This document shows, one piece after another, positions 1 to 64,000 of a stretch of DNA of 64,000 nt. The position numbers and the translations under genes are program-made. Positions within the stretch are counted from its first letter, which is position 1, and the number at the start of each line of letters is the position of its first letter. The stretch comes from Gordius albopunctatus (Eukaryota). Under the pieces are notes generated by a model that was not told the DNA's origin, did no database searches, and worked only from the letters and a program-made list of their open reading frames with translations. The stretch covers positions 13,578,001 to 13,642,000 of the forward strand of contig OZ193909.1 of NCBI GenBank assembly GCA_964276515.1. Reading direction: 5' to 3'.

Positions 1-802
1 CGGCAAACGTTGTTTTGCTATATATATTATTTCTAGAAAACACTATAAGTGATGTGCATGCTCATCGTTATGCCTCTATCATATAATGAGCGATTAATAT
101 ATAATTGTCTTATGGGAAATAATTCACGCTAAATACAAAATATAAACAGATAAAGCAAATTACTTAACATCAAATTTTTTTTTCTTTTCTTTACACATTT
201 TGCCTATATAAATATACTGTCAAATAAATTAATACATGCCTAAAGAATTATTTAATTTTTAAATTGCCACAAATTTGTTTTTTATTAAGGGTGCTAAAAA
301 CTTTTTTTGGTCCTACCGCAAAATCACGATTCTGGCAAATGGCCGTTTTTGGGCTTCAATCAAAATCCCAACCCGCCCTGAAAATCGGTTTTATTTTTAA
401 GCCTGAACATATTTTAGCGCGTCCAGCTTTTCTCTTATTTGGGCAAACTACAATTCCGCTTACATCAGCTTAGAAACTTTAGGTATATCATTGCCCGCCA
501 ACAGAGCCTTATTGCAATAGCGTCTCATTGTTATCATGTTTTGCTGATATATTGTGTAGTTTAAGCCAACAGGTACCATTATAGACGTAGCCCGACCATT
601 TAACCTCAATTTTCCTTCCTTTAATTTTACTATTGCTGAAATTGCATAGAAAATGAATGCTCCCAATCCAATACGAATTTGAAGCGCCTAATAAGGTCAC
701 ACAAAGACAGCAAGTAGACAGGGTTTAAGGGGCGGAGCCCCTTGAGTAAGGTTTAGAGGGGCAGCCCCAGTCGGGGTACAGGGGCGAAGCCCTTTGTTTG
801 AA

Positions 803-1170
803 TCTTCTTCTTCTTCTATCAGTTATTTGGTCCCACGGTCGTGGGGTTTGTTTTGATAAGTTTCTTGCATCTTGACTGGGTGAGTGCCATGTCTTGACTA
901 CTCTTTAGTTTTCATAACTTTATCGCCTTGCCCGTTCCATGTGACACGGGGTCGTCCTCTTCCTCTCTGTCATTCGTGTCCCCCTTAGTATATCTTCATA
1001 CCACCTTAACCGATTTTCGTTAATAATGTCCGCTATAGGTTGAATATTCATTTTTGTCATGAGAAAGTCATTCGTCATATGGTCGAGCTTAGTTTACGCC
1101 AAGCTTCACCGTAGAATTCTCATCTCTGTGGCTTTTATAAGATTTCCTTCCCTTGTGTTTAATGCCGATG
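803..1170 (-). mobile_element. RTE-clade LINE 3' fragment
   Basis: Same 3' end as the 41088-42357 and 37975-40253 copies (GGGACCAAATAACTGATAGAAGAAGAAG tail; RGRGRPR-type C-terminus). Confidence 0.8.
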
Positions 1171-1982
1171 CTTATTAATCAATTTTTAATTCCTTAATTA
1201 ATTTATTATCATAATGTCAAGTTCGACAAAAAATAAGGTTTTTTTAAACTCACTTTGTTGTTCACATGTATTCTTTCACTATTAAATTATTTTAATAATC
1301 CACAGTCCAGGTTTTAAATTCACCATAAAATGACCACTGTCTTACGTAAATTTGTATGAGTAGTTCGGCCCCAGGAGAAAAGCCATTTTTATTTTTGCGC
1401 CCAAATCGATTCCGGATCAACAACATTAATCTCGGTTGTTTCTGAAACATGCGAATATCCCCTAACTTCCTAAACAAATCCTCCTTTTTGTTTAAAATAT
1501 TCCTAGATATACAGCATTAAAAACTGAGATATTATGAGGGGTCGTAAAAAAGCATTGCCCACAAACCTTACCTTGGTCAATAAGCTATCAGTGTACTTAG
1601 ATAATTCATAAAAACCTAAAGCAACCGGTATAAACATGGACGTAGCCAAGCCCTCAAAAATTAAAGTCCGTTTTTCTCCCCTGCTTAAATTGCACATCAA
1701 ATGAAATGTTTTTCAACGAAGTGTAGAAGAGTTTAGGTTAAAGGTTTTCAAAAAACAACACGGGGCCCGGGGGCGCTACCTAACACCAAATAACCGAGGA
1801 CAATAACCTTGTTAGGAGTTAGGGGCGGAGCCCTTCTTAGAGGTCCGAAGAACTGAGTATATCAACATTTATTGGCACTTTGTTGAAAGTATTTTCATTT
1901 TTCTCCTTATTTATCGCGCAAAAATGACAAAATGAGATTTTTTAATTTATTTAGCCACGCAGGAGGGGACACGATCGTTCTA

Positions 1983-4383
1983 TAATAAAACTCGGGCCTT
2001 CGGCCCTCGTGGGAAGGGGGAAGGGGAGGAGGGGAAGGAAGGGGGAACTCATCTACACTCCGTATAAATGTATCATATTTGCTATGCAATTTATGGAAAT
2101 ACTTACGTGAATATTGCAAAACGAAGGTTGGAAGCACTAAATAAGTGTATATGCCAAATATCATAAAGGGGGAGAGAGGGAGCGAAGGGGAAGCTTTATG
2201 GTTAGTTAAATTCAACGGGAGTTGTATTACCAAAAAGTCATAATAGCAATGGTAGGAACAGGAACAATCATAATAGTCAAAAAAACGAAAAAAAAATTTT
2301 CGAATCACATTTTGGCCAAAGGTCATTTTTTCCATTGGTCAGCAGCCAGGACACGGTAAAAGTGGATATAAATTCATAATAGTCAAAAAAAAACAAAAAA
2401 AAAGTTTTCGAATCACATTTTGGCCAATGGTTATTTTATTCCATTGGTCAGCAGCCAGCGGACGGCCAAAAAGTCATAATAGCAATGGTAGGAACAGGAA
2501 CAATCATAATAGTCAAAAAAACGAAAAAAAAATTTTCGAATCACATTTTGGCCAAAGGTCATTTTTTCCATTGGTCAGCAGCCAGGACACGGTAAAAGTG
2601 GATATAAATTCATAATAGTCAAAAAAAAACAAAAAAAAAGTTTTCGAATCACATTTTGGCCAATGGTTATTTTATTCCATTGGTCAGCAGCCAGCGGACG
2701 GCCAAAAAGTCATAATAGCAATGGTAGGAACAGGAACAATCATAATAGTCAAAAAAAACGGAAAAAATAATTTCGATTCACATTTTGGCCAATGGTCATT
2801 TTTTTCCATTGGTCAGCAGCCAGGACACGGTAAAAGTGGATATAAATTCATAATGTTCAAAAAAAAACGAAAAAAAAATTTTCGAATCACATTTTGGCCA
2901 ATGGTCATTTTATTCCATTGGTCAGCAGCCAGCGGGCGGCCAAAAAGTCATAATAGCAATGGTAGGAACAGGAACAATCATAATAGTAAAAAAAACGGAA
3001 AAAATAATTTCGATTCACATTTTGGCCAATGGTCATTTTTTTCCATTGGTCAGCAGCCAGGACACGGTAAAAGTGGATATAAATTCATAACAGTCAAAAA
3101 AAAACGAAAAAAAAATTTTCGAATCACATTTTGGCCAATGGTCATTTTATTCCATTGGTCAGCAGCCAGAGGACGGCCAAAAAGTCATAATAGCAATGGT
3201 AGGAACAGGAACAATCATAATATTCAAAAAAAACGAAAAAATAAACTCGGATACACATTTTGGCCAATGGTCATTTTTTTCATTGGTCAGCAGCCAGCGG
3301 ACGGCCAAAAAGTCTTATTATCATTGATAGTAACAAGAACAATCATAAGAGTCAAAAAAAAACTCCGGGATTCTAACCCAAAAACTAGATAAATTGCATA
3401 GCAATTATTAAAAAGTATAGGGTAATTATCAATGTTAACCTATTAAAAAACGAACAAAAAATTTTGATTTATTTGGCCAATGGTAATTTTTTTCAATTAT
3501 CAATGGTAACTTATTCAAAAAGGAAAAACGAAAAATTAGGATTTATTTGGCCAATGTTCATTTTTTCATTGGTCAGTAGCCAGCGGACGGTCAAAAAGTC
3601 ATATTATCAATGGTATTAACAAGAACAAAATATTAAATTAATTAAAAAAATAAAAATTTTGCCCTCTCCGGGATTCGAACCCACATTAAATAGAGGCATA
3701 AGCCTTTGGAGGGGAACAGGGAACCATATAAATAGAGCCATAGGCCCTTGTAGGGGAGGGCATAGGGTAATTATCAATGTTAAACTATTCAAAAACGAAA
3801 AATTAAAAATTTCGATTTATCTGGCAAGTGGTCATTTTTTCATTGGTCAGTAGCCTGCGGACGGTCAAAAATTCATATTATCAATGGTATTAACAAGAAC
3901 AATATATTAATTTAATTTAAAAAAAATAAAAATTTTTGTCCTCTCCGGGTCTCGAACCATCAATTTAGAACGTTCGCAGGGATTCAAACCCACATTAAAT
4001 AGAGGCATAAGCCTTTGGAGGGGAACAGGGAACCATATAAATAGAGCCATAGGCCCTTGTAGGGGACGGCATAGGGTAATTATCAATGTTAAACTATTCA
4101 AAAACGAAAAATTAAAAATTTCGATTTATCTGGCCAGTGGTCATTTTTTCATTGGTCAGTAGCCTGCGGACGGTCAAAAAGTCATATTATCAATGGTATT
4201 AACAAGAAAAAAATATTAATTTAATTTAAAAAAAAAAAAAATTTTGTCCTCTCCGGGTCTCGAACCCGCAACCTCCAGGTCGGGAAGCTGGTGTAAATAA
4301 CTTGGTAGACGGACGGACGGACGGACGGACGGACGGACGGACGGACAACCAAAAACGAGCCCATAAATTGCATAGCAATTAAT
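1983..4383 (-). mobile_element. Helentron-associated non-autonomous element (HINE/DINE-1-like) with expanded central repeats, possibly two tandem or nested copies
   Basis: 18-bp inverted subterminal repeats (TTGCTATGCAATTTATGG 2079-2096 / CCATAAATTGCATAGCAA 4361-4378), (GGAC)n microsatellite near one end, stem-loop CGGGCCTTCGGCCCTCG at the other. An extra end motif occurs at ~3390. Confidence 0.75.
2232..3350. repeat. Tandem array, ~236-bp dimeric unit, ~4.7 copies
   Basis: Unit starts at ~2232, 2468, 2704, 2941 and 3178. Each unit has two related subunits carrying TGGCCAATGG..CCATTGGTCA. Confidence 0.9.
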
Positions 4384-4872
4384 AACAATAAATGACGTGA
4401 GAAATAAGCAAAAAAATGACTTTGATATTTAATGTTTCAAAGCGCGTAAAAAGTTTCCATTTTCCGCAACACATGCCTACTGCATTTATCCGATTACCTA
4501 CACGATAGATACGCAGTACGTCATGAGGTTGCGTTTTAGTGACATTTTATTAAACGTCAAGACGTATAAAACTAAATAACTTGACCGTCTTATGACTTAT
4601 AGATTTGGAATATAGTTATAAACCTAGACTCAGACCTACCAAATATTCGCAGAAATTTCCATCTAAATCGGTCCAGCCGTTTTGGAGGAGTTGAGGACCA
4701 AACACCGTGACACAAGAATTTTATATATTGTTAAAATCGTATACAATAATCTAAATAATATATGGTATAAATATAAGCAAATGTAAATAACTAACTGTAA
4801 ATATTAATACGACTTTATTAAAGTATCAATAATAGCTTACATATAATCTTAGAATAAAATGGGAGTATCGAA

Positions 4873-5510
4873 TAGAGATCTGCACGGGCCGGCCCGGCCT
4901 GCGGACGGGTAAGGACGGGCTTTGTATCATAAAAATTTTAACGGGCCGGGCCCGGACGGGCCTAAAAATTAATGGAACGGGCTCGGGAGGGCCTGAGATT
5001 TTTTTAACGGGCTTGAACGGGCCTGAAGTTTTATAAGTGGGCTTAAACGAACCAGAGATTATATAAAAGGTCTTGGAGTTACAAAGGTGCTTAAACATAA
5101 AACAATTAGAAAAAACAAAAAGTCAATATTTAGATGAAACTATTGAGTTTGAGACAGATTTCGATCTGTTAAAATGGTGGAAAGCCAAAGAGGACAAGTA
5201 TTATATTTAAAATTAATTTTATCCTTTAATAGATATCCTAAATTAGCACATATGATATTATGTATACCGGCTACGAGTGCCACCAGCGAGCGAAATTAAG
5301 AAAGGCGAACTCGCCTAAAACCAGAAATTGTTAATGATTTATTATTTTTACATGATAATTATTGATTTCTTTCTATGAATATGTCAAAAAATTAAATAAA
5401 ATTTTGTGAAATTTTTGATGAATTAGGACGGACGCGGAGTTCGTTTAAAAAATTTTTTAACGGGCTTGGACGGGCCTGAAAAATTTACGGACGGGCTCGG
5501 ACGGGCCTGA
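4873..5510 (+). mobile_element. hAT deletion derivative with transposase C-terminal dimerization-domain remnant
   Basis: TAGAGATCTGCA terminus and ACGGGC subterminal repeats at both ends; encodes DLLKWWKAKEDK|YPKLAHMILCIPATSATSERN...RRTRLKPEIVNDLLFLHDN, with a 35-nt intron at 5198-5232. Confidence 0.8.
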
Positions 5511-5573
5511 ATTGTAATTTATATAAGTCCTTAGAAGGTTTAAACCCTTCATCTCCTTTTCTGCGGTAAATCT

Positions 5574-7104
5574 TGTTAGGACTGGGAATCTTTATTTAGT
5601 ACAGGTTTCGAAGCGATACAATAATAGAAAGTGAGTAAAACGTATATATCAACGCATATATAAGTTACAACCAATTAACGATAATTTGATTGACAACACA
5701 TCGGTCAATAACGTATCCCCGGATGCACTTTGCACTCCTATTACCTCTCTACAGCCCCCCCCCTTTTCACAGACAAAATCCTTAAGGAATGCTGGCGGTT
5801 TCCGACTACGCTGTGGGTATCTAGTTTTTTCACCAGGCGTTCCTCCCTGGTTTTGAATTTGTTCCCTTGTAGCACTTGTTCCTTGGAGCACTTGTTCCCT
5901 CTTCCCTTTCTGATGATATCCTTTGTGGCCACCCGTTCTCTTGTCCCAGAGTGGTCCAATCCACGATTTTCCGTTTCCTTACTTGATCCACGTGTCGGTG
6001 GTGTCGTAAGAACGACTACCGTGTTTAGCTTTTATCGTGCATTCTACCCATTTGTTTGGACCCAAAAATTGCGTACCCAAACCAAGTATCCTACGTTGAA
6101 CATTCGCGGGTTCCCGGTTTCTACCCATTGTTGGTTTCCCTCAATACCTCCCATTCGGTTCGCATCCGCCTTTTTATCATCAAATCTGCTGGGCTTTTAT
6201 TGGTTGCGGGGTGTTTTATAGATCTGTTGTTTTGCAAAAATCTACTTAGCCCTACTTCCGATTCGTTCCTAATAATGGCTTCTTTAATTAATCGTACATA
6301 CCTTTCTGCCAGACTGTTCGACGGCGGATGGTAAGGGGCTGTTCATCACTGATTAATCCCTCTTATCTTGCAAAAATTCTGTAATTCCTGCCCTTTGAAT
6401 TGTGGACCGTTATCTGATATTAACCATGATGGATTTCCAAATCTAGCAAACGTTTCGGCAAGTTTTTTTTATAATGGTTGTCGATGTGGTGTTTTCTAAT
6501 TTAAACACCTCTACCCATTTTGAGCTATTGTCCACCATCACCAGGTATGACTTACCTTTGAGAGGACCCATGATATCGATATGTACTTGAACCCATGGTC
6601 TATGGCTAGGTTGACACTCTACCAACGGTGCCTTCTTCGCCGCCGCGGCCGTGTAATTGCAATTCCGGCACCCTTTCGCTACGCTCACCATATATACTGC
6701 CATGCCACTTCTTGCATTCGCTTGATACCCACGTGGCCCCTATGTAGTCTTTGGAGTACCGCTCCTCGTAACTTAGCCGGAATTAATATTCGTCGTCCTT
6801 TGTAAAATATTATGTTTTCGGCTTTATGTAACTTTGGCAGGTGTTTTTCGTAGGAGCGTTTTAGACCATACGTGACCATTGTTATGTTTACCTCTAATCC
6901 ACTCCTTTAATTGATGTAGCCCCGGATCATCCAAGGTGTGTTGTCTTCTGTTAGCTGTTATTTTATATTTCTGCATCTCCACGTAGGTTTCACGTCGCCA
7001 TTGTTAGGGCTGGGAATCTTTATTTACTACAGGTTTCGAAGCGATACAATAATAGAAAGTGAGTAAAACTTGTATATCAACGCATATATAAGTTACAACC
7101 AATT
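5574..7104 (-). mobile_element. Internally deleted Ty3/gypsy LTR retrotransposon (integrase remnant only)
   Basis: LTR 5574-5753 (TG..CA) and truncated LTR 7002-7104; PPT (C-run on + at 5755-5763); PBS TGGCGACG at 6993-7000; integrase motifs LHRGHVG, PWVQVHIDIMGP, SDNGPQF, PYHPPSNSLAER with frameshifts. Confidence 0.88.
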
Positions 7105-7106
7105 AT

Positions 7107-7290
7107 GCGAAAAATCGTTCTCATTCCTAGAACGGATTAAAAGTTAGCTTCATTCCACAATTGGACAAGATAGATTATCTTCCTTAGTTTTATTGAGCTT
7201 AGAACATGGCTTTATAAATGTTATTCCCCCGGATGATATTATAAATTCGTTTGCAAAATCGAGTAAAAGGCGTAATGAACTACTATTAAA
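7107..7290 (+). mobile_element. hAT (ZMYM1/THAP12-like) transposase C-terminal remnant
   Basis: EKSFSFLERIKS*LHSTIGQDRLSSLVLLSLEH...DDIINSFAKSSKRR resembles the ERSFS..K..LRSTM.Q.RL C-terminus of this transposase group. Confidence 0.65.
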
Positions 7291-8799
7291 ATACTATTTA
7301 TAATATTTAATGAAGAATTAACTGGGCTTTTAAACTTGTTTTAAACTTTTCAATACTTTCAAAAAATATAAAAATATTATTAAATTTATGGATTCAATTT
7401 AATTGTCCATCTCACATGCTTATTGTTTAACATATCTTGCATATTTTTATGTACCACATGCACATATAAAGCCAATAGTTTTACAAAAAATGGTTTGTAC
7501 ACTATTTTTTCCCGATATTTCATCATAAGTTTGATAAATTAATATTAATAACCAATTCCTGAATTTTATACAAACTTTAACGCATAAAAACTTTCAATTA
7601 TTTTTTTTTATATTTTATGTTATAATTACGCCTTTTGAGGATCACTTTAAAAAATGCTCTCAAATGTTCTCATTGTTTTCCTGATATAAATGCTGCCTGA
7701 ATATGCTTCCAATATTGCACGTGTAAATTAAAATTTGTTATATATATGGCCAAGATTTTGGGGGTTTTGGCAATAATTTTTATAAAAACTTTGTCAAATA
7801 GTTTTTTTAAAACTATTTGTATTATTTTTAAAAATATTCTAAGATTTCTTGTCAATATCCCCGTTCCACTTTGTGCCCTTACAATTCATTTATTCAAAAC
7901 TTATTATACCATGCAAAATTTTCTATATTATTTCAACTACATTACTTTGTTTTATTTATAAATAAATTCTAATGCCCTATAAACATGAGGATCTGAGACA
8001 TACCAGTGTGATGTTATTAGAAAAAATACACAAAGTAGTAGCGGAATTTTATGTTTGTCCTACGTTTATGAGGGAAATATTCTCAATTGCATTTGACCCA
8101 TGGTCGTATGTAGGTGGGGGGGGGGCAAAAAAATTTCCTACAAAAACCTTTAAAAATTCAAAATATTTATGTTCACGGCGGTTACGGGATGTTTTTTATA
8201 GACCTATGTAATCTTAAATGTATTTAATAAATAGAAAAATCATCAAAAATATAATTATGCACCAGCGTGATTTAAAATTTTATCTCACAATTTTTGAAAG
8301 GGGGATGTGGGTATGGAAATGGAGCTTATTGATTATAATTAATTCATCAGATCTTGGTTAAATAAAAATCAAAGTGACATGTTATATTATGAATTCCATG
8401 AATTCTTTTTCAAAAGCATTAACCTTTATTATCTCGTTTAAAATTTTATGGCACAAAGTTTATTAGGCCTGTTATAAATCCAGTTCCTCGGCATTGAGGT
8501 AGTTTCCACATTATTTTGGACATGCAGGGGTTAGATAAACTTCTATAAACTGATGTGCTAAAAATCCATTTTTTCATTTCATACTGTTTTAATGTGCACA
8601 ATTTGCCATAGTAGCCACAAGTTTTTGTTTCATATTATATAGGGCTAGATATGGCACACTATTCTTTGCGTTATTTTTTTACTTGGATTTTTTTGCATAT
8701 CTCTTAGCCAACATCTGATTGGAATCTATCCCTTGTAAAAACCCAGAAAATTTTTTGTATTAAATGGGTATGTGAGCCACATATTAAAATAATAGCAAA

Positions 8800-11700
8800 A
8801 TGAAAACGGGTTTTGCATCATCAATTACTGCAGATCTTTTTAAACGTCAACATGATAATGTAAGCAAAAGTTCAATTGACTATAATATCTTTTAAAGATA
8901 GAGTACAATTTTCCAAGAAAATATCATGTGTCATCAGATTTTATTCAAAGGCTTGGTTTAGAAAAGGAATTGGAGGTAAAATTCTCATAATTTGTTATGT
9001 AAATTAAATATAGGGACACAATGGCTGTGTAAATTGTTTGGAATGGAATACCACTGGGGATATATTAGCAAGTGGTTCAGATGATTTTCATGTTGCTATA
9101 TGGAATCCTTTAAGCCATCAAAAAATATCTATGTTTAAGACCTCTCATCAGGGCAATATATTTTCAATTAAGGTATTTTAATGCAACCTATTTTTATAGA
9201 AATATTTATATGTGTTACCATATTATTTCTATAATTAAATATAAAATTAGTTCCTTCCATCAAGCAATGATGCTATATTGGTTACAGGAGCTGCCGATAA
9301 CTGTGTATCATTGCAAGATATTGAAAGAGGACAAACATTAACCACCTATAAATGCCATTTAGGCAGGGTCAAAAGATTGGCAACTACACGTGCAGAACCC
9401 TACATGATATGGAGTGTCGGCGAAGATGGTGTTGTTATGTAAATACTTGACCATACAAACTATTATTTATAAACATGTGGTTTTTAGAAAAAGAATTTTG
9501 GTGTTTGTAGAATTTGTATTAGTTTTGTAAATAAATTTATATATAAACCTAAATTTTATATAATATATAGGCAATATGACACACGTGAAGCAATACATCA
9601 GCATGGTGCTTCCTGTCCACACGTTCTTATCAATTTAAATACCTTCATGGGTCCTACAGCAGAAGGCAAATGTCTTAACTTAAATCCTGTAAGACCTGAG
9701 TTAATGGCTGTTGGTGCTAATGATCCTTATGTGCGACTATATGATAGGAGAATGCTAACACTGAGAACTGTTAAGGTAAATTTTGTAAGACAAAATAATC
9801 CAGAACATTCTACAATAATTTTGAGGTCAAATTTTATCATCACATGTGATTTACCAATTAAAAGTTTGAAATAACATATGTATCTTTTATGTATCATTGC
9901 ATGATTTAAAAGATACTAAATTTTTAAGATATCATCAAATTTTTATACTCAAATGTTTTTGATGATTAGTTTATTGTTCAAATGTGTCTAACTATGCATG
10001 ATGTTAACAATTTATTTTTATATGCACAATTAGTTCTATATATCTTTTTAAGATTGATATTAATAAACTTTTTAAAATTATATTTTTAATTTGTTCCATA
10101 TTGTAGTATCCCGATAATTGGAGTTCTTATTCGATTTGGGATAAGCAGAACTTATTTGCACTTCTAGGCACTCAAAACCCATCTCAATTTGACATACCTC
10201 TAAAAGCTTCCAGATATTTTATATCAGGTATATAACGCATACTTTTCAATTTAATTACTTATATTAGACTAGAAAATTTCAAATCTGCTTATTGTAAGAT
10301 ATTTTTTAAAGATTTATTTGTTATTAACAAGTCTTCAAAATTTTCCATATTTTGATGATTTCAAATTGTTGATACCGTGAGAGTTCTTTGTTAATAATGG
10401 CAACTAGGAAAATACAAAATTGAACAAGTTGAGATTTAAGCATCCTGGTTATAGCATTTTTCTTAGCTATTTGACACGCCTTGAATCATAATGCTAAGTC
10501 ATAATAATAACAGATTTAATATAAACAATTTAAGATGATTTGGGAAATTGTTTTTAATGGTACCTGAATTAATAAGTAATTTCACTTTGTGTATCTATTA
10601 TCCAGGGGAGATAGGGAGGGGCATCTCCCCCCCACCCGCTAATATACAAAACTTTTAAAATTCATAAAATTTATGGCTAAAATTAGGAAAAATTTTCATT
10701 ATACCTAATTTTTTTTATTGTTAAGGGTTTTTATATTGAAAATTTTTTTGCCCCCCCCCCCCACCTGGCTACTCTCATGGTTTCTAGTGTCGTATTTAAA
10801 TAGTTTGCTAGGTCAAATACCTTAAACTATTTATTTATATTAATTCCTATGCAATTTATGGGCTCGCTTTTTGTTGTCTGTTGTCCGTCCAACATGTATC
10901 TTAATTGTGCTGGTTCGATACCCGGAGATGGCAAATTTTTCTTTAAATAAATTAATATATTATTCTTGTTAATACCATTGATAATATGACTTTTTGACTG
11001 TGTCCTGGCTACTGACCAATGAAAAAAATGACCATTGGCCAAATTGTGATTCGAAATTTTTTTTTCGTTTTTGAATTGGTATTAATCTACTTTGTATAAT
11101 TAAAATGGATTCTAAGGTCACATCCCTTTCCGAGTTGGGGAGTACCGAAAACGGTACCGTACGCTGGCGTGTACCTACGTGACTTTTTCGCCCGACGGCA
11201 GCGAGCTACTCGCCAACCTGGGCGGCGAGCAAATTTACCTTTTCGACGTATCTTCCCGATCCGTGTACTCTCGTGACGATCGCTCATACGCCCAAATCCT
11301 GACCCTTAGGCCGCCTCACCCAGAGGCCCACTCGCCCTCTCAAAAACCGAAGTAATTTGTGAAAAAAATATTTTTATTCGTTCGTTTTGATTATTATTAA
11401 AATAAATTTATTCTGAAAATTTTTATTTGCGTGAAGGATAATGATGATATATAAACAAGAACTTTTCTAAAATAGTCAGTATACCTTATTAATTAATTCA
11501 CTAATAGTTTTCTTTAAAAAATTTGTTTTGTATTTTTTATTTATAACCAACGCTAATTTTTAACTTACTTGATATATCGGGAGGCACACCCCTCTTTGTT
11601 TTCCCCCTTGCTCATGGTAAGTTTATATTTTTAATAGATGAGCGGTTTCATATTAAAAAATATTATATTATATCCTTCAAATCACTCTCAAACAATAAAA

Positions 11701-14700
11701 AAAAATTTTGGATTGAGGCAGGCTTGAACTTCGTACTAATTTTTCTCAACGTTTCCATTATATATATGCATGTGGATAGGATTACTTTATTTTCGGGTTG
11801 TTAGGTGATTTGTATTTTATTCAATTGCCTCCTCCTTCCCTTTAGTTAGCCCCATTACAGCAATATCGTAGATAATGATTAAGGTGAGGGAGAACTAGTG
11901 TTGTGAAAATTGCACTTCTGTGCAAAATGTAATATGTGCAAAATGTAATATAGGCAAGGGTTAGGGTTAGATTTAGTGATTTATTTGATAATATGTATTT
12001 ATTTATAAAATAGTATTATACATTTTGATATAACTTATTTTGTTTCAATTAACAATTATAGTATCCTTTTATTACGTAGTTTTTTAGTACATATTACATG
12101 CGTATGAATATGCGTGAAAACCGGTCTCAATTTCTAAAATACGAACGTCTAAACATAAACAAACAGACTAAGGGCAAAGGGGGAGGATTATTAATTAGAA
12201 TTTTTAATTCGCTAGTTAACTGTGGTCCTCTTCAAATATTTTCGCAGCCCGGGTAGCTTAAATCATTTTACACACAGTTTTGCAGTGGCTAATCTAATAT
12301 ATTTACAATAATATTGAAACTTAAATTTTTGTAATATATCTATTCATTTTTGAGTGCGATTGTGCAACCTCGAGTATAAGATACGTATATCAAGCCTTGA
12401 CCGACATCTTAATTGGGCCAACAAGTTTCATTAATTTCCTTTTTTGTTTGAGACGTTTCGGAGACTATACCAAATATAAGATTTTAGAACAGGCATGATA
12501 CCAGTCTATAGTTTTTGGATAAATTTTTGAAAGGGGTGTAAACCTTTAAACACTATGACTTCATTGAATATTATATTACGTTTCTAGAGGTAGCATGAAT
12601 AGTAAAAAAAGTAGTTTAATTAAACCCCACGGATTTTAGGCTTTCTTTCAATTCTCGGAACGAGGATGGCCTCTGTGATAAAGTCAATCTCACGAACAAG
12701 AAACGCAAAACGGAGAACGGCTTCTTACCTCACCCTAATATTGACTGCCCCGAAGGTAACGTCTAGCGCACATATATTTTATGCGCACACATTTCCCCCT
12801 TTATATGTGCCTTTTTTTGTAATGTTTGTCATATAATCTAGTTGGTGATTGTGCTTACTTTTGACACTTAACACCGTAATGCAGTGCATAAAACGGTTTG
12901 AATCTTTCATTAAGACATACAACACGGTATGACCTAATATTTTGTTCGTTTTCTTTTAATTTTGTGTTTGGCGATTTCGTCTACTAGGGGACTTTAAAAT
13001 TTTGAAAAAAAAAATCCTAAATTGGGATTAAGTCGTGCAGCGAGATTTATAACGATATGATAGAAATTATTTTTGCGAACAAAATATTCACAGAATTTAT
13101 TTTGACAGCAATCATCGTTTGGAATATTACAGAGATCTATATTGTATATGTCTAGACTAAGTCTCTGCTATTAAATTACGATTTCTGGTATTGAGCTCCA
13201 CTTAATAACTTGATTTTTACATATAGACACGATAGATTTATTGCCGTATTATATTTCCTGCCCTGGTAAATTTCATTAGTTTAAGGACGAATGACAAAAA
13301 GCATCATGGGCGTGAACAGGATTTGAATCAGAGGGGGTCAATAATAATTTAGGGAGGGGCAAAATTATAATTTCTTGAAATTTAGTTATAATTGTATTAA
13401 ATTTTAAAGTTTTTTTTTATTTGGAGGGGGGGCAGTTGCCCCTCTCTGCCTCCCCCTGGCTACGCCCATGAAGAGTGTTAAACGCAAATATTTCCATTAA
13501 TAGCATTTTTTAATTTGTTTTTATGCTTTCCGCACAAAAGATACAAATAAAAAACTCAATACTTCTTTTTATGGTTTTTTTTTAAATGCAATGTTGTTAG
13601 TCATAAAATTGCATTTCGATTTCTTTCAATCCTATAGTTTCGAAAACTAGCCCAAAAGCTAAGGCATTAACCAACGGGCGCAAAGGCACCGAGGGCGAAA
13701 AACGATACGAAGCCCTGGTTCGGGACCTATTTGAATTGACCGTGACTAACACTCCACCCTTCGACACAGCTGATCGTCCTGAGCATCCATCCATGGGAGT
13801 GGGGGTAGGCGGTCAGATTTTAACGCCCCTAGCGGAATTACTGAAGAGCAGGGCTAATCAGATATTCGAACAAAACAAATACACAGAAGCTATAGCGCTT
13901 TACAATAAAGCCATAGCCTTGAGCCCAAAATCAGCGCTTCTGTTGGGCAATAGGGCAGCTGCCCTCATGAAACGACACTGGTAATCAATTAAAAAGCTAC
14001 GATACTGTTTTACAGGATTTTCTTTGTTGTTGGTAGAGAATTGTAAAGCCATTTTTTTAACCCGAACCCGACCCGAAAGCATTTTAAAATTCTCAACCCG
14101 AAATTGAATCGACCCGGAAGAATTTCTAAATTTTCAACCCTACCCGATGCCGGGTCGGGTTTCGGGTCACCCATGCAGTTCCCTAATTGTTGTTGGTAAT
14201 ATTTTTAAACTTAACATCGCGTGGTTTTAATGGTCCGGGCATGAGGCGAGTATTTTCCATATGGATGCATTAATAATAATTGATTGCAAATAAAACAACA
14301 GCCAGCGCTTGAATATTATTTTAAGCCAAGAAAGTTTTAATTGGGTCTCCGCACATTTAATTTAAGGAACTTAAAGCTAAATTGCTTTTGGAAATTTAGA
14401 CTGTTTTCCGTGATTCCAACGTAGTTAAATTTGACCATTAAAATTCCATCTTTTGGGGCGGCTTTAAAGGGACGGCGACGTATACGCGGCTATGAGGGAT
14501 TGCCTAAGGGCCTTGGAGTTAGACCCGGGTCATTTGAAAGCTCGTTTCAGGATGATCCGTTGCTTGTTGCACTTGGATAAAGTGGCCGAGGCTACCGCTT
14601 GTCTCGAACGTTTCAAGCAAAAATTTCCCGAATACGCCGCTAGCGGAGCTTGCAAAAGTTTGGAAAGCGAAATTGCTTACAAAGAATTCCACGATAAACA

Positions 14701-17700
14701 AGGGCCGGACTCCCCGAAAAACGGTAAATTGAAGAATTCATTACTGAAAATTTGGACATCTTGATTAAAATTAGGAGTTTTTTTTGGGCTCTTATATTGA
14801 AGGTGAAGTTATTTATAATGGCTCTGAAGAAAATTTTTGATCGAACCTGGCATGGGCGGCGTAGCTAGCATTGGAGGGAAGGGCAAAATGATCATTTTTT
14901 TGAAATTTTAGCCATAATTTCGATAAATTTCAACAAATTTTTGGATTTAGAGGGCTCTCTGTCCCGCCCCCTGGCTACGCCCATGAAACCAGGGATATTG
15001 TGTGCCATTAATATAAATTTAAACACCAAAATGCTGCAACAGGGATTAATGGCTTAACAATTGAGCCTATTAAAAGTGGAACTGGATAAAATTAATCAGG
15101 ACCCCGCTATCTAATAATTCATTTAAAAAATATCTATTGAAATTATAGTTTGCTAATATGATCTTGGTGGGTTTGAAATAAGATGTCCTTTTTTGTTGCC
15201 TTAAACTACAAATTTATAAAGTAAATGTTTCAAAAATAATTAATTACACCGGCCAACAAAAGTTATTAACCAAAAAAGGTTAACCGACTTTTATAGAGTT
15301 TTTTGGGTGAACACGGAGATTTTTATACCTCAAGCTTAAAAAAAGGTTAAAATTTGCGAAAATTGGCATTTTGCCCCTTTTTGAAATAATAAGCTTAAAC
15401 TAGAACATCTAAGTTATAAAACCAACTTAAAGCTCGTTGATTAATTTTTGGTATTTTATTGAAAATTATAATTATCTCTACAACTATTACTATACGCTTT
15501 AGACACCTGCTAAGTTGTTGAAACGATTGTCTACCCGTACGGTCCACCCGTAACTAAGACTTTAGTACGTGGACTTGAGACATACTACAACCATGCCAAG
15601 GCCCGTTTTTAATGCACCCTGGCCCGTTAGCCCCCCTCCCCCCGCCCAATTATAAAAAAAATTTTTGCAACATTAAATATGTAATTTTAATGGTATAATG
15701 AATATTGTGTCTCGAGCTATTAGATCTTTTTATTTGTTATACAAATTTTTTCTTGCATAAACGGGGTTGTAACCAAGATTTGGTCGACGTTTATCACTCG
15801 TTAAATCAATCGAATGCTAAGCGTTTAAGATTTTCACGTTATCTTTCACCGTCAAAATTGCCTTTATTTAATCACATTGGCATATTCATTGGTTTTAGAT
15901 AGCGCGACATTTGAATCCACTTCCCTGAGGCCCATGTCTCAAACTCTCGTCGATTTCTTGCGCGACACTGATCCTATCGATGAACTGTTTTTAAATGTAC
16001 CGAGCGGTGAAAACACCATACCCACGGCACAGTCTGAACCCTTGTAAGCCTTTTTTTTTATTAATTTATATCATGTTTCACTCATAATATTTATCCACTT
16101 TTTAGTCGAAAAATTGAAACTAATATAAAATTGGCTGCTAGTCATGACATCGCAAACATGTAGTCAAATATATTCCCTATATTTAAGCTTGAGCATCTTC
16201 AATTACAAGTTGATATTTCTTTATGGTCATACCCGGAATTAATGGTTTCTTCAATACCTAAATGCTCTTTTGCACATCTTTTATTTCATTTTCGCACAAT
16301 TATCATTTAATATAATCCCGTTTAACCGTCATTTTGAAAGGAAAATCAACTATAGATGGCGCTTAAACGAAAATAGTTCTTTCATTGGATTAGTGTTATT
16401 TATTGACTAATTCAATCAGATTATAAGCTAACGATTTGCAATTGGATTGCTAAATAAATCGAAAGTATATATAGATTACCAATATAAAATTAAAATAGTA
16501 CCTTTTCCTTGACACTTTCAAAGTGGCGGGTTAAATGTGGAACACTTTTTTAAAGGGAATGAGCAGTCTATTAGTCTTTCATCACGTAAGATCATATCCA
16601 ACATACATTAATTTCTTGGACAGATTGACCCTTACTCTAATTATACCTTTGTAAATTGCCACTTTTAATTATCCACGCACTTTGTTCTTAAAAATGCCTT
16701 AGTTTGGAGCAAAACAGTTCGGAAACGCGCGTCCCCATGGCCCGTCGTTTGCACTGGGAACTGAGCGCGGGCTTAGGGGCTGCAGATGACGATTTGGAAG
16801 CTGATAACCACGATGGGAACGTCTCGTACACGACCCTTAATTTTAGCGATAATTCTTCCCTCTCCTTCAACACTTACGCAGAGAGGCCATCCGACCCCGC
16901 TGCTCTTAACTCCAAATTTAGGATACCCACGAAGGAGAGAGTGTGGAAAGGGGGCAGTCCAGACTATTCGCGTCGGTTTTGTGGGCATTGCAACACTACC
17001 ACCGATATTAAGGAAGCCAACTTTTTTGGCAGGTATGGCCTTAGTCATGCATGATGAATTAGGGAGGGACAACTATCACCCCCCCCCCCCTTATGGATCC
17101 TAAAATTATTATTATTTATAAAAGTCATTATTTTGCCCCCCCCCCGTTCCCCACTAATTTTAATCCAGGCTAAATTCAATGCTGTCTTTCCATAAAAAAT
17201 TAACGTAATTTGTACAAAAACTATTATATCATATGGGAACATATGAACTGTATTGGAAACTTTTAAGGTCCGCTATCTTATTAAATATGTAATTTAACAT
17301 GGAAAATTCCTTAAATTTAACAGCTGTTCGCACAAAAACGTTATTCAAGATTTAGTATGTATTTAAGTTATTACTAAGCTTTCGTGCAATGAGTCTCACG
17401 ACTTAATTATGTTGAACCCCATTCGATCTTTGTTTTTTAAAGTTCTTTGGATCAAGTAACACGCATGTATTTTGTATTATTGTTGTGGCGCAGCGATGGT
17501 CAATACATAGTGGCCGGATCGGATGACGGATACTTTTTCGTGTGGGACCGTGCTACCACCAATATATGCAGAGTTTTGTTAGCCGACGATTCTATCGTCA
17601 ACTGCCTCCAACCCCACCCCTCCACTTGCTTGCTCGCGACCAGCGGGATCGACCCCGTCATACGCTTGTGGAGCCCCCGACCCGAGGTTATATGCACATA

Positions 17701-18665
17701 AATATATTTTCTGTATGAATTACAAGGAATTATGCTTGGAGTTTTTTTGTAGTAAAATCGAAATGCTTACATTACACTGTATTAGGAATCACGTACTTTT
17801 AATTGTTAAGAAACAATAATTCAAAAAATATTTTTATATCATGTAGTAGCAATCATTTTTTGTTGATCCTCAGATGTCGTCTCGTTTTATAATTTAAATC
17901 TCTTTAAATTAGGAAAAATTGGAAAAAAAGATAGTGAATCACGAGAAAGTTTATGAAAAGCTTTCTTGGCAATAAGAATTCAGTATTTATAAAATAAATG
18001 TGAAAAAGGGATGGCGTTATATTAATGTAATGTTTAAGGTAGGGTAGATTGGGGTTTTGGGATCTCTTTTTAAAAAAACACAACTACTTTTAAACGTCTG
18101 TTATTATGCATTATATGTTCAGGCTTCTTAATTAGATAAATAAATATTAGGATGAAACAAAAGTGACTTTATGCGTTTGTTTTAATTTAAGATAGTGATG
18201 CGTTGGGGTAAAGTGAGCAATATTGATATTGTGGAGGGGGGAAAGGCAAAGAATTCTTAATTTATAACCATCAACGTTTTTACGTTTCCCATTGAGACTT
18301 AAAGCTTAGCCCCTACAATAACCTAATTATTTATTACAGCTTAGGTCCTCCTTTTATTTTAAAGCCCTAAAATTTCTTTCAATTCTTTTTTTTCCTCGCA
18401 GAATAACAAGGAAGAACGCGAGATCGCAGATTCAAACGACGCAGCGGCTGCCAATCAAAAACGTATGAACGCTGACCCTATAGAAGTCATGCTTATGAAC
18501 ATGGGTTATCGCGTTAACAATCCAACCACCACAACTACCTCTTCAACCAATGCCCCCGAATCATCTGATACTACCCAAGCTAGTCGCCATGGAATTAGCC
18601 CAAGAGCGGGTCTGTTTAGGGGCCCCGACATCTCATCAACTACCGTCCATTGCAGGACTAACTAA
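8800..18665 (+). CDS. WDTC1: WD and tetratricopeptide repeats protein 1 (adipose/DCAF9), 14 exons, ~896 aa
   Basis: Manual splice model, all GT-AG with consistent phases: 8800-8859, 8898-8975, 9014-9172, 9251-9438, 9571-9775, 10107-10227, 11117-11351, 12640-12755, 13638-13980, 14470-14723, 15899-16043, 16703-17032, 17494-17686, 18402-18665 (2691 nt). WDTC1 motifs: RLGLEKELEGHNGCVNCLEWN, TYVTFSPDGSELLANLGGEQIYLFD, TPR GNRAAALMKRHWDGD, FCGHCNTTTDIKEANFFG, ANQKRMNADPIEVMLMNMGYR. Exons 8 and 11 rest only on splice sites and frame continuity. Confidence 0.95.
10838..11075 (+). mobile_element. Partial HINE-like copy in WDTC1 intron 6
   Basis: TTCCTATGCAATTTATGGGCTCGC..GTCCGTCC start and internal repeat, reverse complement of the 1983-4383 family. 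Confidence 0.75.
13306..13470. mobile_element. Short hAT-type MITE (CATGGGCGTAGCC family)
   Basis: Termini CATGGGCGT...ACGCCCATG; related copies at ~14850-14985, 22757-22919, 37693-37845, 48079-48185 and 48927-49063. Confidence 0.75.
14034..14184. mobile_element. Short MITE with ACCCG subterminal repeats in WDTC1 intron 9
   Basis: Imperfect TIR TAGAGAATTG/CAGTTCCCTA, flanked by TTGTTGTTGG-like duplicated sequence. Confidence 0.55.
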
Positions 18666-19463
18666 AATGTTTTCTTACATCCCACTTTGTAATATAAAAA
18701 ACACGTTTTTCGTTTGGATATATGGTCGTTCGCTGCGAAATCACTAGGGATTACCTAAAATATTTAAAGAGGTTTTAAAATAAAATTGCACGCGTATTTG
18801 TTTTGAACGGCGGTATTCTAAAGACTATATGCAAGTTTAACCTCAAGCTTTGACGCATTTGAGAATACAAAGTTGTGGATAGCACACTCAGCACCTTTTA
18901 AACATGTTTTGCACAAATATATATTTATTCCTAAATTGGTTATAAAATGATTTGATGGCATGTGTGTAAAGAATGTGTTATAAGGCGCAATTTTCTTCCT
19001 TCGATCCTTTTATAATACGCATACACATTATTTACATGCAAAATTTTATAAACATCTTAAATTCTTCAGGCACATTATATTCTGTATGATCCAAATATAT
19101 ATGTTCAATGTTTGTTACTTGAATTATTTATTATAAACCAAATAAAATAAATTGCTTAAGCCGAAATATGTGAGATTATAAAAACCTGTTATAGGAATTT
19201 CGCTATGCTATTAATATATGTTATATGTTTTTAGGTATTTTAAGACAACTGTATTGTCAAAAAATGTAAGTCACCAATTTAAATCTTTTGGTATTAAATA
19301 TTTGTTTAAGTGTAATATGTCAGAATTTTAAGTACCTTTAAAGTTTATATTATAAATTTTTTTGACAATCAACTTATAAATTTATAATTTTTCACAGCAA
19401 CTATTGTGTTTTTTTGAAAATTACAAGGTTCAAAATCTTTTAATTATTTTCACTTGAAACATA

Positions 19464-20329
19464 GGGGAGACCGGGGCTAGTCGTAGCCCGGGGTTACTAT
19501 TATATTTCTAATTATTTTTAAAAATAATAATGATATATAATTAAAATTTAAACCATATGTGTATTTTCCCATATGGTATAAGTAAATAAATTTTTGTTTA
19601 GAAAAAATAAAATTTAAAATTTTATTGAGAAAAAACGATTTTTCGGGGCTATTAGTAGCCTTTACAAAAAATTTTATTTTGCATATCAAATTTTTTTTGG
19701 CAGAATATTTTGGATTAATTTAACTTTTAATAAAGGGAGATTTTTTATATAAAAACCGTGTAATGATTAAATTTTTATATGCAATATAACATCTTAAATT
19801 ATTAATTGTTTATGAAAATGGGGTCGGGGCCAAAGGTCAGTTTCATTGTGTTTTACAAATTACAAGATTTAAAAAAAACAAAAAATTTGGAATAGAAATA
19901 GACTATTATTATACATTATAAAACGCCTAAAATTTTTTTCCATTGCTAAATCCGTCTTTTAAGTGTTCTTAAGTCAAATTGTCATCTTGATCCCTTTTTA
20001 TTTGTTTTATATAAAATACAATCATATTACATTTGCATTTTTTGATAATGAAACAATCTTTTTATTGATTTGAGTTAGCATACACTAATAAGAAGTAAAA
20101 ACGTCAGAGTTAATCTATGCGCTATGACTATCCCCGGGCGTTTTTGAAATTTTTTGGATTTTTTAAACTTAATCTGTGAGGAAACTATTATTTATTTCCC
20201 TGCAAATTTTTTTCTTATTGTAAAAATAGACCTTAAATATATTCCAACAAAAAAATTGGAAAAATAATTTTTAGTTTTTTTTAGAACGCGATTTAATTTT
20301 TTTATGGCTAAAGTAGCCCCGGTCTCCCC
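19464..20329. mobile_element. pogo/Tc1-mariner-type MITE
   Basis: TIR GGGGAGACCGGGGCTA / TAGCCCCGGTCTCCCC flanked by TA on both sides. Confidence 0.85.
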
Positions 20330-20511
20330 TAATTTCAATTTTTTCATTATAATAAATAATAGATATTGTATTGATTGTACTTGCGGTATAATTAATATTT
20401 GATAAAAATGATATTTTATCCACAATAGATTTTAGTTAAAAATTTGGCTAAATTATAGAAGTATACGGATCTCCTGCGATAATATAGTCACAGAGAAAGT
20501 AGTACGACAAC

Positions 20512-21120
20512 TAGAGACCTGCAAAATCGATTTTTTAAGGTCCGGCCCGGAATTTAAAATGGGGAAATAGCCCGGGCCCGAATTTTAGCATCTTTAAAAA
20601 TAAGGCCCTGCCCGGGTCCGGAATTTTAATAATTGCTAAAAATTAAATCAAACGCAATTTTGCTAAAATTATTTATTAAAAAATAAAACGCGCCTTTGGA
20701 GATGAGTGTTCTCTATTAAGCATTATCAAAATTAACATTAATAAATACCTGATTGGTAAGAATTATAAGATAATACATTCTTGCAAGCTTTGCAGAAAAC
20801 ATAATCTATCTTCATATCCATATTGTCATAGACAAAAAGGAATCTTTTCCATACTTCACTCTTCCCCCTAAGATTTTCTTACCGTGTAAAAATCTTTCTG
20901 GATATATTCAGCTATTTGCAGTAGTTTTCTTCTTTGTTCCATACTCAATTGTTTGTATTATATTGAAAAAAGCGCGAAATAAATAAATGAATGCTTAACA
21001 GATGCAATAACTTGTAATTAATTTTTTGAAATATTTTAAACAGAATCAAAGACTACTTAGGCTACTATCTCTAAATTATTCCGGGCCGGGCCTATTATTT
21101 ATGAATTAGGCCGGGCCCGG
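20512..21120. mobile_element. Degraded hAT-like non-autonomous element
   Basis: TAGAGACCTGCA terminus like the 4873 element; GGCCCGG subterminal repeats at both ends. Confidence 0.5.
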
Positions 21121-21482
21121 AAAGGCATGTGCGCAATTAAACAATCAATTATTATTATTCATAGCACCAAAGTATTATTATATCTTCCGAATGTCTCAGA
21201 GAAGATAATTTCACACCCCCGCCCGTATTTTGTCGAAATTGTTTTAGACGAACTCGATTTCGAGCTTTTTTGAAATTCTCACACTAATAATTGGATTAAT
21301 TTTTAGATATGAAAAATGTCCTAATTATCCAGCCCGAAAATATAAATTGCCCGTTAGGCCCGAATTTATGGAAACCAAGCACCTAATTGACGCGCCAGTT
21401 TTCCTGCGCTTTTTTGCAATTTTATAAATAGGGCTTTCCTCTTTTTCCCTCTATATAGCTCATTTTAAAACTTGAAGAGTTA

Positions 21483-21897
21483 TTATATACTCGGGCCTTC
21501 GGCCCTCGTTAGAAGGGGGAATGACTCATCCATACTCCGTATAAACGTAGCATATTTGCTATGCAATTTATGGGCGATCAAAGGTAGGAAGGGGCGAAAA
21601 TGCCTATAGTGGGGTATAAAATGCAAAATGATTAGTTAATTATTAATTTATACAAATATTTAGAAAGTCAAATGGTATTAACAAGAACAATATATTAATT
21701 TAATTTAAAAAAAATAAAAACGAAAAGTCATATTATCAATGGTATTAACAAGAACAAAATATTAATTTAATTTAAAAATTTTTTTGTCCTCTCCGGGGAT
21801 TGAACCAGCAAGTCAGATAGTTGAAAGACGGTGTAAAAACGTTGGAGAACGGACGGACAACAAAAAGCGAGCCCATAAATTGCATAGCAATTAATAA
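21483..21897 (-). mobile_element. Short complete HINE-like copy
   Basis: Stem-loop CTCGGGCCTTCGGCCCTCG, inverted subterminal repeats 21556-21575 / 21871-21890, GGAC repeat. Confidence 0.8.
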
Positions 21898-23099
21898 TAA
21901 CAACATACATACATAGCAAATAACACAGTGGCGTAAATGAGGGGGGAGGGAAAAATAGTTAATAAGCATAAAATAACTCTAATTTATATGCCATCTAGGA
22001 CACATTTTAAATTAGAGACTAATTTGACCAAATTATACCCGTCGTAAATCGGGCACTCTTTATAAAACCCCAACCGGAATCGTATTAAAAATCTTTATTT
22101 CAACAAAATTTCATAATATAATAAATATTAACAAGAACAAAATATTAATTTAAAAAAAGAATCGTCCTCTCCGGGGATAAACCAAAGAACGACAAATATT
22201 ACGAATTTTCATGACGATTTCTGATAAAATTACAGAGAAGTAAAAATAAGAATTGGTGTTATAAGCTCATGTTATATTATTGTTTAACACATAGTTTACG
22301 TTTAAAAGTTGTTAACGTTTGTTTTAAAATAGCAATTATATTTTTATCCATCAATATATTATTATAGGTAAACAAAATCCCTTAGGTATGAACATTGTAC
22401 TTATGTACTGAATGGAATAGTCAGTGACTGATAAGTTGGCCCGCGCGTTTTGTGCGGATTCATTCCTTTAAGGGGCGAGGGGATTCAGCGCAATCAATCA
22501 AAAAGCTATGCCCCGTCCCCCCCCTCCAGGGGTGGGTATGAATAGTACTGCTGCTGCACTGTGTAAGGAACGTTGTGTATGTGGTGGCAGATTAGATTAA
22601 CCTTGGCAATGAATTCGTTTTATGAGCGCTTGCGCGACGCATTTTTGTCACTCACTGCTGCACTGCTAAACTAACGTTGCTATAATTCTTAACTTGTTAT
22701 AAAGTTAATAGGTGTAGTGTAAAAATATGAATTTTTGCAATAACTTAACAAAAATAAGGGCGTGCCATTGGAATTAGAGAGGGGCAATAATAATTGGGGG
22801 GGGTGCAAAATGATCATTTTTTTAATTTTAGCCATGACTTTAATAAATTTCAACAAAATTTTGAATTTAGGGGGAGGGCAGCCGCCCCTTACTGCCCCCC
22901 ATCCTTGGCTAAGCCCATGAATTTTGAAAGCATATTTTTTGATAAATTACAAAATAATATATTTTCATGGAATTTAAATTGATTTCTTATTGACATATGA
23001 CAAGGAAATGAAAAAGTGTTTACGATTTGTAACTAAGTTACCTGATCATAAATTTCTTTTATGATTCATTAGATGCCGCCCTAATCAACGAAATAAATA

Positions 23100-23586
23100 C
23101 AATTTGGCCAATGGTCATTTTTTCATTGGTCAGTAGCCAGCGGACGGCCAAAAAGTCCTATTATCAATAATATTAACAAGAACAAGATATTAATTTAATT
23201 TAAAAAAAATTTTGCCCTCTTTGGGGATTGAACCAGCAATTAAGAATTTGCCCTCGCCGGGATTCGAACCCACATCAGTAGAGGCATAGGCCCTTCTAGG
23301 GGAGGCAAAGGGTAATTATCAATGTTAACATAATATCCCAATTCAAAAACGAAAAAAAAATTCGATTTATACTTTGGCCAATGGTCATTTTTTCATTGGT
23401 CAGTAGTCAGCGGACGGCCAAAAAGTCACATCATCAATGGTATTAACAAGAACAATATATTAATTTAATTTAAAAAAAAATAAAAATTTTGCCCTCTCCG
23501 GGATTTGAACCAGCAATTAAGAATTTGCCCTCGCCGGGATTCGAACCCACATTTACAGGCATAAGCCTTTGTAGGGGAACAGGGAC
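23100..23586 (-). repeat. Internal tandem repeats of the HINE-like family
   Basis: Two ~270-bp units homologous to 3540-4260. Confidence 0.75.
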
Positions 23587-24045
23587 ATTCAATAATTATC
23601 CTTTGTTATTTATAAAAAAAATGAATAAAATAAACATTTTAGTCAATACAAATTTTTGTTTATCGTTACCAACTGAGTCAATTTTAATGACTCTAAAAGC
23701 CCAAGTGATAGATTACAAATTAAACAATTTAAATGTTAAACACCTCTTTAATTCAAATTAATTGGTTACTTAATTGAATGTGCTAAGATTTTTACCTAAT
23801 TAGGCAAACTAATTGAAATCCCTTATGCAAATGGACATGCTTATTGTGTAAAAAAATAGTGTCATTTGTATGAAGTTCAAAATTATCATATTAATCTTTT
23901 CAATTGGATTTGATATATTTGTCTATATGTCTGATATTCTCATTCAAACAGTTGAGACTGAAACTTCTCCATCAAAATTTTTCACTTTACGTAACAAATT
24001 TTTATGATGTACTTAATAAATTATTTGAATTCATATTGTTCTTAG

Positions 24046-24266
24046 AGTGCAGCCAAAATGCCCTTGATAGGAAAAGATTTATTCAATCTTACAGTTTGGA
24101 TGTAAGAAAATATGTGATTTGCAATGAAGCAGGCAAAGGACAATTAATGGATTGTCCTTATGATTTAATTTTTAATCCATTTTTTCTTGTGTGTACAAAT
24201 CCTAACCAATGGTCAATTAGTTTTGCTAATGCATTTAGACATTGGCAAAAAAACAAAATAAATTAG
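24046..24266 (+). CDS. Terminal exon of a small chitin-binding type-2 (CBM14/peritrophin-A)-like protein; upstream exons unresolved
   Basis: Acceptor ttcttag at 24045, then CSQNALDRKRFIQSYSLDVRKYVICNEAGKGQLMDCPYDLIFNPFFLVCTNP, with a Y-x-x-C...M-x-CP-x-x-L-x-FNP-x4-C pattern like CBM14 (4 Cys). Confidence 0.55.
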
Positions 24267-24317
24267 AACTTTTGTAACAATTAATTTTGAAATTTATTAA
24301 TATCAATATTCTATTTA

Positions 24318-24988
24318 TTAAGATTTATATCTAAGGTGTGATAAAGTTTTGATATAGGATGTATTTTTATAATTTTCATGTAATAGCAACCATTGTTTTA
24401 TATCATTGCCACATGAATAATTTCCTAATTTATTATTGGTTGAATAATTTAAAATACCTAATGCACCATTCTTTTTAATAACTCTATGGCATGGAACAAT
24501 CAATGGTAAGGGATTGTTTCTCATTGCACTGCCAACTACTCTTGATGCTGTAGGGTTAGATGCTAACACAGCTAATTTACAGTATGATATTGTTTTCCCA
24601 TAAGGGACATTTTGTAACAAGGTCTTCCATGTGTGCATATAGAATTGGGCTTAGCACAATATAAATTGACTAGTTAAAAAATAATACATTTTTTACAATG
24701 ATCCCAACAAATAAATTTTTCGGAAAAGATTGGTGCATAACCCTTTTCAAAATAAGCCTTAAACCAGTTCAGTGTATATACAATAGGCTCTATATTTAAA
24801 TCAATTTGATTTTTATCAACTCTAAAAAAAGTGAATTAAAATTTGAAGTCTTACATGGCTGTATGAAAAATATTGGGTTTGGCTATATTAATTGTGTGTA
24901 GTCCTTTAGAACAATATTTTATTTCAAATTCCAAAGGATGGTCAAAAACATGAAATTTAAAAACGGTAGATTTATGCATATTAATCAT
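24318..24988 (-). CDS. MGMT: Methylated-DNA--protein-cysteine methyltransferase (O6-alkylguanine alkyltransferase), 4 exons, ~188 aa
   Basis: Exons 24988-24855, 24821-24688, 24649-24458, 24424-24318; introns 33, 38 and 33 nt. Motifs VPYGKTISY, ASRVVGSAMRNNP, active site PCHRV, GNYSCG..IKQWLLLHE; N-terminal CSKGLHTI and WFKAYF. Alternative start ATG at 24979. Confidence 0.93.
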
Positions 24989-25612
24989 ATGATAGCAGTT
25001 ACGTTTTAGAAAACAGAACTCAGTTAATACTCAAAAGCCAAGCCGCATTTTAACTAGCAATAAATCTTAACCCTTATTTCTTAAATCCAGAACCCATTCT
25101 AACCATAATATAATCGTAGAGGATTTCAAAAGTTTTAAATAGAATAATATTGTTTAAGCTAAACTATTTGGCGTCCTTTTGAATAAGGCATAGGGGGCCC
25201 AAGTTTCCTAAAGTGCAAATTCTTGGCCCCTTTGCTCGCCCCCCCCCAAGCAAAAATATATTAGGTTGGACGACTTTTATAATTTATTGATCCTTAATAT
25301 TTCATTTCATTTTTGAATAACACGGAATACGTATATTTAACCCTAAATAATGGCCCTTTTTCAATATTGATATTTCAAGTTATTTTGATACTAAAGTGAG
25401 TATATTAACGTAAAGAAAAGGCTAATTAATTTTTTATTTATGTTTAATACAATATATAAATATTTATATATAAACAGAAGGATCCATTCCCTCGCCTATA
25501 ATTTTTTAGAGTTAAAGCCGTTCGTTTTTAGCCCTACAAAGCCTCTATCTTTTTCAATTTTAAGTTCTAACATATTTTATCTTGGAAAAAAATTTCATCC
25601 TCTATATGTAAA

Positions 25613-27738
25613 TAGTGCTTTAATCTCGTCTCAGTCTGGAAAGCAAGATCTCGTCTCGGTTGCGTTGCGATTATGAGAATCGTATTAACCTGGTCTTGTC
25701 TCGATGATAATCTCGTCATTTTTTGACTTTACTAATTTTATATTATATAATTTTTTTATAATAAAAATAAAAACAAATTTAAAAAATTTAAACGGCGAAC
25801 ATTTTTAACAAAATCTTTAAGAACACGTTATTTATATCGTTTGTGCACTACTCTATTGTATATTATCCGTTTTTATATTTTATATCTGTTAATATAATGT
25901 TTATAGCTTCTAATGAAATCATATAATCTTAAAAACATGTTGTTATTAAGTTTGTAAAGTACGTTACTAAATTGTATAAAGCTATTTACCGATTGCTAAA
26001 AAGTGTCTATGATAGGGGTAGATTTCTAAAAATATCCTCAAAATTTTTAACCTATCCTGTCTGCCACTACATGCAGAAAATTTCTATTAATAAAAATGTT
26101 TTAAAATTTTAGACACCCTAAATTGTGGGTGTACTTATATTTAACTTAATTGCATATTTGAACAAGCTGAAACCCTTAATTAGCATAGACAAAAATAGGT
26201 AATGCCTTTGTTTCAAATATTTGGTATAACTATTTCCAGTCGTTACGTTACTGAAAATTGTCAAATCACCAAGGCGCGTCTGATACTTCTGATTATAATT
26301 CATAACATAAATAAATAGTTGCAAACATTACAAATTTATAATAAAATCAACTAGTTGCTTTGTTAATTAATTAGTAAAATAAGAGATTTTAGGTTTCTGT
26401 GGCATATGCCGAAATTAATCTAATTTATTCTATCCTTAAATAAATCATCCTTAATGTTAAATTCTATTAATGCCTACACAGGCGCTGTCATCAATTCGCG
26501 AAGAAGATATGTTACGTTTCCAACCACTATACGTTATTTATATAAAGATACCCTATATTGGATAATAATTTTTATTACCATTTATCTTATCGATTATTTT
26601 ATCGCATCGCATATTGAAAGATCATTATGAGTAGCAATTATTATTATTATATTGTATAATATATATATATTTTTAATTCGCTCGCGCGCGTATATTTCGC
26701 AGTCGCACATAAATAAATAAATTAGTTTATTCGGTAGTTTAAAAGCATAATTACAAAACCCCTTAAACTTAAATAAATTCTATTATAATTATTATAGTCG
26801 GAGAATTTATCAAATAAATTGCACGTATATAATTACAGAACAAACTTTTTTTCTTTCAAAAAGTAAACGGGTCTATTTTAGTGTGAAACTACATTTAATT
26901 ATGTCCCAAAATATTTGGCTGTTTAAAAATAATTTCTCTATAAAATAATCATTTACTAATAAATCTAAGCTTATATATATTAGTGTCTCGCAGAATCTTA
27001 ACATTCACAGAAAATTTAATAGATTATGCACCTGCCAACTTTACAATTGTAATGTGAAAAATAAATAATGTATATGGCAAACAAATGTTTGATTTGATTT
27101 TTACCTTGAGAATTTCAAAGGTGTGGCATGATGAGTTCAATCCGAAATCTTGTCAGACTCACAATTAAATAGTGAAAGATGCTCTCAAAATCGATCGTTT
27201 GTCAGGCACATAATTCGTTGGGGTGCTCAACAAACCTTTAGCCATTTTAGCCCAATTTATATAAGTAATTTGTTTAATTAACAATTTAAAATAACTTAAC
27301 GTCAGACATGATGATGTAATTATTGCGAAATTTGAAAATGTTTTAGTCATATTTACTTCTTTATCTGAACCTATGTTTTTTATTCATATTATATTAATGC
27401 TCGCGATATAAATATGGAATAACATATTAAGTAATTATTTACAAGCTCTAAAGGCCCTCATATTTTTTTCAACAAGCTAAAATTACTAAAATTTAAATTT
27501 TACGTGGATATAGATTTTGAGTGTGTAATATATTTAATATTTAAGGAATCTCAATTATATTAATTTACATTTAACATCCTAAATGTGAATCATACAAATA
27601 GAAATATAAAACAACTTAAATATATATGATTATAAGGACCAATGAAGAAATTTTAAGCCGAGATTTCGAATATTAAATCTAGTCTCGTCGCGCGTCGGAT
27701 CGAAATGAGACCGACATTTTTCTCGGTGATTCCGCATG
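25613..27738 (+). mobile_element. Old degraded hAT element related to the GAGAC-repeat family
   Basis: Degenerate termini TAGTGCTTTAATCTCGTCTC and CTCGGTGATTCCGCAT; a CQTHN..IVKDAL-like transposase trace at ~27150. Confidence 0.4.
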
Positions 27739-28181
27739 TTTGTATGTATTACAAATTTAATTGCTATTTGTTGATAATTTAAATCAAAAAAGTGAATGAC
27801 AAATAAATTATAACGAAATCAATTTATCTGCTAAATTTAATCGCTTATTATACAAATCCAACTTCAAAATTGTAAATATTAATTTTAAGGGAATAATTCA
27901 GCTCTTACATTTGTTTTTTATATTCTTTTTCAAAATTATAATGCTATATTAATATATCTGTGTTTTAATTAAAAACATGAGAGTTACATTTGACAAGGGC
28001 AAAAATAGCGTTATATTATTTTAAAACAGAATTGTGCTAATTTTGAAAAATTACGTTTCATTACATGGTTTGTTGGCTTGAGTTTGCTTTGGGCCATGCG
28101 GCCCTGGGGTAACTCGTTTATAAAGCCAGTTTCGAGCCCGACTATTTTTATTTTTGTCCGAGCCTTGCTCAGAGCTCTATT

Positions 28182-29614
28182 AAGTGATGCAGAAAACCCG
28201 AGAGACGAGAACTTTAAAAATGGAGTCGAGATCAAGACGAGAATTTTGATGTCGAGACGAGACGATATGAGATTTTTTCGGCGAGATCTCGACTTTTTAT
28301 TGATCGTCAGATTTTAGTAAATTATTGTGTCTTTTGATTTGCATGATTTACATTTAAGGTATTACGTGTAAATCAATATATAATGGAATATATTGGATAT
28401 TAAAATATTCTGAAGTGTTGCAAATATTATTTATTTGCAAACAATTCGAAATTTGGCAATCATTACCTAAATATGGTTGACTTTTAGGGTATGTAAATAA
28501 TTATATAATATATTTATATCCATAGCATTATTAAATACTAGATGAACCCGGCAAACGTTTTTTTGCCATTTACCCGGGTGTATTAAATTATGTTGGAATT
28601 TTAGGGCATATATGATGATAAAGCGGTTATTGAAGTAAAAATAAAGTTTGATGTCTATACGTTCTACTTCTATTGTCATATTCCCGTATACAGTGCAACG
28701 CGTACAAATACTCAAAAACTACTGGACCGATTTGGCTCGAAAAAATATTAAAACATGCTCCGAAGTGTCAGGAATAATCTGTGAAATTTTGAGCCAAATC
28801 GGTCTGGTAGTTTTCAAAAATTGGTGGCGGCATATATACATACACACACACATATTTCCATTTTTATATATAAGATTACAAAAGTTTAGGCTTAGAATGA
28901 GTTCTGATAGAATAGTAAATATTACTAAAACATATTTTAATTTCGCAGTTTTTATATCGTATTAATATGTACAACTAGTTGATCACTCGCACTTTGTGGT
29001 TTATAACGCTATAGTGAACGTGCAATAAACACTATGGGCTATAATGGATGATAGTAATATCAATGGACTTAAACGTTGTCTTAAATATGTTAAGGTCTAC
29101 TTTGAAGCTTTAGCTAAGGTTAATAACGGGTCACAATTTGCTCAGTTGTGCAACTAAGTCAACTATAAGCTAACTTATAATTTTATCAGTCTATTTAGAG
29201 TTGACAAACACAGTGAATTGGATACAAATGTTATAGTTTGCTAGAACAATAAAATTTAATTTTCTATACTTCAAATTTATTTTTAGTTTGCACTTTCCAT
29301 AGAAATATTTTCTTTATGAATTAATTAATATCTTTATATTGTCAATGAGATGTCCTGTCCCGATAAATCTTTAAAAAGTTTGTGTATTATAGTTTTTTAA
29401 AAAATATAAAAGTTTGCTATTTGGATTTTAAACACTTATTTAATATTTTCAATAAAACAAGAGAGATTATTATTCCGCATATATTTTTTTTTAAAAAGTC
29501 GAGACGAGACGAGACCGAGATTTTTTTAGACCGAGACGGCACGAGATCGAGATTTTAATAATCGCTCCCGAGACGAGATTTTGTTTTCGAGCCCGAGACG
29601 AGATCGCAACACTA
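28182..29614. mobile_element. Non-autonomous hAT element (GAGAC subterminal-repeat family), copy C
   Basis: Termini (T/A)AGTGATGC...ACACTA; perfect 8-bp TSD GCTCTATT. Confidence 0.9.
28538..28875 (-). mobile_element. Non-autonomous Helitron nested in hAT copy C
   Basis: Minus strand 5'-TC...GGCAAAAAAACGTTTGCC hairpin...CTAG-3', inserted at A^T without a TSD; absent from sister copy A. A similar 3' hairpin sits at window positions 1-18 and a similar 5' end at ~4600-4730. Confidence 0.8.
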
Positions 29615-29814
29615 GCTCTATTGGAAAAGATCGGTAAAATAAACTCCCCTATATTTAGATCTAGTTGCAAAATCAAATAAAATACGTATTGAAATACTAC
29701 TTCATAATAATTACCCATATTACCCCCCTTCTTGGCTACAAAGAATATGAGAATCTATACACAATTAATAAATTATCCATATCATGTATAATAAACTAAC
29801 CAAACTAATATTCT

Positions 29815-30107
29815 TCTAGATTTTCTTTGGTTCAAAAATATAGACAAAAAAGCATTAGCTTTTTTAAATCGATTGGAAACAGATCCCCCAAAGCTAAATA
29901 CTCGCCCAGCTTTATTTTACGCCAAAAAATCGGCATTTTGATAGATAAATATAATTATAAATCTTTATCTGACACATGGCCCGTGTTGGCTACTGACGAA
30001 TGTGATGAATAATTTTTTTTTATTTATAATATTATTTTATGTTTGTTTACTATATATTTCATGTATCAATTTTACCGAATAAAAGCATTTTAACATTAAA
30101 AAAAAAT
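29815..30107 (+). mobile_element. CRE-clade non-LTR retroelement 3' fragment
   Basis: ILRQKIGILIDKYNYKSLSDTWP* is homologous to the 58842-59135 and ~62600 C-termini; followed by AATAAA and an A-tail. Confidence 0.65.
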
Positions 30108-30996
30108 AATCAGCAGGTTGGATGAATAGATAACTAACTAAGTGTAGGTGAAAGGAATAATGGTAGAATAAGATGTATACGCGAATGTAGTGAATAAATG
30201 TAATATCCAGAGATGTGATGTAATCACGAATGTAGTGAATAAATGGAATACCCAGAGGAGCAGAGTAACGTTGGAGTGAGTGGTAATGAAGTCCAGTGAT
30301 CCCTTTTTTGTTGGAATATATATGTTTGTTAAGTCATCTGGAAAATTACATGCTTTTCTCGTAAGAAAAATTATTTTCGTACATGCAAATAAAAATACTA
30401 GTTTTCTGCAATTGGATACATCGAAATCGCCATATAACACAACTATTGACCTATGTAAAGAATTTAGATAATTATATAACTTATGAAGAATGAAATAATA
30501 TACAAATCCTATGTGGAGATTTATAATGGCTTGTTTATACACAAAAATCACACGTTTTTTACCTTGAGATTTGGCGTTACAACACTTTAAACCAATGGCT
30601 ATCTGGCGAAATATTACGCTTGTAGCCAATTGGTGCGCTTTAGTGCTATGTTGAACTATATTATTGTTGAATTATATAACACTACAGGCGAACCTTTTTT
30701 TATTTAATATCTTTATGAACATGTTATATCGCTTGTGCACTACTTTACTAAATATTTATGCTAAAATAGTAAGGAATTTAATATGTTTTATCGCGTTTTG
30801 ATTCCTGTATAAACTTATGCGGCTTTGCTATGCGATTTATGCCCATGTAAAGACTTTTATTTTATTCCGCATTAAGGCTAGATAATGACCATTGACTGGC
30901 TTTCATTTTTTCGACCTTGCCCGCCCAAATTCTATTATCTTTTGTGTTTCGACTGTATACTGTTGTGTAAACGTAATCTAAGATGTTCACGGTTAC

Positions 30997-32429
30997 TAGT
31001 GATGCGGAAAAACCGAGAAAAATCTCGGGACGAGAATTCAAAAGATGGAATCGAGATCGATATGAGAATTTTGATGTCGAGACGAGACGAGACGAGATTT
31101 TATCGGCAAAATCTCGACTTTTTTTATCGTTATATTTTAGTAAATTATTGTGTATTTTAATTTGCATGATTTACATTTAAGGTATTAAGTTTAAATCAAT
31201 ACGTATGGAATATATTTGATGTTAAAAAAATTCCTGAAAATATTATATTTTTTGCACGATTCATCTAAGTATGGTTGGCCCTTAGGGTATGTGAATAATT
31301 TTATAATATCTTTATTACATATTTAAATCCATAGCATTATTAAATATTAAAAAATTATAGGCTTAGAATGAGTTCTGATTGAATAGTAAATATATAAACA
31401 AAGCATATTTATATTTCGCAGTTATTCATCCTGCATAATGCGGTAATTATAAATTGGTGGTCAATCAGTTTGAATAATTAAACTAGTTAAGCTAAGGTGG
31501 CTCGAGATTTTTTAGCACCCGCTTAACGATTTCAAAAGTAAAATAGATTATTTAATGACACCGCAATAGATTAAATCTAAAGCATGAGTTTTCTAGAAGT
31601 TTTATGCTTCAACTATATTCGATAAATAACTTTTTAATGTAAAAGTTAGTTAGAATTGGAAGATAATTATTTGGAATATAAATTTGATTTTAATGATTTT
31701 TGTCATAAATTTAAATACGTGCAATTTAGAGTTTAAAACCTCATATTCCTAACCCTATAATAATGCTGCTTTTATTGTTGTTTCTACCCGTTTTTATATG
31801 TGCATCTAGTTATTAATTCTGTAAATAATAATATTATCAATTAAAAGTCACTCGCACATTGTGGTTTATAACGCTATAGTAAACATGCAATAAACACTAT
31901 GGGCTATAATTAATAATGGTACTAATGGACTTAAATGTTTGCCTCTTTAGCCAAGGTTAATAAAGGGTCTCAATTTGCTAAATTGTGCAACTAAGTCAAC
32001 TATAACCGAAATTATTATTTTCTAAGTCTATATAGTTGACAAACACGGTGATTTGATACAAACGTTATAATTTGCTAGAACAATAAAATTTAATTTTCTA
32101 TACTTCAAATTTATTTATAGTTTTTTAGTCTGCACTTTCCATAGAAAATGTTATTTTTTGAATGAATTCATATCTTTATATTGACAATGAGATGTCGTGT
32201 CCCGCTAAATCTTTAAAAAGTTTGTGTATTAAAGTTTATCAAAAAATATATAAATTCACCATTTTAATTTTTTAAAACTTATTTAATATTTTTAATAAAA
32301 CAGGAGAAATTTTTATTCCGTATATATTTTTTTTAAAAAGTCGAGACGAGACGAGATCGAGATTTTCATAATCGCTGCCGAGACGAGACGAGATTTTGTT
32401 TTCGAGACCGAGACGAGATCGAAACACTA
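30997..32429. mobile_element. Non-autonomous hAT element (GAGAC family), copy A
   Basis: TAGTG...CACTA termini, GAGACGA subterminal repeats, perfect 8-bp TSD ACGGTTAC. Confidence 0.92.
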
Positions 32430-32879
32430 ACGGTTACAATTTTATTTAAATATACGCTAAAGTCGAAGGTTTTTAAATACACACTAGATTCTGAGATTGG
32501 AGGTCGATGTATTTTGCTACCAATTTAATTACAATATTATGTAGGGCCTCCACATAAAAATTCTCTCCCCCCCCCCTATAAACCTTGACATTTAACCTCC
32601 TTTGCCCCTTGACCATTACACTGGCATCCCCACCTTTGATTGCGCACCATTACGTCACTCATCTATCGTTAGGGCTCATATTAATTGGTAATTTATAGTC
32701 CAGCAATTAAAAAATTTCTCCCTCCCCTTCTCTCCAGGGACGAACTCGTCTTACATATGTTTTATGAATTAAAAATAAAAAAATTTGGTGAGGATACATT
32801 TTTTAGCTTAATTCAGATGAAAGTCGAAGGCAAACGAAAGTGGGAAGAAAGGATTAAAAGGATAAGAGTTCACGCGAAT

Positions 32880-35472
32880 TTGTAGAGTCAAAAGGAGAGA
32901 AAAGATATTAAGCTTTTTTATGAATCTACTACGATAAATTTTATATCGGCATAGGCCCCTCAAGGTGGAAGCTCTGAGACGGAAAAAGAGTGTTTTTGGA
33001 AAGAGCTTGAAGATTTTCTACTCCAATTTGGCAAAGAGGGACTAATAATTATTGGACAGGACCTCAATGGACTAGTGGGTAAATTAAGGGGAGGATTTGA
33101 AAGAAATCACGGTGGCGGGGTTACGGCCTAAGAAATGAAGGAGGTACGGAAATTCTAGAAATTGCTCAAGCTTTTAACCTAGCAATAGAAAATAACTTCT
33201 TCAAAAAGAGACAGGAACATCTTATAACGTACAAAAGCGGCAGCCGTACCACTCAGATAGATTTCTTTCTAGTCAACAGAACGCACTTAAAGTATGTTCA
33301 AAATGTTAAGGTAATACCGAGTGAAATATTGGCCTCCTAACACAAGCTGTTGGTGATGGACTTTATATTAAAGGGCTTTAAAGGGCAAAAGGTACAAAGA
33401 GTAGCCGCTACTATACAATGGAGGAAACTAAAGGATGGTATTCAACATTTCAAGGAACAAGTAATTAAACATGCTGTATTTAAGAAAAATACTTCATGTG
33501 AGGATCAATGAAATGGTATAGCTGCCACAATGCGAAAAGCGGGACGACAAATATTGGGTCAAAGCAAGCCCACTAAAAGAATTCTAGAAGTGCAAAATTG
33601 TATCAAGGAAAGGAAGAGATTGTACAAAGTTTGGTATAAAAGCAAGGATAGTAATGATAAGCAAGCTTACCAAGTAGCTAAAAGATCGCCTAAAAAATTC
33701 GTAGCGAAAGCTCAAAACAAGGTGTACGACGATATAAATGTAAAACTAAACTCAAAGGAAGGAGAAAGATTGATCTACAAAATCGCAAAGTCAAGAGTCC
33801 GAAATTCAAATATTACCTAGAATCCAAGCTAATCAAGGATCAAAAGGGAGAAATACTAACACACGACAGCCATATACTACAAATATGGTACGACTATTAT
33901 AGCGATTTATCAAATGAAAAAGGGCTTTTAGTTGAAGACATTAACCAGGAAAATACAATAGGAGAATTAAACACAGGGGACTGGATCACGGAAACGGAAT
34001 TCAAAGTTGCTATGGGTAAACTAAAGTCAGAAAAAGCTCTTGGACCAGACAATATACTAATAGAGGACTTCAAAGCTTTAGGCAATACTGGTGCACAATT
34101 CCTCGCCAACCTTTTCAACAAACCTTGAAAACGTGTGTAATGCCTAACGAATGGAGGGATAGCTACATGATCCCGATATACAAGATGAAAGGGGACATTC
34201 AGGATTGCAACAATTACAGAGGGATAAAGCTTATGAGCCACACTTTCAAGGTGTGGGAAAAAATTATTGAAAAACGGCTTCGGAGTTTGGTTCAAATTCG
34301 AGATAACCAATTCGGATTTATGCCGGAGAGGTCTACAGCAGACGCCTTAAACAGTGTTAGAAGATTAATGGAACGGTCTAGAGAAAGGGAAGAGGATTTG
34401 CACATGTGTTTCATCGATCTAGAAAAAGCGTTCGATAAAGTTCCTCGTACTTTAGTGTGGAAATGTCTTGAAGAAAACAATGTGCCAGAATTATACGTCA
34501 GAGCAATAAAAGATATGTACAAGGGAAATAGAACGTACGTTAAAACAACGGTGGGGACTACAAAGGGCTTTGCCATCAACACTGGAGTTCATCAAGGTTC
34601 AGCTATTATTCCCTTCCTATTCATAATGATAATGGATAATATTACCAAGGATTTTGGCGAGGAAGCTCCTTGGGCAATGATCTTTGCAGACGATATAATC
34701 CTCTGTGCCAAAAGCGAACAATAATTGGCTAACACTGTAAATAGATGGGTAAATGCAATAGAAGAAAGTGGTCTCAGGGTAAATAGAAAGAAAACAGAAT
34801 ACATGAAGACAAAGTTTAAATCGGATGAAAACCAGCAAAGTGCATCCCTTAGTTTAGGCGATTGGCAACTTACAAGCGTGGATTCCTTCAAATATTTAGG
34901 ATCAACACTTCAATCGGATGGTGGAATGGATAAAGAAATCTAAGCAAGGATAAATTCCGGATGGCTCAATCGGAGGGACTTACAGGTGTTCTGTGTGACA
35001 AAAACAACTCGAGAAGACAAAACATACAGCCAACAGTCCTGTATAGCTCGGAATCATGGGCTATACGTAAAAGAGAAGAGCAACGTCTTGCGGCCATGGA
35101 GATGAGAATGCTAAGATGGGTTCTAGGAGTAAGCAAAAAGAAACATAGGTAAAAGGAAGAAATACAAAGAATTTTGGGTACTACATCAATTGTGACAAAG
35201 CTCCTAAGCCCTAACAAATAGACTAAGATAGTATGGCTATTTCAAAAGAAGGGACGATAGCTACGTCAAAAAGAAAATCGAGATGATAAATTTAGCAGGG
35301 AAACGAAGTAGAGGAAGAGGAAGACCCAAGCTTACCTGGATTCATAAAATACGGCATTATATGAAAGTTCACAAGATAAAGAAAGATCTATGTAAAAATA
35401 GAAACAAATGGGAACGAATGCTGAAAGGACTGACCACCAGCCTAGGTGACAAGCAGTCATAGAAAGAAGAAG
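32880..35472 (+). mobile_element. Degraded RTE-clade LINE (AP endonuclease + reverse transcriptase)
   Basis: TYKSG..TQIDFFL, NYRGIKLMSH, QFGFMP, FIDLEKAFDKV, GVHQGS, IFADDI, FKYLGS; multiple stops and frameshifts; GAA tail. Confidence 0.92.
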
Positions 35473-36575
35473 TTGGTCATCTAAACAAGTATTCTGCGGA
35501 TATCCATCTCCCCCAAAACAATTTTTCTTAACATCTGGTATGCTTTACTGTGTGGAATATCATAAAGTCTCGCTTTTTATTTACTGTGAAGGAGCGATAG
35601 CACATTTTTTATCATTAGAAGGGCGATAGCTGAAAAAGTTTTAAATCCAACTCTATAAAGCTCCTTTTAATTATAACATCCAACCTTACCTAAAATTAAT
35701 AATCGTTAATTCTACAAATTTACCCTTTATCTAAAGAATCATTACCAAACAATGTAATGCTTAATTAACTAAGATGGTAATGAATTTAATATGTTTAATT
35801 GATATCCATGACGTCAGATTTGATTGTTAGTTTTTATTATTACGTCATATTCAATTGATAAATTTCATTAACAATGTTTTTTATGATGATATGGGTAAAT
35901 TTTTTCAGAAGATCTATAAAGAAAGGAAACAATAAATTAACGAAATCTCAAATTCCTACAAATGATAACAAAAATGTGGTTTTACTCAGTTATAAAAAAA
36001 TTCGGAATGACATTCTCTAATACAAGGAGGAAGCTTTTATTATGCAGTTATAAGACATAAGATTTAATACGAGTTATTTTCATTATAAATCTGGACGCCC
36101 TCTACATTCGAAGTTAGTTTAAAAATAAATTTCAATTAAAATTTATAATTTACATGAGTCTCAGCAGGGTTCATCAATCGCCCCTAAATGCCTATTTAAT
36201 GTACTTAAACTAAAATTATTTCTCTATGGAATACTATGAGTTGACCAAAATATAATAAGTTAGTTTATAAGAATGGAATACAGCTCTCTCCGTTTGTCAT
36301 GACAATTTGTTAACATAACAAGTTCACTGAAGTTGTTCCTTCAAAATGTTACAATTGACTTACAATGCAATTTATTAGTTATAACAATTATATATACATA
36401 TCATGGAACCAAGCATCTCTGCCCCTCATAGTTTAATGAAGTTATTTATCCAAAGTAATGTAAAAATTAATTTATTACAGAAATTAAATGAAATCCCGTT
36501 CCGTTGATAGTCACAACTACCTAATTGCAACTCCATATTATGCGCCAAAGCACCTCCGTCCCCCTAAGTGTTTAC

Positions 36576-36778
36576 TAGAGTTGTTAAATTGCTAACTTTC
36601 TTCAACTCCAGCTACCATCTGCTCGAGTTTCTGCTCGGTCCTCGAGCATTTTTATATGCCAATGTTCTACCTAGTGCACCAAACAGAGAGCGCATATTGT
36701 GCTGACGCGCATATTAAGCAACTCAGTGTGCATGCTCGCGTCTGGAGTTTGAAGAAAGTTAGCAATTTAACAATTCTA
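36576..36778. mobile_element. ~200-bp MITE with ~36-bp TIRs
   Basis: TAGAGTTGTTAAATTGCTAACTTTCTTCAA / TTGAAGAAAGTTAGCAATTTAACAATTCTA; 8-bp TSD GTGTTTAC/GTGTTGAC. Confidence 0.85.
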
Positions 36779-37974
36779 GTGTTGACTATCTTATTTGTAA
36801 ATAGTTATAAATAACAGATATATAACTACATCGCTCGTTTAAAACAAAATTACTGTTGTCTAAAATTGATTCAAATCTGATAAGCTCAAAGGATTTTATA
36901 TCCATAAAAATTATACAATAATAAGACTTAACCATGTCTTTTTTTAAAATAATATCTGTAGGTGAAGTGATGCGGTCAAGAGCTGTTTCACGCCCTGTGA
37001 AAGAATGGTTTTTAAGCAAGGCTGAGTCACCTTATATATATCATTATAAATTAAAATTTCTAATGATTATATAATCGATAATAACCTTTGGAATATAAAT
37101 ATTGTTCGTCATTTAAATAGAGATGGACATTATCTAAACTAATAAATCCGTCGTATATATGCAATGTCTAAATTTGATTTTCTTTATGAATAAATCATTT
37201 TAATAAGGTTTTAAATATTTAATTATTATATACGAATCTTAAAGCTACTATGAAGTCGACTACCTAGAACGTTTTGGAAATCAAAATAGCTCTAAGTAGC
37301 TCGCATATAGCTTTAATTAAAGCGTTTTATTAAATTATATTAAAGATTTATGTATTGACTCATATTTGTCAATATTTTGTTTGTTATCCTTATTTTAATT
37401 AAAGCCATTGAGTTGTTTAGTATTAAACAATACAACACTGCTAAAGATATTTCGCTTCGTGCAGCTTAAAATTAAATTTGTAGGGCATATTAATAGGCTA
37501 GGGCGTGAAAATCTGAGAGGGCGAAATAAGAAATTTGCCCACCTTTAACTTTATTATTAAAATATTAATTGATATTGAAAAAATGTTTCGATTTTTAATC
37601 TTCTAATTTTGATAGTTAAGGTTTTCTCCTCTACAATGATTAGCTATAGCGCGCTATTTTTACCAATTTATATATAATTTAATCTTTATATCTATGGGCG
37701 TAGCCAGGTTTTGGATTAAGGGGGAGGGGGCGAAACGTTCAAAGGTTTAATTAGGGGGGGGGGAGCAAAACATATTTTTTAATTTTTAAGGCTTTTTGAT
37801 TGAAATTTTTTTTCGCCCTTCAGGGAGGGGGGCTGCTACGCCCATGTTTATATAATATGATTTACAGATTTAAGTAAATGTTTAAACTAAAACATGAAAA
37901 TGGATTGCAAATAACTTTAGTTTGCTATTTCTAAATCTTAGCGTTCACATGCATTTAATTTGGCTTTCTTCCTT

Positions 37975-40253
37975 CTTCTTCTTTATCAGTTATTTGGTCC
38001 CACAGTTGTTGGGTTTGTTTTAATACGTTTCTTCCATCTTTAACGGGTGAGTGCCATATCTTGACTAATCTTTTCTATTCTCATAACTTTGTCGACTTGC
38101 CCTTTCCACGTGACATGAGGTCGTCCCCCATTCTTGAGAAAGTCAAAAGTCATTCGTCATATGTTCGAGCTTAGTATACCCCAAGCTCCAACGAATTCTC
38201 AACTCTCAGGCTTGTAATAGCTTTCTTTCCGTGGTGTCCATGTTTCACTCCATAGAGTAACACCGGTCTTACGATGGATTTGTAAGCTTTGTTCTCCAAC
38301 CATATTGGCATTTTCTGGTCGTGCATTACACCTGATATACTTTGCCTTTTAAGCCATCTTTTTTTGGATCCGGTCATTGACTTCTGTTGCGCAACCTCTC
38401 TCTTGATATAGCATCGAACTGAGGTATGAAAACCTGTATATTTTTGGGTACTTTAGAGGTCATCGAGCGATGGGCTGCTTGTAACGTTCATATCCATGTA
38501 TACCGATTTCAATCGTTGACTTTTAAACCATATACAGCTATGCGCTTTGATTTTTCGGCTTCTTCGAAAACTTTCTCCTTTGTTTCCTCGCATATCATCG
38601 GCATATAGCATACACCATGGGGATGGCCTATGAATGTCTCTCGTTATTGTGTGTATAATTATATTTAGTAAAAATTGACTTAAAGCCGACCCTTGATAAT
38701 CCAATTTCAGCCCAAAAAGATTTAGAATTTTGAACTGTAGTCCTAACGCAAGAATTTGAGCTTCATAAATATTTTCATAAGCCGTATATATGCGTCAGGG
38801 ATATTTTGTTTTCTCAGACACCACCATATTAAATCGCGAGAGACAGTGTCATAAGGTTTCTCCAAGTCGATAAAGACCAAATGTAGGTCTCTTCTCTTTT
38901 CACCATATTTATCCATCATTTGCCTTAGTGCGAAGTTGAATCGATTGTATATTTGCCGGCCACAAATACGAATTGGTTAGCCGATATTATTGCAGCGGCC
39001 TTTTTTGCGGCCTTAGCGTCCCTATACTCTTGATAATCCTCCGAATTTTTTTATTTATGCCACCGTCTCTTTCGATGAAATCCCAAACCGATTGATCCCA
39101 CCACGATAGTTCCCTATTCATGGCTTTGCCTCCTTTGGTCTGTCCTAGAACACGAACGCGTTTTCTTTTATGTCCTTAGTTTGCGTCTCATCGCCGCCTA
39201 CGTCCCTTTGCAACTTTCTTGCACCCAAGAATGAGGAAGCTTTTTGATGGTATTCTTCGTTTGTCAAAATATCCTTTAGCCTTTCATATCAAATTCGAGG
39301 TTCATAGATCTTTCTTCTTTCGGGAAATACCTTCTGTCAATTAACAAGAGGAAGATATTGCCTGGCGATTTCCTCTTCCGGTATTACTTTGGATAGTCAA
39401 TTTGACTAAAATGACTCCCACTTCTATTAGTCACAATATGGTCTTCGCGTTTTTGGAAATACGTGTTAACGATCGCCATGTCGTATGCTTGGGATACTTA
39501 AAAAAAATTTCCCCCTTCTTTGTTCTTCAGACCATGCCCATAGCCTCTAAGATTGCGTTCATCTCCGTGGCGATCTTTTCCGACGTGAGCGTTGAAATCC
39601 GCCACAATAATTATCCTTTCTTCCAGTCCGATTCCTTGTATTTCCTTTTCCAATGAATCGAAGAATATGTCTTTTTCTGATTCCCTACACCTAATTTTGG
39701 GAGCATACGCAGACATAACAGTTAAGAGGCCCCCTGGATTTCCAATCTTCACCCTAATTGGCCTGTCTAAACAACGCTTGACTTCCACAATCTTGTCCTT
39801 GAATGATTCGCTTAGAACGATACCAACCCCATTCCTACGATTTGGCGACCCATTGTAAAATAGTTTGTACCCTTCTCCAAACTCTCGGGCTTTGGTTCCG
39901 TTCCACCTCATCTCTTGTAGACAGGCAATGTGTACTTTTCTTCTTTTAGCATTTGTGCGACCTCGATGCCCTTCCCCGTCAACGTTCCCACATTCCTGCA
40001 TGTTATTCGAATTCTTTCCACAATTAATTTCCTTAACCGCCTTCGTTGTGAGTTGGTCAGTAATTCTAGTACATTTTTCACATTGCACGGGCAGGGTGTG
40101 CAGTGTGCGTCGTGGAGGATTTAGCTTTCTCTTGTAAAATTTTATTTGAAACTATCATGATTCCGGAGTTGGTCTTTATAGCCGGTTTCAGACCTGACGC
40201 CAACCCTCCACTTTTGGCACACGGACTTGGGACCATCGTAGGTAGTGTTTTAA
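37975..40253 (-). mobile_element. RTE-clade LINE with both ends present, internally deleted and degraded
   Basis: APE ORF 39498-40088 (IACLQEMRW, NGVGIVL, SAYAP, ADFNAHVG), RT remnants, GAA tail; 12-bp TSD GCTTTCTTCCTT (37963-37974 / 40254-40265). Confidence 0.9.
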
Positions 40254-41087
40254 GCTTTCTTCCTTATACCTTAAAGGCAAAATTTCTCATAACAAAATTT
40301 TAATGAAAAATAGTAATGACCTACTTTTTAAAAGTCGCATTGATTACTCTAATTATGCACCATTTCAAGTTATAAAATAAACCTTTGCCCTATTTTCCAA
40401 ATAGTCACCTAGTTAGTGTATAAATTATAATACTGATTCGCTCTAGAGCCAAATTTTAAAGTTTTGCAAGTTCCTACAGTCAAATAAAGCAGTATAATAT
40501 ATATTTTTTGTAAATCGATTGATTTATTAGAAGTTATAAACATTAAAAAAATAGACACAGTGTATAAAAACGAATAATATATTTATATATAAATTAAAGC
40601 TCTAAGGCATCATGGGGTTCGTCCTCGTGAAGCGGCCACCTATCGGCCAGGGATTCAAATTGTATTTCGCAAGAAGGATGCCAATGTTTTGTTGAAGTAA
40701 AACATTAGAGAATATTTGGAAATTGGGCAACATTTGCTGTTTCTCTAAAAAAAAGTGAATCGCGCTTAGTCCGAAAGTCCTTGAGCAAGAGCCGACAATG
40801 GGGTGAAAGTGTTGTCTGGGAGGAAGGTCTGGTATTTTGTCTTCTTGTCTTCTGCAAGAGTTATAGCATTATAAATTTGGTTGGAGGGGCGAAAATGTCT
40901 AGACAGGTGAAATCCCATTCAAAGGGTAGACCCTTTTGCCAGGGGATGAGAGTTGAGCCACCAGTCCCCATTCTTGCTATGAAGGGTCTAGGACCGATGG
41001 AACGCTAGCCTCTTTAAGGGAAGCCTGCAGTGAATTAATTTTGGTGTGCCTGATATATTTGAACTTGTTTTTAAGACAGTATAGAGG

Positions 41088-42357
41088 CTCAGGACTGCGG
41101 CAATTACAGAGGTATCAAGCTAACCTGTCACTCCTTGAAGCTTATGGAAAGGATCTTAGTAAAAAAGCTGAAAAACGAGGTGGAAATATCGGATAATCAA
41201 TTCGGATTCGTGGCCGGCAAATCCACAATCAACTCAATCTTCGCCCTAAGACAAATTATAGATAAGTATGGTGAAAAGAGGAAAGACCTACACATGGTTT
41301 TTATCGACTTGGAGAAAGCTTATGACATGGTCGCCCGCGATTTAATATGGTGGTGCCTGAGGAAACATAATATCCCTGATGCATATATACGGCTTATGAA
41401 AAATATTTATGAAGCTTCTAACTCTTGCGCTAGGACGACAGTTGGAGACCCTAAACCTTTTCGGGTTAATATTGGATTACATCAAGGCTCTGCTTTAAGT
41501 CCCTTTTTATTTAATATAATTATAGACACGATAACGACGGACATTCAAAAGCCATCACCATGGTGTATGCTATATGCTGATTATATAGTACTATGCGAGG
41601 AAACAAGGGAGAAAGTATTCAAAGAAGCCGAAAAATGGTCAAAGCGCTTAGCTGGATATGGTTTAAAGGTCAATGATCGGAAAACAGTATATATGGAAAT
41701 GAACGGTACAGGCACCGCATCCCTGGATGACCATCTAAAGTACTCAAAAGTAGACAGGTTTACATACCTCGGCTCGATGCTACATCAAGAGGGAGGTTGC
41801 GCAACAGAAGTCAATGCCCGGATCCAAAAAAGGATGCCTTAAATGGCGAAGTATATCCGGTGTAATGTGCGACAAAAAAAATGCCAATATGGTTGAACAG
41901 CAAAGCTTACAAATCCATCGTAAGACCGGTGTTACTCTATGGAAGTGAAACATGGGCATCAAACACTACTGAAGGAAAGCTATTACATTACAAGCCATAG
42001 AGATGAGAATGATACGATGGAGCTTGTGGTATACTAAGCTCGACCATATGACGACTTTCTCATGACAAAATGGGTATTTGACCTATGGCGGACATGATTA
42101 ATGAAAATCGGCTAAGGTGGTATGGGCATATACTAAGAAGAGATACGAATGACGTAAATCGAAAAGTACTGGACATGGAGGTACCTGGCAAGAGAGGAAG
42201 AGGACGACCCCGCATAACGTGAAAAGGGGTTTATCTATAAAACTATGGAAACTAAAGAGATTAGTCAAGATATGGCACTCACACTGTCAAGATGGAAGAA
42301 ACTTATCAAAACAAACCCCACCAATGTGGGACCAAATAACTGATAAAGAAGAAGAAG
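41088..42357 (+). mobile_element. 5'-truncated RTE-clade LINE
   Basis: RT ORF 41135-41842 (QFGFVAG, FIDLEKAYD, GLHQGSALSP, YADY, FTYLGS), (GAA)n tail, TSD ATAGAGG. Confidence 0.92.
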
Positions 42358-44813
42358 ATAGAGGTTGCCTTAAATATTGTTCCACAGGTTGGGAGCCATT
42401 GAGGCAGGGGTACGATTTGGAACAAGATATTCCTATTATAAGAGCAATGTAGTATGAGTTCCGTAACCTCCAACATCAACCAAAAAAGTGAACTAGGATA
42501 ATCTTCTGGGCACTCATGACTCGATCCATCAAAAACCAAAAAATTTAGGATGAAATGCTTGCGAGCGTTGCAGCTCAACGAGAGTTAATCAACGGAGCGC
42601 AATAATAGGCCAGCATTCCAATCTTTTTGTCTTGAGGCTATTGAATTGGGTTTCTGGGTTGACTTTAGAGGACCAGACATTTAGAGCCAACACAATGGAT
42701 GGTTCATCATTACATGGTGTCGTAAGTGTTGTAGTTGTGGTTTAATGCTTACGCAAATGAGCTAGAAAGGATAGTGTCTGGTATCTTGCCAACTAAAATT
42801 AGTTATGTGAATAATGGGCTTAATGATAACCAGACGAATATGTAAAGAGCAGGCCTCAAATTAGTGGAGATGTGCAGTACATCGAACTGTCGGGAAGCAT
42901 ACCTCATGCAAATGAGAAGTGCATCGACAAGTTTTAAATAGCGAGAATTTGACCATGATATAATCAGTTATTTTATTTGTTATTTTAGTCAGGTGGGAGT
43001 AGATATTTAGTTTACTAATCGGAACGGTAGTCCTGCGGGGGGTGGAATATGTTTATTTCTAATTTTAGACACGCGGTCCAGCGCCAATTATCTAACAAGA
43101 GCCCGACGTTCCTTAATCCGATACCTTCCTGTTGCCCGTAGACGTTACTCATTTCAGACCATTGGTTATACAGATTAATCTCTCCGGCCATCGTTCAACA
43201 TTTACCTTATCCGATCGATATATTATATTTATTTATTTACTACGACAAGTGTACATATTATATCTATTTGGAAATTTGCGGACTATATTAGTAAGTTTGG
43301 TGATTAAGTTATGGAGGGATTAAAGGGAGAGAGGAAATCTGCCAATGAGAGTGATGTAGCTAGGCCTATACCTAAACCGCCGCCTTTAATCAGTAGTGCG
43401 GTATTAGTACTTCTTTGGAGTGAGCGCAATGTTTAATTTTATATATTAATATGATATTTCAATTGAAGTACAAATGAATAAGCTTCTAATTTGCTATGTT
43501 CCTTTCCTCAGGATATTATGGAATTTACGATATGTTGACTTTACTGTTGTCGTAGAAAATAATGACTGCGTGACCATGCTACTATTTTTAGACGTGTATC
43601 AGGTCAGGGCAGCTTTAGCATCTGATAAGTAATAAAATGGCAATCTATTATGGAACGATGTGAATCGAAACTTATCAGTCCCCTAACCCATTTAAGCTGT
43701 TTAAGCTTATCTTATTATTTGCTCGTTCTTACAAATATGAGGAATGTGAAAATACTTAAACTGTTATCAAGGTGAGTTCTATCAAAATAGTTGGTAGAAT
43801 AAAGCCACGGCTTAGATGTTAAATAAAATAATAACCAATGTGGTTAATAAAAGGTTAAATTACTTATCCTTCCAAGACTTTATACGATAATACAATAAAT
43901 CGTATTATGACAACAGCGAGCGATCAAAGTCTATCATAAACATACTTTAAAAACGAGGCACATTTGCTGTCTACATGTAGATTATACCAAAAGCATATTT
44001 TAACCATAATTATTTCTTTCCTATCTAGTATTTGACAACCAAAATAACATAATTTCATCCATTTTCATTGAATTATTTAAATATTATAAACTATTAGCAT
44101 CGTTTCACAATAGAAATCTACCAAAGGGTATTTTGATCCACCCTCCTTGAGAATAATGTTTATGAACACTATCATAAGTATAAGGAGCTCGTACGTTGTC
44201 CCTTCCGCAAAATATGTATTTTTAAGCTGAATTGCCGTATATTGGCTTGTTTGCACCTAGCCAACAACGCACAAACATAGTCGAGTACATGAATATATAA
44301 TGTTCTATACTCGGATATAAATTTAAAGGTTGATTTTGTAGGGTAATTTTTTGAGATAAATACCACCAATTTTTCAGATTTGAAATTATTTTGCTTAAAG
44401 CCTATAAATAAAGAACGTTTTATTTTCAGTATGAACTGGTATATTGAATTTTACCAGGGTTGATGTCCAACTTTTATAAACTCAGGCTTCAGGCATATTT
44501 TGTTTTTGAATATAGCAACTTATTCATATCATCTTAATAAAATTGGTTTTAAGGTATCTGCTCTATATGTCAATGTAATATTGATTGATAGCATAGCTGT
44601 AATAAAAAACATGCCTCATTTGCTTAAGCTCAAATACATAAATTAGAACTGATCCGTTATACTTTAAATATATTCTAACAATGTCCACTATGTGGTTATT
44701 TGATATCTGTGGTTATAAATATCGATTTAAAAATTATTATTTTACGAATGAGCTTGATTATAAAATACACAAAAAATAAATTAAACCATTTGACATGATA
44801 GACGCTTTTAGGA

Positions 44814-47124
44814 TTATACTGGTGCTTGTGTCACCGGGTGGGACCAAAAGTATATAATCAATATTAGGGTGATCAAGATAGCCAATACCAATATGGCGTC
44901 TATTACATATATAAATACGACGGCAGCCCGTTTGAGTGAAGACATTTCTAAAGGAGCCGTTTTTGGGCGATTTGTTACTATATAGGGCGTAGCTCTTATT
45001 TCTTCCATATGATTTGGTAAAGCAATGTTTGTTATCGACTCGTGGGTAACATTACTATTTGCCGTTGCATTAATTATGCGTGGAGTGAGAGTTGCGTTTT
45101 GAACAAATATCTCGATACCATCATTTTCATATGGTATGCTAACTTTTCTACGTCCTGAAACTTTTAATTTTGGTTCTTTAGTTACCGGATTACCTATTTT
45201 ACTTATATTAACAAAGTATCGAACACTCGTATGCGTGCTCGAGTGCAATGAATTATTTAAACTTTCTTTTTGATTCCCAAAATGAGAAGTATGAGTTGTA
45301 TGATGGCTGACATTGGATATATTTTGCTTATCTATAATTCCTTTAGCCACGGTAACATTACTTAAGGGATTTTTCTGCTGACTCGTTTTGATTGAGGGTT
45401 TTGAGATGCCAACATCGGAGCTAAATGTTGTCCAAGTCAATAAGTCGCTGCCACTGCCTGTATAATTATCGGACGAGTTAAAATAAGGTGTAGTCACGAT
45501 TTCAATATTTTTGTTTTCCGTTGTTATGTTGGCGCGAGTAACTAACACAGTCGTCATTTGTGGTGGTGTTTTTAGCGTGGTGGTTATATAATCCGAAAAA
45601 GTTACGATTTTTAAGCCAGTCCTTTCCTTTTCCTGCAACCCTGGTGCTAAAGGTGGTGTAGAAGTTTTAGTTAACCGAGCCGTGCTTTTAGATATGTTTT
45701 TGAGCCAGTTTTTAAATGTGTATGCTTGAACAGTTTTTGTTAATCTTACGAATGCTGGTTGTTTTGTTACCCAAGGTGGTGGTTTAAAGTTAAAACAATC
45801 GATTTCTTTTGAAGGCAGATCGATCAATTTTACCCCTAACAATTCTTTTGGACTACTACAAGTACCCTCGATTAATGTGCCCTCGATCATCGATTTGTTT
45901 CTAAGATATTTAGCCGTGTCTAAGAAATCGCAACTACACTCAAATGAATTATCCCTCAAATCTATTCGTTTAAGTTTACCGGCTTTAAAGGTTTCTTCAG
46001 ATACATAAGTCAATAGATTGGTTTGCAAAGATATATCTCGCAAGGCATCATTATAAGCGATGAGTTCAACTCCAAAGTACCTGAGTTCGTTGTTGGTTAA
46101 ACTGACACTCTCGAGCGAAATCATATCGAAAAAATGACTTCTCTTTAAGTAACGCAACATATTACCCTCCAGATTAAGTTCCCTCACCATTATCATATTG
46201 GCAAATAAATTATCCGGTATGAAATTAAATCCGCTCCTAACTAAGCTTAATTTGGTCAGCGTAGGGGCCATGCTTTGCAATATGTCATCGTTTCTCCAAA
46301 GTGGCATGTAGGCTCTCTCCATTTCCAAAGTTTTTACACCGACCATTTGATGCAAAGTATTGTTCCACATATAGTAAATTACGGTGTTATAAACGATAAA
46401 TTTTTCTACTTTCATACGAGCAAACAAATAATCCGTCCAATTGCCTCTAACTTCCACTAGTTTAAGGGTATGGATATCGCGTTCTCTTATTTTATCAAAC
46501 TCTAGCGTTAGATTTTGTGTAAATAATGTTTTGCATAAAATGGACAAAGGCTGGAGTTGGGTACAGGTGCAATTATTACTTACAGGACATGAAGTCAATT
46601 CCTCTGACTGAACCGCATCGGATGCCATCAATAGTATAAAACATACCCCAAATAAGTAGAGTTTGGGAAGTGCCAATATTAATAGGCCCTATTTTAAAAC
46701 AAATTAAATTATGTTCAACATACAAAATTAGTTTTTATAATTTAAATTTTAAGAGCGCGAACTTTCTTTCAGAAACCAAAGTTATGATAAAGAATCTTCA
46801 GGCAATCATAAAATTAGTATATGAATATTGTATTTAAAACAAATATATGAATGAAAATTAATATAAATTAATTATAAAATATTTTTGCCCTGTCTGGAGC
46901 TTTGATATTCCAAATACATCTTAAACTTAGTGGACTTTATTCATTTAGCTTATATAACTAAACTTAGATATTGTTGAAAGACTAACCTACAATATTATAT
47001 CTAGTATCTAAATTGAATAATTAATACCCTAAGCCTCTCAAAGTTTTTTAAGCTCTATACATAAAATTAATCTTACTGCGAGTTTGAGGGAGGAATTAGA
47101 AGCATTGAATCGATACCACCCCAT
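44814..47124 (-). CDS. Type I membrane leucine-rich repeat protein (signal-like segment, LRRNT, LRRs, LRRCT, Ser/Thr/Asn-rich stalk, TM, very short tail), ~640 aa
   Basis: 620-codon ORF with CPVSNNCTC (LRRNT), LxxLxLxxN repeats, NSFECSCDF...GTCSSPKELLG (LRRCT) and a C-terminal hydrophobic helix. Main exon 46688-44814 follows acceptor aatag. A putative first exon 47124-47077 (MGWYRFNASNSSLKLA, donor gtaaga) is in phase but less certain. Confidence 0.85.
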
Positions 47125-48588
47125 CCTCAATAATTTAAAATTTGAGTGTTCGATTTAAGTAAAAATTTAACGGAAAATCATTTTTATTAGACATATTTAT
47201 GCCTCAATTAAAGCTTTAAAACGACGCTTATTTAAAGTAGATTAAACGTCATCAACTATCATAAGCCACTTTATTCATATTTGTATAACAATTTTAATTA
47301 TCATTGGAAATATTGATACGAGGCTTTTCTTCTAAGATGAAAAATAATAATCAATTTAATTTTATTATTATCAGGGTAAAGCTGGGTAATAAATTTATTT
47401 TGACGAAACTTGCTAAGCAAAAATAATATTCCCAGTGAATTGGATTGTGAGCATAACTGTGATAATTATGGGAAATGCGCGGGATTTAAAGTGTAGAAAT
47501 TGGTTTGTTTAACGTTCCATCTATTGCGCAGGTAAGGTTTTGTATGTCCTAAATCGTTTAAAAACAAGAGAGAATATTTGAAAATAGTTTGGAATTCTAA
47601 CCATTAAGTCAAATAACGTAATTAATTATAGCAATTACCGGTTAAAGTTTTAAATGTGTACAAATTTGAAGTAAATTTTATAAATTAACGGATTAATAGT
47701 TATTTGCATTGATCCAAATCACTATTTAGTATCCGGCGGATTGAATGTTTAAAGTTAACCTGAAACACTAATTACATGGAAACTGCAGAAAAAGATGAGT
47801 TGGGAACCGCTGCTTAGGTATTAAAGTTATAAACATAATTGAATAATTTTGTTGAAAAATATTCTATTTAGTCGAGCCACAAAATTTCTATCTTGCGAGA
47901 CTCAAAAAGAGGTTAGGTTCTCATCCTTTTAAAATTCCTTTCAGTCCATGCCCATGTGTGAGTCTTATCGATCTCCCTTTTACAAGATTTCTATTTAAAA
48001 TTGCGAAGTGCTCGGTTTAAAAATATAATATAAGCGCACCTAGAAATACAAATCAAATTAACATTACATTCTTTGGATCATGGGCGTAGCCACGTGAGGG
48101 GGGGGGGCAATACAAAAATTTGTTGAAATTTATTCAAATTATGGTTAAAATATCAAAAAAAATCCCAATGCTGGTTATGCTTATGCCTTGGATGCAATTT
48201 TATTTATATAATAGAGAGTGAATGAAAGGTAACATTTCGATTAATATAGGACATACTTTTAAATTTATGCAATGTCAAACTAGAGAGATTGTAAAAGCTT
48301 ACAATTAAAAGTTTGGCTATTAGTGCCATTCCCTAGTTAAAAAATACTTTTCTGAATATTTATTTTAGTTGTTGACGAATTTTTCTTTGTGTAAATTATG
48401 ACAAAGAATGGGCACTTTGCAATAAATGGCTTGGGGAAACTTAAAATGTCTTTAAATACAGATATTGTTGTTATAGTATACATGAATCTAAAGGTGAAGA
48501 TAACTTATTTTATTACATAATTATTAGGCTAGTTACTAAGAGTAAAAGTTACCTGCTTTATTAAATAAAAAGTCATCATACTATGCAT

Positions 48589-49592
48589 CAGAGACCAGAA
48601 ATTCCCGGCCCGTGGTTTTAATTTTCGGGCGGGCACGTTGATAAGATTCGGGCAATTCGGGCAAGCCCAAAATTTTATCAAATGATTTTCCTTGAAAAAA
48701 GAAAAATTCGCTTATAAACAATTTTGGGCCATAATAAATTTAATTAGATTTTTTTCCATCGCGTAAATCTTCATTCATTGTACGTTTATATAATGTCCTA
48801 ATTTCAATTTCTTCAAAATTAAATTTTATTTCGAATAAATTAGTTTAACTGGTTTGTCTCAAGATCAAAAATTTTTAATTTTCAGATTATATTATAAAAG
48901 AATAAAATCACCACGATTTAAACTGCCATGGGCGTAGACAAGGGGGGGGGCAGGAACGGGCAGCTGCCCCCCTCTAAGTTCAAAAATTTATTAAAATTAT
49001 GTCTAAATTTTCAAAAAATGATCATTTTGCCCCCCTCTAATTTTAATGCTGGCTACGCCCATGTAAACTGCTACTCTAATCTAATACTATGGAAGAAACC
49101 ATTTTACTCTCTGGTAGTAAATTATTTTAATACATTTTTATCGCATTCAGTTAAATCTTTGCCCTACTCCATTATGGAAAGGATTGGATTATTTATATTT
49201 ATGTAGCCATTTAATTGTTCACAATACACATGTGTGCCGTCTAGACTTAAAACAAATGCTAGTGCCATTTTCTAACAATGCGCATAATTGTAATTGTAAT
49301 TCATTTAATTTTTTTAACAACTAAAAATTCGTTCAGCCTTTTTGATTCCGACTTATTTTATAATATTCTTTTGCTTCAAATAAAAATTATCATTTAAAAA
49401 TTTGGACCGGGGCGGGTTCGGGCAGAAAAATTCAACCTCTGTTTGGGATCTCATAAATTCGGGACTAACGGGCAAATTTAATATTTCGGGCCGGGCAATT
49501 CGGGCAGCTTTAACGATTCGGGCGGGCAATGAAGTTAAAAAATTGAATCGGGCCGGGTTCGGGCAGAAAATTCCCAACAAATCTGACCTCTG
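48589..49592. mobile_element. hAT MITE with TTCGGGC subterminal repeats, containing a nested 137-bp MITE (48927-49063)
   Basis: TIR CAGAGACCAGA/TCTGACCTCTG with TSD CTATGCAT; the inner element has TSD TAAACTGC. Confidence 0.9.
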
Positions 49593-50117
49593 CTATGCAT
49601 TACAGAATTAAAAAAAGTGAGTTTTGTAAGCTGTAAATTTTATAATCCCCTTAAAGTTATTTTTTGTAAATATTGTAAGAACACCAATATTTGTTGTGAT
49701 ATAAATTATATTTTATAGAAATTTTATTTTTTAATTTAATAGTGAAATAAGAGTTTAAAATGATTTCAGTTTAAGTATTAATAAGATATCTACATTATTA
49801 CCTGTGAATCAAATATTAACTATAATTTATATGCCATTTAGTGCTATTTTTAAGACACTAATATGGTATAAATTTATCCCTATCCTTTTCAGCATGTGGC
49901 TAAAAAATAATAACAGACAAATAACATTTTTGCTATATTTAAAGCTCATCAGTTTGCCATTGTTAATTTTCTAGTCACATACTAATCAATATAGTTATAT
50001 ATATAAGGCCAAATTAGATTGAGTTCACTTTTATTCCATGCCTTAATATATAGGCTACCAACTATAATTTCTAATTTTTAAACAAACTTGACAAGAATTT
50101 TATTGATATGGTACTAA

Positions 50118-51143
50118 TTAAAACACATTGCTCTCAAACTTAAGACACTTGACAACATTCGCATTTGGCCCATTGTGTTTCCTCTTTTTACCCTTTTCAA
50201 TATTTTCTTCCAGAATGAAGGCAGGTAAAGGTAGCTTGTAAGAAAGTGTAGGGAGTGGTTGTGAATAAAAATATGCACTTTTAAGGCATTGACTTGAATC
50301 CCATCTTTGTAATGGGTTATACATAAACATAAACTCTAAAATCTCCAACAAACTATCATCTGCAGCTGTAAATATTTCTCTAAAATGTATTTTGTCAAAC
50401 ACCTTAAATGATATATAGTCTGGAAGTTGAGTTATCCCTGGCCATATTTCTTCATTAGGTGTGCCAAGTGTTTCAAATATTTTTGATAATTGCTCTAAAT
50501 CAGAATCACCAGGAAAAAATGGTACTCTGAGGAGTAATTCGGCTAATATACAGGCCATGGCCCATATGTCAATGCTTGTTCCATATATTTTTGCACCAAA
50601 TAAAAGTTCAGGTGGACGATACCAACGAGTTACTACCTGATTTGTATAAATTCTATTGGGGGAGCCAAAATACTTTGCTAAACCCAAATCTCCCAATTTT
50701 AAAATTCCTTGTTTATTTACCAATAGATTGTTTGGCTTTATATCTCTATGAAGGATCCAATTTTTGTGCAAGTATTCTAGGCCATTCAATGCCATTATCA
50801 TGTAGGACTTTATGTTAGCTTGAGTTAAAACTAGAGATGTGTCTTTAATTATAACTTCAAGGTCTGTGTCCATAAAATCAAAGACTAGAGATATTTTGCT
50901 GTTGTGATATAAAGTATCCTTTAAATATATTAGATTGGCATGGTTTAGTTCATGCAATAGCTTTATTTCTCTAAGTGCAGTACGATTAATACCATCAACA
51001 ATATCAGATTTCATTCCAATTTTAATTTTTTTTATTGCAACTATTTCTTGGGTTAATAAATTTTTTGCTTTATATACAGTGGCGAATTGTCCTTCCCCTA
51101 AAAACTTGATGTTTTCGTAATTAGTATAGTTTTTGTTATGCAT
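50118..51143 (-). CDS. CDK7: Cyclin-dependent kinase 7 (CAK/TFIIH kinase), intronless CDS, 341 aa
   Basis: [27 protein letters not shown] (CDK7-specific NRTALRE helix), [11 protein letters not shown]-loop [23 protein letters not shown] shortly after the stop. Confidence 0.97.
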
Positions 51144-51149
51144 ATTAAT

Positions 51150-51431
51150 CTAATTTTATTCCCAAGTTTGGCGACACATAGGGCAATGGGGATTAATTTG
51201 TTGGGAATCAAGCCATTTCATAATACAATGCGAATGAAAACAGTGATTGCATTTGCCCCATAAAATTGGGCAATTATCGCCGGGTATAGTACAATTAGGA
51301 CAAGTATTTTCAAAAGCCATTCGACATATGCCACAGTTGTCATCATTAGCAATCCATTTCCAATTAGCGACAGAGTTCCACGATTTAATTTTAATTTTCA
51401 TTAATTATTAATGAAAAGTTGAAATCCATAC
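51150..51431 (-). promoter_or_regulatory. Putative 282-nt 5'UTR intron of CDK7 enclosing the whole ANAPC11 ORF
   Basis: Minus strand: TTG|gtatgg ... APC11 ORF ... GAATAAAATTAG|ATTAATATG(CDK7). No AG between the donor and this acceptor. Confidence 0.65.
51156..51401 (-). CDS. ANAPC11: Anaphase-promoting complex subunit 11 (RING-H2), 81 aa
   Basis: MKIKIKSWNSVANWKW..DDNCGICRMAF...CP.C..PGDNCPILWGKCNHCFHSHCIMKWL...CPMCRQTW matches the APC11 consensus and lacks the N-terminal extension of RBX1. Confidence 0.96.
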   Translation of the reverse strand: MKIKIKSWNSVANWKWIANDDNCGICRMAFENTCPNCTIPGDNCPILWGKCNHCFHSHCIMKWLDSQQINPHCPMCRQTWE

Positions 51432-52607
51432 CAAGCGATAAAGTGAAATACTAAATAAACAATCATGGAAAGTAGTAGCAAGGTTATGTAATATACAAAA
51501 AAACTAATTTCTTCAATAATTTGTATCTATAGCATGAATGGAATCATCTAACGAGATTGACTATAGGAATGAAGACAATTCGATACAAATTAAATTTTCA
51601 CACCCCATGGGACACGTGACCGCGCCCTATATAAACCAAATTCACACCACCGCCATTATTCGCTCGATTTTTTCCTACGCATATAATATTATGTTCCCTT
51701 GTTTATACGCATTCTGCCCCCTTCTTACCTTTGCGCTACGATTTACCCTAAATTTTCGCTTTTATAATACTTATACATATGATATAGAGTAGAAACAATA
51801 AACGCCTCTGGTAGAACGATAACGAAACCAGGGGATCTGGGAGAAGGGCTTAACCCTTCCTCCAGATTAATTACTTTTGTTGCCCACAATAAACGAAAGC
51901 AATTTAAATTTGCCATGTAATTTTGTGTTAATAATTTTTCCGTCTTCCTAAGATATTAAATACGGTAAGTTATTGACTACAAAAATTTTTTTAAAGATAT
52001 AATTATTTTTTATAGGCGTACCATGGGCTTGAAGCTTATCCTAATACACTATAGATGGATGCTGGAGAATCCGGAGATGTCATATTCAATAGCTCTTAGA
52101 CAGAGAATACCTTATATGAAAAACCATGTGGCTATTGCCCCCAACAGATGCGCATATGCATCAGACTCTCCCTACATTGCCTTTTAGCCAATAGGAGTAA
52201 ATTCGGCACAATTCATTTTTCCAAACTGGCCTTAAAATAGCCAACGCACCATCGTTCTGAGAGACCCTTGACTCTTTTTTGGAAGGAATGGGACCCGACC
52301 TCTCAGCTCTTATCACATAGCAAAATGGTCTACCACTTAAATAAGATTTTATATTTAGACATTTTCGCATCATTTAAGCAAAATTAAGTAAGCCCCCAAG
52401 AGCTTAGTTAGTGCAATCTAAGGTTGAGCCCCTTCTAACGCCAAATGGCGCATCAGGCCACGTTAGTGATAACGTGTAAGTATGCTGTAAAAAAATGATT
52501 AACATACAGTGTAATTATGACATGTAAATATGTAATACCTATTGACTTGAAAGTAATGTAAAGCCTTTAATGATAAGGTCGTAAATTAATGGTGCGTGAG
52601 GAGATCC

Positions 52608-53310
52608 TTACTGGGGGAGCCGCAATATTTTGTTCTTTGAGAAGTCTTTCCAACGTTTCCTGTCTTGCATGATGGGCAGCAATGAATTCCAATCATGACT
52701 CATTGTTTGGACATCGCGGAACACCTTGTAAAGCCAGCTGCCATTGCATTTGCGACCTTTTAGCTGGGGTAGACACCAGAACAGGGAAGATAGAAAGTAG
52801 TTGGTTCCCTTCCTCCGCACTTGATGTGCCAAAAAACCCCATTTTCTCGCGAGTAGAATATTTTTAATTGGAGGGATTTCGCAACGCACCCATAGATCCT
52901 CGTTGGTTATTCTCAACAGATAAAATATCCGGCAAGCGATACGTAGCATTTTATTAAGACTGACTTGCAGCTTCTTTAAGCTAGGAGCCTTCAGCGACCA
53001 AGATTCGCAACCGTATAGGAGGATTGGTAGGATCGTGACTTTGAAAATCCTCAAACGCGTCTGGAGCGTCAGTTGACGTGAGCGCCATATCACCGAGCAA
53101 GAGTAGAATTTGACCATGGTCCGACGGAGCTTCGATTCGGCATCCGCTTCGGCGTAGGTATCTGGAGTAAGCTCCACTCCCAAATATCGGACTTTTCGAG
53201 ATGCATTTATTACGTTGTTGTTGATTACCAGAGTAGAGTTCGAAGGATCGTTTATGCAGATCATTGATCATTTGTCTGGGTTTATAAACAGTCCTGCTTT
53301 AAGCAAAATT
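52608..53310 (-). mobile_element. Non-LTR retrotransposon 3' fragment (RT thumb / C-terminal region)
   Basis: VRYLGV, RLRIFKVTILPILLYGCESWSL and DRKRWK are typical of RTE-like LINE C-termini. Confidence 0.75.
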
Positions 53311-53774
53311 AAAATGGCCTAACCCTCCCAGAGGACCGCAAGACGGTACCAGGGCCTCCTTCCATCTAAAATATTGTCTCATTGTCGCCTGCTCAGGAAC
53401 TTTTGAAACTGGCGCATCAGCCGTTTCAAGGAAGTAGGCAGGTTGACATATTTTTAAATATTTTCCTAGATTTTTGCTTCAGCAAAAAATTGGCATCCTA
53501 ATCGTAAAATAGAATTTAATATCTCTTGCTTTTATCTTGAGGATAATACTTTCAATGCTTGATTTAATGAATTTTATTTATCATTTTTTTATTAATTGCT
53601 ATTCTATTTTATATCTTTTTTGTTTTTGTAATTTTTATAACGTCCTATAAAATTGAAGTGGTTAAAATTTCTTATTGAGAGGCGTCATATATTCAAATTG
53701 AGATAAAGTATTTACATTGTGTAATTACGCGGGTGAATAATAATTCCCGTAAATTATGTGTATTCAAATTATGG

Positions 53775-56700
53775 TAATTTGAAAGGCACCATAGAATCTC
53801 TCTATACTACAATTCGAGCAGCCATTTTATATCGTACAACCAGGTCAGAGTCAGCAAGGTTCCGCGAGCTGCTTACTAACGTAGAGTTGGGTGACCGTAA
53901 GCCCTCCCAAATTTACAGACACATGAAGGCACTCCTCGGTACAGCTAAAATGGACGAGGCTATTCTGAAACAGCTGTGGCTAGACAAACTGGACAGAAAT
54001 ATGACTAGCATTTTAGCCATTTGCGCAGGTGACCAGACTCTATCTAAACTAGCTGAATCAGCCGATAGGATCGCCGAGACATACCGCACCCCTCAATTAT
54101 CAAATATCATTCCAAAAGCGAACAATGAATTGGAAATACTCCGGGGCATGGTTGAAAAACTCAATCTGAGCATTGACACACTACGCCAGCATCTCGACCA
54201 GCAAAAACGACTCGTAACAATGGACAGAATTTCGCCTAGGCGTTCCCAGTCACCTTCAAGACCCCCCACTGATGTTACCCCGACTGGTTCTGGTACCATC
54301 AGCAATTCAGGCACAAAAGCTCCAAATGTCAATCAACGTGTAACTACACTATGGCCGCAGTGTAAAACCATTCGGCCAGCCAGGAGCAGCGACGCCTTGT
54401 CTAGGCCTATCAAAGAGTCGTTTTTTTTTAGTTTTGGATAAATCTACTGGAATGCGTCTCCTTATAGACACTGGGGCCGAAATTAGTGTTATACCGCCTC
54501 CGCCCAACCATCATCTTAAACCCTCATATCTACCTGCAAGCAGCCAACACCATCACCATCAAGACTTATGGTCAAAAATCTTTGGCACTGGATCTTGGTT
54601 TGTGCAGGAATTTCCAATGTGTATTCACAGTTGCCGACATGAAAACGCCGATCATCGGGGCGGATTTCTTAAGCAACTTCAATCTCCTAGTAGATATCCG
54701 ACGACAGTGTCTGCTGAACCCCATCACCGCATTAAAATCGTATGGCCATTCCACTAACTCGAGTTTGTATAATGTACAACTCGCTATTAAGGTAGACTCG
54801 CCTGATTTTTTAAACTTATTAAGAGAATTCCCTAAAATTTATTCCCCCCTAATTACAAGGTTAACGTAAAGCATCACGTCGTCCATCACATAAACACCCA
54901 AGGCCCACCTGCTTACGCCAAGCCTAGGCGCCTAGACCCCGTTAAACGGAAAATAGCTAAACAAGAGTTTACGCATATGCTTGAATTGAGTATAATCCAA
55001 CCTTCGGACAGTCCCTAGGCATCCCCTCCGCACATGGTCCTAAAGAAAGTACCCGGATATTGGCGACCATGCGGTGATTACAGAGCCCTTAACACTCAAA
55101 TCGTACCAGATCAATATCCTCTCCCACACCTCCACGACTTTTCACTCAACTTGGCGGCACAACAATCTACAGCAAGATAGAACCACCAAATTCCCGTCGC
55201 CCCCGAAGACATCAAAAAGACAGCAATTACCACACCCTTCGGGCTATTCAAATATTCACGTATGCCTTTTGGGCTACGCAAATCCGCTCAAACCTTCCAA
55301 CGTTTCATCGATCAAGCCTTTCGAGGCCTGAACTTCACATTTGCTTATCTAGATGATTAATTGCAAGCTCATCAATCACCCAACACTTACACAATCTCCG
55401 TCAAGTTTTCCAACGCCTACGTGAGTTCGATCTCAAGATTAACGTAGGCAAGTGTGAATGGGGACAGCCCGCAATTAACTTCCTAGGCCACCATGTATCA
55501 CCACAAGGTCTAACTCCGGTACCAGATAAAATCTCAACTATCAAAAGTTTTGCCACCCCAACAACCATGACGCAACTTCGTCGCTTCATAGGTATGGTAA
55601 CTTTTTACCGACGTTTTATACCTAGCTGCGCACTCCACCTCCAGCCATTAACTGATCTGCTCAATGACTCAAAAGGACCCCTCGTTTTAACACAAGACGC
55701 ACAGGATGCATTCGACAAGACTAAGGAAACGCTTGATGAGATCACGACCCTGAATCACCTTGTAGAGAGCGCCACTCTTTCATTAACAACCGACGCGTCA
55801 AACACCGCCATTGGCGCCGTCCTGCACCAAACATTAAATGGAGAGAGTAGCCCCCTGTCATTTTTTTCGCTTAAATTAAATACGACTCAGACGCGCTACA
55901 GCACATTTGGTAGAGAATTACTTGCTATTTGCCTCTCTATAAAACATTATCGACATGTTTTAGAAGCCCGAGACTTCACGATTTACACAGATCACAAGCC
56001 TCTGACCTACACTTTAACTAGTAAGTCTGACAAATACTCACCACGGGAAATACGACAGCTAGATTACATATCACAATTTACATCCGACATCCAATTCATC
56101 AATGGTAAGACAAATATCGTGGCGGACGCTCTTTCGCGAACAGAGATAGATTCCATACAACTTACAAATACCACAATAACGGAAAGGTTAGCTATGTCAC
56201 AACAACGGGAACAATACTCAACCGAAGAGCTGGGATCCCTTAAACTGGAACAATGTTCAATTCCAGGTACGAGTTAAACCCTTACCTGCGATACATCCAC
56301 CACAATTCCAAGACCCTTAGTACCCAAGAGCCTACGACGCGAAGTTCTTGAGCACCTACATGGTCTGTCGCATCCAGCCTCCCGGCCAACATTAAAACTG
56401 ATTTCCAAACATTTCGTCTGGCCTGGAATGAATAAAGAGGTGCGAGATTGGACGAAACATTGCGTTTCATGCCAAAAATGCAAGGTAAATAGATACACCA
56501 TCACAGTTTCAGCCACTTTCGCGGAGCCTGGCGCAAGATTCAGTCATGTTCACGTGGACCTCGTGGGCCCATTACCCCTTTCTAATGAACACATTTTCAC
56601 CGCAGTCGATCGTTTTACCCGGTGGCCCGTGGCAATCCCAATCAACGATGCATCAGCTGAAACTGTAGCCCAAACATTTTTGACGCATTGGATAGCTAAC

Positions 56701-57774
56701 TACGGAGTACCCACTACATTAACCACAGACCGAGGCCCCCAATTCCAATCTGCCCTGTTACCATTATATAACCACTACAGCTTACCATCCACAAGCCAAT
56801 GGTATGGTAGAGCGATTTTATCGACAGCTAAAAAGTTCGATTATGACAAAAGGAGACACTACCAATTGGTCTGATCGAATTCCCCTTGTACTCCTGGGTA
56901 TCCGAAGCACCGTCAAGGAAGACTTATCCTGTTCGAGCGCTGAACTGGTATACGGCACCTCTTTGAGACTAACAGGAGATTTTTTGGTTCGCTTCACACC
57001 CACCAGATTATCAAATATCAAACAACAGATTACCAACGATTTGGTTACAGCTACTCACGTATTTGTAAAGATTGACCGGCATCGGAAAGCTTTAGTCCCT
57101 CCGTACGAAGGTCCTTACAAGGTAATCGAAAGACATTCTAAATATTTCGTCATAGACCACAATGGAAAAAAAGACACCATTTCATTTGATTGTTTAAAGC
57201 CAGCCTTCCTTGAACCGAGATCCGATTTCCCCAAATCCATGTCCCTCCCCTCCAAGCCGATCTACGTTAAGCAAACCTACCATACAACCCGCTGTGTTCA
57301 CTCCTCCCAAAGCAAGCAATTCTTCTTCTCCATCAACCAAAATCACTCCTACACCAATTACCACCAAGTCCGGCCGTCATGTTCATTGGCCCAAGAAGTT
57401 TTTCAATTTTATGTAACACTCCACGTCTACGAAGGGGACTATTTGTAGGAATTAAAATGCGAATTGAGAATATAAATGTAGCAGATTGTCAACTCCAGGT
57501 GTTTTATCATTGGCATGATTTTCCGCAATCCATCGCTTCATCCAAACATTGCGGCGTCATTTCTTATTGAATCAATAATCCTTCGCTCTACTAATTATAT
57601 CCCATCATTATTATTCTGTATTCCGATATTGTAATCATTCGCTCTATCAATTATAATCGACCATTATTCTTCAAATCCCTTTTACCAATGGCTAAAAATC
57701 ATCATCATTCTTTATTATTCCTTATCCGCGTGAATAAAATATAAGTTCTACTTTTCAGTGTAAACACACCTATA
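53775..57774 (+). mobile_element. Degraded Ty3/gypsy retrotransposon (gag, protease, RT, RNase H, integrase, 3' LTR; 5' LTR missing)
   Basis: gag ELGDRKPSQ; protease [32 protein letters not shown]; RNase H TTDASNTAIGAVL, YTDHKPL, NIVADALSR; integrase HVHVDLVGPLP, TDRGPQF; PPT GAAGGGGA at 57431; LTR ~57444-57774. Confidence 0.93.
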
Positions 57775-58562
57775 AAAACGGGTAGTAGAAACAACAATAA
57801 AAGCATCATTATTTTTAGGAATAAGAATATGGGGTTTTAAACTTTAAATTTAGGACAAAAATAATTAACATCAAATTTATGTTCCAAATAATTATCTTCC
57901 AATTCTAACTAACTTTGACATTAAATAGTTATTTATCGAATATAGTTGAAGCATAAAAACTTCTAGAAAACTCATTATTTAGATTTAATCTATTACGGCG
58001 TCATTAAATACTCTATTGTACTTTTGAAATCGTTAAACGGGTGCTCAAAAATCTCGAGCCACCTTAGCTTAACAAGTTTAATTATTCAAACTGATTGAAT
58101 ACCAATTTATAAGTACCGCGTTATGCAGGATGAGTAACTGCGAAATATAAATATGATTTGTTTATATTTACTATTCAATCAGATCTCAATCTAAGCCTAT
58201 AATTTTGTAATATTTAATAATGCTATGGATTCAAATATGTGATAAAGATATTATAAAACTATTCACATACCCTAAGAGTCAACCATACTTAGGTAAATGT
58301 TGCCTAAAATATAATATTTACAGGAATTTTTTTAATGTCAAATATATTCCATACATATTGATTTACACTTAATACCTTAAATGTAAATCATGCAAATTAA
58401 AATACACAATAATTTAATAAAATCTAACGATAAAAAAAGTCGAGATCTCGCCGAAAAAATCTCATATCGTCTCGTCTCGACATCAAAATTCTCGTCTCAT
58501 CTCGGTTTTTCGAGACGAGGCGAGACGATACCAAGATTTTTTTCGGTTTTTCCGCATCACTA
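57775..58562. mobile_element. Partial hAT (GAGAC family) copy D, inverted relative to copies A-C and abutting the gypsy LTR
   Basis: Reverse complement of ~30997-31795, ending CCGCATCACTA. Confidence 0.85.
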
Positions 58563-58755
58563 TTTAACAGTATTCGAAGAGAAACCCTTATTAACACTTT
58601 TTTAGCTGAATTCCCACAACTTTTAAATTACATTTTATTAAACTATGGTTCTACAACCAAGCTCCGATTCGGCGAATACGTCATTCACTCTTCCGAAGGC
58701 ATCCAACAAGGAGATCCATTAGGCTTCCTTTGTTTTGTTTAGCCATTCATAATTT

Positions 58756-59080
58756 TTTTTTATTTATATGTTGTTTATTTGAACGTAAGAACATTATAAA
58801 AACGAGAAATATAAAAGCGGGTGTAAAACTAAATAAAAATATTATGATTCAAAAATGTCGCATGTGTCATCTTGTAAAAGTGGCCAACTGTCGGGCAGGG
58901 ATTTAAAATTGTGCTTTGCTATAAAAATACTAATTTTTTGTTTAAGTAAAAATTTTGTGGAATATTTAGAAGGCGGGCAGCGACGGCTGATTTCTTTAAA
59001 AAGCTTAATGGCGGCCGGACCAAAAGTCCCAGAACACGAGGCAACGATAGGGGTAAAGATATTAGAGTGTAGGAGACTCG
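58756..59080 (-). mobile_element. Antisense CRE 3' fragment inserted into the CRE RT
   Basis: IFTPIVASCSGTFG...KHNFKSLPDSWP* plus poly(A) (T-run ~58753-58761), flanked by a ~64-bp direct duplication. Confidence 0.75.
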
Positions 59081-59481
59081 TCCGAAGGCATCCAACAAGG
59101 AGATCTATTAGGCTTTCTTTGTTTTGTTTAGCCATTCATAATTTAGTTGAGGCTATATCATCTCAGTTTACCCTAGATTTAAATGTTTGGTATCTCGACG
59201 ACGCCACCCTATGTGGCCGCCCGGAGGAGATCAGTAAAGCTATAGAAATTATAAACAATTTTGAACCCACTCTAAATCTTAATTAAACTCGAAAAAATTT
59301 GAAATCTTTCAGGCCCCCAACACTATTGACTTTCCAATTTTTAAAACTTTTTTAGTTTTAGAGAAAGAAAAAATATCCCTTTTGGGATCACCCATTGGCG
59401 GTGAAAAATCTCTTCTAAATTTTCTTCATAAGAACCTTGAAATTTTAAAATCTAAAACGGAACTTTTAAAATGCTTGCCAG

Positions 59482-61551
59482 TAGTGATGTGGGAAAACCG
59501 AGAAAATTCTCAGTCTCGTCTCGTCTCGGTTTTTCGAGACGAGAAACTGATCCGAGATCGAGACGAGAATTTTGATTTCGAGACGAGACGAGATTTTTTG
59601 GCGAGATCTCGGGTTTTTATTGATCATTAGATTTCAGTAAATTATTGTGTATTTTAATGTGCCTGATTTACATTTAAGGTATTGAATATAAATCAATACG
59701 ATATGAATATATTTTATATTAAAATAACACCTAAGTGTAGTAATTATGATATATTTTCACAAAAATTTTAAAATTTAGCAATTTCAGTTCATTTACGTAA
59801 GTGTGGATGACACTTAGGGTATGTGAATAATTTAATAATATATTTCTCACATATATGTATCCTTAGAATTATTAAATGTTACAAAATTTTAGACTTAGAA
59901 TGAGTTCTGATGGAGTAGTAAATATTCCTAAAGCATATTTGAACTTAGCAGTTTCTCATCCTACTTGATGCAGTAATTATAAATTTTTGGTGGTCAATTA
60001 GTTTGAATCATAATACAAGTTAAGCTAAGGTGGCCCGAGCTTTTTGGGTACCCTAATGTTATTTGTGCCTGCATAACGATTTTAAAAGTTCAACTGAGTT
60101 TTCAATGACACCGTAATACATTAAATCATGAGTTTTCTAGAAGTTTTATGCTTCAACTAATAATATACCTCCCAAATTTTAGAACCTTAATAAGACATTA
60201 TGTGAATACATTGTTTTGTCATATGCATTACTTTTCACCTCATAAACTGGGGTTTGCAGATGCATTTTATACGATAATTTTTATAGTTGTGGCTATTTTG
60301 CAATATAAAATAAATACACAACTGTTAAGGGCTGATATTTATTCACGTAAACTATTAGGAGTGTGATACAAAAACACGACGACAAAACCAAAAAATGTGC
60401 TGGCGTATATATCCAACGCCTTTATATGTTACAACCAATTAACGATAATTTGGTCGCCAACGCGCGTGTAAATAACATCAAATTTGATCGCCAACGCGCG
60501 TGTAAATAACATCAACACGCAGGTAACTATCGTATCCCTGGAGGCACTTTACCTCTCTACAACAACTTATACTGTACTAGATAAATAACTATTTAATGGC
60601 AAATTTAGTTCGAATTGGAAAGTAATTATTTAAAATACTAATTTGATTATAATGATTTTTGTCTTAAAATAAAATAGGTGCGCTTTAATCTAAAGTTTAA
60701 AACCCTATGTTCTTGATCCTGTAATAATGCTCCTTTTATTGTTGTTTTTGCAACGTTTTAATTTGTGCAACAAGTTATCAATTTTGTAAATAATAATATT
60801 ACCATAAAAGTCACTCGCACTTTGTGGCTTATAACGCTATAGTAAACCGGTAATAATCTTTATGGGTTATAATTGATGATGGCAATATCAATGGACTAAA
60901 ACATTTGCCTTAAATATGTTAAGGTCAACTTTGAATTTTTAGCCAGTGTTAATGTTGGGTCTCAATTTGCCTAAATATGTAACTAAGTCAAATATAGGTC
61001 AACTTATAACAAATGTTATAATTTTCTAGAACTATAAAATTTAATAAGGTCTTATCAGTTAGTATATTAAGCTCCAAAACACTCACAAGAGTATTGGTTT
61101 AACTCAAATTTAAAAATTTTCAATAAACACCACTATTCAATTCTAAATTTAATTCACAGTTATGCTATTTTATATATTAAACAAACAGCGATCCTTTCGT
61201 ACTATACTTCAAATTTATTTATAGTTTTTTAATTTGTACTCCATAGAAAATTTTATCTATTGTTAATGAGATGTCGTGTCGCGCTATATCATTAAAAAGT
61301 TTGTGTATTAAGTTTTTTTTAAATATAAAGGTATACCATTTGGATTTTGGTAACACTTATAATTTTAATAAAACATGAGAAATTTTTATCTTGTATAAAT
61401 TTTTCTTAAATGTCGAGACGAGACGAGAATTCTCGCCTAGACGAGACGACACCGAGATTTTTCTAGACCGAGACGAGATCGAGATTTTCATAATCGCTCC
61501 CGAGACGAGACGAGATTTTGCTTTCGAGACCGAGACGAGATCGAAACACTA
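59482..61551. mobile_element. Non-autonomous hAT element (GAGAC family), copy B
   Basis: TAGTG...CACTA termini, perfect TSD CTTGCCAG; removing it restores the CRE reading KCLPAHHSFYIIKNYF. Confidence 0.92.
60323..60561. mobile_element. Solo LTR related to the 5574-5753 LTR
   Basis: TGTTA...TACCTCTCTACA, 5-bp TSD ACAAC, shares GTTACAACCAATTAACGATAATTTG with the 5574 LTR. Confidence 0.85.
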
Positions 61552-63659
61552 CTTGCCAGCGCATCACTCATTTTACATAATCAAAAACTATTTTAACATT
61601 TCAAAGATTAATCATTGTTTTCGCTCATCTGGCGCATTTCTACAACCAGACGTTTTAAAGTCGTACGAAGGCTTTTTAAAAACTCTATTAGAAAAAAATT
61701 TTAAATTTAAATTTTAATACTAAAAATTGGATTTAAGCATCCCTACCAACCAAATCTGGAGGATTAGGAATTCGCCCTCCCGGCGGCATATCGCTAGCCG
61801 TTTTTATTTCCTCTTTTAAGTCGGTCCAAAACTTAATTTTTAATCTCATAAAACATGATTCCGACCCTCTGCTAACTCAAGTCTTGGAGCTTTGGAATTT
61901 GAATGTCACACCCGAGACCATTCAACCTCAAAGTACGAGACAAAAGGATTGGGATTCTGGACTAGTATCGCGCTCCGTTGATTACCTTTTATCGAGCATT
62001 ACAACCTTAGGTCCCTCGCTTTTGACGGTTCCGGTCACGAGTGGCTTGAAGCCTATCCCAGCAAACTTTTGGGAATGCTGCTTGAAGACTTTGAGCTATC
62101 ATATTCAATAACTTTAAGGTTGGGGATTAGTTACAGCAGAGAATTCAACTGTCAAAATTGTCTTACCGTTGTAGACTAATATGCTAGGCACCCTCTACAC
62201 TGCCTAGAAAACAAATTTAAATATGTTAGGCACACTAAAGCTAATTTATTAATTCAAGCTGCCCTTAAAAAGGAAAAAATCCCCTCAATCCTTTAGCCGT
62301 CAGATCCCTCTCTTGAATGTAGGATGCGCCCTGACGGCTCTTCTCTAGTCCACTGGCAAAATGGCCTATCCCTCAAATGAGATTTTACTTGTATTGAACC
62401 TTTTGCCCCTTCCCTTTTTAATTACGACCCTATCGCTACAGAAGAAGGGCGTAAAACTACAAAGTATTCTGCCCTTTTGACAACCAATATTTTTATCCCT
62501 GTCGTTGCCTCGTGCTCCGGTTCCTTTCGCAAACAGGCAATGGGGTTTTTTAAAGAAATCTGCGTCCTTTTTACTAAGTCAACAACTAGGGATTCTTGTT
62601 GCACGATACAACTTTAAATCCTTTGCCGACTCATGGCCCATTTTAGAAGATAATGATATAGATCTTTGTATTTAACCAATATGTCTTTATTTTTGTATTT
62701 CGCTTATTTATGTAACTTTGTTTCGTGATTTTTACATTAACCATAAAAAAATTGTGATGAGGTGATATTTGTATGGACTAAATTTAAGAAATATCTACCA
62801 ATAGATTTCTGGCCAATTATAAAAGAATGCCTTTCCAAATGAATATTTACGCGTATTTCTTGGCTATTGCTCAAACTTGATTGACAAGAATGTTCAGAAA
62901 TATTATATTAGATTGATCTCTCAGTTTAATGGGCATGGCTTCTCTATATCTATATGCTTGAGTATTTTTGTATTGGTTGTATATTTATGCTGGTTATGTG
63001 AGTTAATAATAATGGATAAGTGCGTTGAAATGTAAATCTTCATGCATAAGGAGAGGTGTGTATTAATTTTTTTGAAGTTCTCTGATTTTAACGCTTGTGT
63101 GAAATTGAATGAGCTGTTAGAAGATATTACATGTCTTAATTTAAATATAGATGAAGTGATTATTATAGCTTCAAGTGATAACTGTGACACTGCCAAGAGT
63201 GGAGATGGAATCGATTTTAATTTGAAACCTTTACCTATGTCAATAATTTCGCCATATTCGGAGGTTATTAGTTTTGTGGATCTAGATAATCCATTCCTTC
63301 AAGGTAATTTGACTTAGCAGGATGATGAAAATAAATACCTCTCACCTGGCCGCATAGAAGGTTTTATCAGACACATTTTATTTACATAAAAATCTTTTAA
63401 GAATATTTAGAACAAAATTTTCAGAAGATGAAGTTCTGAAACTTATAATAAATATGACTAATCTACCAGACAGACTCTTGTAACGATTTCGATGTATCCA
63501 ACTGCATTAAAACTGGTATTTTAATGGGATGTACCAAATTAATGTTTTACGAGAAGATGATAGATTTTTCCAGAATTTAGAAATTATATATATAATTATA
63601 AAGGTATTACAGGACTTCATTAAGAAGAAAAACACACACGCTCACTCAAACGTTACCAT

Positions 63660-63885
63660 CCTCCTCTGGATATCCCATTCACTCATTACACTCGCGATCA
63701 CATCACACCTCTGGATATTCCATTCATTCACTACATTCGCAATTACTTTACATCTCTGGATATTCCATTTATTCACTACATTCGCGATCACTTCACATCT
63801 CTGGATATTACATTTATTCACTAAATTCGTGATTACATCACACCCCTGGATATGACATTTATTTATTACGTTTGCGTTCGCATCA
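63660..63885. repeat. 45-bp minisatellite (~5 copies), also present inverted at ~30165-30260
   Basis: Unit TGGATATTCCATTTATTCACTACATTCGCGATCACATCACATCTC, period 45. Confidence 0.8.
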
Positions 63886-64000
63886 CATTGTTCACAGTCC
63901 TTTCAACTACACTTGGCTAGTCTCATAAGTCGCAGAGGAGGTAGAAGATCTTATATTCGAGGTTCCAGAATCTGCTTCATATGACAAACTGAAGGAGGCA

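Follow-up and report, generated by a model that had tools for sequence, protein, structure and literature searches.

A predicted 5'UTR intron of CDK7 encloses an AG-free APC11 open reading frame in Gordius albopunctatus

How is CDK7 expressed in Gordius albopunctatus, where its open reading frame (ORF) begins directly behind that of APC11? Both ORFs lie in a 64,000-nt stretch of contig OZ193909.1 (assembly GCA_964276515.1, positions 13,578,001 to 13,642,000), called the window here and numbered from its first letter. A preliminary description of this DNA had placed them on one strand with 12 nt between them, too little for a separate promoter, and had proposed that the APC11 ORF doubles as a 5'UTR intron of CDK7. 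Re-examination confirmed the arrangement, found both ORFs intact, and located an AATAAA spanning the APC11 stop, starting at 51160, as that description had reported. The features of the core locus were as follows:

51401-51156, minus strand: APC11 (ANAPC11) ORF, 81 aa, RING-H2, intronless, with no AG dinucleotides
51155..51160, minus strand: AATAAA across the APC11 stop, not conserved in a close relative (see below)
51144..51155, minus strand: APC11-CDK7 gap, 12 nt, containing the predicted acceptor, whose AG ends at 51150
51143-50118, minus strand: CDK7 ORF, 341 aa, intronless
50099..50104, minus strand: AATAAA, candidate shared poly(A) signal, 14 nt past the CDK7 stop and unchanged among the differences listed for the relative

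The upstream product matched Pfam zf-ANAPC11 (E 9e-33) and was 60-70% identical to seven animal APC11 proteins. The downstream ORF found its best PDB matches in CDK7 (E 4e-132, versus 1e-87 for CDK2), and its best single-domain protein match was the CDK7 of Gordionus (68% identical). A Gordionus APC11 was absent from the 7 near-length and 108 longer APC11 protein matches. The two ORFs share one frame and are separated by two in-frame stops, the second of which is the TAG of the predicted acceptor. In the literature within reach of our search, which left most subscription journals outside, no report of the APC11-CDK7 locus was found.

A second organism, represented by three runs of one study and about 95% identical at the locus (the relative), was used for comparison. 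A single contig covered APC11 and CDK7, with 94 differences and 6 gaps across about 1,800 nt. The seven sequencing runs found included two from the same organism and four from the second, none of them recorded as RNA; X1-X4 covered repeats and intergenic DNA in the manner of genomic runs, and X7 gave no contig over 51110-51570. The linkage, which the preliminary description had proposed to check in related genomes, was kept in this relative, as was the 12-nt gap region. Codons 1-81 of APC11 carried six synonymous and no non-synonymous changes, and the 19 coding differences listed for CDK7 comprised 13 synonymous and 6 non-synonymous ones. Both ORFs are thus shown to be under purifying selection. 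The possibility that APC11 is a pseudogene was ruled out by this synonymous excess. Seventeen differences fell between 51110 and 51540, of which 14 are listed and the other three probably lie close to the ends; none of those listed touched the predicted donor or acceptor. No change was listed in 51414-51463 against six in 51464-51513, a weak comparison because these windows were picked afterwards. Further upstream, a repeated sequence occupies about 51604-51935, and in the relative about 80 nt replace the repeat; a TATA-like motif near 51634 is therefore unlikely to be a conserved promoter.

At the junction of the two genes, the relative has a Ser codon in place of the APC11 TAA stop, and its ORF continues for two more codons to end on the TAG of the predicted acceptor, with loss of the AATAAA. 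Because the ORFs are in frame, and only one stop separates them in the relative, readthrough of the stop codon could in principle produce an APC11-CDK7 fusion protein. However, two in-frame stops stand in the present genome, and 0 of 108 longer APC11-containing proteins was such a fusion (the only kinase-domain protein among them being a plant LRR receptor kinase), and we regard readthrough as extremely improbable.

A splice that removes APC11 would provide CDK7 with a message of its own. The preliminary description had pointed to a donor 30 nt 5' of the APC11 ATG and to a TTAG acceptor 6 nt 5' of the CDK7 ATG, and both motifs were present where it had placed them, the GT at 51431 and the AG ending at 51150. 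Together with a third site upstream, they define these features:

51150..51431, minus strand: CDK7 5'UTR intron of 282 nt, predicted from sequence, enclosing the entire APC11 ORF; its sole AG is the terminal one
51426..51434, minus strand: predicted donor, TTG/GTATGG; the WD40/TPR gene of the window has an intron that begins with the identical hexamer, at 17033
51451..51470, minus strand: strong acceptor-like site that precedes the donor by 19 nt (6.8 bits, top 4.6%)

The acceptor-like site at 51451..51470 is possibly the end of a further 5'UTR intron, or else a leader-addition site. Splice sites were scored with a matrix built from 14 introns of two other genes of the window, WD40/TPR and MGMT. 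These control introns (33 to 1175 nt) were supported by Pfam matches on the exons and by open frames once joined; at least one uncertain intron between 11352 and 13637 was excluded, and for the MGMT control donor at 24696, use of 24687 instead would keep the frame just as well. The predicted donor scored 5.0 bits (top 7.9% of all GT; real donors 2.0-9.5, leave-one-out), and the predicted acceptor reached 2.3 bits, which places it in the top 24.3% of all AG (range for real acceptors, -6.9 to 7.3). The acceptor ends in AAATTAG, which also closes local introns at 9250 and 24425. On their own, the donor and acceptor motifs are usable, with middling scores, and are not distinctive. A short intron excising only the APC11 stop was also considered and rejected: the GTs at 51177 and 51175 scored -5.8 and -9.7 bits, and the RING would be cut.

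The sequence between the two predicted splice sites carries the stronger signal. No AG occurs between the donor at 51431 and the terminal acceptor AG of the 282-nt intron, and the AG-free tract extends slightly further upstream:

51152..51450, minus strand: 299 nt free of AG; on the two strands of the window, a single such run is longer

The longest such run (1050 nt, 3245-2196) lies in T-rich repeat-like DNA, and the next three (268, 245 and 211 nt) are G-poor. With the APC11 protein held fixed and codons drawn from local usage in five local coding sequences, the 246-nt ORF would be expected to contain 7.3 AGs and contains none (P 9.6e-5); P was 1.5e-5 to 8.7e-5 when CDK7, the leucine-rich-repeat (LRR) gene of the window or both served as codon reference. 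AG was the most depleted of the 16 dinucleotides in the ORF (z -3.6); it was chosen post hoc from the sequence, and a correction for 16 dinucleotides leaves a P of about 1.5e-3. The depletion is visible in codon choice: Arg is encoded by CGN (2/2) and Ser by TCN (4/4), with AGR making up 21 of the 36 Arg codons in CDK7 and the LRR gene; A is the last base of every Lys (6), Glu (2) and Gln (3) codon; and it closes none of the 13 codons that precede a G-starting codon.

Sequences used as controls retained AG throughout. Overlapping 82-codon windows from the five local coding sequences held 8-20 AGs in 39 of 39 cases (lowest P 0.024), and all eight uninterrupted APC11 cores recovered from metagenomes held 7-20 (z -1.8 to +1.5), five of them being scored with a neighbouring-ORF codon reference and three with a uniform null; the remaining 34 of the 42 metagenome APC11 loci were interrupted or partial and were left unscored. 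Because local windows and other APC11 cores retain AG, the purge is specific to the APC11-CDK7 locus. It also goes beyond ordinary intron needs, since the local introns longer than 130 nt (8 of 14) contain 4-44 internal AGs, with AG-free 3' zones of 35-187 nt. We infer that, with introns of 33 nt being spliced in this genome, each AG within exon-like sequence adjoining a donor would be hazardous. None of the eight intron changes in the relative creates an AG, which is a weak result (with six synonymous changes and no new AG, P is 0.39).

A spliced leader, added at 51451 for APC11 or at 51150 for CDK7, with the AGs between the two sites purged against mis-addition, would likewise account for the depletion, as reinitiation and an internal promoter would not. 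The AG-free run starts right after the 51451 acceptor-like site and ends at 51150, and nematomorphs are close to nematodes. However, the two sites have a usable donor between them, unchanged among the differences listed for the relative, and the 12-nt gap is too small for the usual operon signals. In spliced-leader operons a poly(A) signal is conserved ahead of the trans-splice site, and the AATAAA found here is changed in the relative. No match to Rfam was obtained within the 64-kb window, which is weak evidence against a leader; the literature search found no paper joining nematomorph and spliced leader, and intron, operon and splicing go unmentioned in the main text of the Gordionus genome preprint. 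A leader-based arrangement is, in our assessment, quite unlikely.

Start codons provide a second line of evidence. Ten ATGs stand between the APC11 and CDK7 starts, the last at 51179, and would block scanning to CDK7, thereby favouring the intron model. CDK7 transcription might instead start inside the APC11 3' end, past this last ATG, from a promoter overlapping the ORF; according to the FlyBase 'rule-benders' account, monocistronic transcripts of downstream cistrons usually come from an alternative promoter (PMC4528330). Such a start would nevertheless require a 5'UTR of under about 35 nt and would leave the ORF-wide AG purge unexplained, which makes it a decidedly improbable source of the CDK7 message.

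We consider very doubtful an unspliced dicistronic mRNA of the kind presumed at lemming-like loci, with CDK7 translated after reinitiation or through internal entry. Drosophila lmg is indeed an intronless dicistronic mRNA with Apc11 first (PMC3372440), close downstream partners of APC11 occur in metagenome loci L001-L003 and L005, and position -3 is A at the CDK7 start and T at the APC11 start. The weak ORF1 start context is shared with the leaky-scanning bicistrons of green algae, but in these AUG is depleted before ORF2 (PMC11892635), whereas here ten ATGs are present and AG is purged instead. In addition, translation of lmgB from a dicistronic construct was undetectable (PMC3372440), and this reading gives no reason for the AG purge.

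We therefore return to splicing as the probable basis of CDK7 expression: one promoter would yield a single APC11-CDK7 pre-mRNA, which would become CDK7 mRNA when the 282-nt intron is spliced out and APC11 mRNA when it is retained. The preliminary description had proposed this scheme with or without proximal polyadenylation of APC11. Its intron part gains support from the AG purge, the ten internal ATGs and the conservation in the relative. The polyadenylation part fared worse: the AATAAA over the APC11 stop, 5 nt ahead of the acceptor, differs in the relative, so that proximal polyadenylation finds no support. This hexamer is expected by chance 0.06 times per 30 nt and occurs 5 times in 51600-49900.

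In the proposed mechanism, the donor 30 nt before APC11 would be used, and selection would have cleared every AG from the APC11 codons. With introns down to 33 nt spliced in this genome, a nearer AG would capture the donor and ruin both messages. The retained form would include CDK7 and end at the distal poly(A) site, with only APC11 translated from it. Its output would be affected by one further element:

51391..51429, minus strand: upstream ORF (uORF) of 12 codons, out of frame, with its ATG within the donor (51429), overlapping the APC11 start

The ATG of the uORF has a better context than the APC11 start, so that less APC11 would be translated from the retained form; ribosomes would have to scan past the uORF leakily, or a start site further downstream would have to be used. 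Splicing is envisaged as incomplete at a roughly fixed rate, because the same dividing cells need both proteins. APC11 may be regarded as a small ORF that recurrently comes to lie upstream of other genes, with the splice bypass allowing an essential partner to be expressed.

Among known systems, the predicted working of the APC11-CDK7 locus most resembles that of unc-17/cha-1 (VAChT/ChAT) in C. elegans. In loci of that type, the nested gene has a poly(A) site within the intron at which it ends. At APC11 no such site was found: no conserved poly(A) signal belongs to the gene itself, and in the relative its stop codon falls on the acceptor. The nested APC11 differs further in being one short intronless ORF, predicted to be expressed via intron retention. 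In unc-17/cha-1, a 5' noncoding exon is common to the two genes, one of which lies inside the first intron of the other (PMC3875643).

The Drosophila lemming locus (lmgA, which is Apc11, and lmgB) shares with ours an Apc11 that is an upstream intronless ORF near a second ORF. Monocistronic ends were also detected there by RACE, and the second ORF, lmgB, is dispensable and not detectably translated (PMC3372440); Drosophila Apc11 has, in addition, been entered as a conserved uORF (PMC2276209). The lemming gap is 92 nt, with no intron reported in the available part of the source, versus 12 nt here, and the dispensable lmgB contrasts with CDK7 as partner. No LURAP-like match was found in the window, and the partner here, CDK7, is neither lmgB nor a LURAP-domain gene. 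The FlyBase 'rule-benders' account gives 159 dicistronic pairs in which small ORFs are over-represented, with some monocistronic forms arising from alternative splices that disrupt one coding region, and a promoter, together with 5' noncoding exons, common to 130 genes (PMC4528330). The APC11-CDK7 locus is similar in that monocistronic forms are predicted to arise by splicing; neither this pair nor a codon-level AG purge was found in the available text of that account.

The partners of APC11 elsewhere were unrelated to CDK7. A CDK7-like match was present in 0 of 42 metagenome APC11 loci, many of which are short and none of which was identified as nematomorph. In three of these loci (L001:75-3510, L002:64-1213 and L003:58-3441), APC11 was followed by an uninterrupted site-1 protease (MBTPS1) ORF after gaps of 19, 106 and 57 nt. 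APC11 carries a long N-terminal extension in these three, as if one spliced dicistronic transcript were formed with MBTPS1; 8-15 ATGs stand before the start of MBTPS1, and there is no AG purge. A LURAP-like ORF stood 12 nt after APC11 in L005:498-1690 (E 1e-19 by tblastn against an insect LURAP protein; E 0.047 in Pfam), and a weak LURAP-like match followed APC11 in L039:801-1618 (E 0.008). Four of the 108 longer database proteins (P0135, P0151, P0152 and P0224) were insect APC11-plus-LURAP gene models, which we read as mis-joined neighbouring genes. APC11 was seen immediately 5' of a LURAP/FAM89-like gene in several animals, four insects included, and this arrangement is possibly an old form of the lemming dicistron. 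Among the literature matches listed for FAM89, LURAP or lmgB with APC11 (15 of 31), the lemming paper and one gene-list data paper alone concerned this pairing. In L009:537-2051, an ORF of 324 aa that gives a Cep57-like domain match (E 1e-5) lies 231 nt past APC11. A conserved pyrimidine tract and CAG/GTATGA occur about 30 nt past the APC11 stop in L020-L022, L024-L027, L029 and L042, and read as a 3'-region donor or as an acceptor-donor overlap.

Other APC11 dicistron-like loci contain many ATGs and no AG purge, and their partners can apparently be expressed without a bypass. These unrelated, changing partners suggest that APC11 may share a ubiquitous promoter with its neighbours rather than a function. 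They also weaken the idea, put forward in the preliminary description, that a single processing choice sets the ratio of a CDK activator to a ligase subunit as a regulated switch, and we found no support for that claim. CDK7 is, moreover, the TFIIH kinase and is required constantly, and the APC/C is controlled via Cdc20, Cdh1 and inhibitors more than by the level of APC11. A more elaborate history, in which a mobile passenger APC11 landed before CDK7, had its codons rewritten as a clean intron with its stop as the acceptor, and came under retention regulated by stage or cell cycle that trades CDK-activating kinase against the catalytic subunit of the APC/C, seems unlikely to us. A regulated switch, if true, would be a far more remarkable finding.

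If the splice is real, one stretch of DNA has been selected both as a conserved coding gene and as an intron, legible from its letters alone, and a dicistron has had a route to acquire an essential downstream gene. Looking for an AG purge could then be an easy way of finding concealed ORF-in-intron loci where a genome lacks RNA data, and we would predict that annotation overlooks such APC11 genes. The position of APC11 upstream of changing partners also bears on the question of why lemming is dicistronic.

The remainder of the window contained several other genes and repeats. The WD40/TPR gene (8800-18665, plus strand), which we take to resemble WDTC1, has at least 12 introns, two of them of 38 nt. 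The MGMT gene (24979-24318, minus strand) has three very short introns (33, 47 or 38, and 33 nt), and 14 nt of its start context are common to the CDK7 start. The LRR gene (46628-44814, minus strand) is intronless and encodes a protein of 604 aa that has a stalk rich in Thr/Ser and, at its C-terminus, a hydrophobic segment. Broken LTR-retrotransposon-like sequences (gag, protease, RT and integrase, recognised by eye) and LINE-like reverse-transcriptase fragments were located at 53737-57448 (plus strand), 52608-53298 (minus strand), 33512-34724 and 39498-41842.

Follow-up and report, generated by a model that had tools for sequence, protein, structure and literature searches.

The minus strand of the window, the 64-kb stretch of Gordius albopunctatus DNA analyzed here, contains a 299-nt run without a single AG dinucleotide, and this run takes in the complete coding sequence (CDS) of an APC11 gene lying directly upstream of a CDK7 gene. 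The run is real, and its lack of AG is statistically notable under every codon model that we tried. From the DNA, we consider it about an even chance that alternative cis-splicing of one precursor RNA yields either the APC11 or the CDK7 message, in which case the APC11 CDS would be an AG exclusion zone of ~300 nt and form the 3' part of an intron.

The APC11 and CDK7 gene pair

The elements of the locus are as follows.

50118..51143, minus strand: CDK7 CDS, 341 aa, intronless; kinase domain, best relatives named CDK7
51156..51401, minus strand: APC11 CDS, 81 aa, intronless; Pfam zf-ANAPC11, E value 8.9e-33
51152..51450, minus strand: AG-free stretch, 299 nt
51155..51160, minus strand: AATAAA, candidate poly(A) signal by sequence; overlaps the APC11 stop, 3 nt before the AG of candidate acceptor A2

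The APC11 CDS is intact at 246 nt, and in a profile search its product scored 112.6 bits against zf-ANAPC11 (curated cut-off, 25), which places it in the APC11 family. It is 60 to 70% identical to seven aligned orthologs, with 41 invariant columns and a conserved Cys/His pattern, and its C terminus is ~3 residues shorter than theirs. The downstream product has a kinase domain and its best relatives are named CDK7, which identifies it as such. Its closest full-length relative is from Gordionus (68%), with which it pairs at 100/100 in a tree of 28 rows, making a nematomorph source likely; the top row of the search was a duplicated Meloidogyne record (56%). The CDK7 ATG, at 51143, lies 12 nt past the APC11 stop and the two open reading frames (ORFs) share a frame. 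An APC11-CDK7 readthrough fusion is ruled out, as two in-frame stops (TAA and TAG) stand between them. One 1543-nt contig from two public DNA runs spans 50005-51547 at single-copy depth with no joint within the gene pair; these runs cover repeats and intergenic sequence, as DNA reads would, and confirm the sequence, and they may come from the source sample itself.

Several other features of these genes and their surroundings were seen. Both are intronless (50118-51401), as against 11 introns in the WDTC1-like gene of the window, and interruptions near codons 6-7 or 46 are frequent among APC11 orthologs, which suggests intron loss or retroposition. The Gordionus CDK7 record carries an insertion of ~17 residues after GTPN that is absent from the other sequences shown and may be a mini intron retained in the annotation. 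The AATAAA over the APC11 stop may be a by-product of the codons GAA TAA. Upstream of the locus are a frameshifted element at 53737-57448 (plus strand) and a reverse-transcriptase fragment at 52608-53267 (minus strand), which by motifs in their translations we take to be Ty3/gypsy-like and LINE-like, respectively.

Extent and probability of the AG-free run

On the plus strand, the CTs that flank the run are at 51150 and 51451, with none between, and the run is made up of a 49-nt leader, the 246-nt APC11 CDS, and 4 nt past the stop. Only a 237-nt tandem repeat at 2230-3297 gives a longer CT gap in the window. Direct counting thus bears out the original prediction that the minus strand has no AG at 51152-51450, the whole APC11 CDS included, and its description of codon choice proved equally accurate: Lys is AAA (6/6), Glu GAA (2/2), Gln CAA (3/3), Arg CGN (2/2), and Ser TCN (4/4), and none of the 13 codons that precede a G-starting codon ends in A. 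Adjacent CDK7, by contrast, does use AG freely (59 in 1026 nt).

The number of AGs to be expected had been put at well over ten. Base composition does give 14.2 in the CDS, but expectations that take the protein into account are only 6.3 to 8.6, depending on the reference gene. The exact probability of zero AG in the APC11 CDS is 1.2e-5 with CDK7 codon usage, 7e-5 with that of the LRR gene, 9e-5 with four CDS pooled, and 2.3e-4 with MGMT usage alone. The most conservative value, 5e-4, grants APC11 its own preference for T-ending codons (16/30 versus 283/885; P = 0.018). The 54 noncoding nucleotides contribute an extra factor of ~0.11. Shuffling APC11's own synonymous codons, a check proposed along with the original prediction, gave zero AG in 30% of shuffles, so that avoidance at codon junctions alone is not significant. 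The absence of AG is the product of many modest codon choices.

Runs of this length were also predicted to be uncommon in coding sequence, and this is what we found in the four other CDS of the window (5,772 nt): their longest AG gap is 94 nt, and a minimum of 7 AGs was counted over 1,600 overlapping 246-nt windows. When all 16 dinucleotides were scanned across the window, four gaps had a local expectation of at least 11, these being the tandem repeat, a CpG gap, a GT gap (11.1), and the AG gap (15.9). AG is the only dinucleotide absent from the run, and the next deficits are modest (CA, 12 versus 17.8 expected; GA, 12 versus 15.0). Plus-strand AG-free runs of 213 nt (51573-51786) and 247 nt (57497-57744) lie in G-poor noncoding sequence with a low local expectation. 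The tandem arrays of the window, with 237- and 309-nt units, occupy 2230-4266, and related units occur near 10900, 21700, and 23100-23600.

APC11 loci elsewhere

The original prediction proposed a comparison with orthologs, and this came out in its favor: of 42 APC11 loci in metagenome contigs, none is AG-free, so the lack of AG is not a family trait. The 36 loci with at least 200 aligned nucleotides have 4 to 20 AGs each, the lowest being represented by an AT-rich ortholog, L038, with only 4 in 234 nt. This control is weaker than the number of loci implies: several are nearly the same sequence, small introns fall within some of the aligned stretches, and G+C is higher in most of them than in this gene. 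CDK7 adjoins APC11 in none of the 42 loci, many of them on short contigs and none shown to be nematomorph, and no APC11-CDK7 fusion was present among 155 APC11 protein matches; there is thus no conservation evidence for the pairing.

Other tight pairings were observed. Downstream of APC11 on the same strand, three contigs carry an ORF for MBTPS1 (site-1 protease; L001:75-3510, L002:64-1213, and L003:58-3441) at spacings of 19, 106, and 57 nt, respectively, both ORFs being uninterrupted, which makes this a second recurring tight APC11 pairing. The APC11 of these three contigs has an N-terminal extension and contains 7, 20, and 21 AGs versus 10.0, 16.6, and 19.2 expected. Its stop is TAG in L001 and L003, so splicing could operate there too. 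In a further set (L005:747-1064, L039:1262-1618, and P0226), APC11 is followed by an ORF opening with a GLPPLP motif. P0226 is APC11 fused to a LURAP-family domain and aligns weakly to the L005 ORF (E value, 1e-6), and we take the ORF in L005 and P0226 to be LURAP/FAM89-like.

Introns of this species

Thirteen reference introns were annotated by hand, 11 in a WDTC1-like gene (8800-18665, plus strand; 12 exons, 780 codons) and 2, of 33 and 47 nt, in MGMT (24318-24988, minus strand), both genes being presumed to be such from sequence motifs. The check on these introns consists of the open frame (780 and 197 codons with no internal stop) and those motifs; the proteins returned when a WDTC1 reference was sought were five unrelated TPR proteins. 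The introns are 33 to 3410 nt long with loose splice signals, and at the 3' ends of 12 of them the AG-free zones are 20 to 79 nt.

According to the original prediction, codon choice ensures that the first AG after the donor is the one just before CDK7. Such a rule does not hold in this species, as introns of 132, 331, 461, and 489 nt in the neighboring WDTC1-like gene contain 4, 9, 14, and 19 internal AGs. Because ordinary introns tolerate internal AGs, a further ingredient is needed, which could be a distant branch point, competing acceptors, or trans-splicing.

The WDTC1-like gene is itself uneven, with its first six exons A+T-rich and interrupted by several mini introns, while later exons look richer in G+C and CpG. 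CpG ratios are 0.16 in MGMT and 0.26 in CDK7 versus ~1 in the LRR and WDTC1-like genes, and the low values may reflect gene-body methylation.

Candidate splice signals

All candidate sites around APC11 are predicted (donors, 51728 and 51431; acceptors, 51451 and 51150).

51723..51731, minus strand: candidate donor D1, AAG/GTAAGA at 51728; 278 nt to A1, 579 nt to A2
51451..51503, minus strand: candidate acceptor A1 (predicted), G at 51451, 49 nt before the APC11 ATG; AG-free, 50% U stretch of ~50 nt ahead of it
51426..51434, minus strand: candidate donor D2, TTG/GTATGG at 51431; 282-nt intron to A2
51400..51450, minus strand: U-rich (49%) leader at the 5' end of the AG-free zone; function putative
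51150..51159, minus strand: candidate acceptor A2 (predicted), AG at 51151-51150, 7 nt before the CDK7 ATG

The last 10 nt of A2 are those of WDTC1-like intron 3. Intron-end matches of this length occur at 24 of the 6107 AGs in the window, and 13 of the 24 are the introns themselves. U makes up 28% of the 50 nt upstream of A2, less than in any of the 13 introns (34 to 52%). Two TTAAT branch-point-like motifs, at 51411 and 51404, stand in the leader just ahead of the APC11 ATG, and a further TTAAT, conventional in position, lies 46 nt before A2, one of eight YTRAY motifs in 51140-51560. D1 scores 10.0, a value reached by 8 of 5943 GT sites, and sits within a 30-nt stretch that resembles 21579-21608 (E value, 0.02) and has raised read depth; it may belong to a dispersed repeat. 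D2 scores 4.8, reached by 531 of the 5943 sites, and its hexamer GTATGG also opens WDTC1-like intron 10. An acceptor matrix built from the 13 introns had little power (leave-one-out scores, -5.3 to 5.8; A2, 1.1; median exonic AG, 0.9). Synonymous AGs introduced in silico scored at least as high as A2 at 13 of 23 positions, with a matrix that is too weak for use.

The AG-free zone contains twelve ATGs, a number that makes ribosome scanning through unspliced RNA to CDK7 implausible. One out-of-frame ATG, at 51429 within the D2 region, opens a 12-codon frame over the APC11 start that would affect any APC11 mRNA starting above 51429, and this frame is poorly explained by every model considered here.

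A proposed splicing model for the locus

Under alternative cis-splicing, a noncoding first exon ending at D1 or D2 would be joined to A1, or the D2 intron would be kept, to yield an APC11 mRNA that ends at the AATAAA over its own stop. The same first exon joined instead to A2 would yield CDK7 mRNA, with the APC11 CDS lying within a 5' leader intron. As coding bars a U-rich tract beside A2, use of this acceptor would depend on a branch point and a U-rich tract lying close to the zone's 5' end. Any intervening AG would then be used, which would cut APC11 and leave out-of-frame ATGs before CDK7, spoiling both products, and we propose that synonymous codons have therefore been purged of AG.

This model is favored by the significance of the gap under all codon models together with the lack of AG-free loci among the 42 orthologs, by the match of A2 to a used acceptor of the species over 10 nt, by the twelve ATGs that stand in the way of scanning to CDK7 on an unspliced RNA, and by the top-scoring donor 278 nt above A1. 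The distant branch point in particular is favored by the contrast between A2, with the least U-rich upstream 50 nt, and the 5' end of the zone, which is 49% U with two TTAAT motifs; the TTAAT 46 nt before A2 means that a distant branch point is not required. The model is weakened by the possible repeat origin of D1, the commonness of the D2 score, the many AGs of ordinary introns, and the general preference of APC11 for T-ending codons. Selection against cryptic 3' splice sites, as originally predicted, is still the most economical explanation for a gap that is significant, specific to AG, and closed by an acceptor-like AG, once the "first AG" wording is dropped. As for the further claim that the gap independently supports dual coding and intron function, the statistic does support such a function but does not demonstrate it, and the donor has two candidates (51431 and 51728).

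Comparison with known systems

Nested genes that share a first exon have a precedent in the Caenorhabditis elegans cholinergic locus, in which unc-17 (VAChT) lies inside intron 1 of cha-1 (ChAT) and a 5' exon is common to both (PMC3875643). The arrangement here would be alike in having a gene nested in an intron, with splicing that in our case is predicted. The nested gene of the cholinergic locus comes with exons, a 3' UTR, and spacing of its own, and the two products of the locus belong to one pathway; the APC11 CDS, in contrast, ends 3 nt before the acceptor, leaves no room for an intronic 3' UTR, and is AG-free.

The second precedent is the distant branch point, of which a long AG-free zone with the branch point and pyrimidine tract toward its 5' end is the hallmark (PMC1431707). 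Zones of 150 to 440 nt are described there for PTB exon 11 and alpha-tropomyosin exon 3, and about half of AG exclusion zones of at least 100 nt are put down to chance. Like these, the present zone is AG-free up to its (predicted) acceptor, exceeding 150 nt at 299 nt, and has U-rich (49%) and branch-point-like signals (two TTAAT motifs) toward its 5' end, yet there is also a YTRAY motif 46 nt before A2. The PTB and alpha-tropomyosin zones, as that source presents them, are intronic sequence, whereas in our case a complete conserved CDS fills this role; the word "coding" has no occurrence in the main text of PMC1431707. Among the matches listed in our literature search, judged by title or the start of the abstract, no AG-free CDS was described. 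The locus plausibly combines the workings of a nested gene of the cholinergic type with a long AG exclusion zone, and on DNA evidence it is a candidate member of that class.

Small upstream cistrons are also known. Drosophila lemming pairs lmgA, which is Apc11, with lmgB in an intronless locus where 92 nt separate the ORFs and the second is dispensable (PMC3372440), and moi/tgs1 is a dicistronic gene with a small upstream ORF (PMC7605716). In both, as in the present locus, the first of two cistrons is a small ORF, which in lemming is likewise Apc11. The present locus differs from lmg in its partner, CDK7, and its 12-nt spacer. Our literature search, in which most subscription journals were outside coverage, found no report of a bicistronic Cdk7 and Apc11.

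Alternative explanations

It is also conceivable, if unlikely, that the gap arose by chance on top of a general preference for T-ending codons, with AG irrelevant and CDK7 made from a start site inside or just after APC11 or by re-initiation on a plain two-ORF mRNA. Our scan spanned very many windows and 16 dinucleotides, the APC11 protein needs only ~7 AGs, the conservative probability is 5e-4, and L038 is itself down to 4 AGs in 234 nt. Elsewhere, too, APC11 is closely followed by another ORF with no loss of AG (MBTPS1 in L001 to L003, and the LURAP/FAM89-like ORF in L005 and P0226), and lmg is an intronless dicistronic Apc11 locus with lmgB downstream (PMC3372440). However, the second ORF of lmg is described in the same source as having no detectable translation, whereas CDK7 is a conserved kinase that must be made. 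Chance would, moreover, have to place the gap on a gene 12 nt from the next ATG and end it at an AG that matches a used acceptor, with AG the sole dinucleotide absent and other deficits modest.

We regard as improbable, and less likely than chance, a spacer-less two-gene operon in which a spliced leader (SL) is trans-spliced at A1 and A2, 3'-end formation at the AATAAA competes with A2, and the APC11 CDS serves as the CDK7 outron. Nematomorphs are usually placed as sister to nematodes. The AATAAA (51160-51155), 3 nt before the acceptor AG (51151-51150), and the 7-nt CDK7 leader fit such an operon, with the reservation that this poly(A) signal may be a codon by-product. Spacer-less operons of Ciona and of the C. 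elegans SL1-type class, in which the upstream 3' end is the downstream acceptor, the AATAAA is canonical, and the products are mutually exclusive (PMC1488885), likewise have an AATAAA adjoining the acceptor, predicted in our case. In the known examples, as far as the consulted parts of that paper describe them, it is a 3' UTR and not a CDS that abuts the acceptor, and SL trans-splicing is needed. Cis donors are present upstream of APC11, and Rfam gave no SL RNA family match in the 64-kb window, which as a single window is weak evidence. Our literature search, partly by title and with most subscription journals outside its coverage, found no report of trans-splicing or a spliced leader in nematomorphs among the matches listed, and the consulted parts of PMC7668243 do not mention them.

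Very improbable, in our view, is that AG was lost as a side effect of some other constraint, such as U-rich or structural selection or an overlapping CDK7 promoter. TT is in excess in the run (24 versus 16.0 expected), the CpG ratio of the region is 0.83 versus 0.26 in CDK7, and an A+T-only 10-bp hairpin at 51395-51417 covers the APC11 ATG, its center just ahead of it. This hairpin is, however, one of four such in the window, RNA folding of the region was no better than that of shuffles (z = -0.55), and the region had no match in Rfam. We know of no promoter or structural constraint that removes AG specifically.

Implications

Returning to alternative cis-splicing, its fullest form is that the complete CDS of an essential, conserved gene is the AG exclusion zone of the next gene's acceptor, that splicing has purged its AG-bearing synonymous codons, and that acceptor choice sets the APC11:CDK7 ratio. 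We advance this tentatively, with slightly less than even confidence. If true, the locus would be a clean natural case of splice-site scanning dictating codon choice over a whole CDS, and it would tie two central regulators of the cell cycle, the RING subunit of the APC/C (APC11) and the CDK-activating kinase (CDK7), to one splicing switch. It would also allow a cheap genome screen, in which an AG-free CDS ending beside another ATG would point to hidden dual coding/intron genes or trans-spliced operons. Should A1 and A2 instead be trans-splice sites, they would be the first sign of spliced-leader operons in Nematomorpha, for which we found no earlier report.
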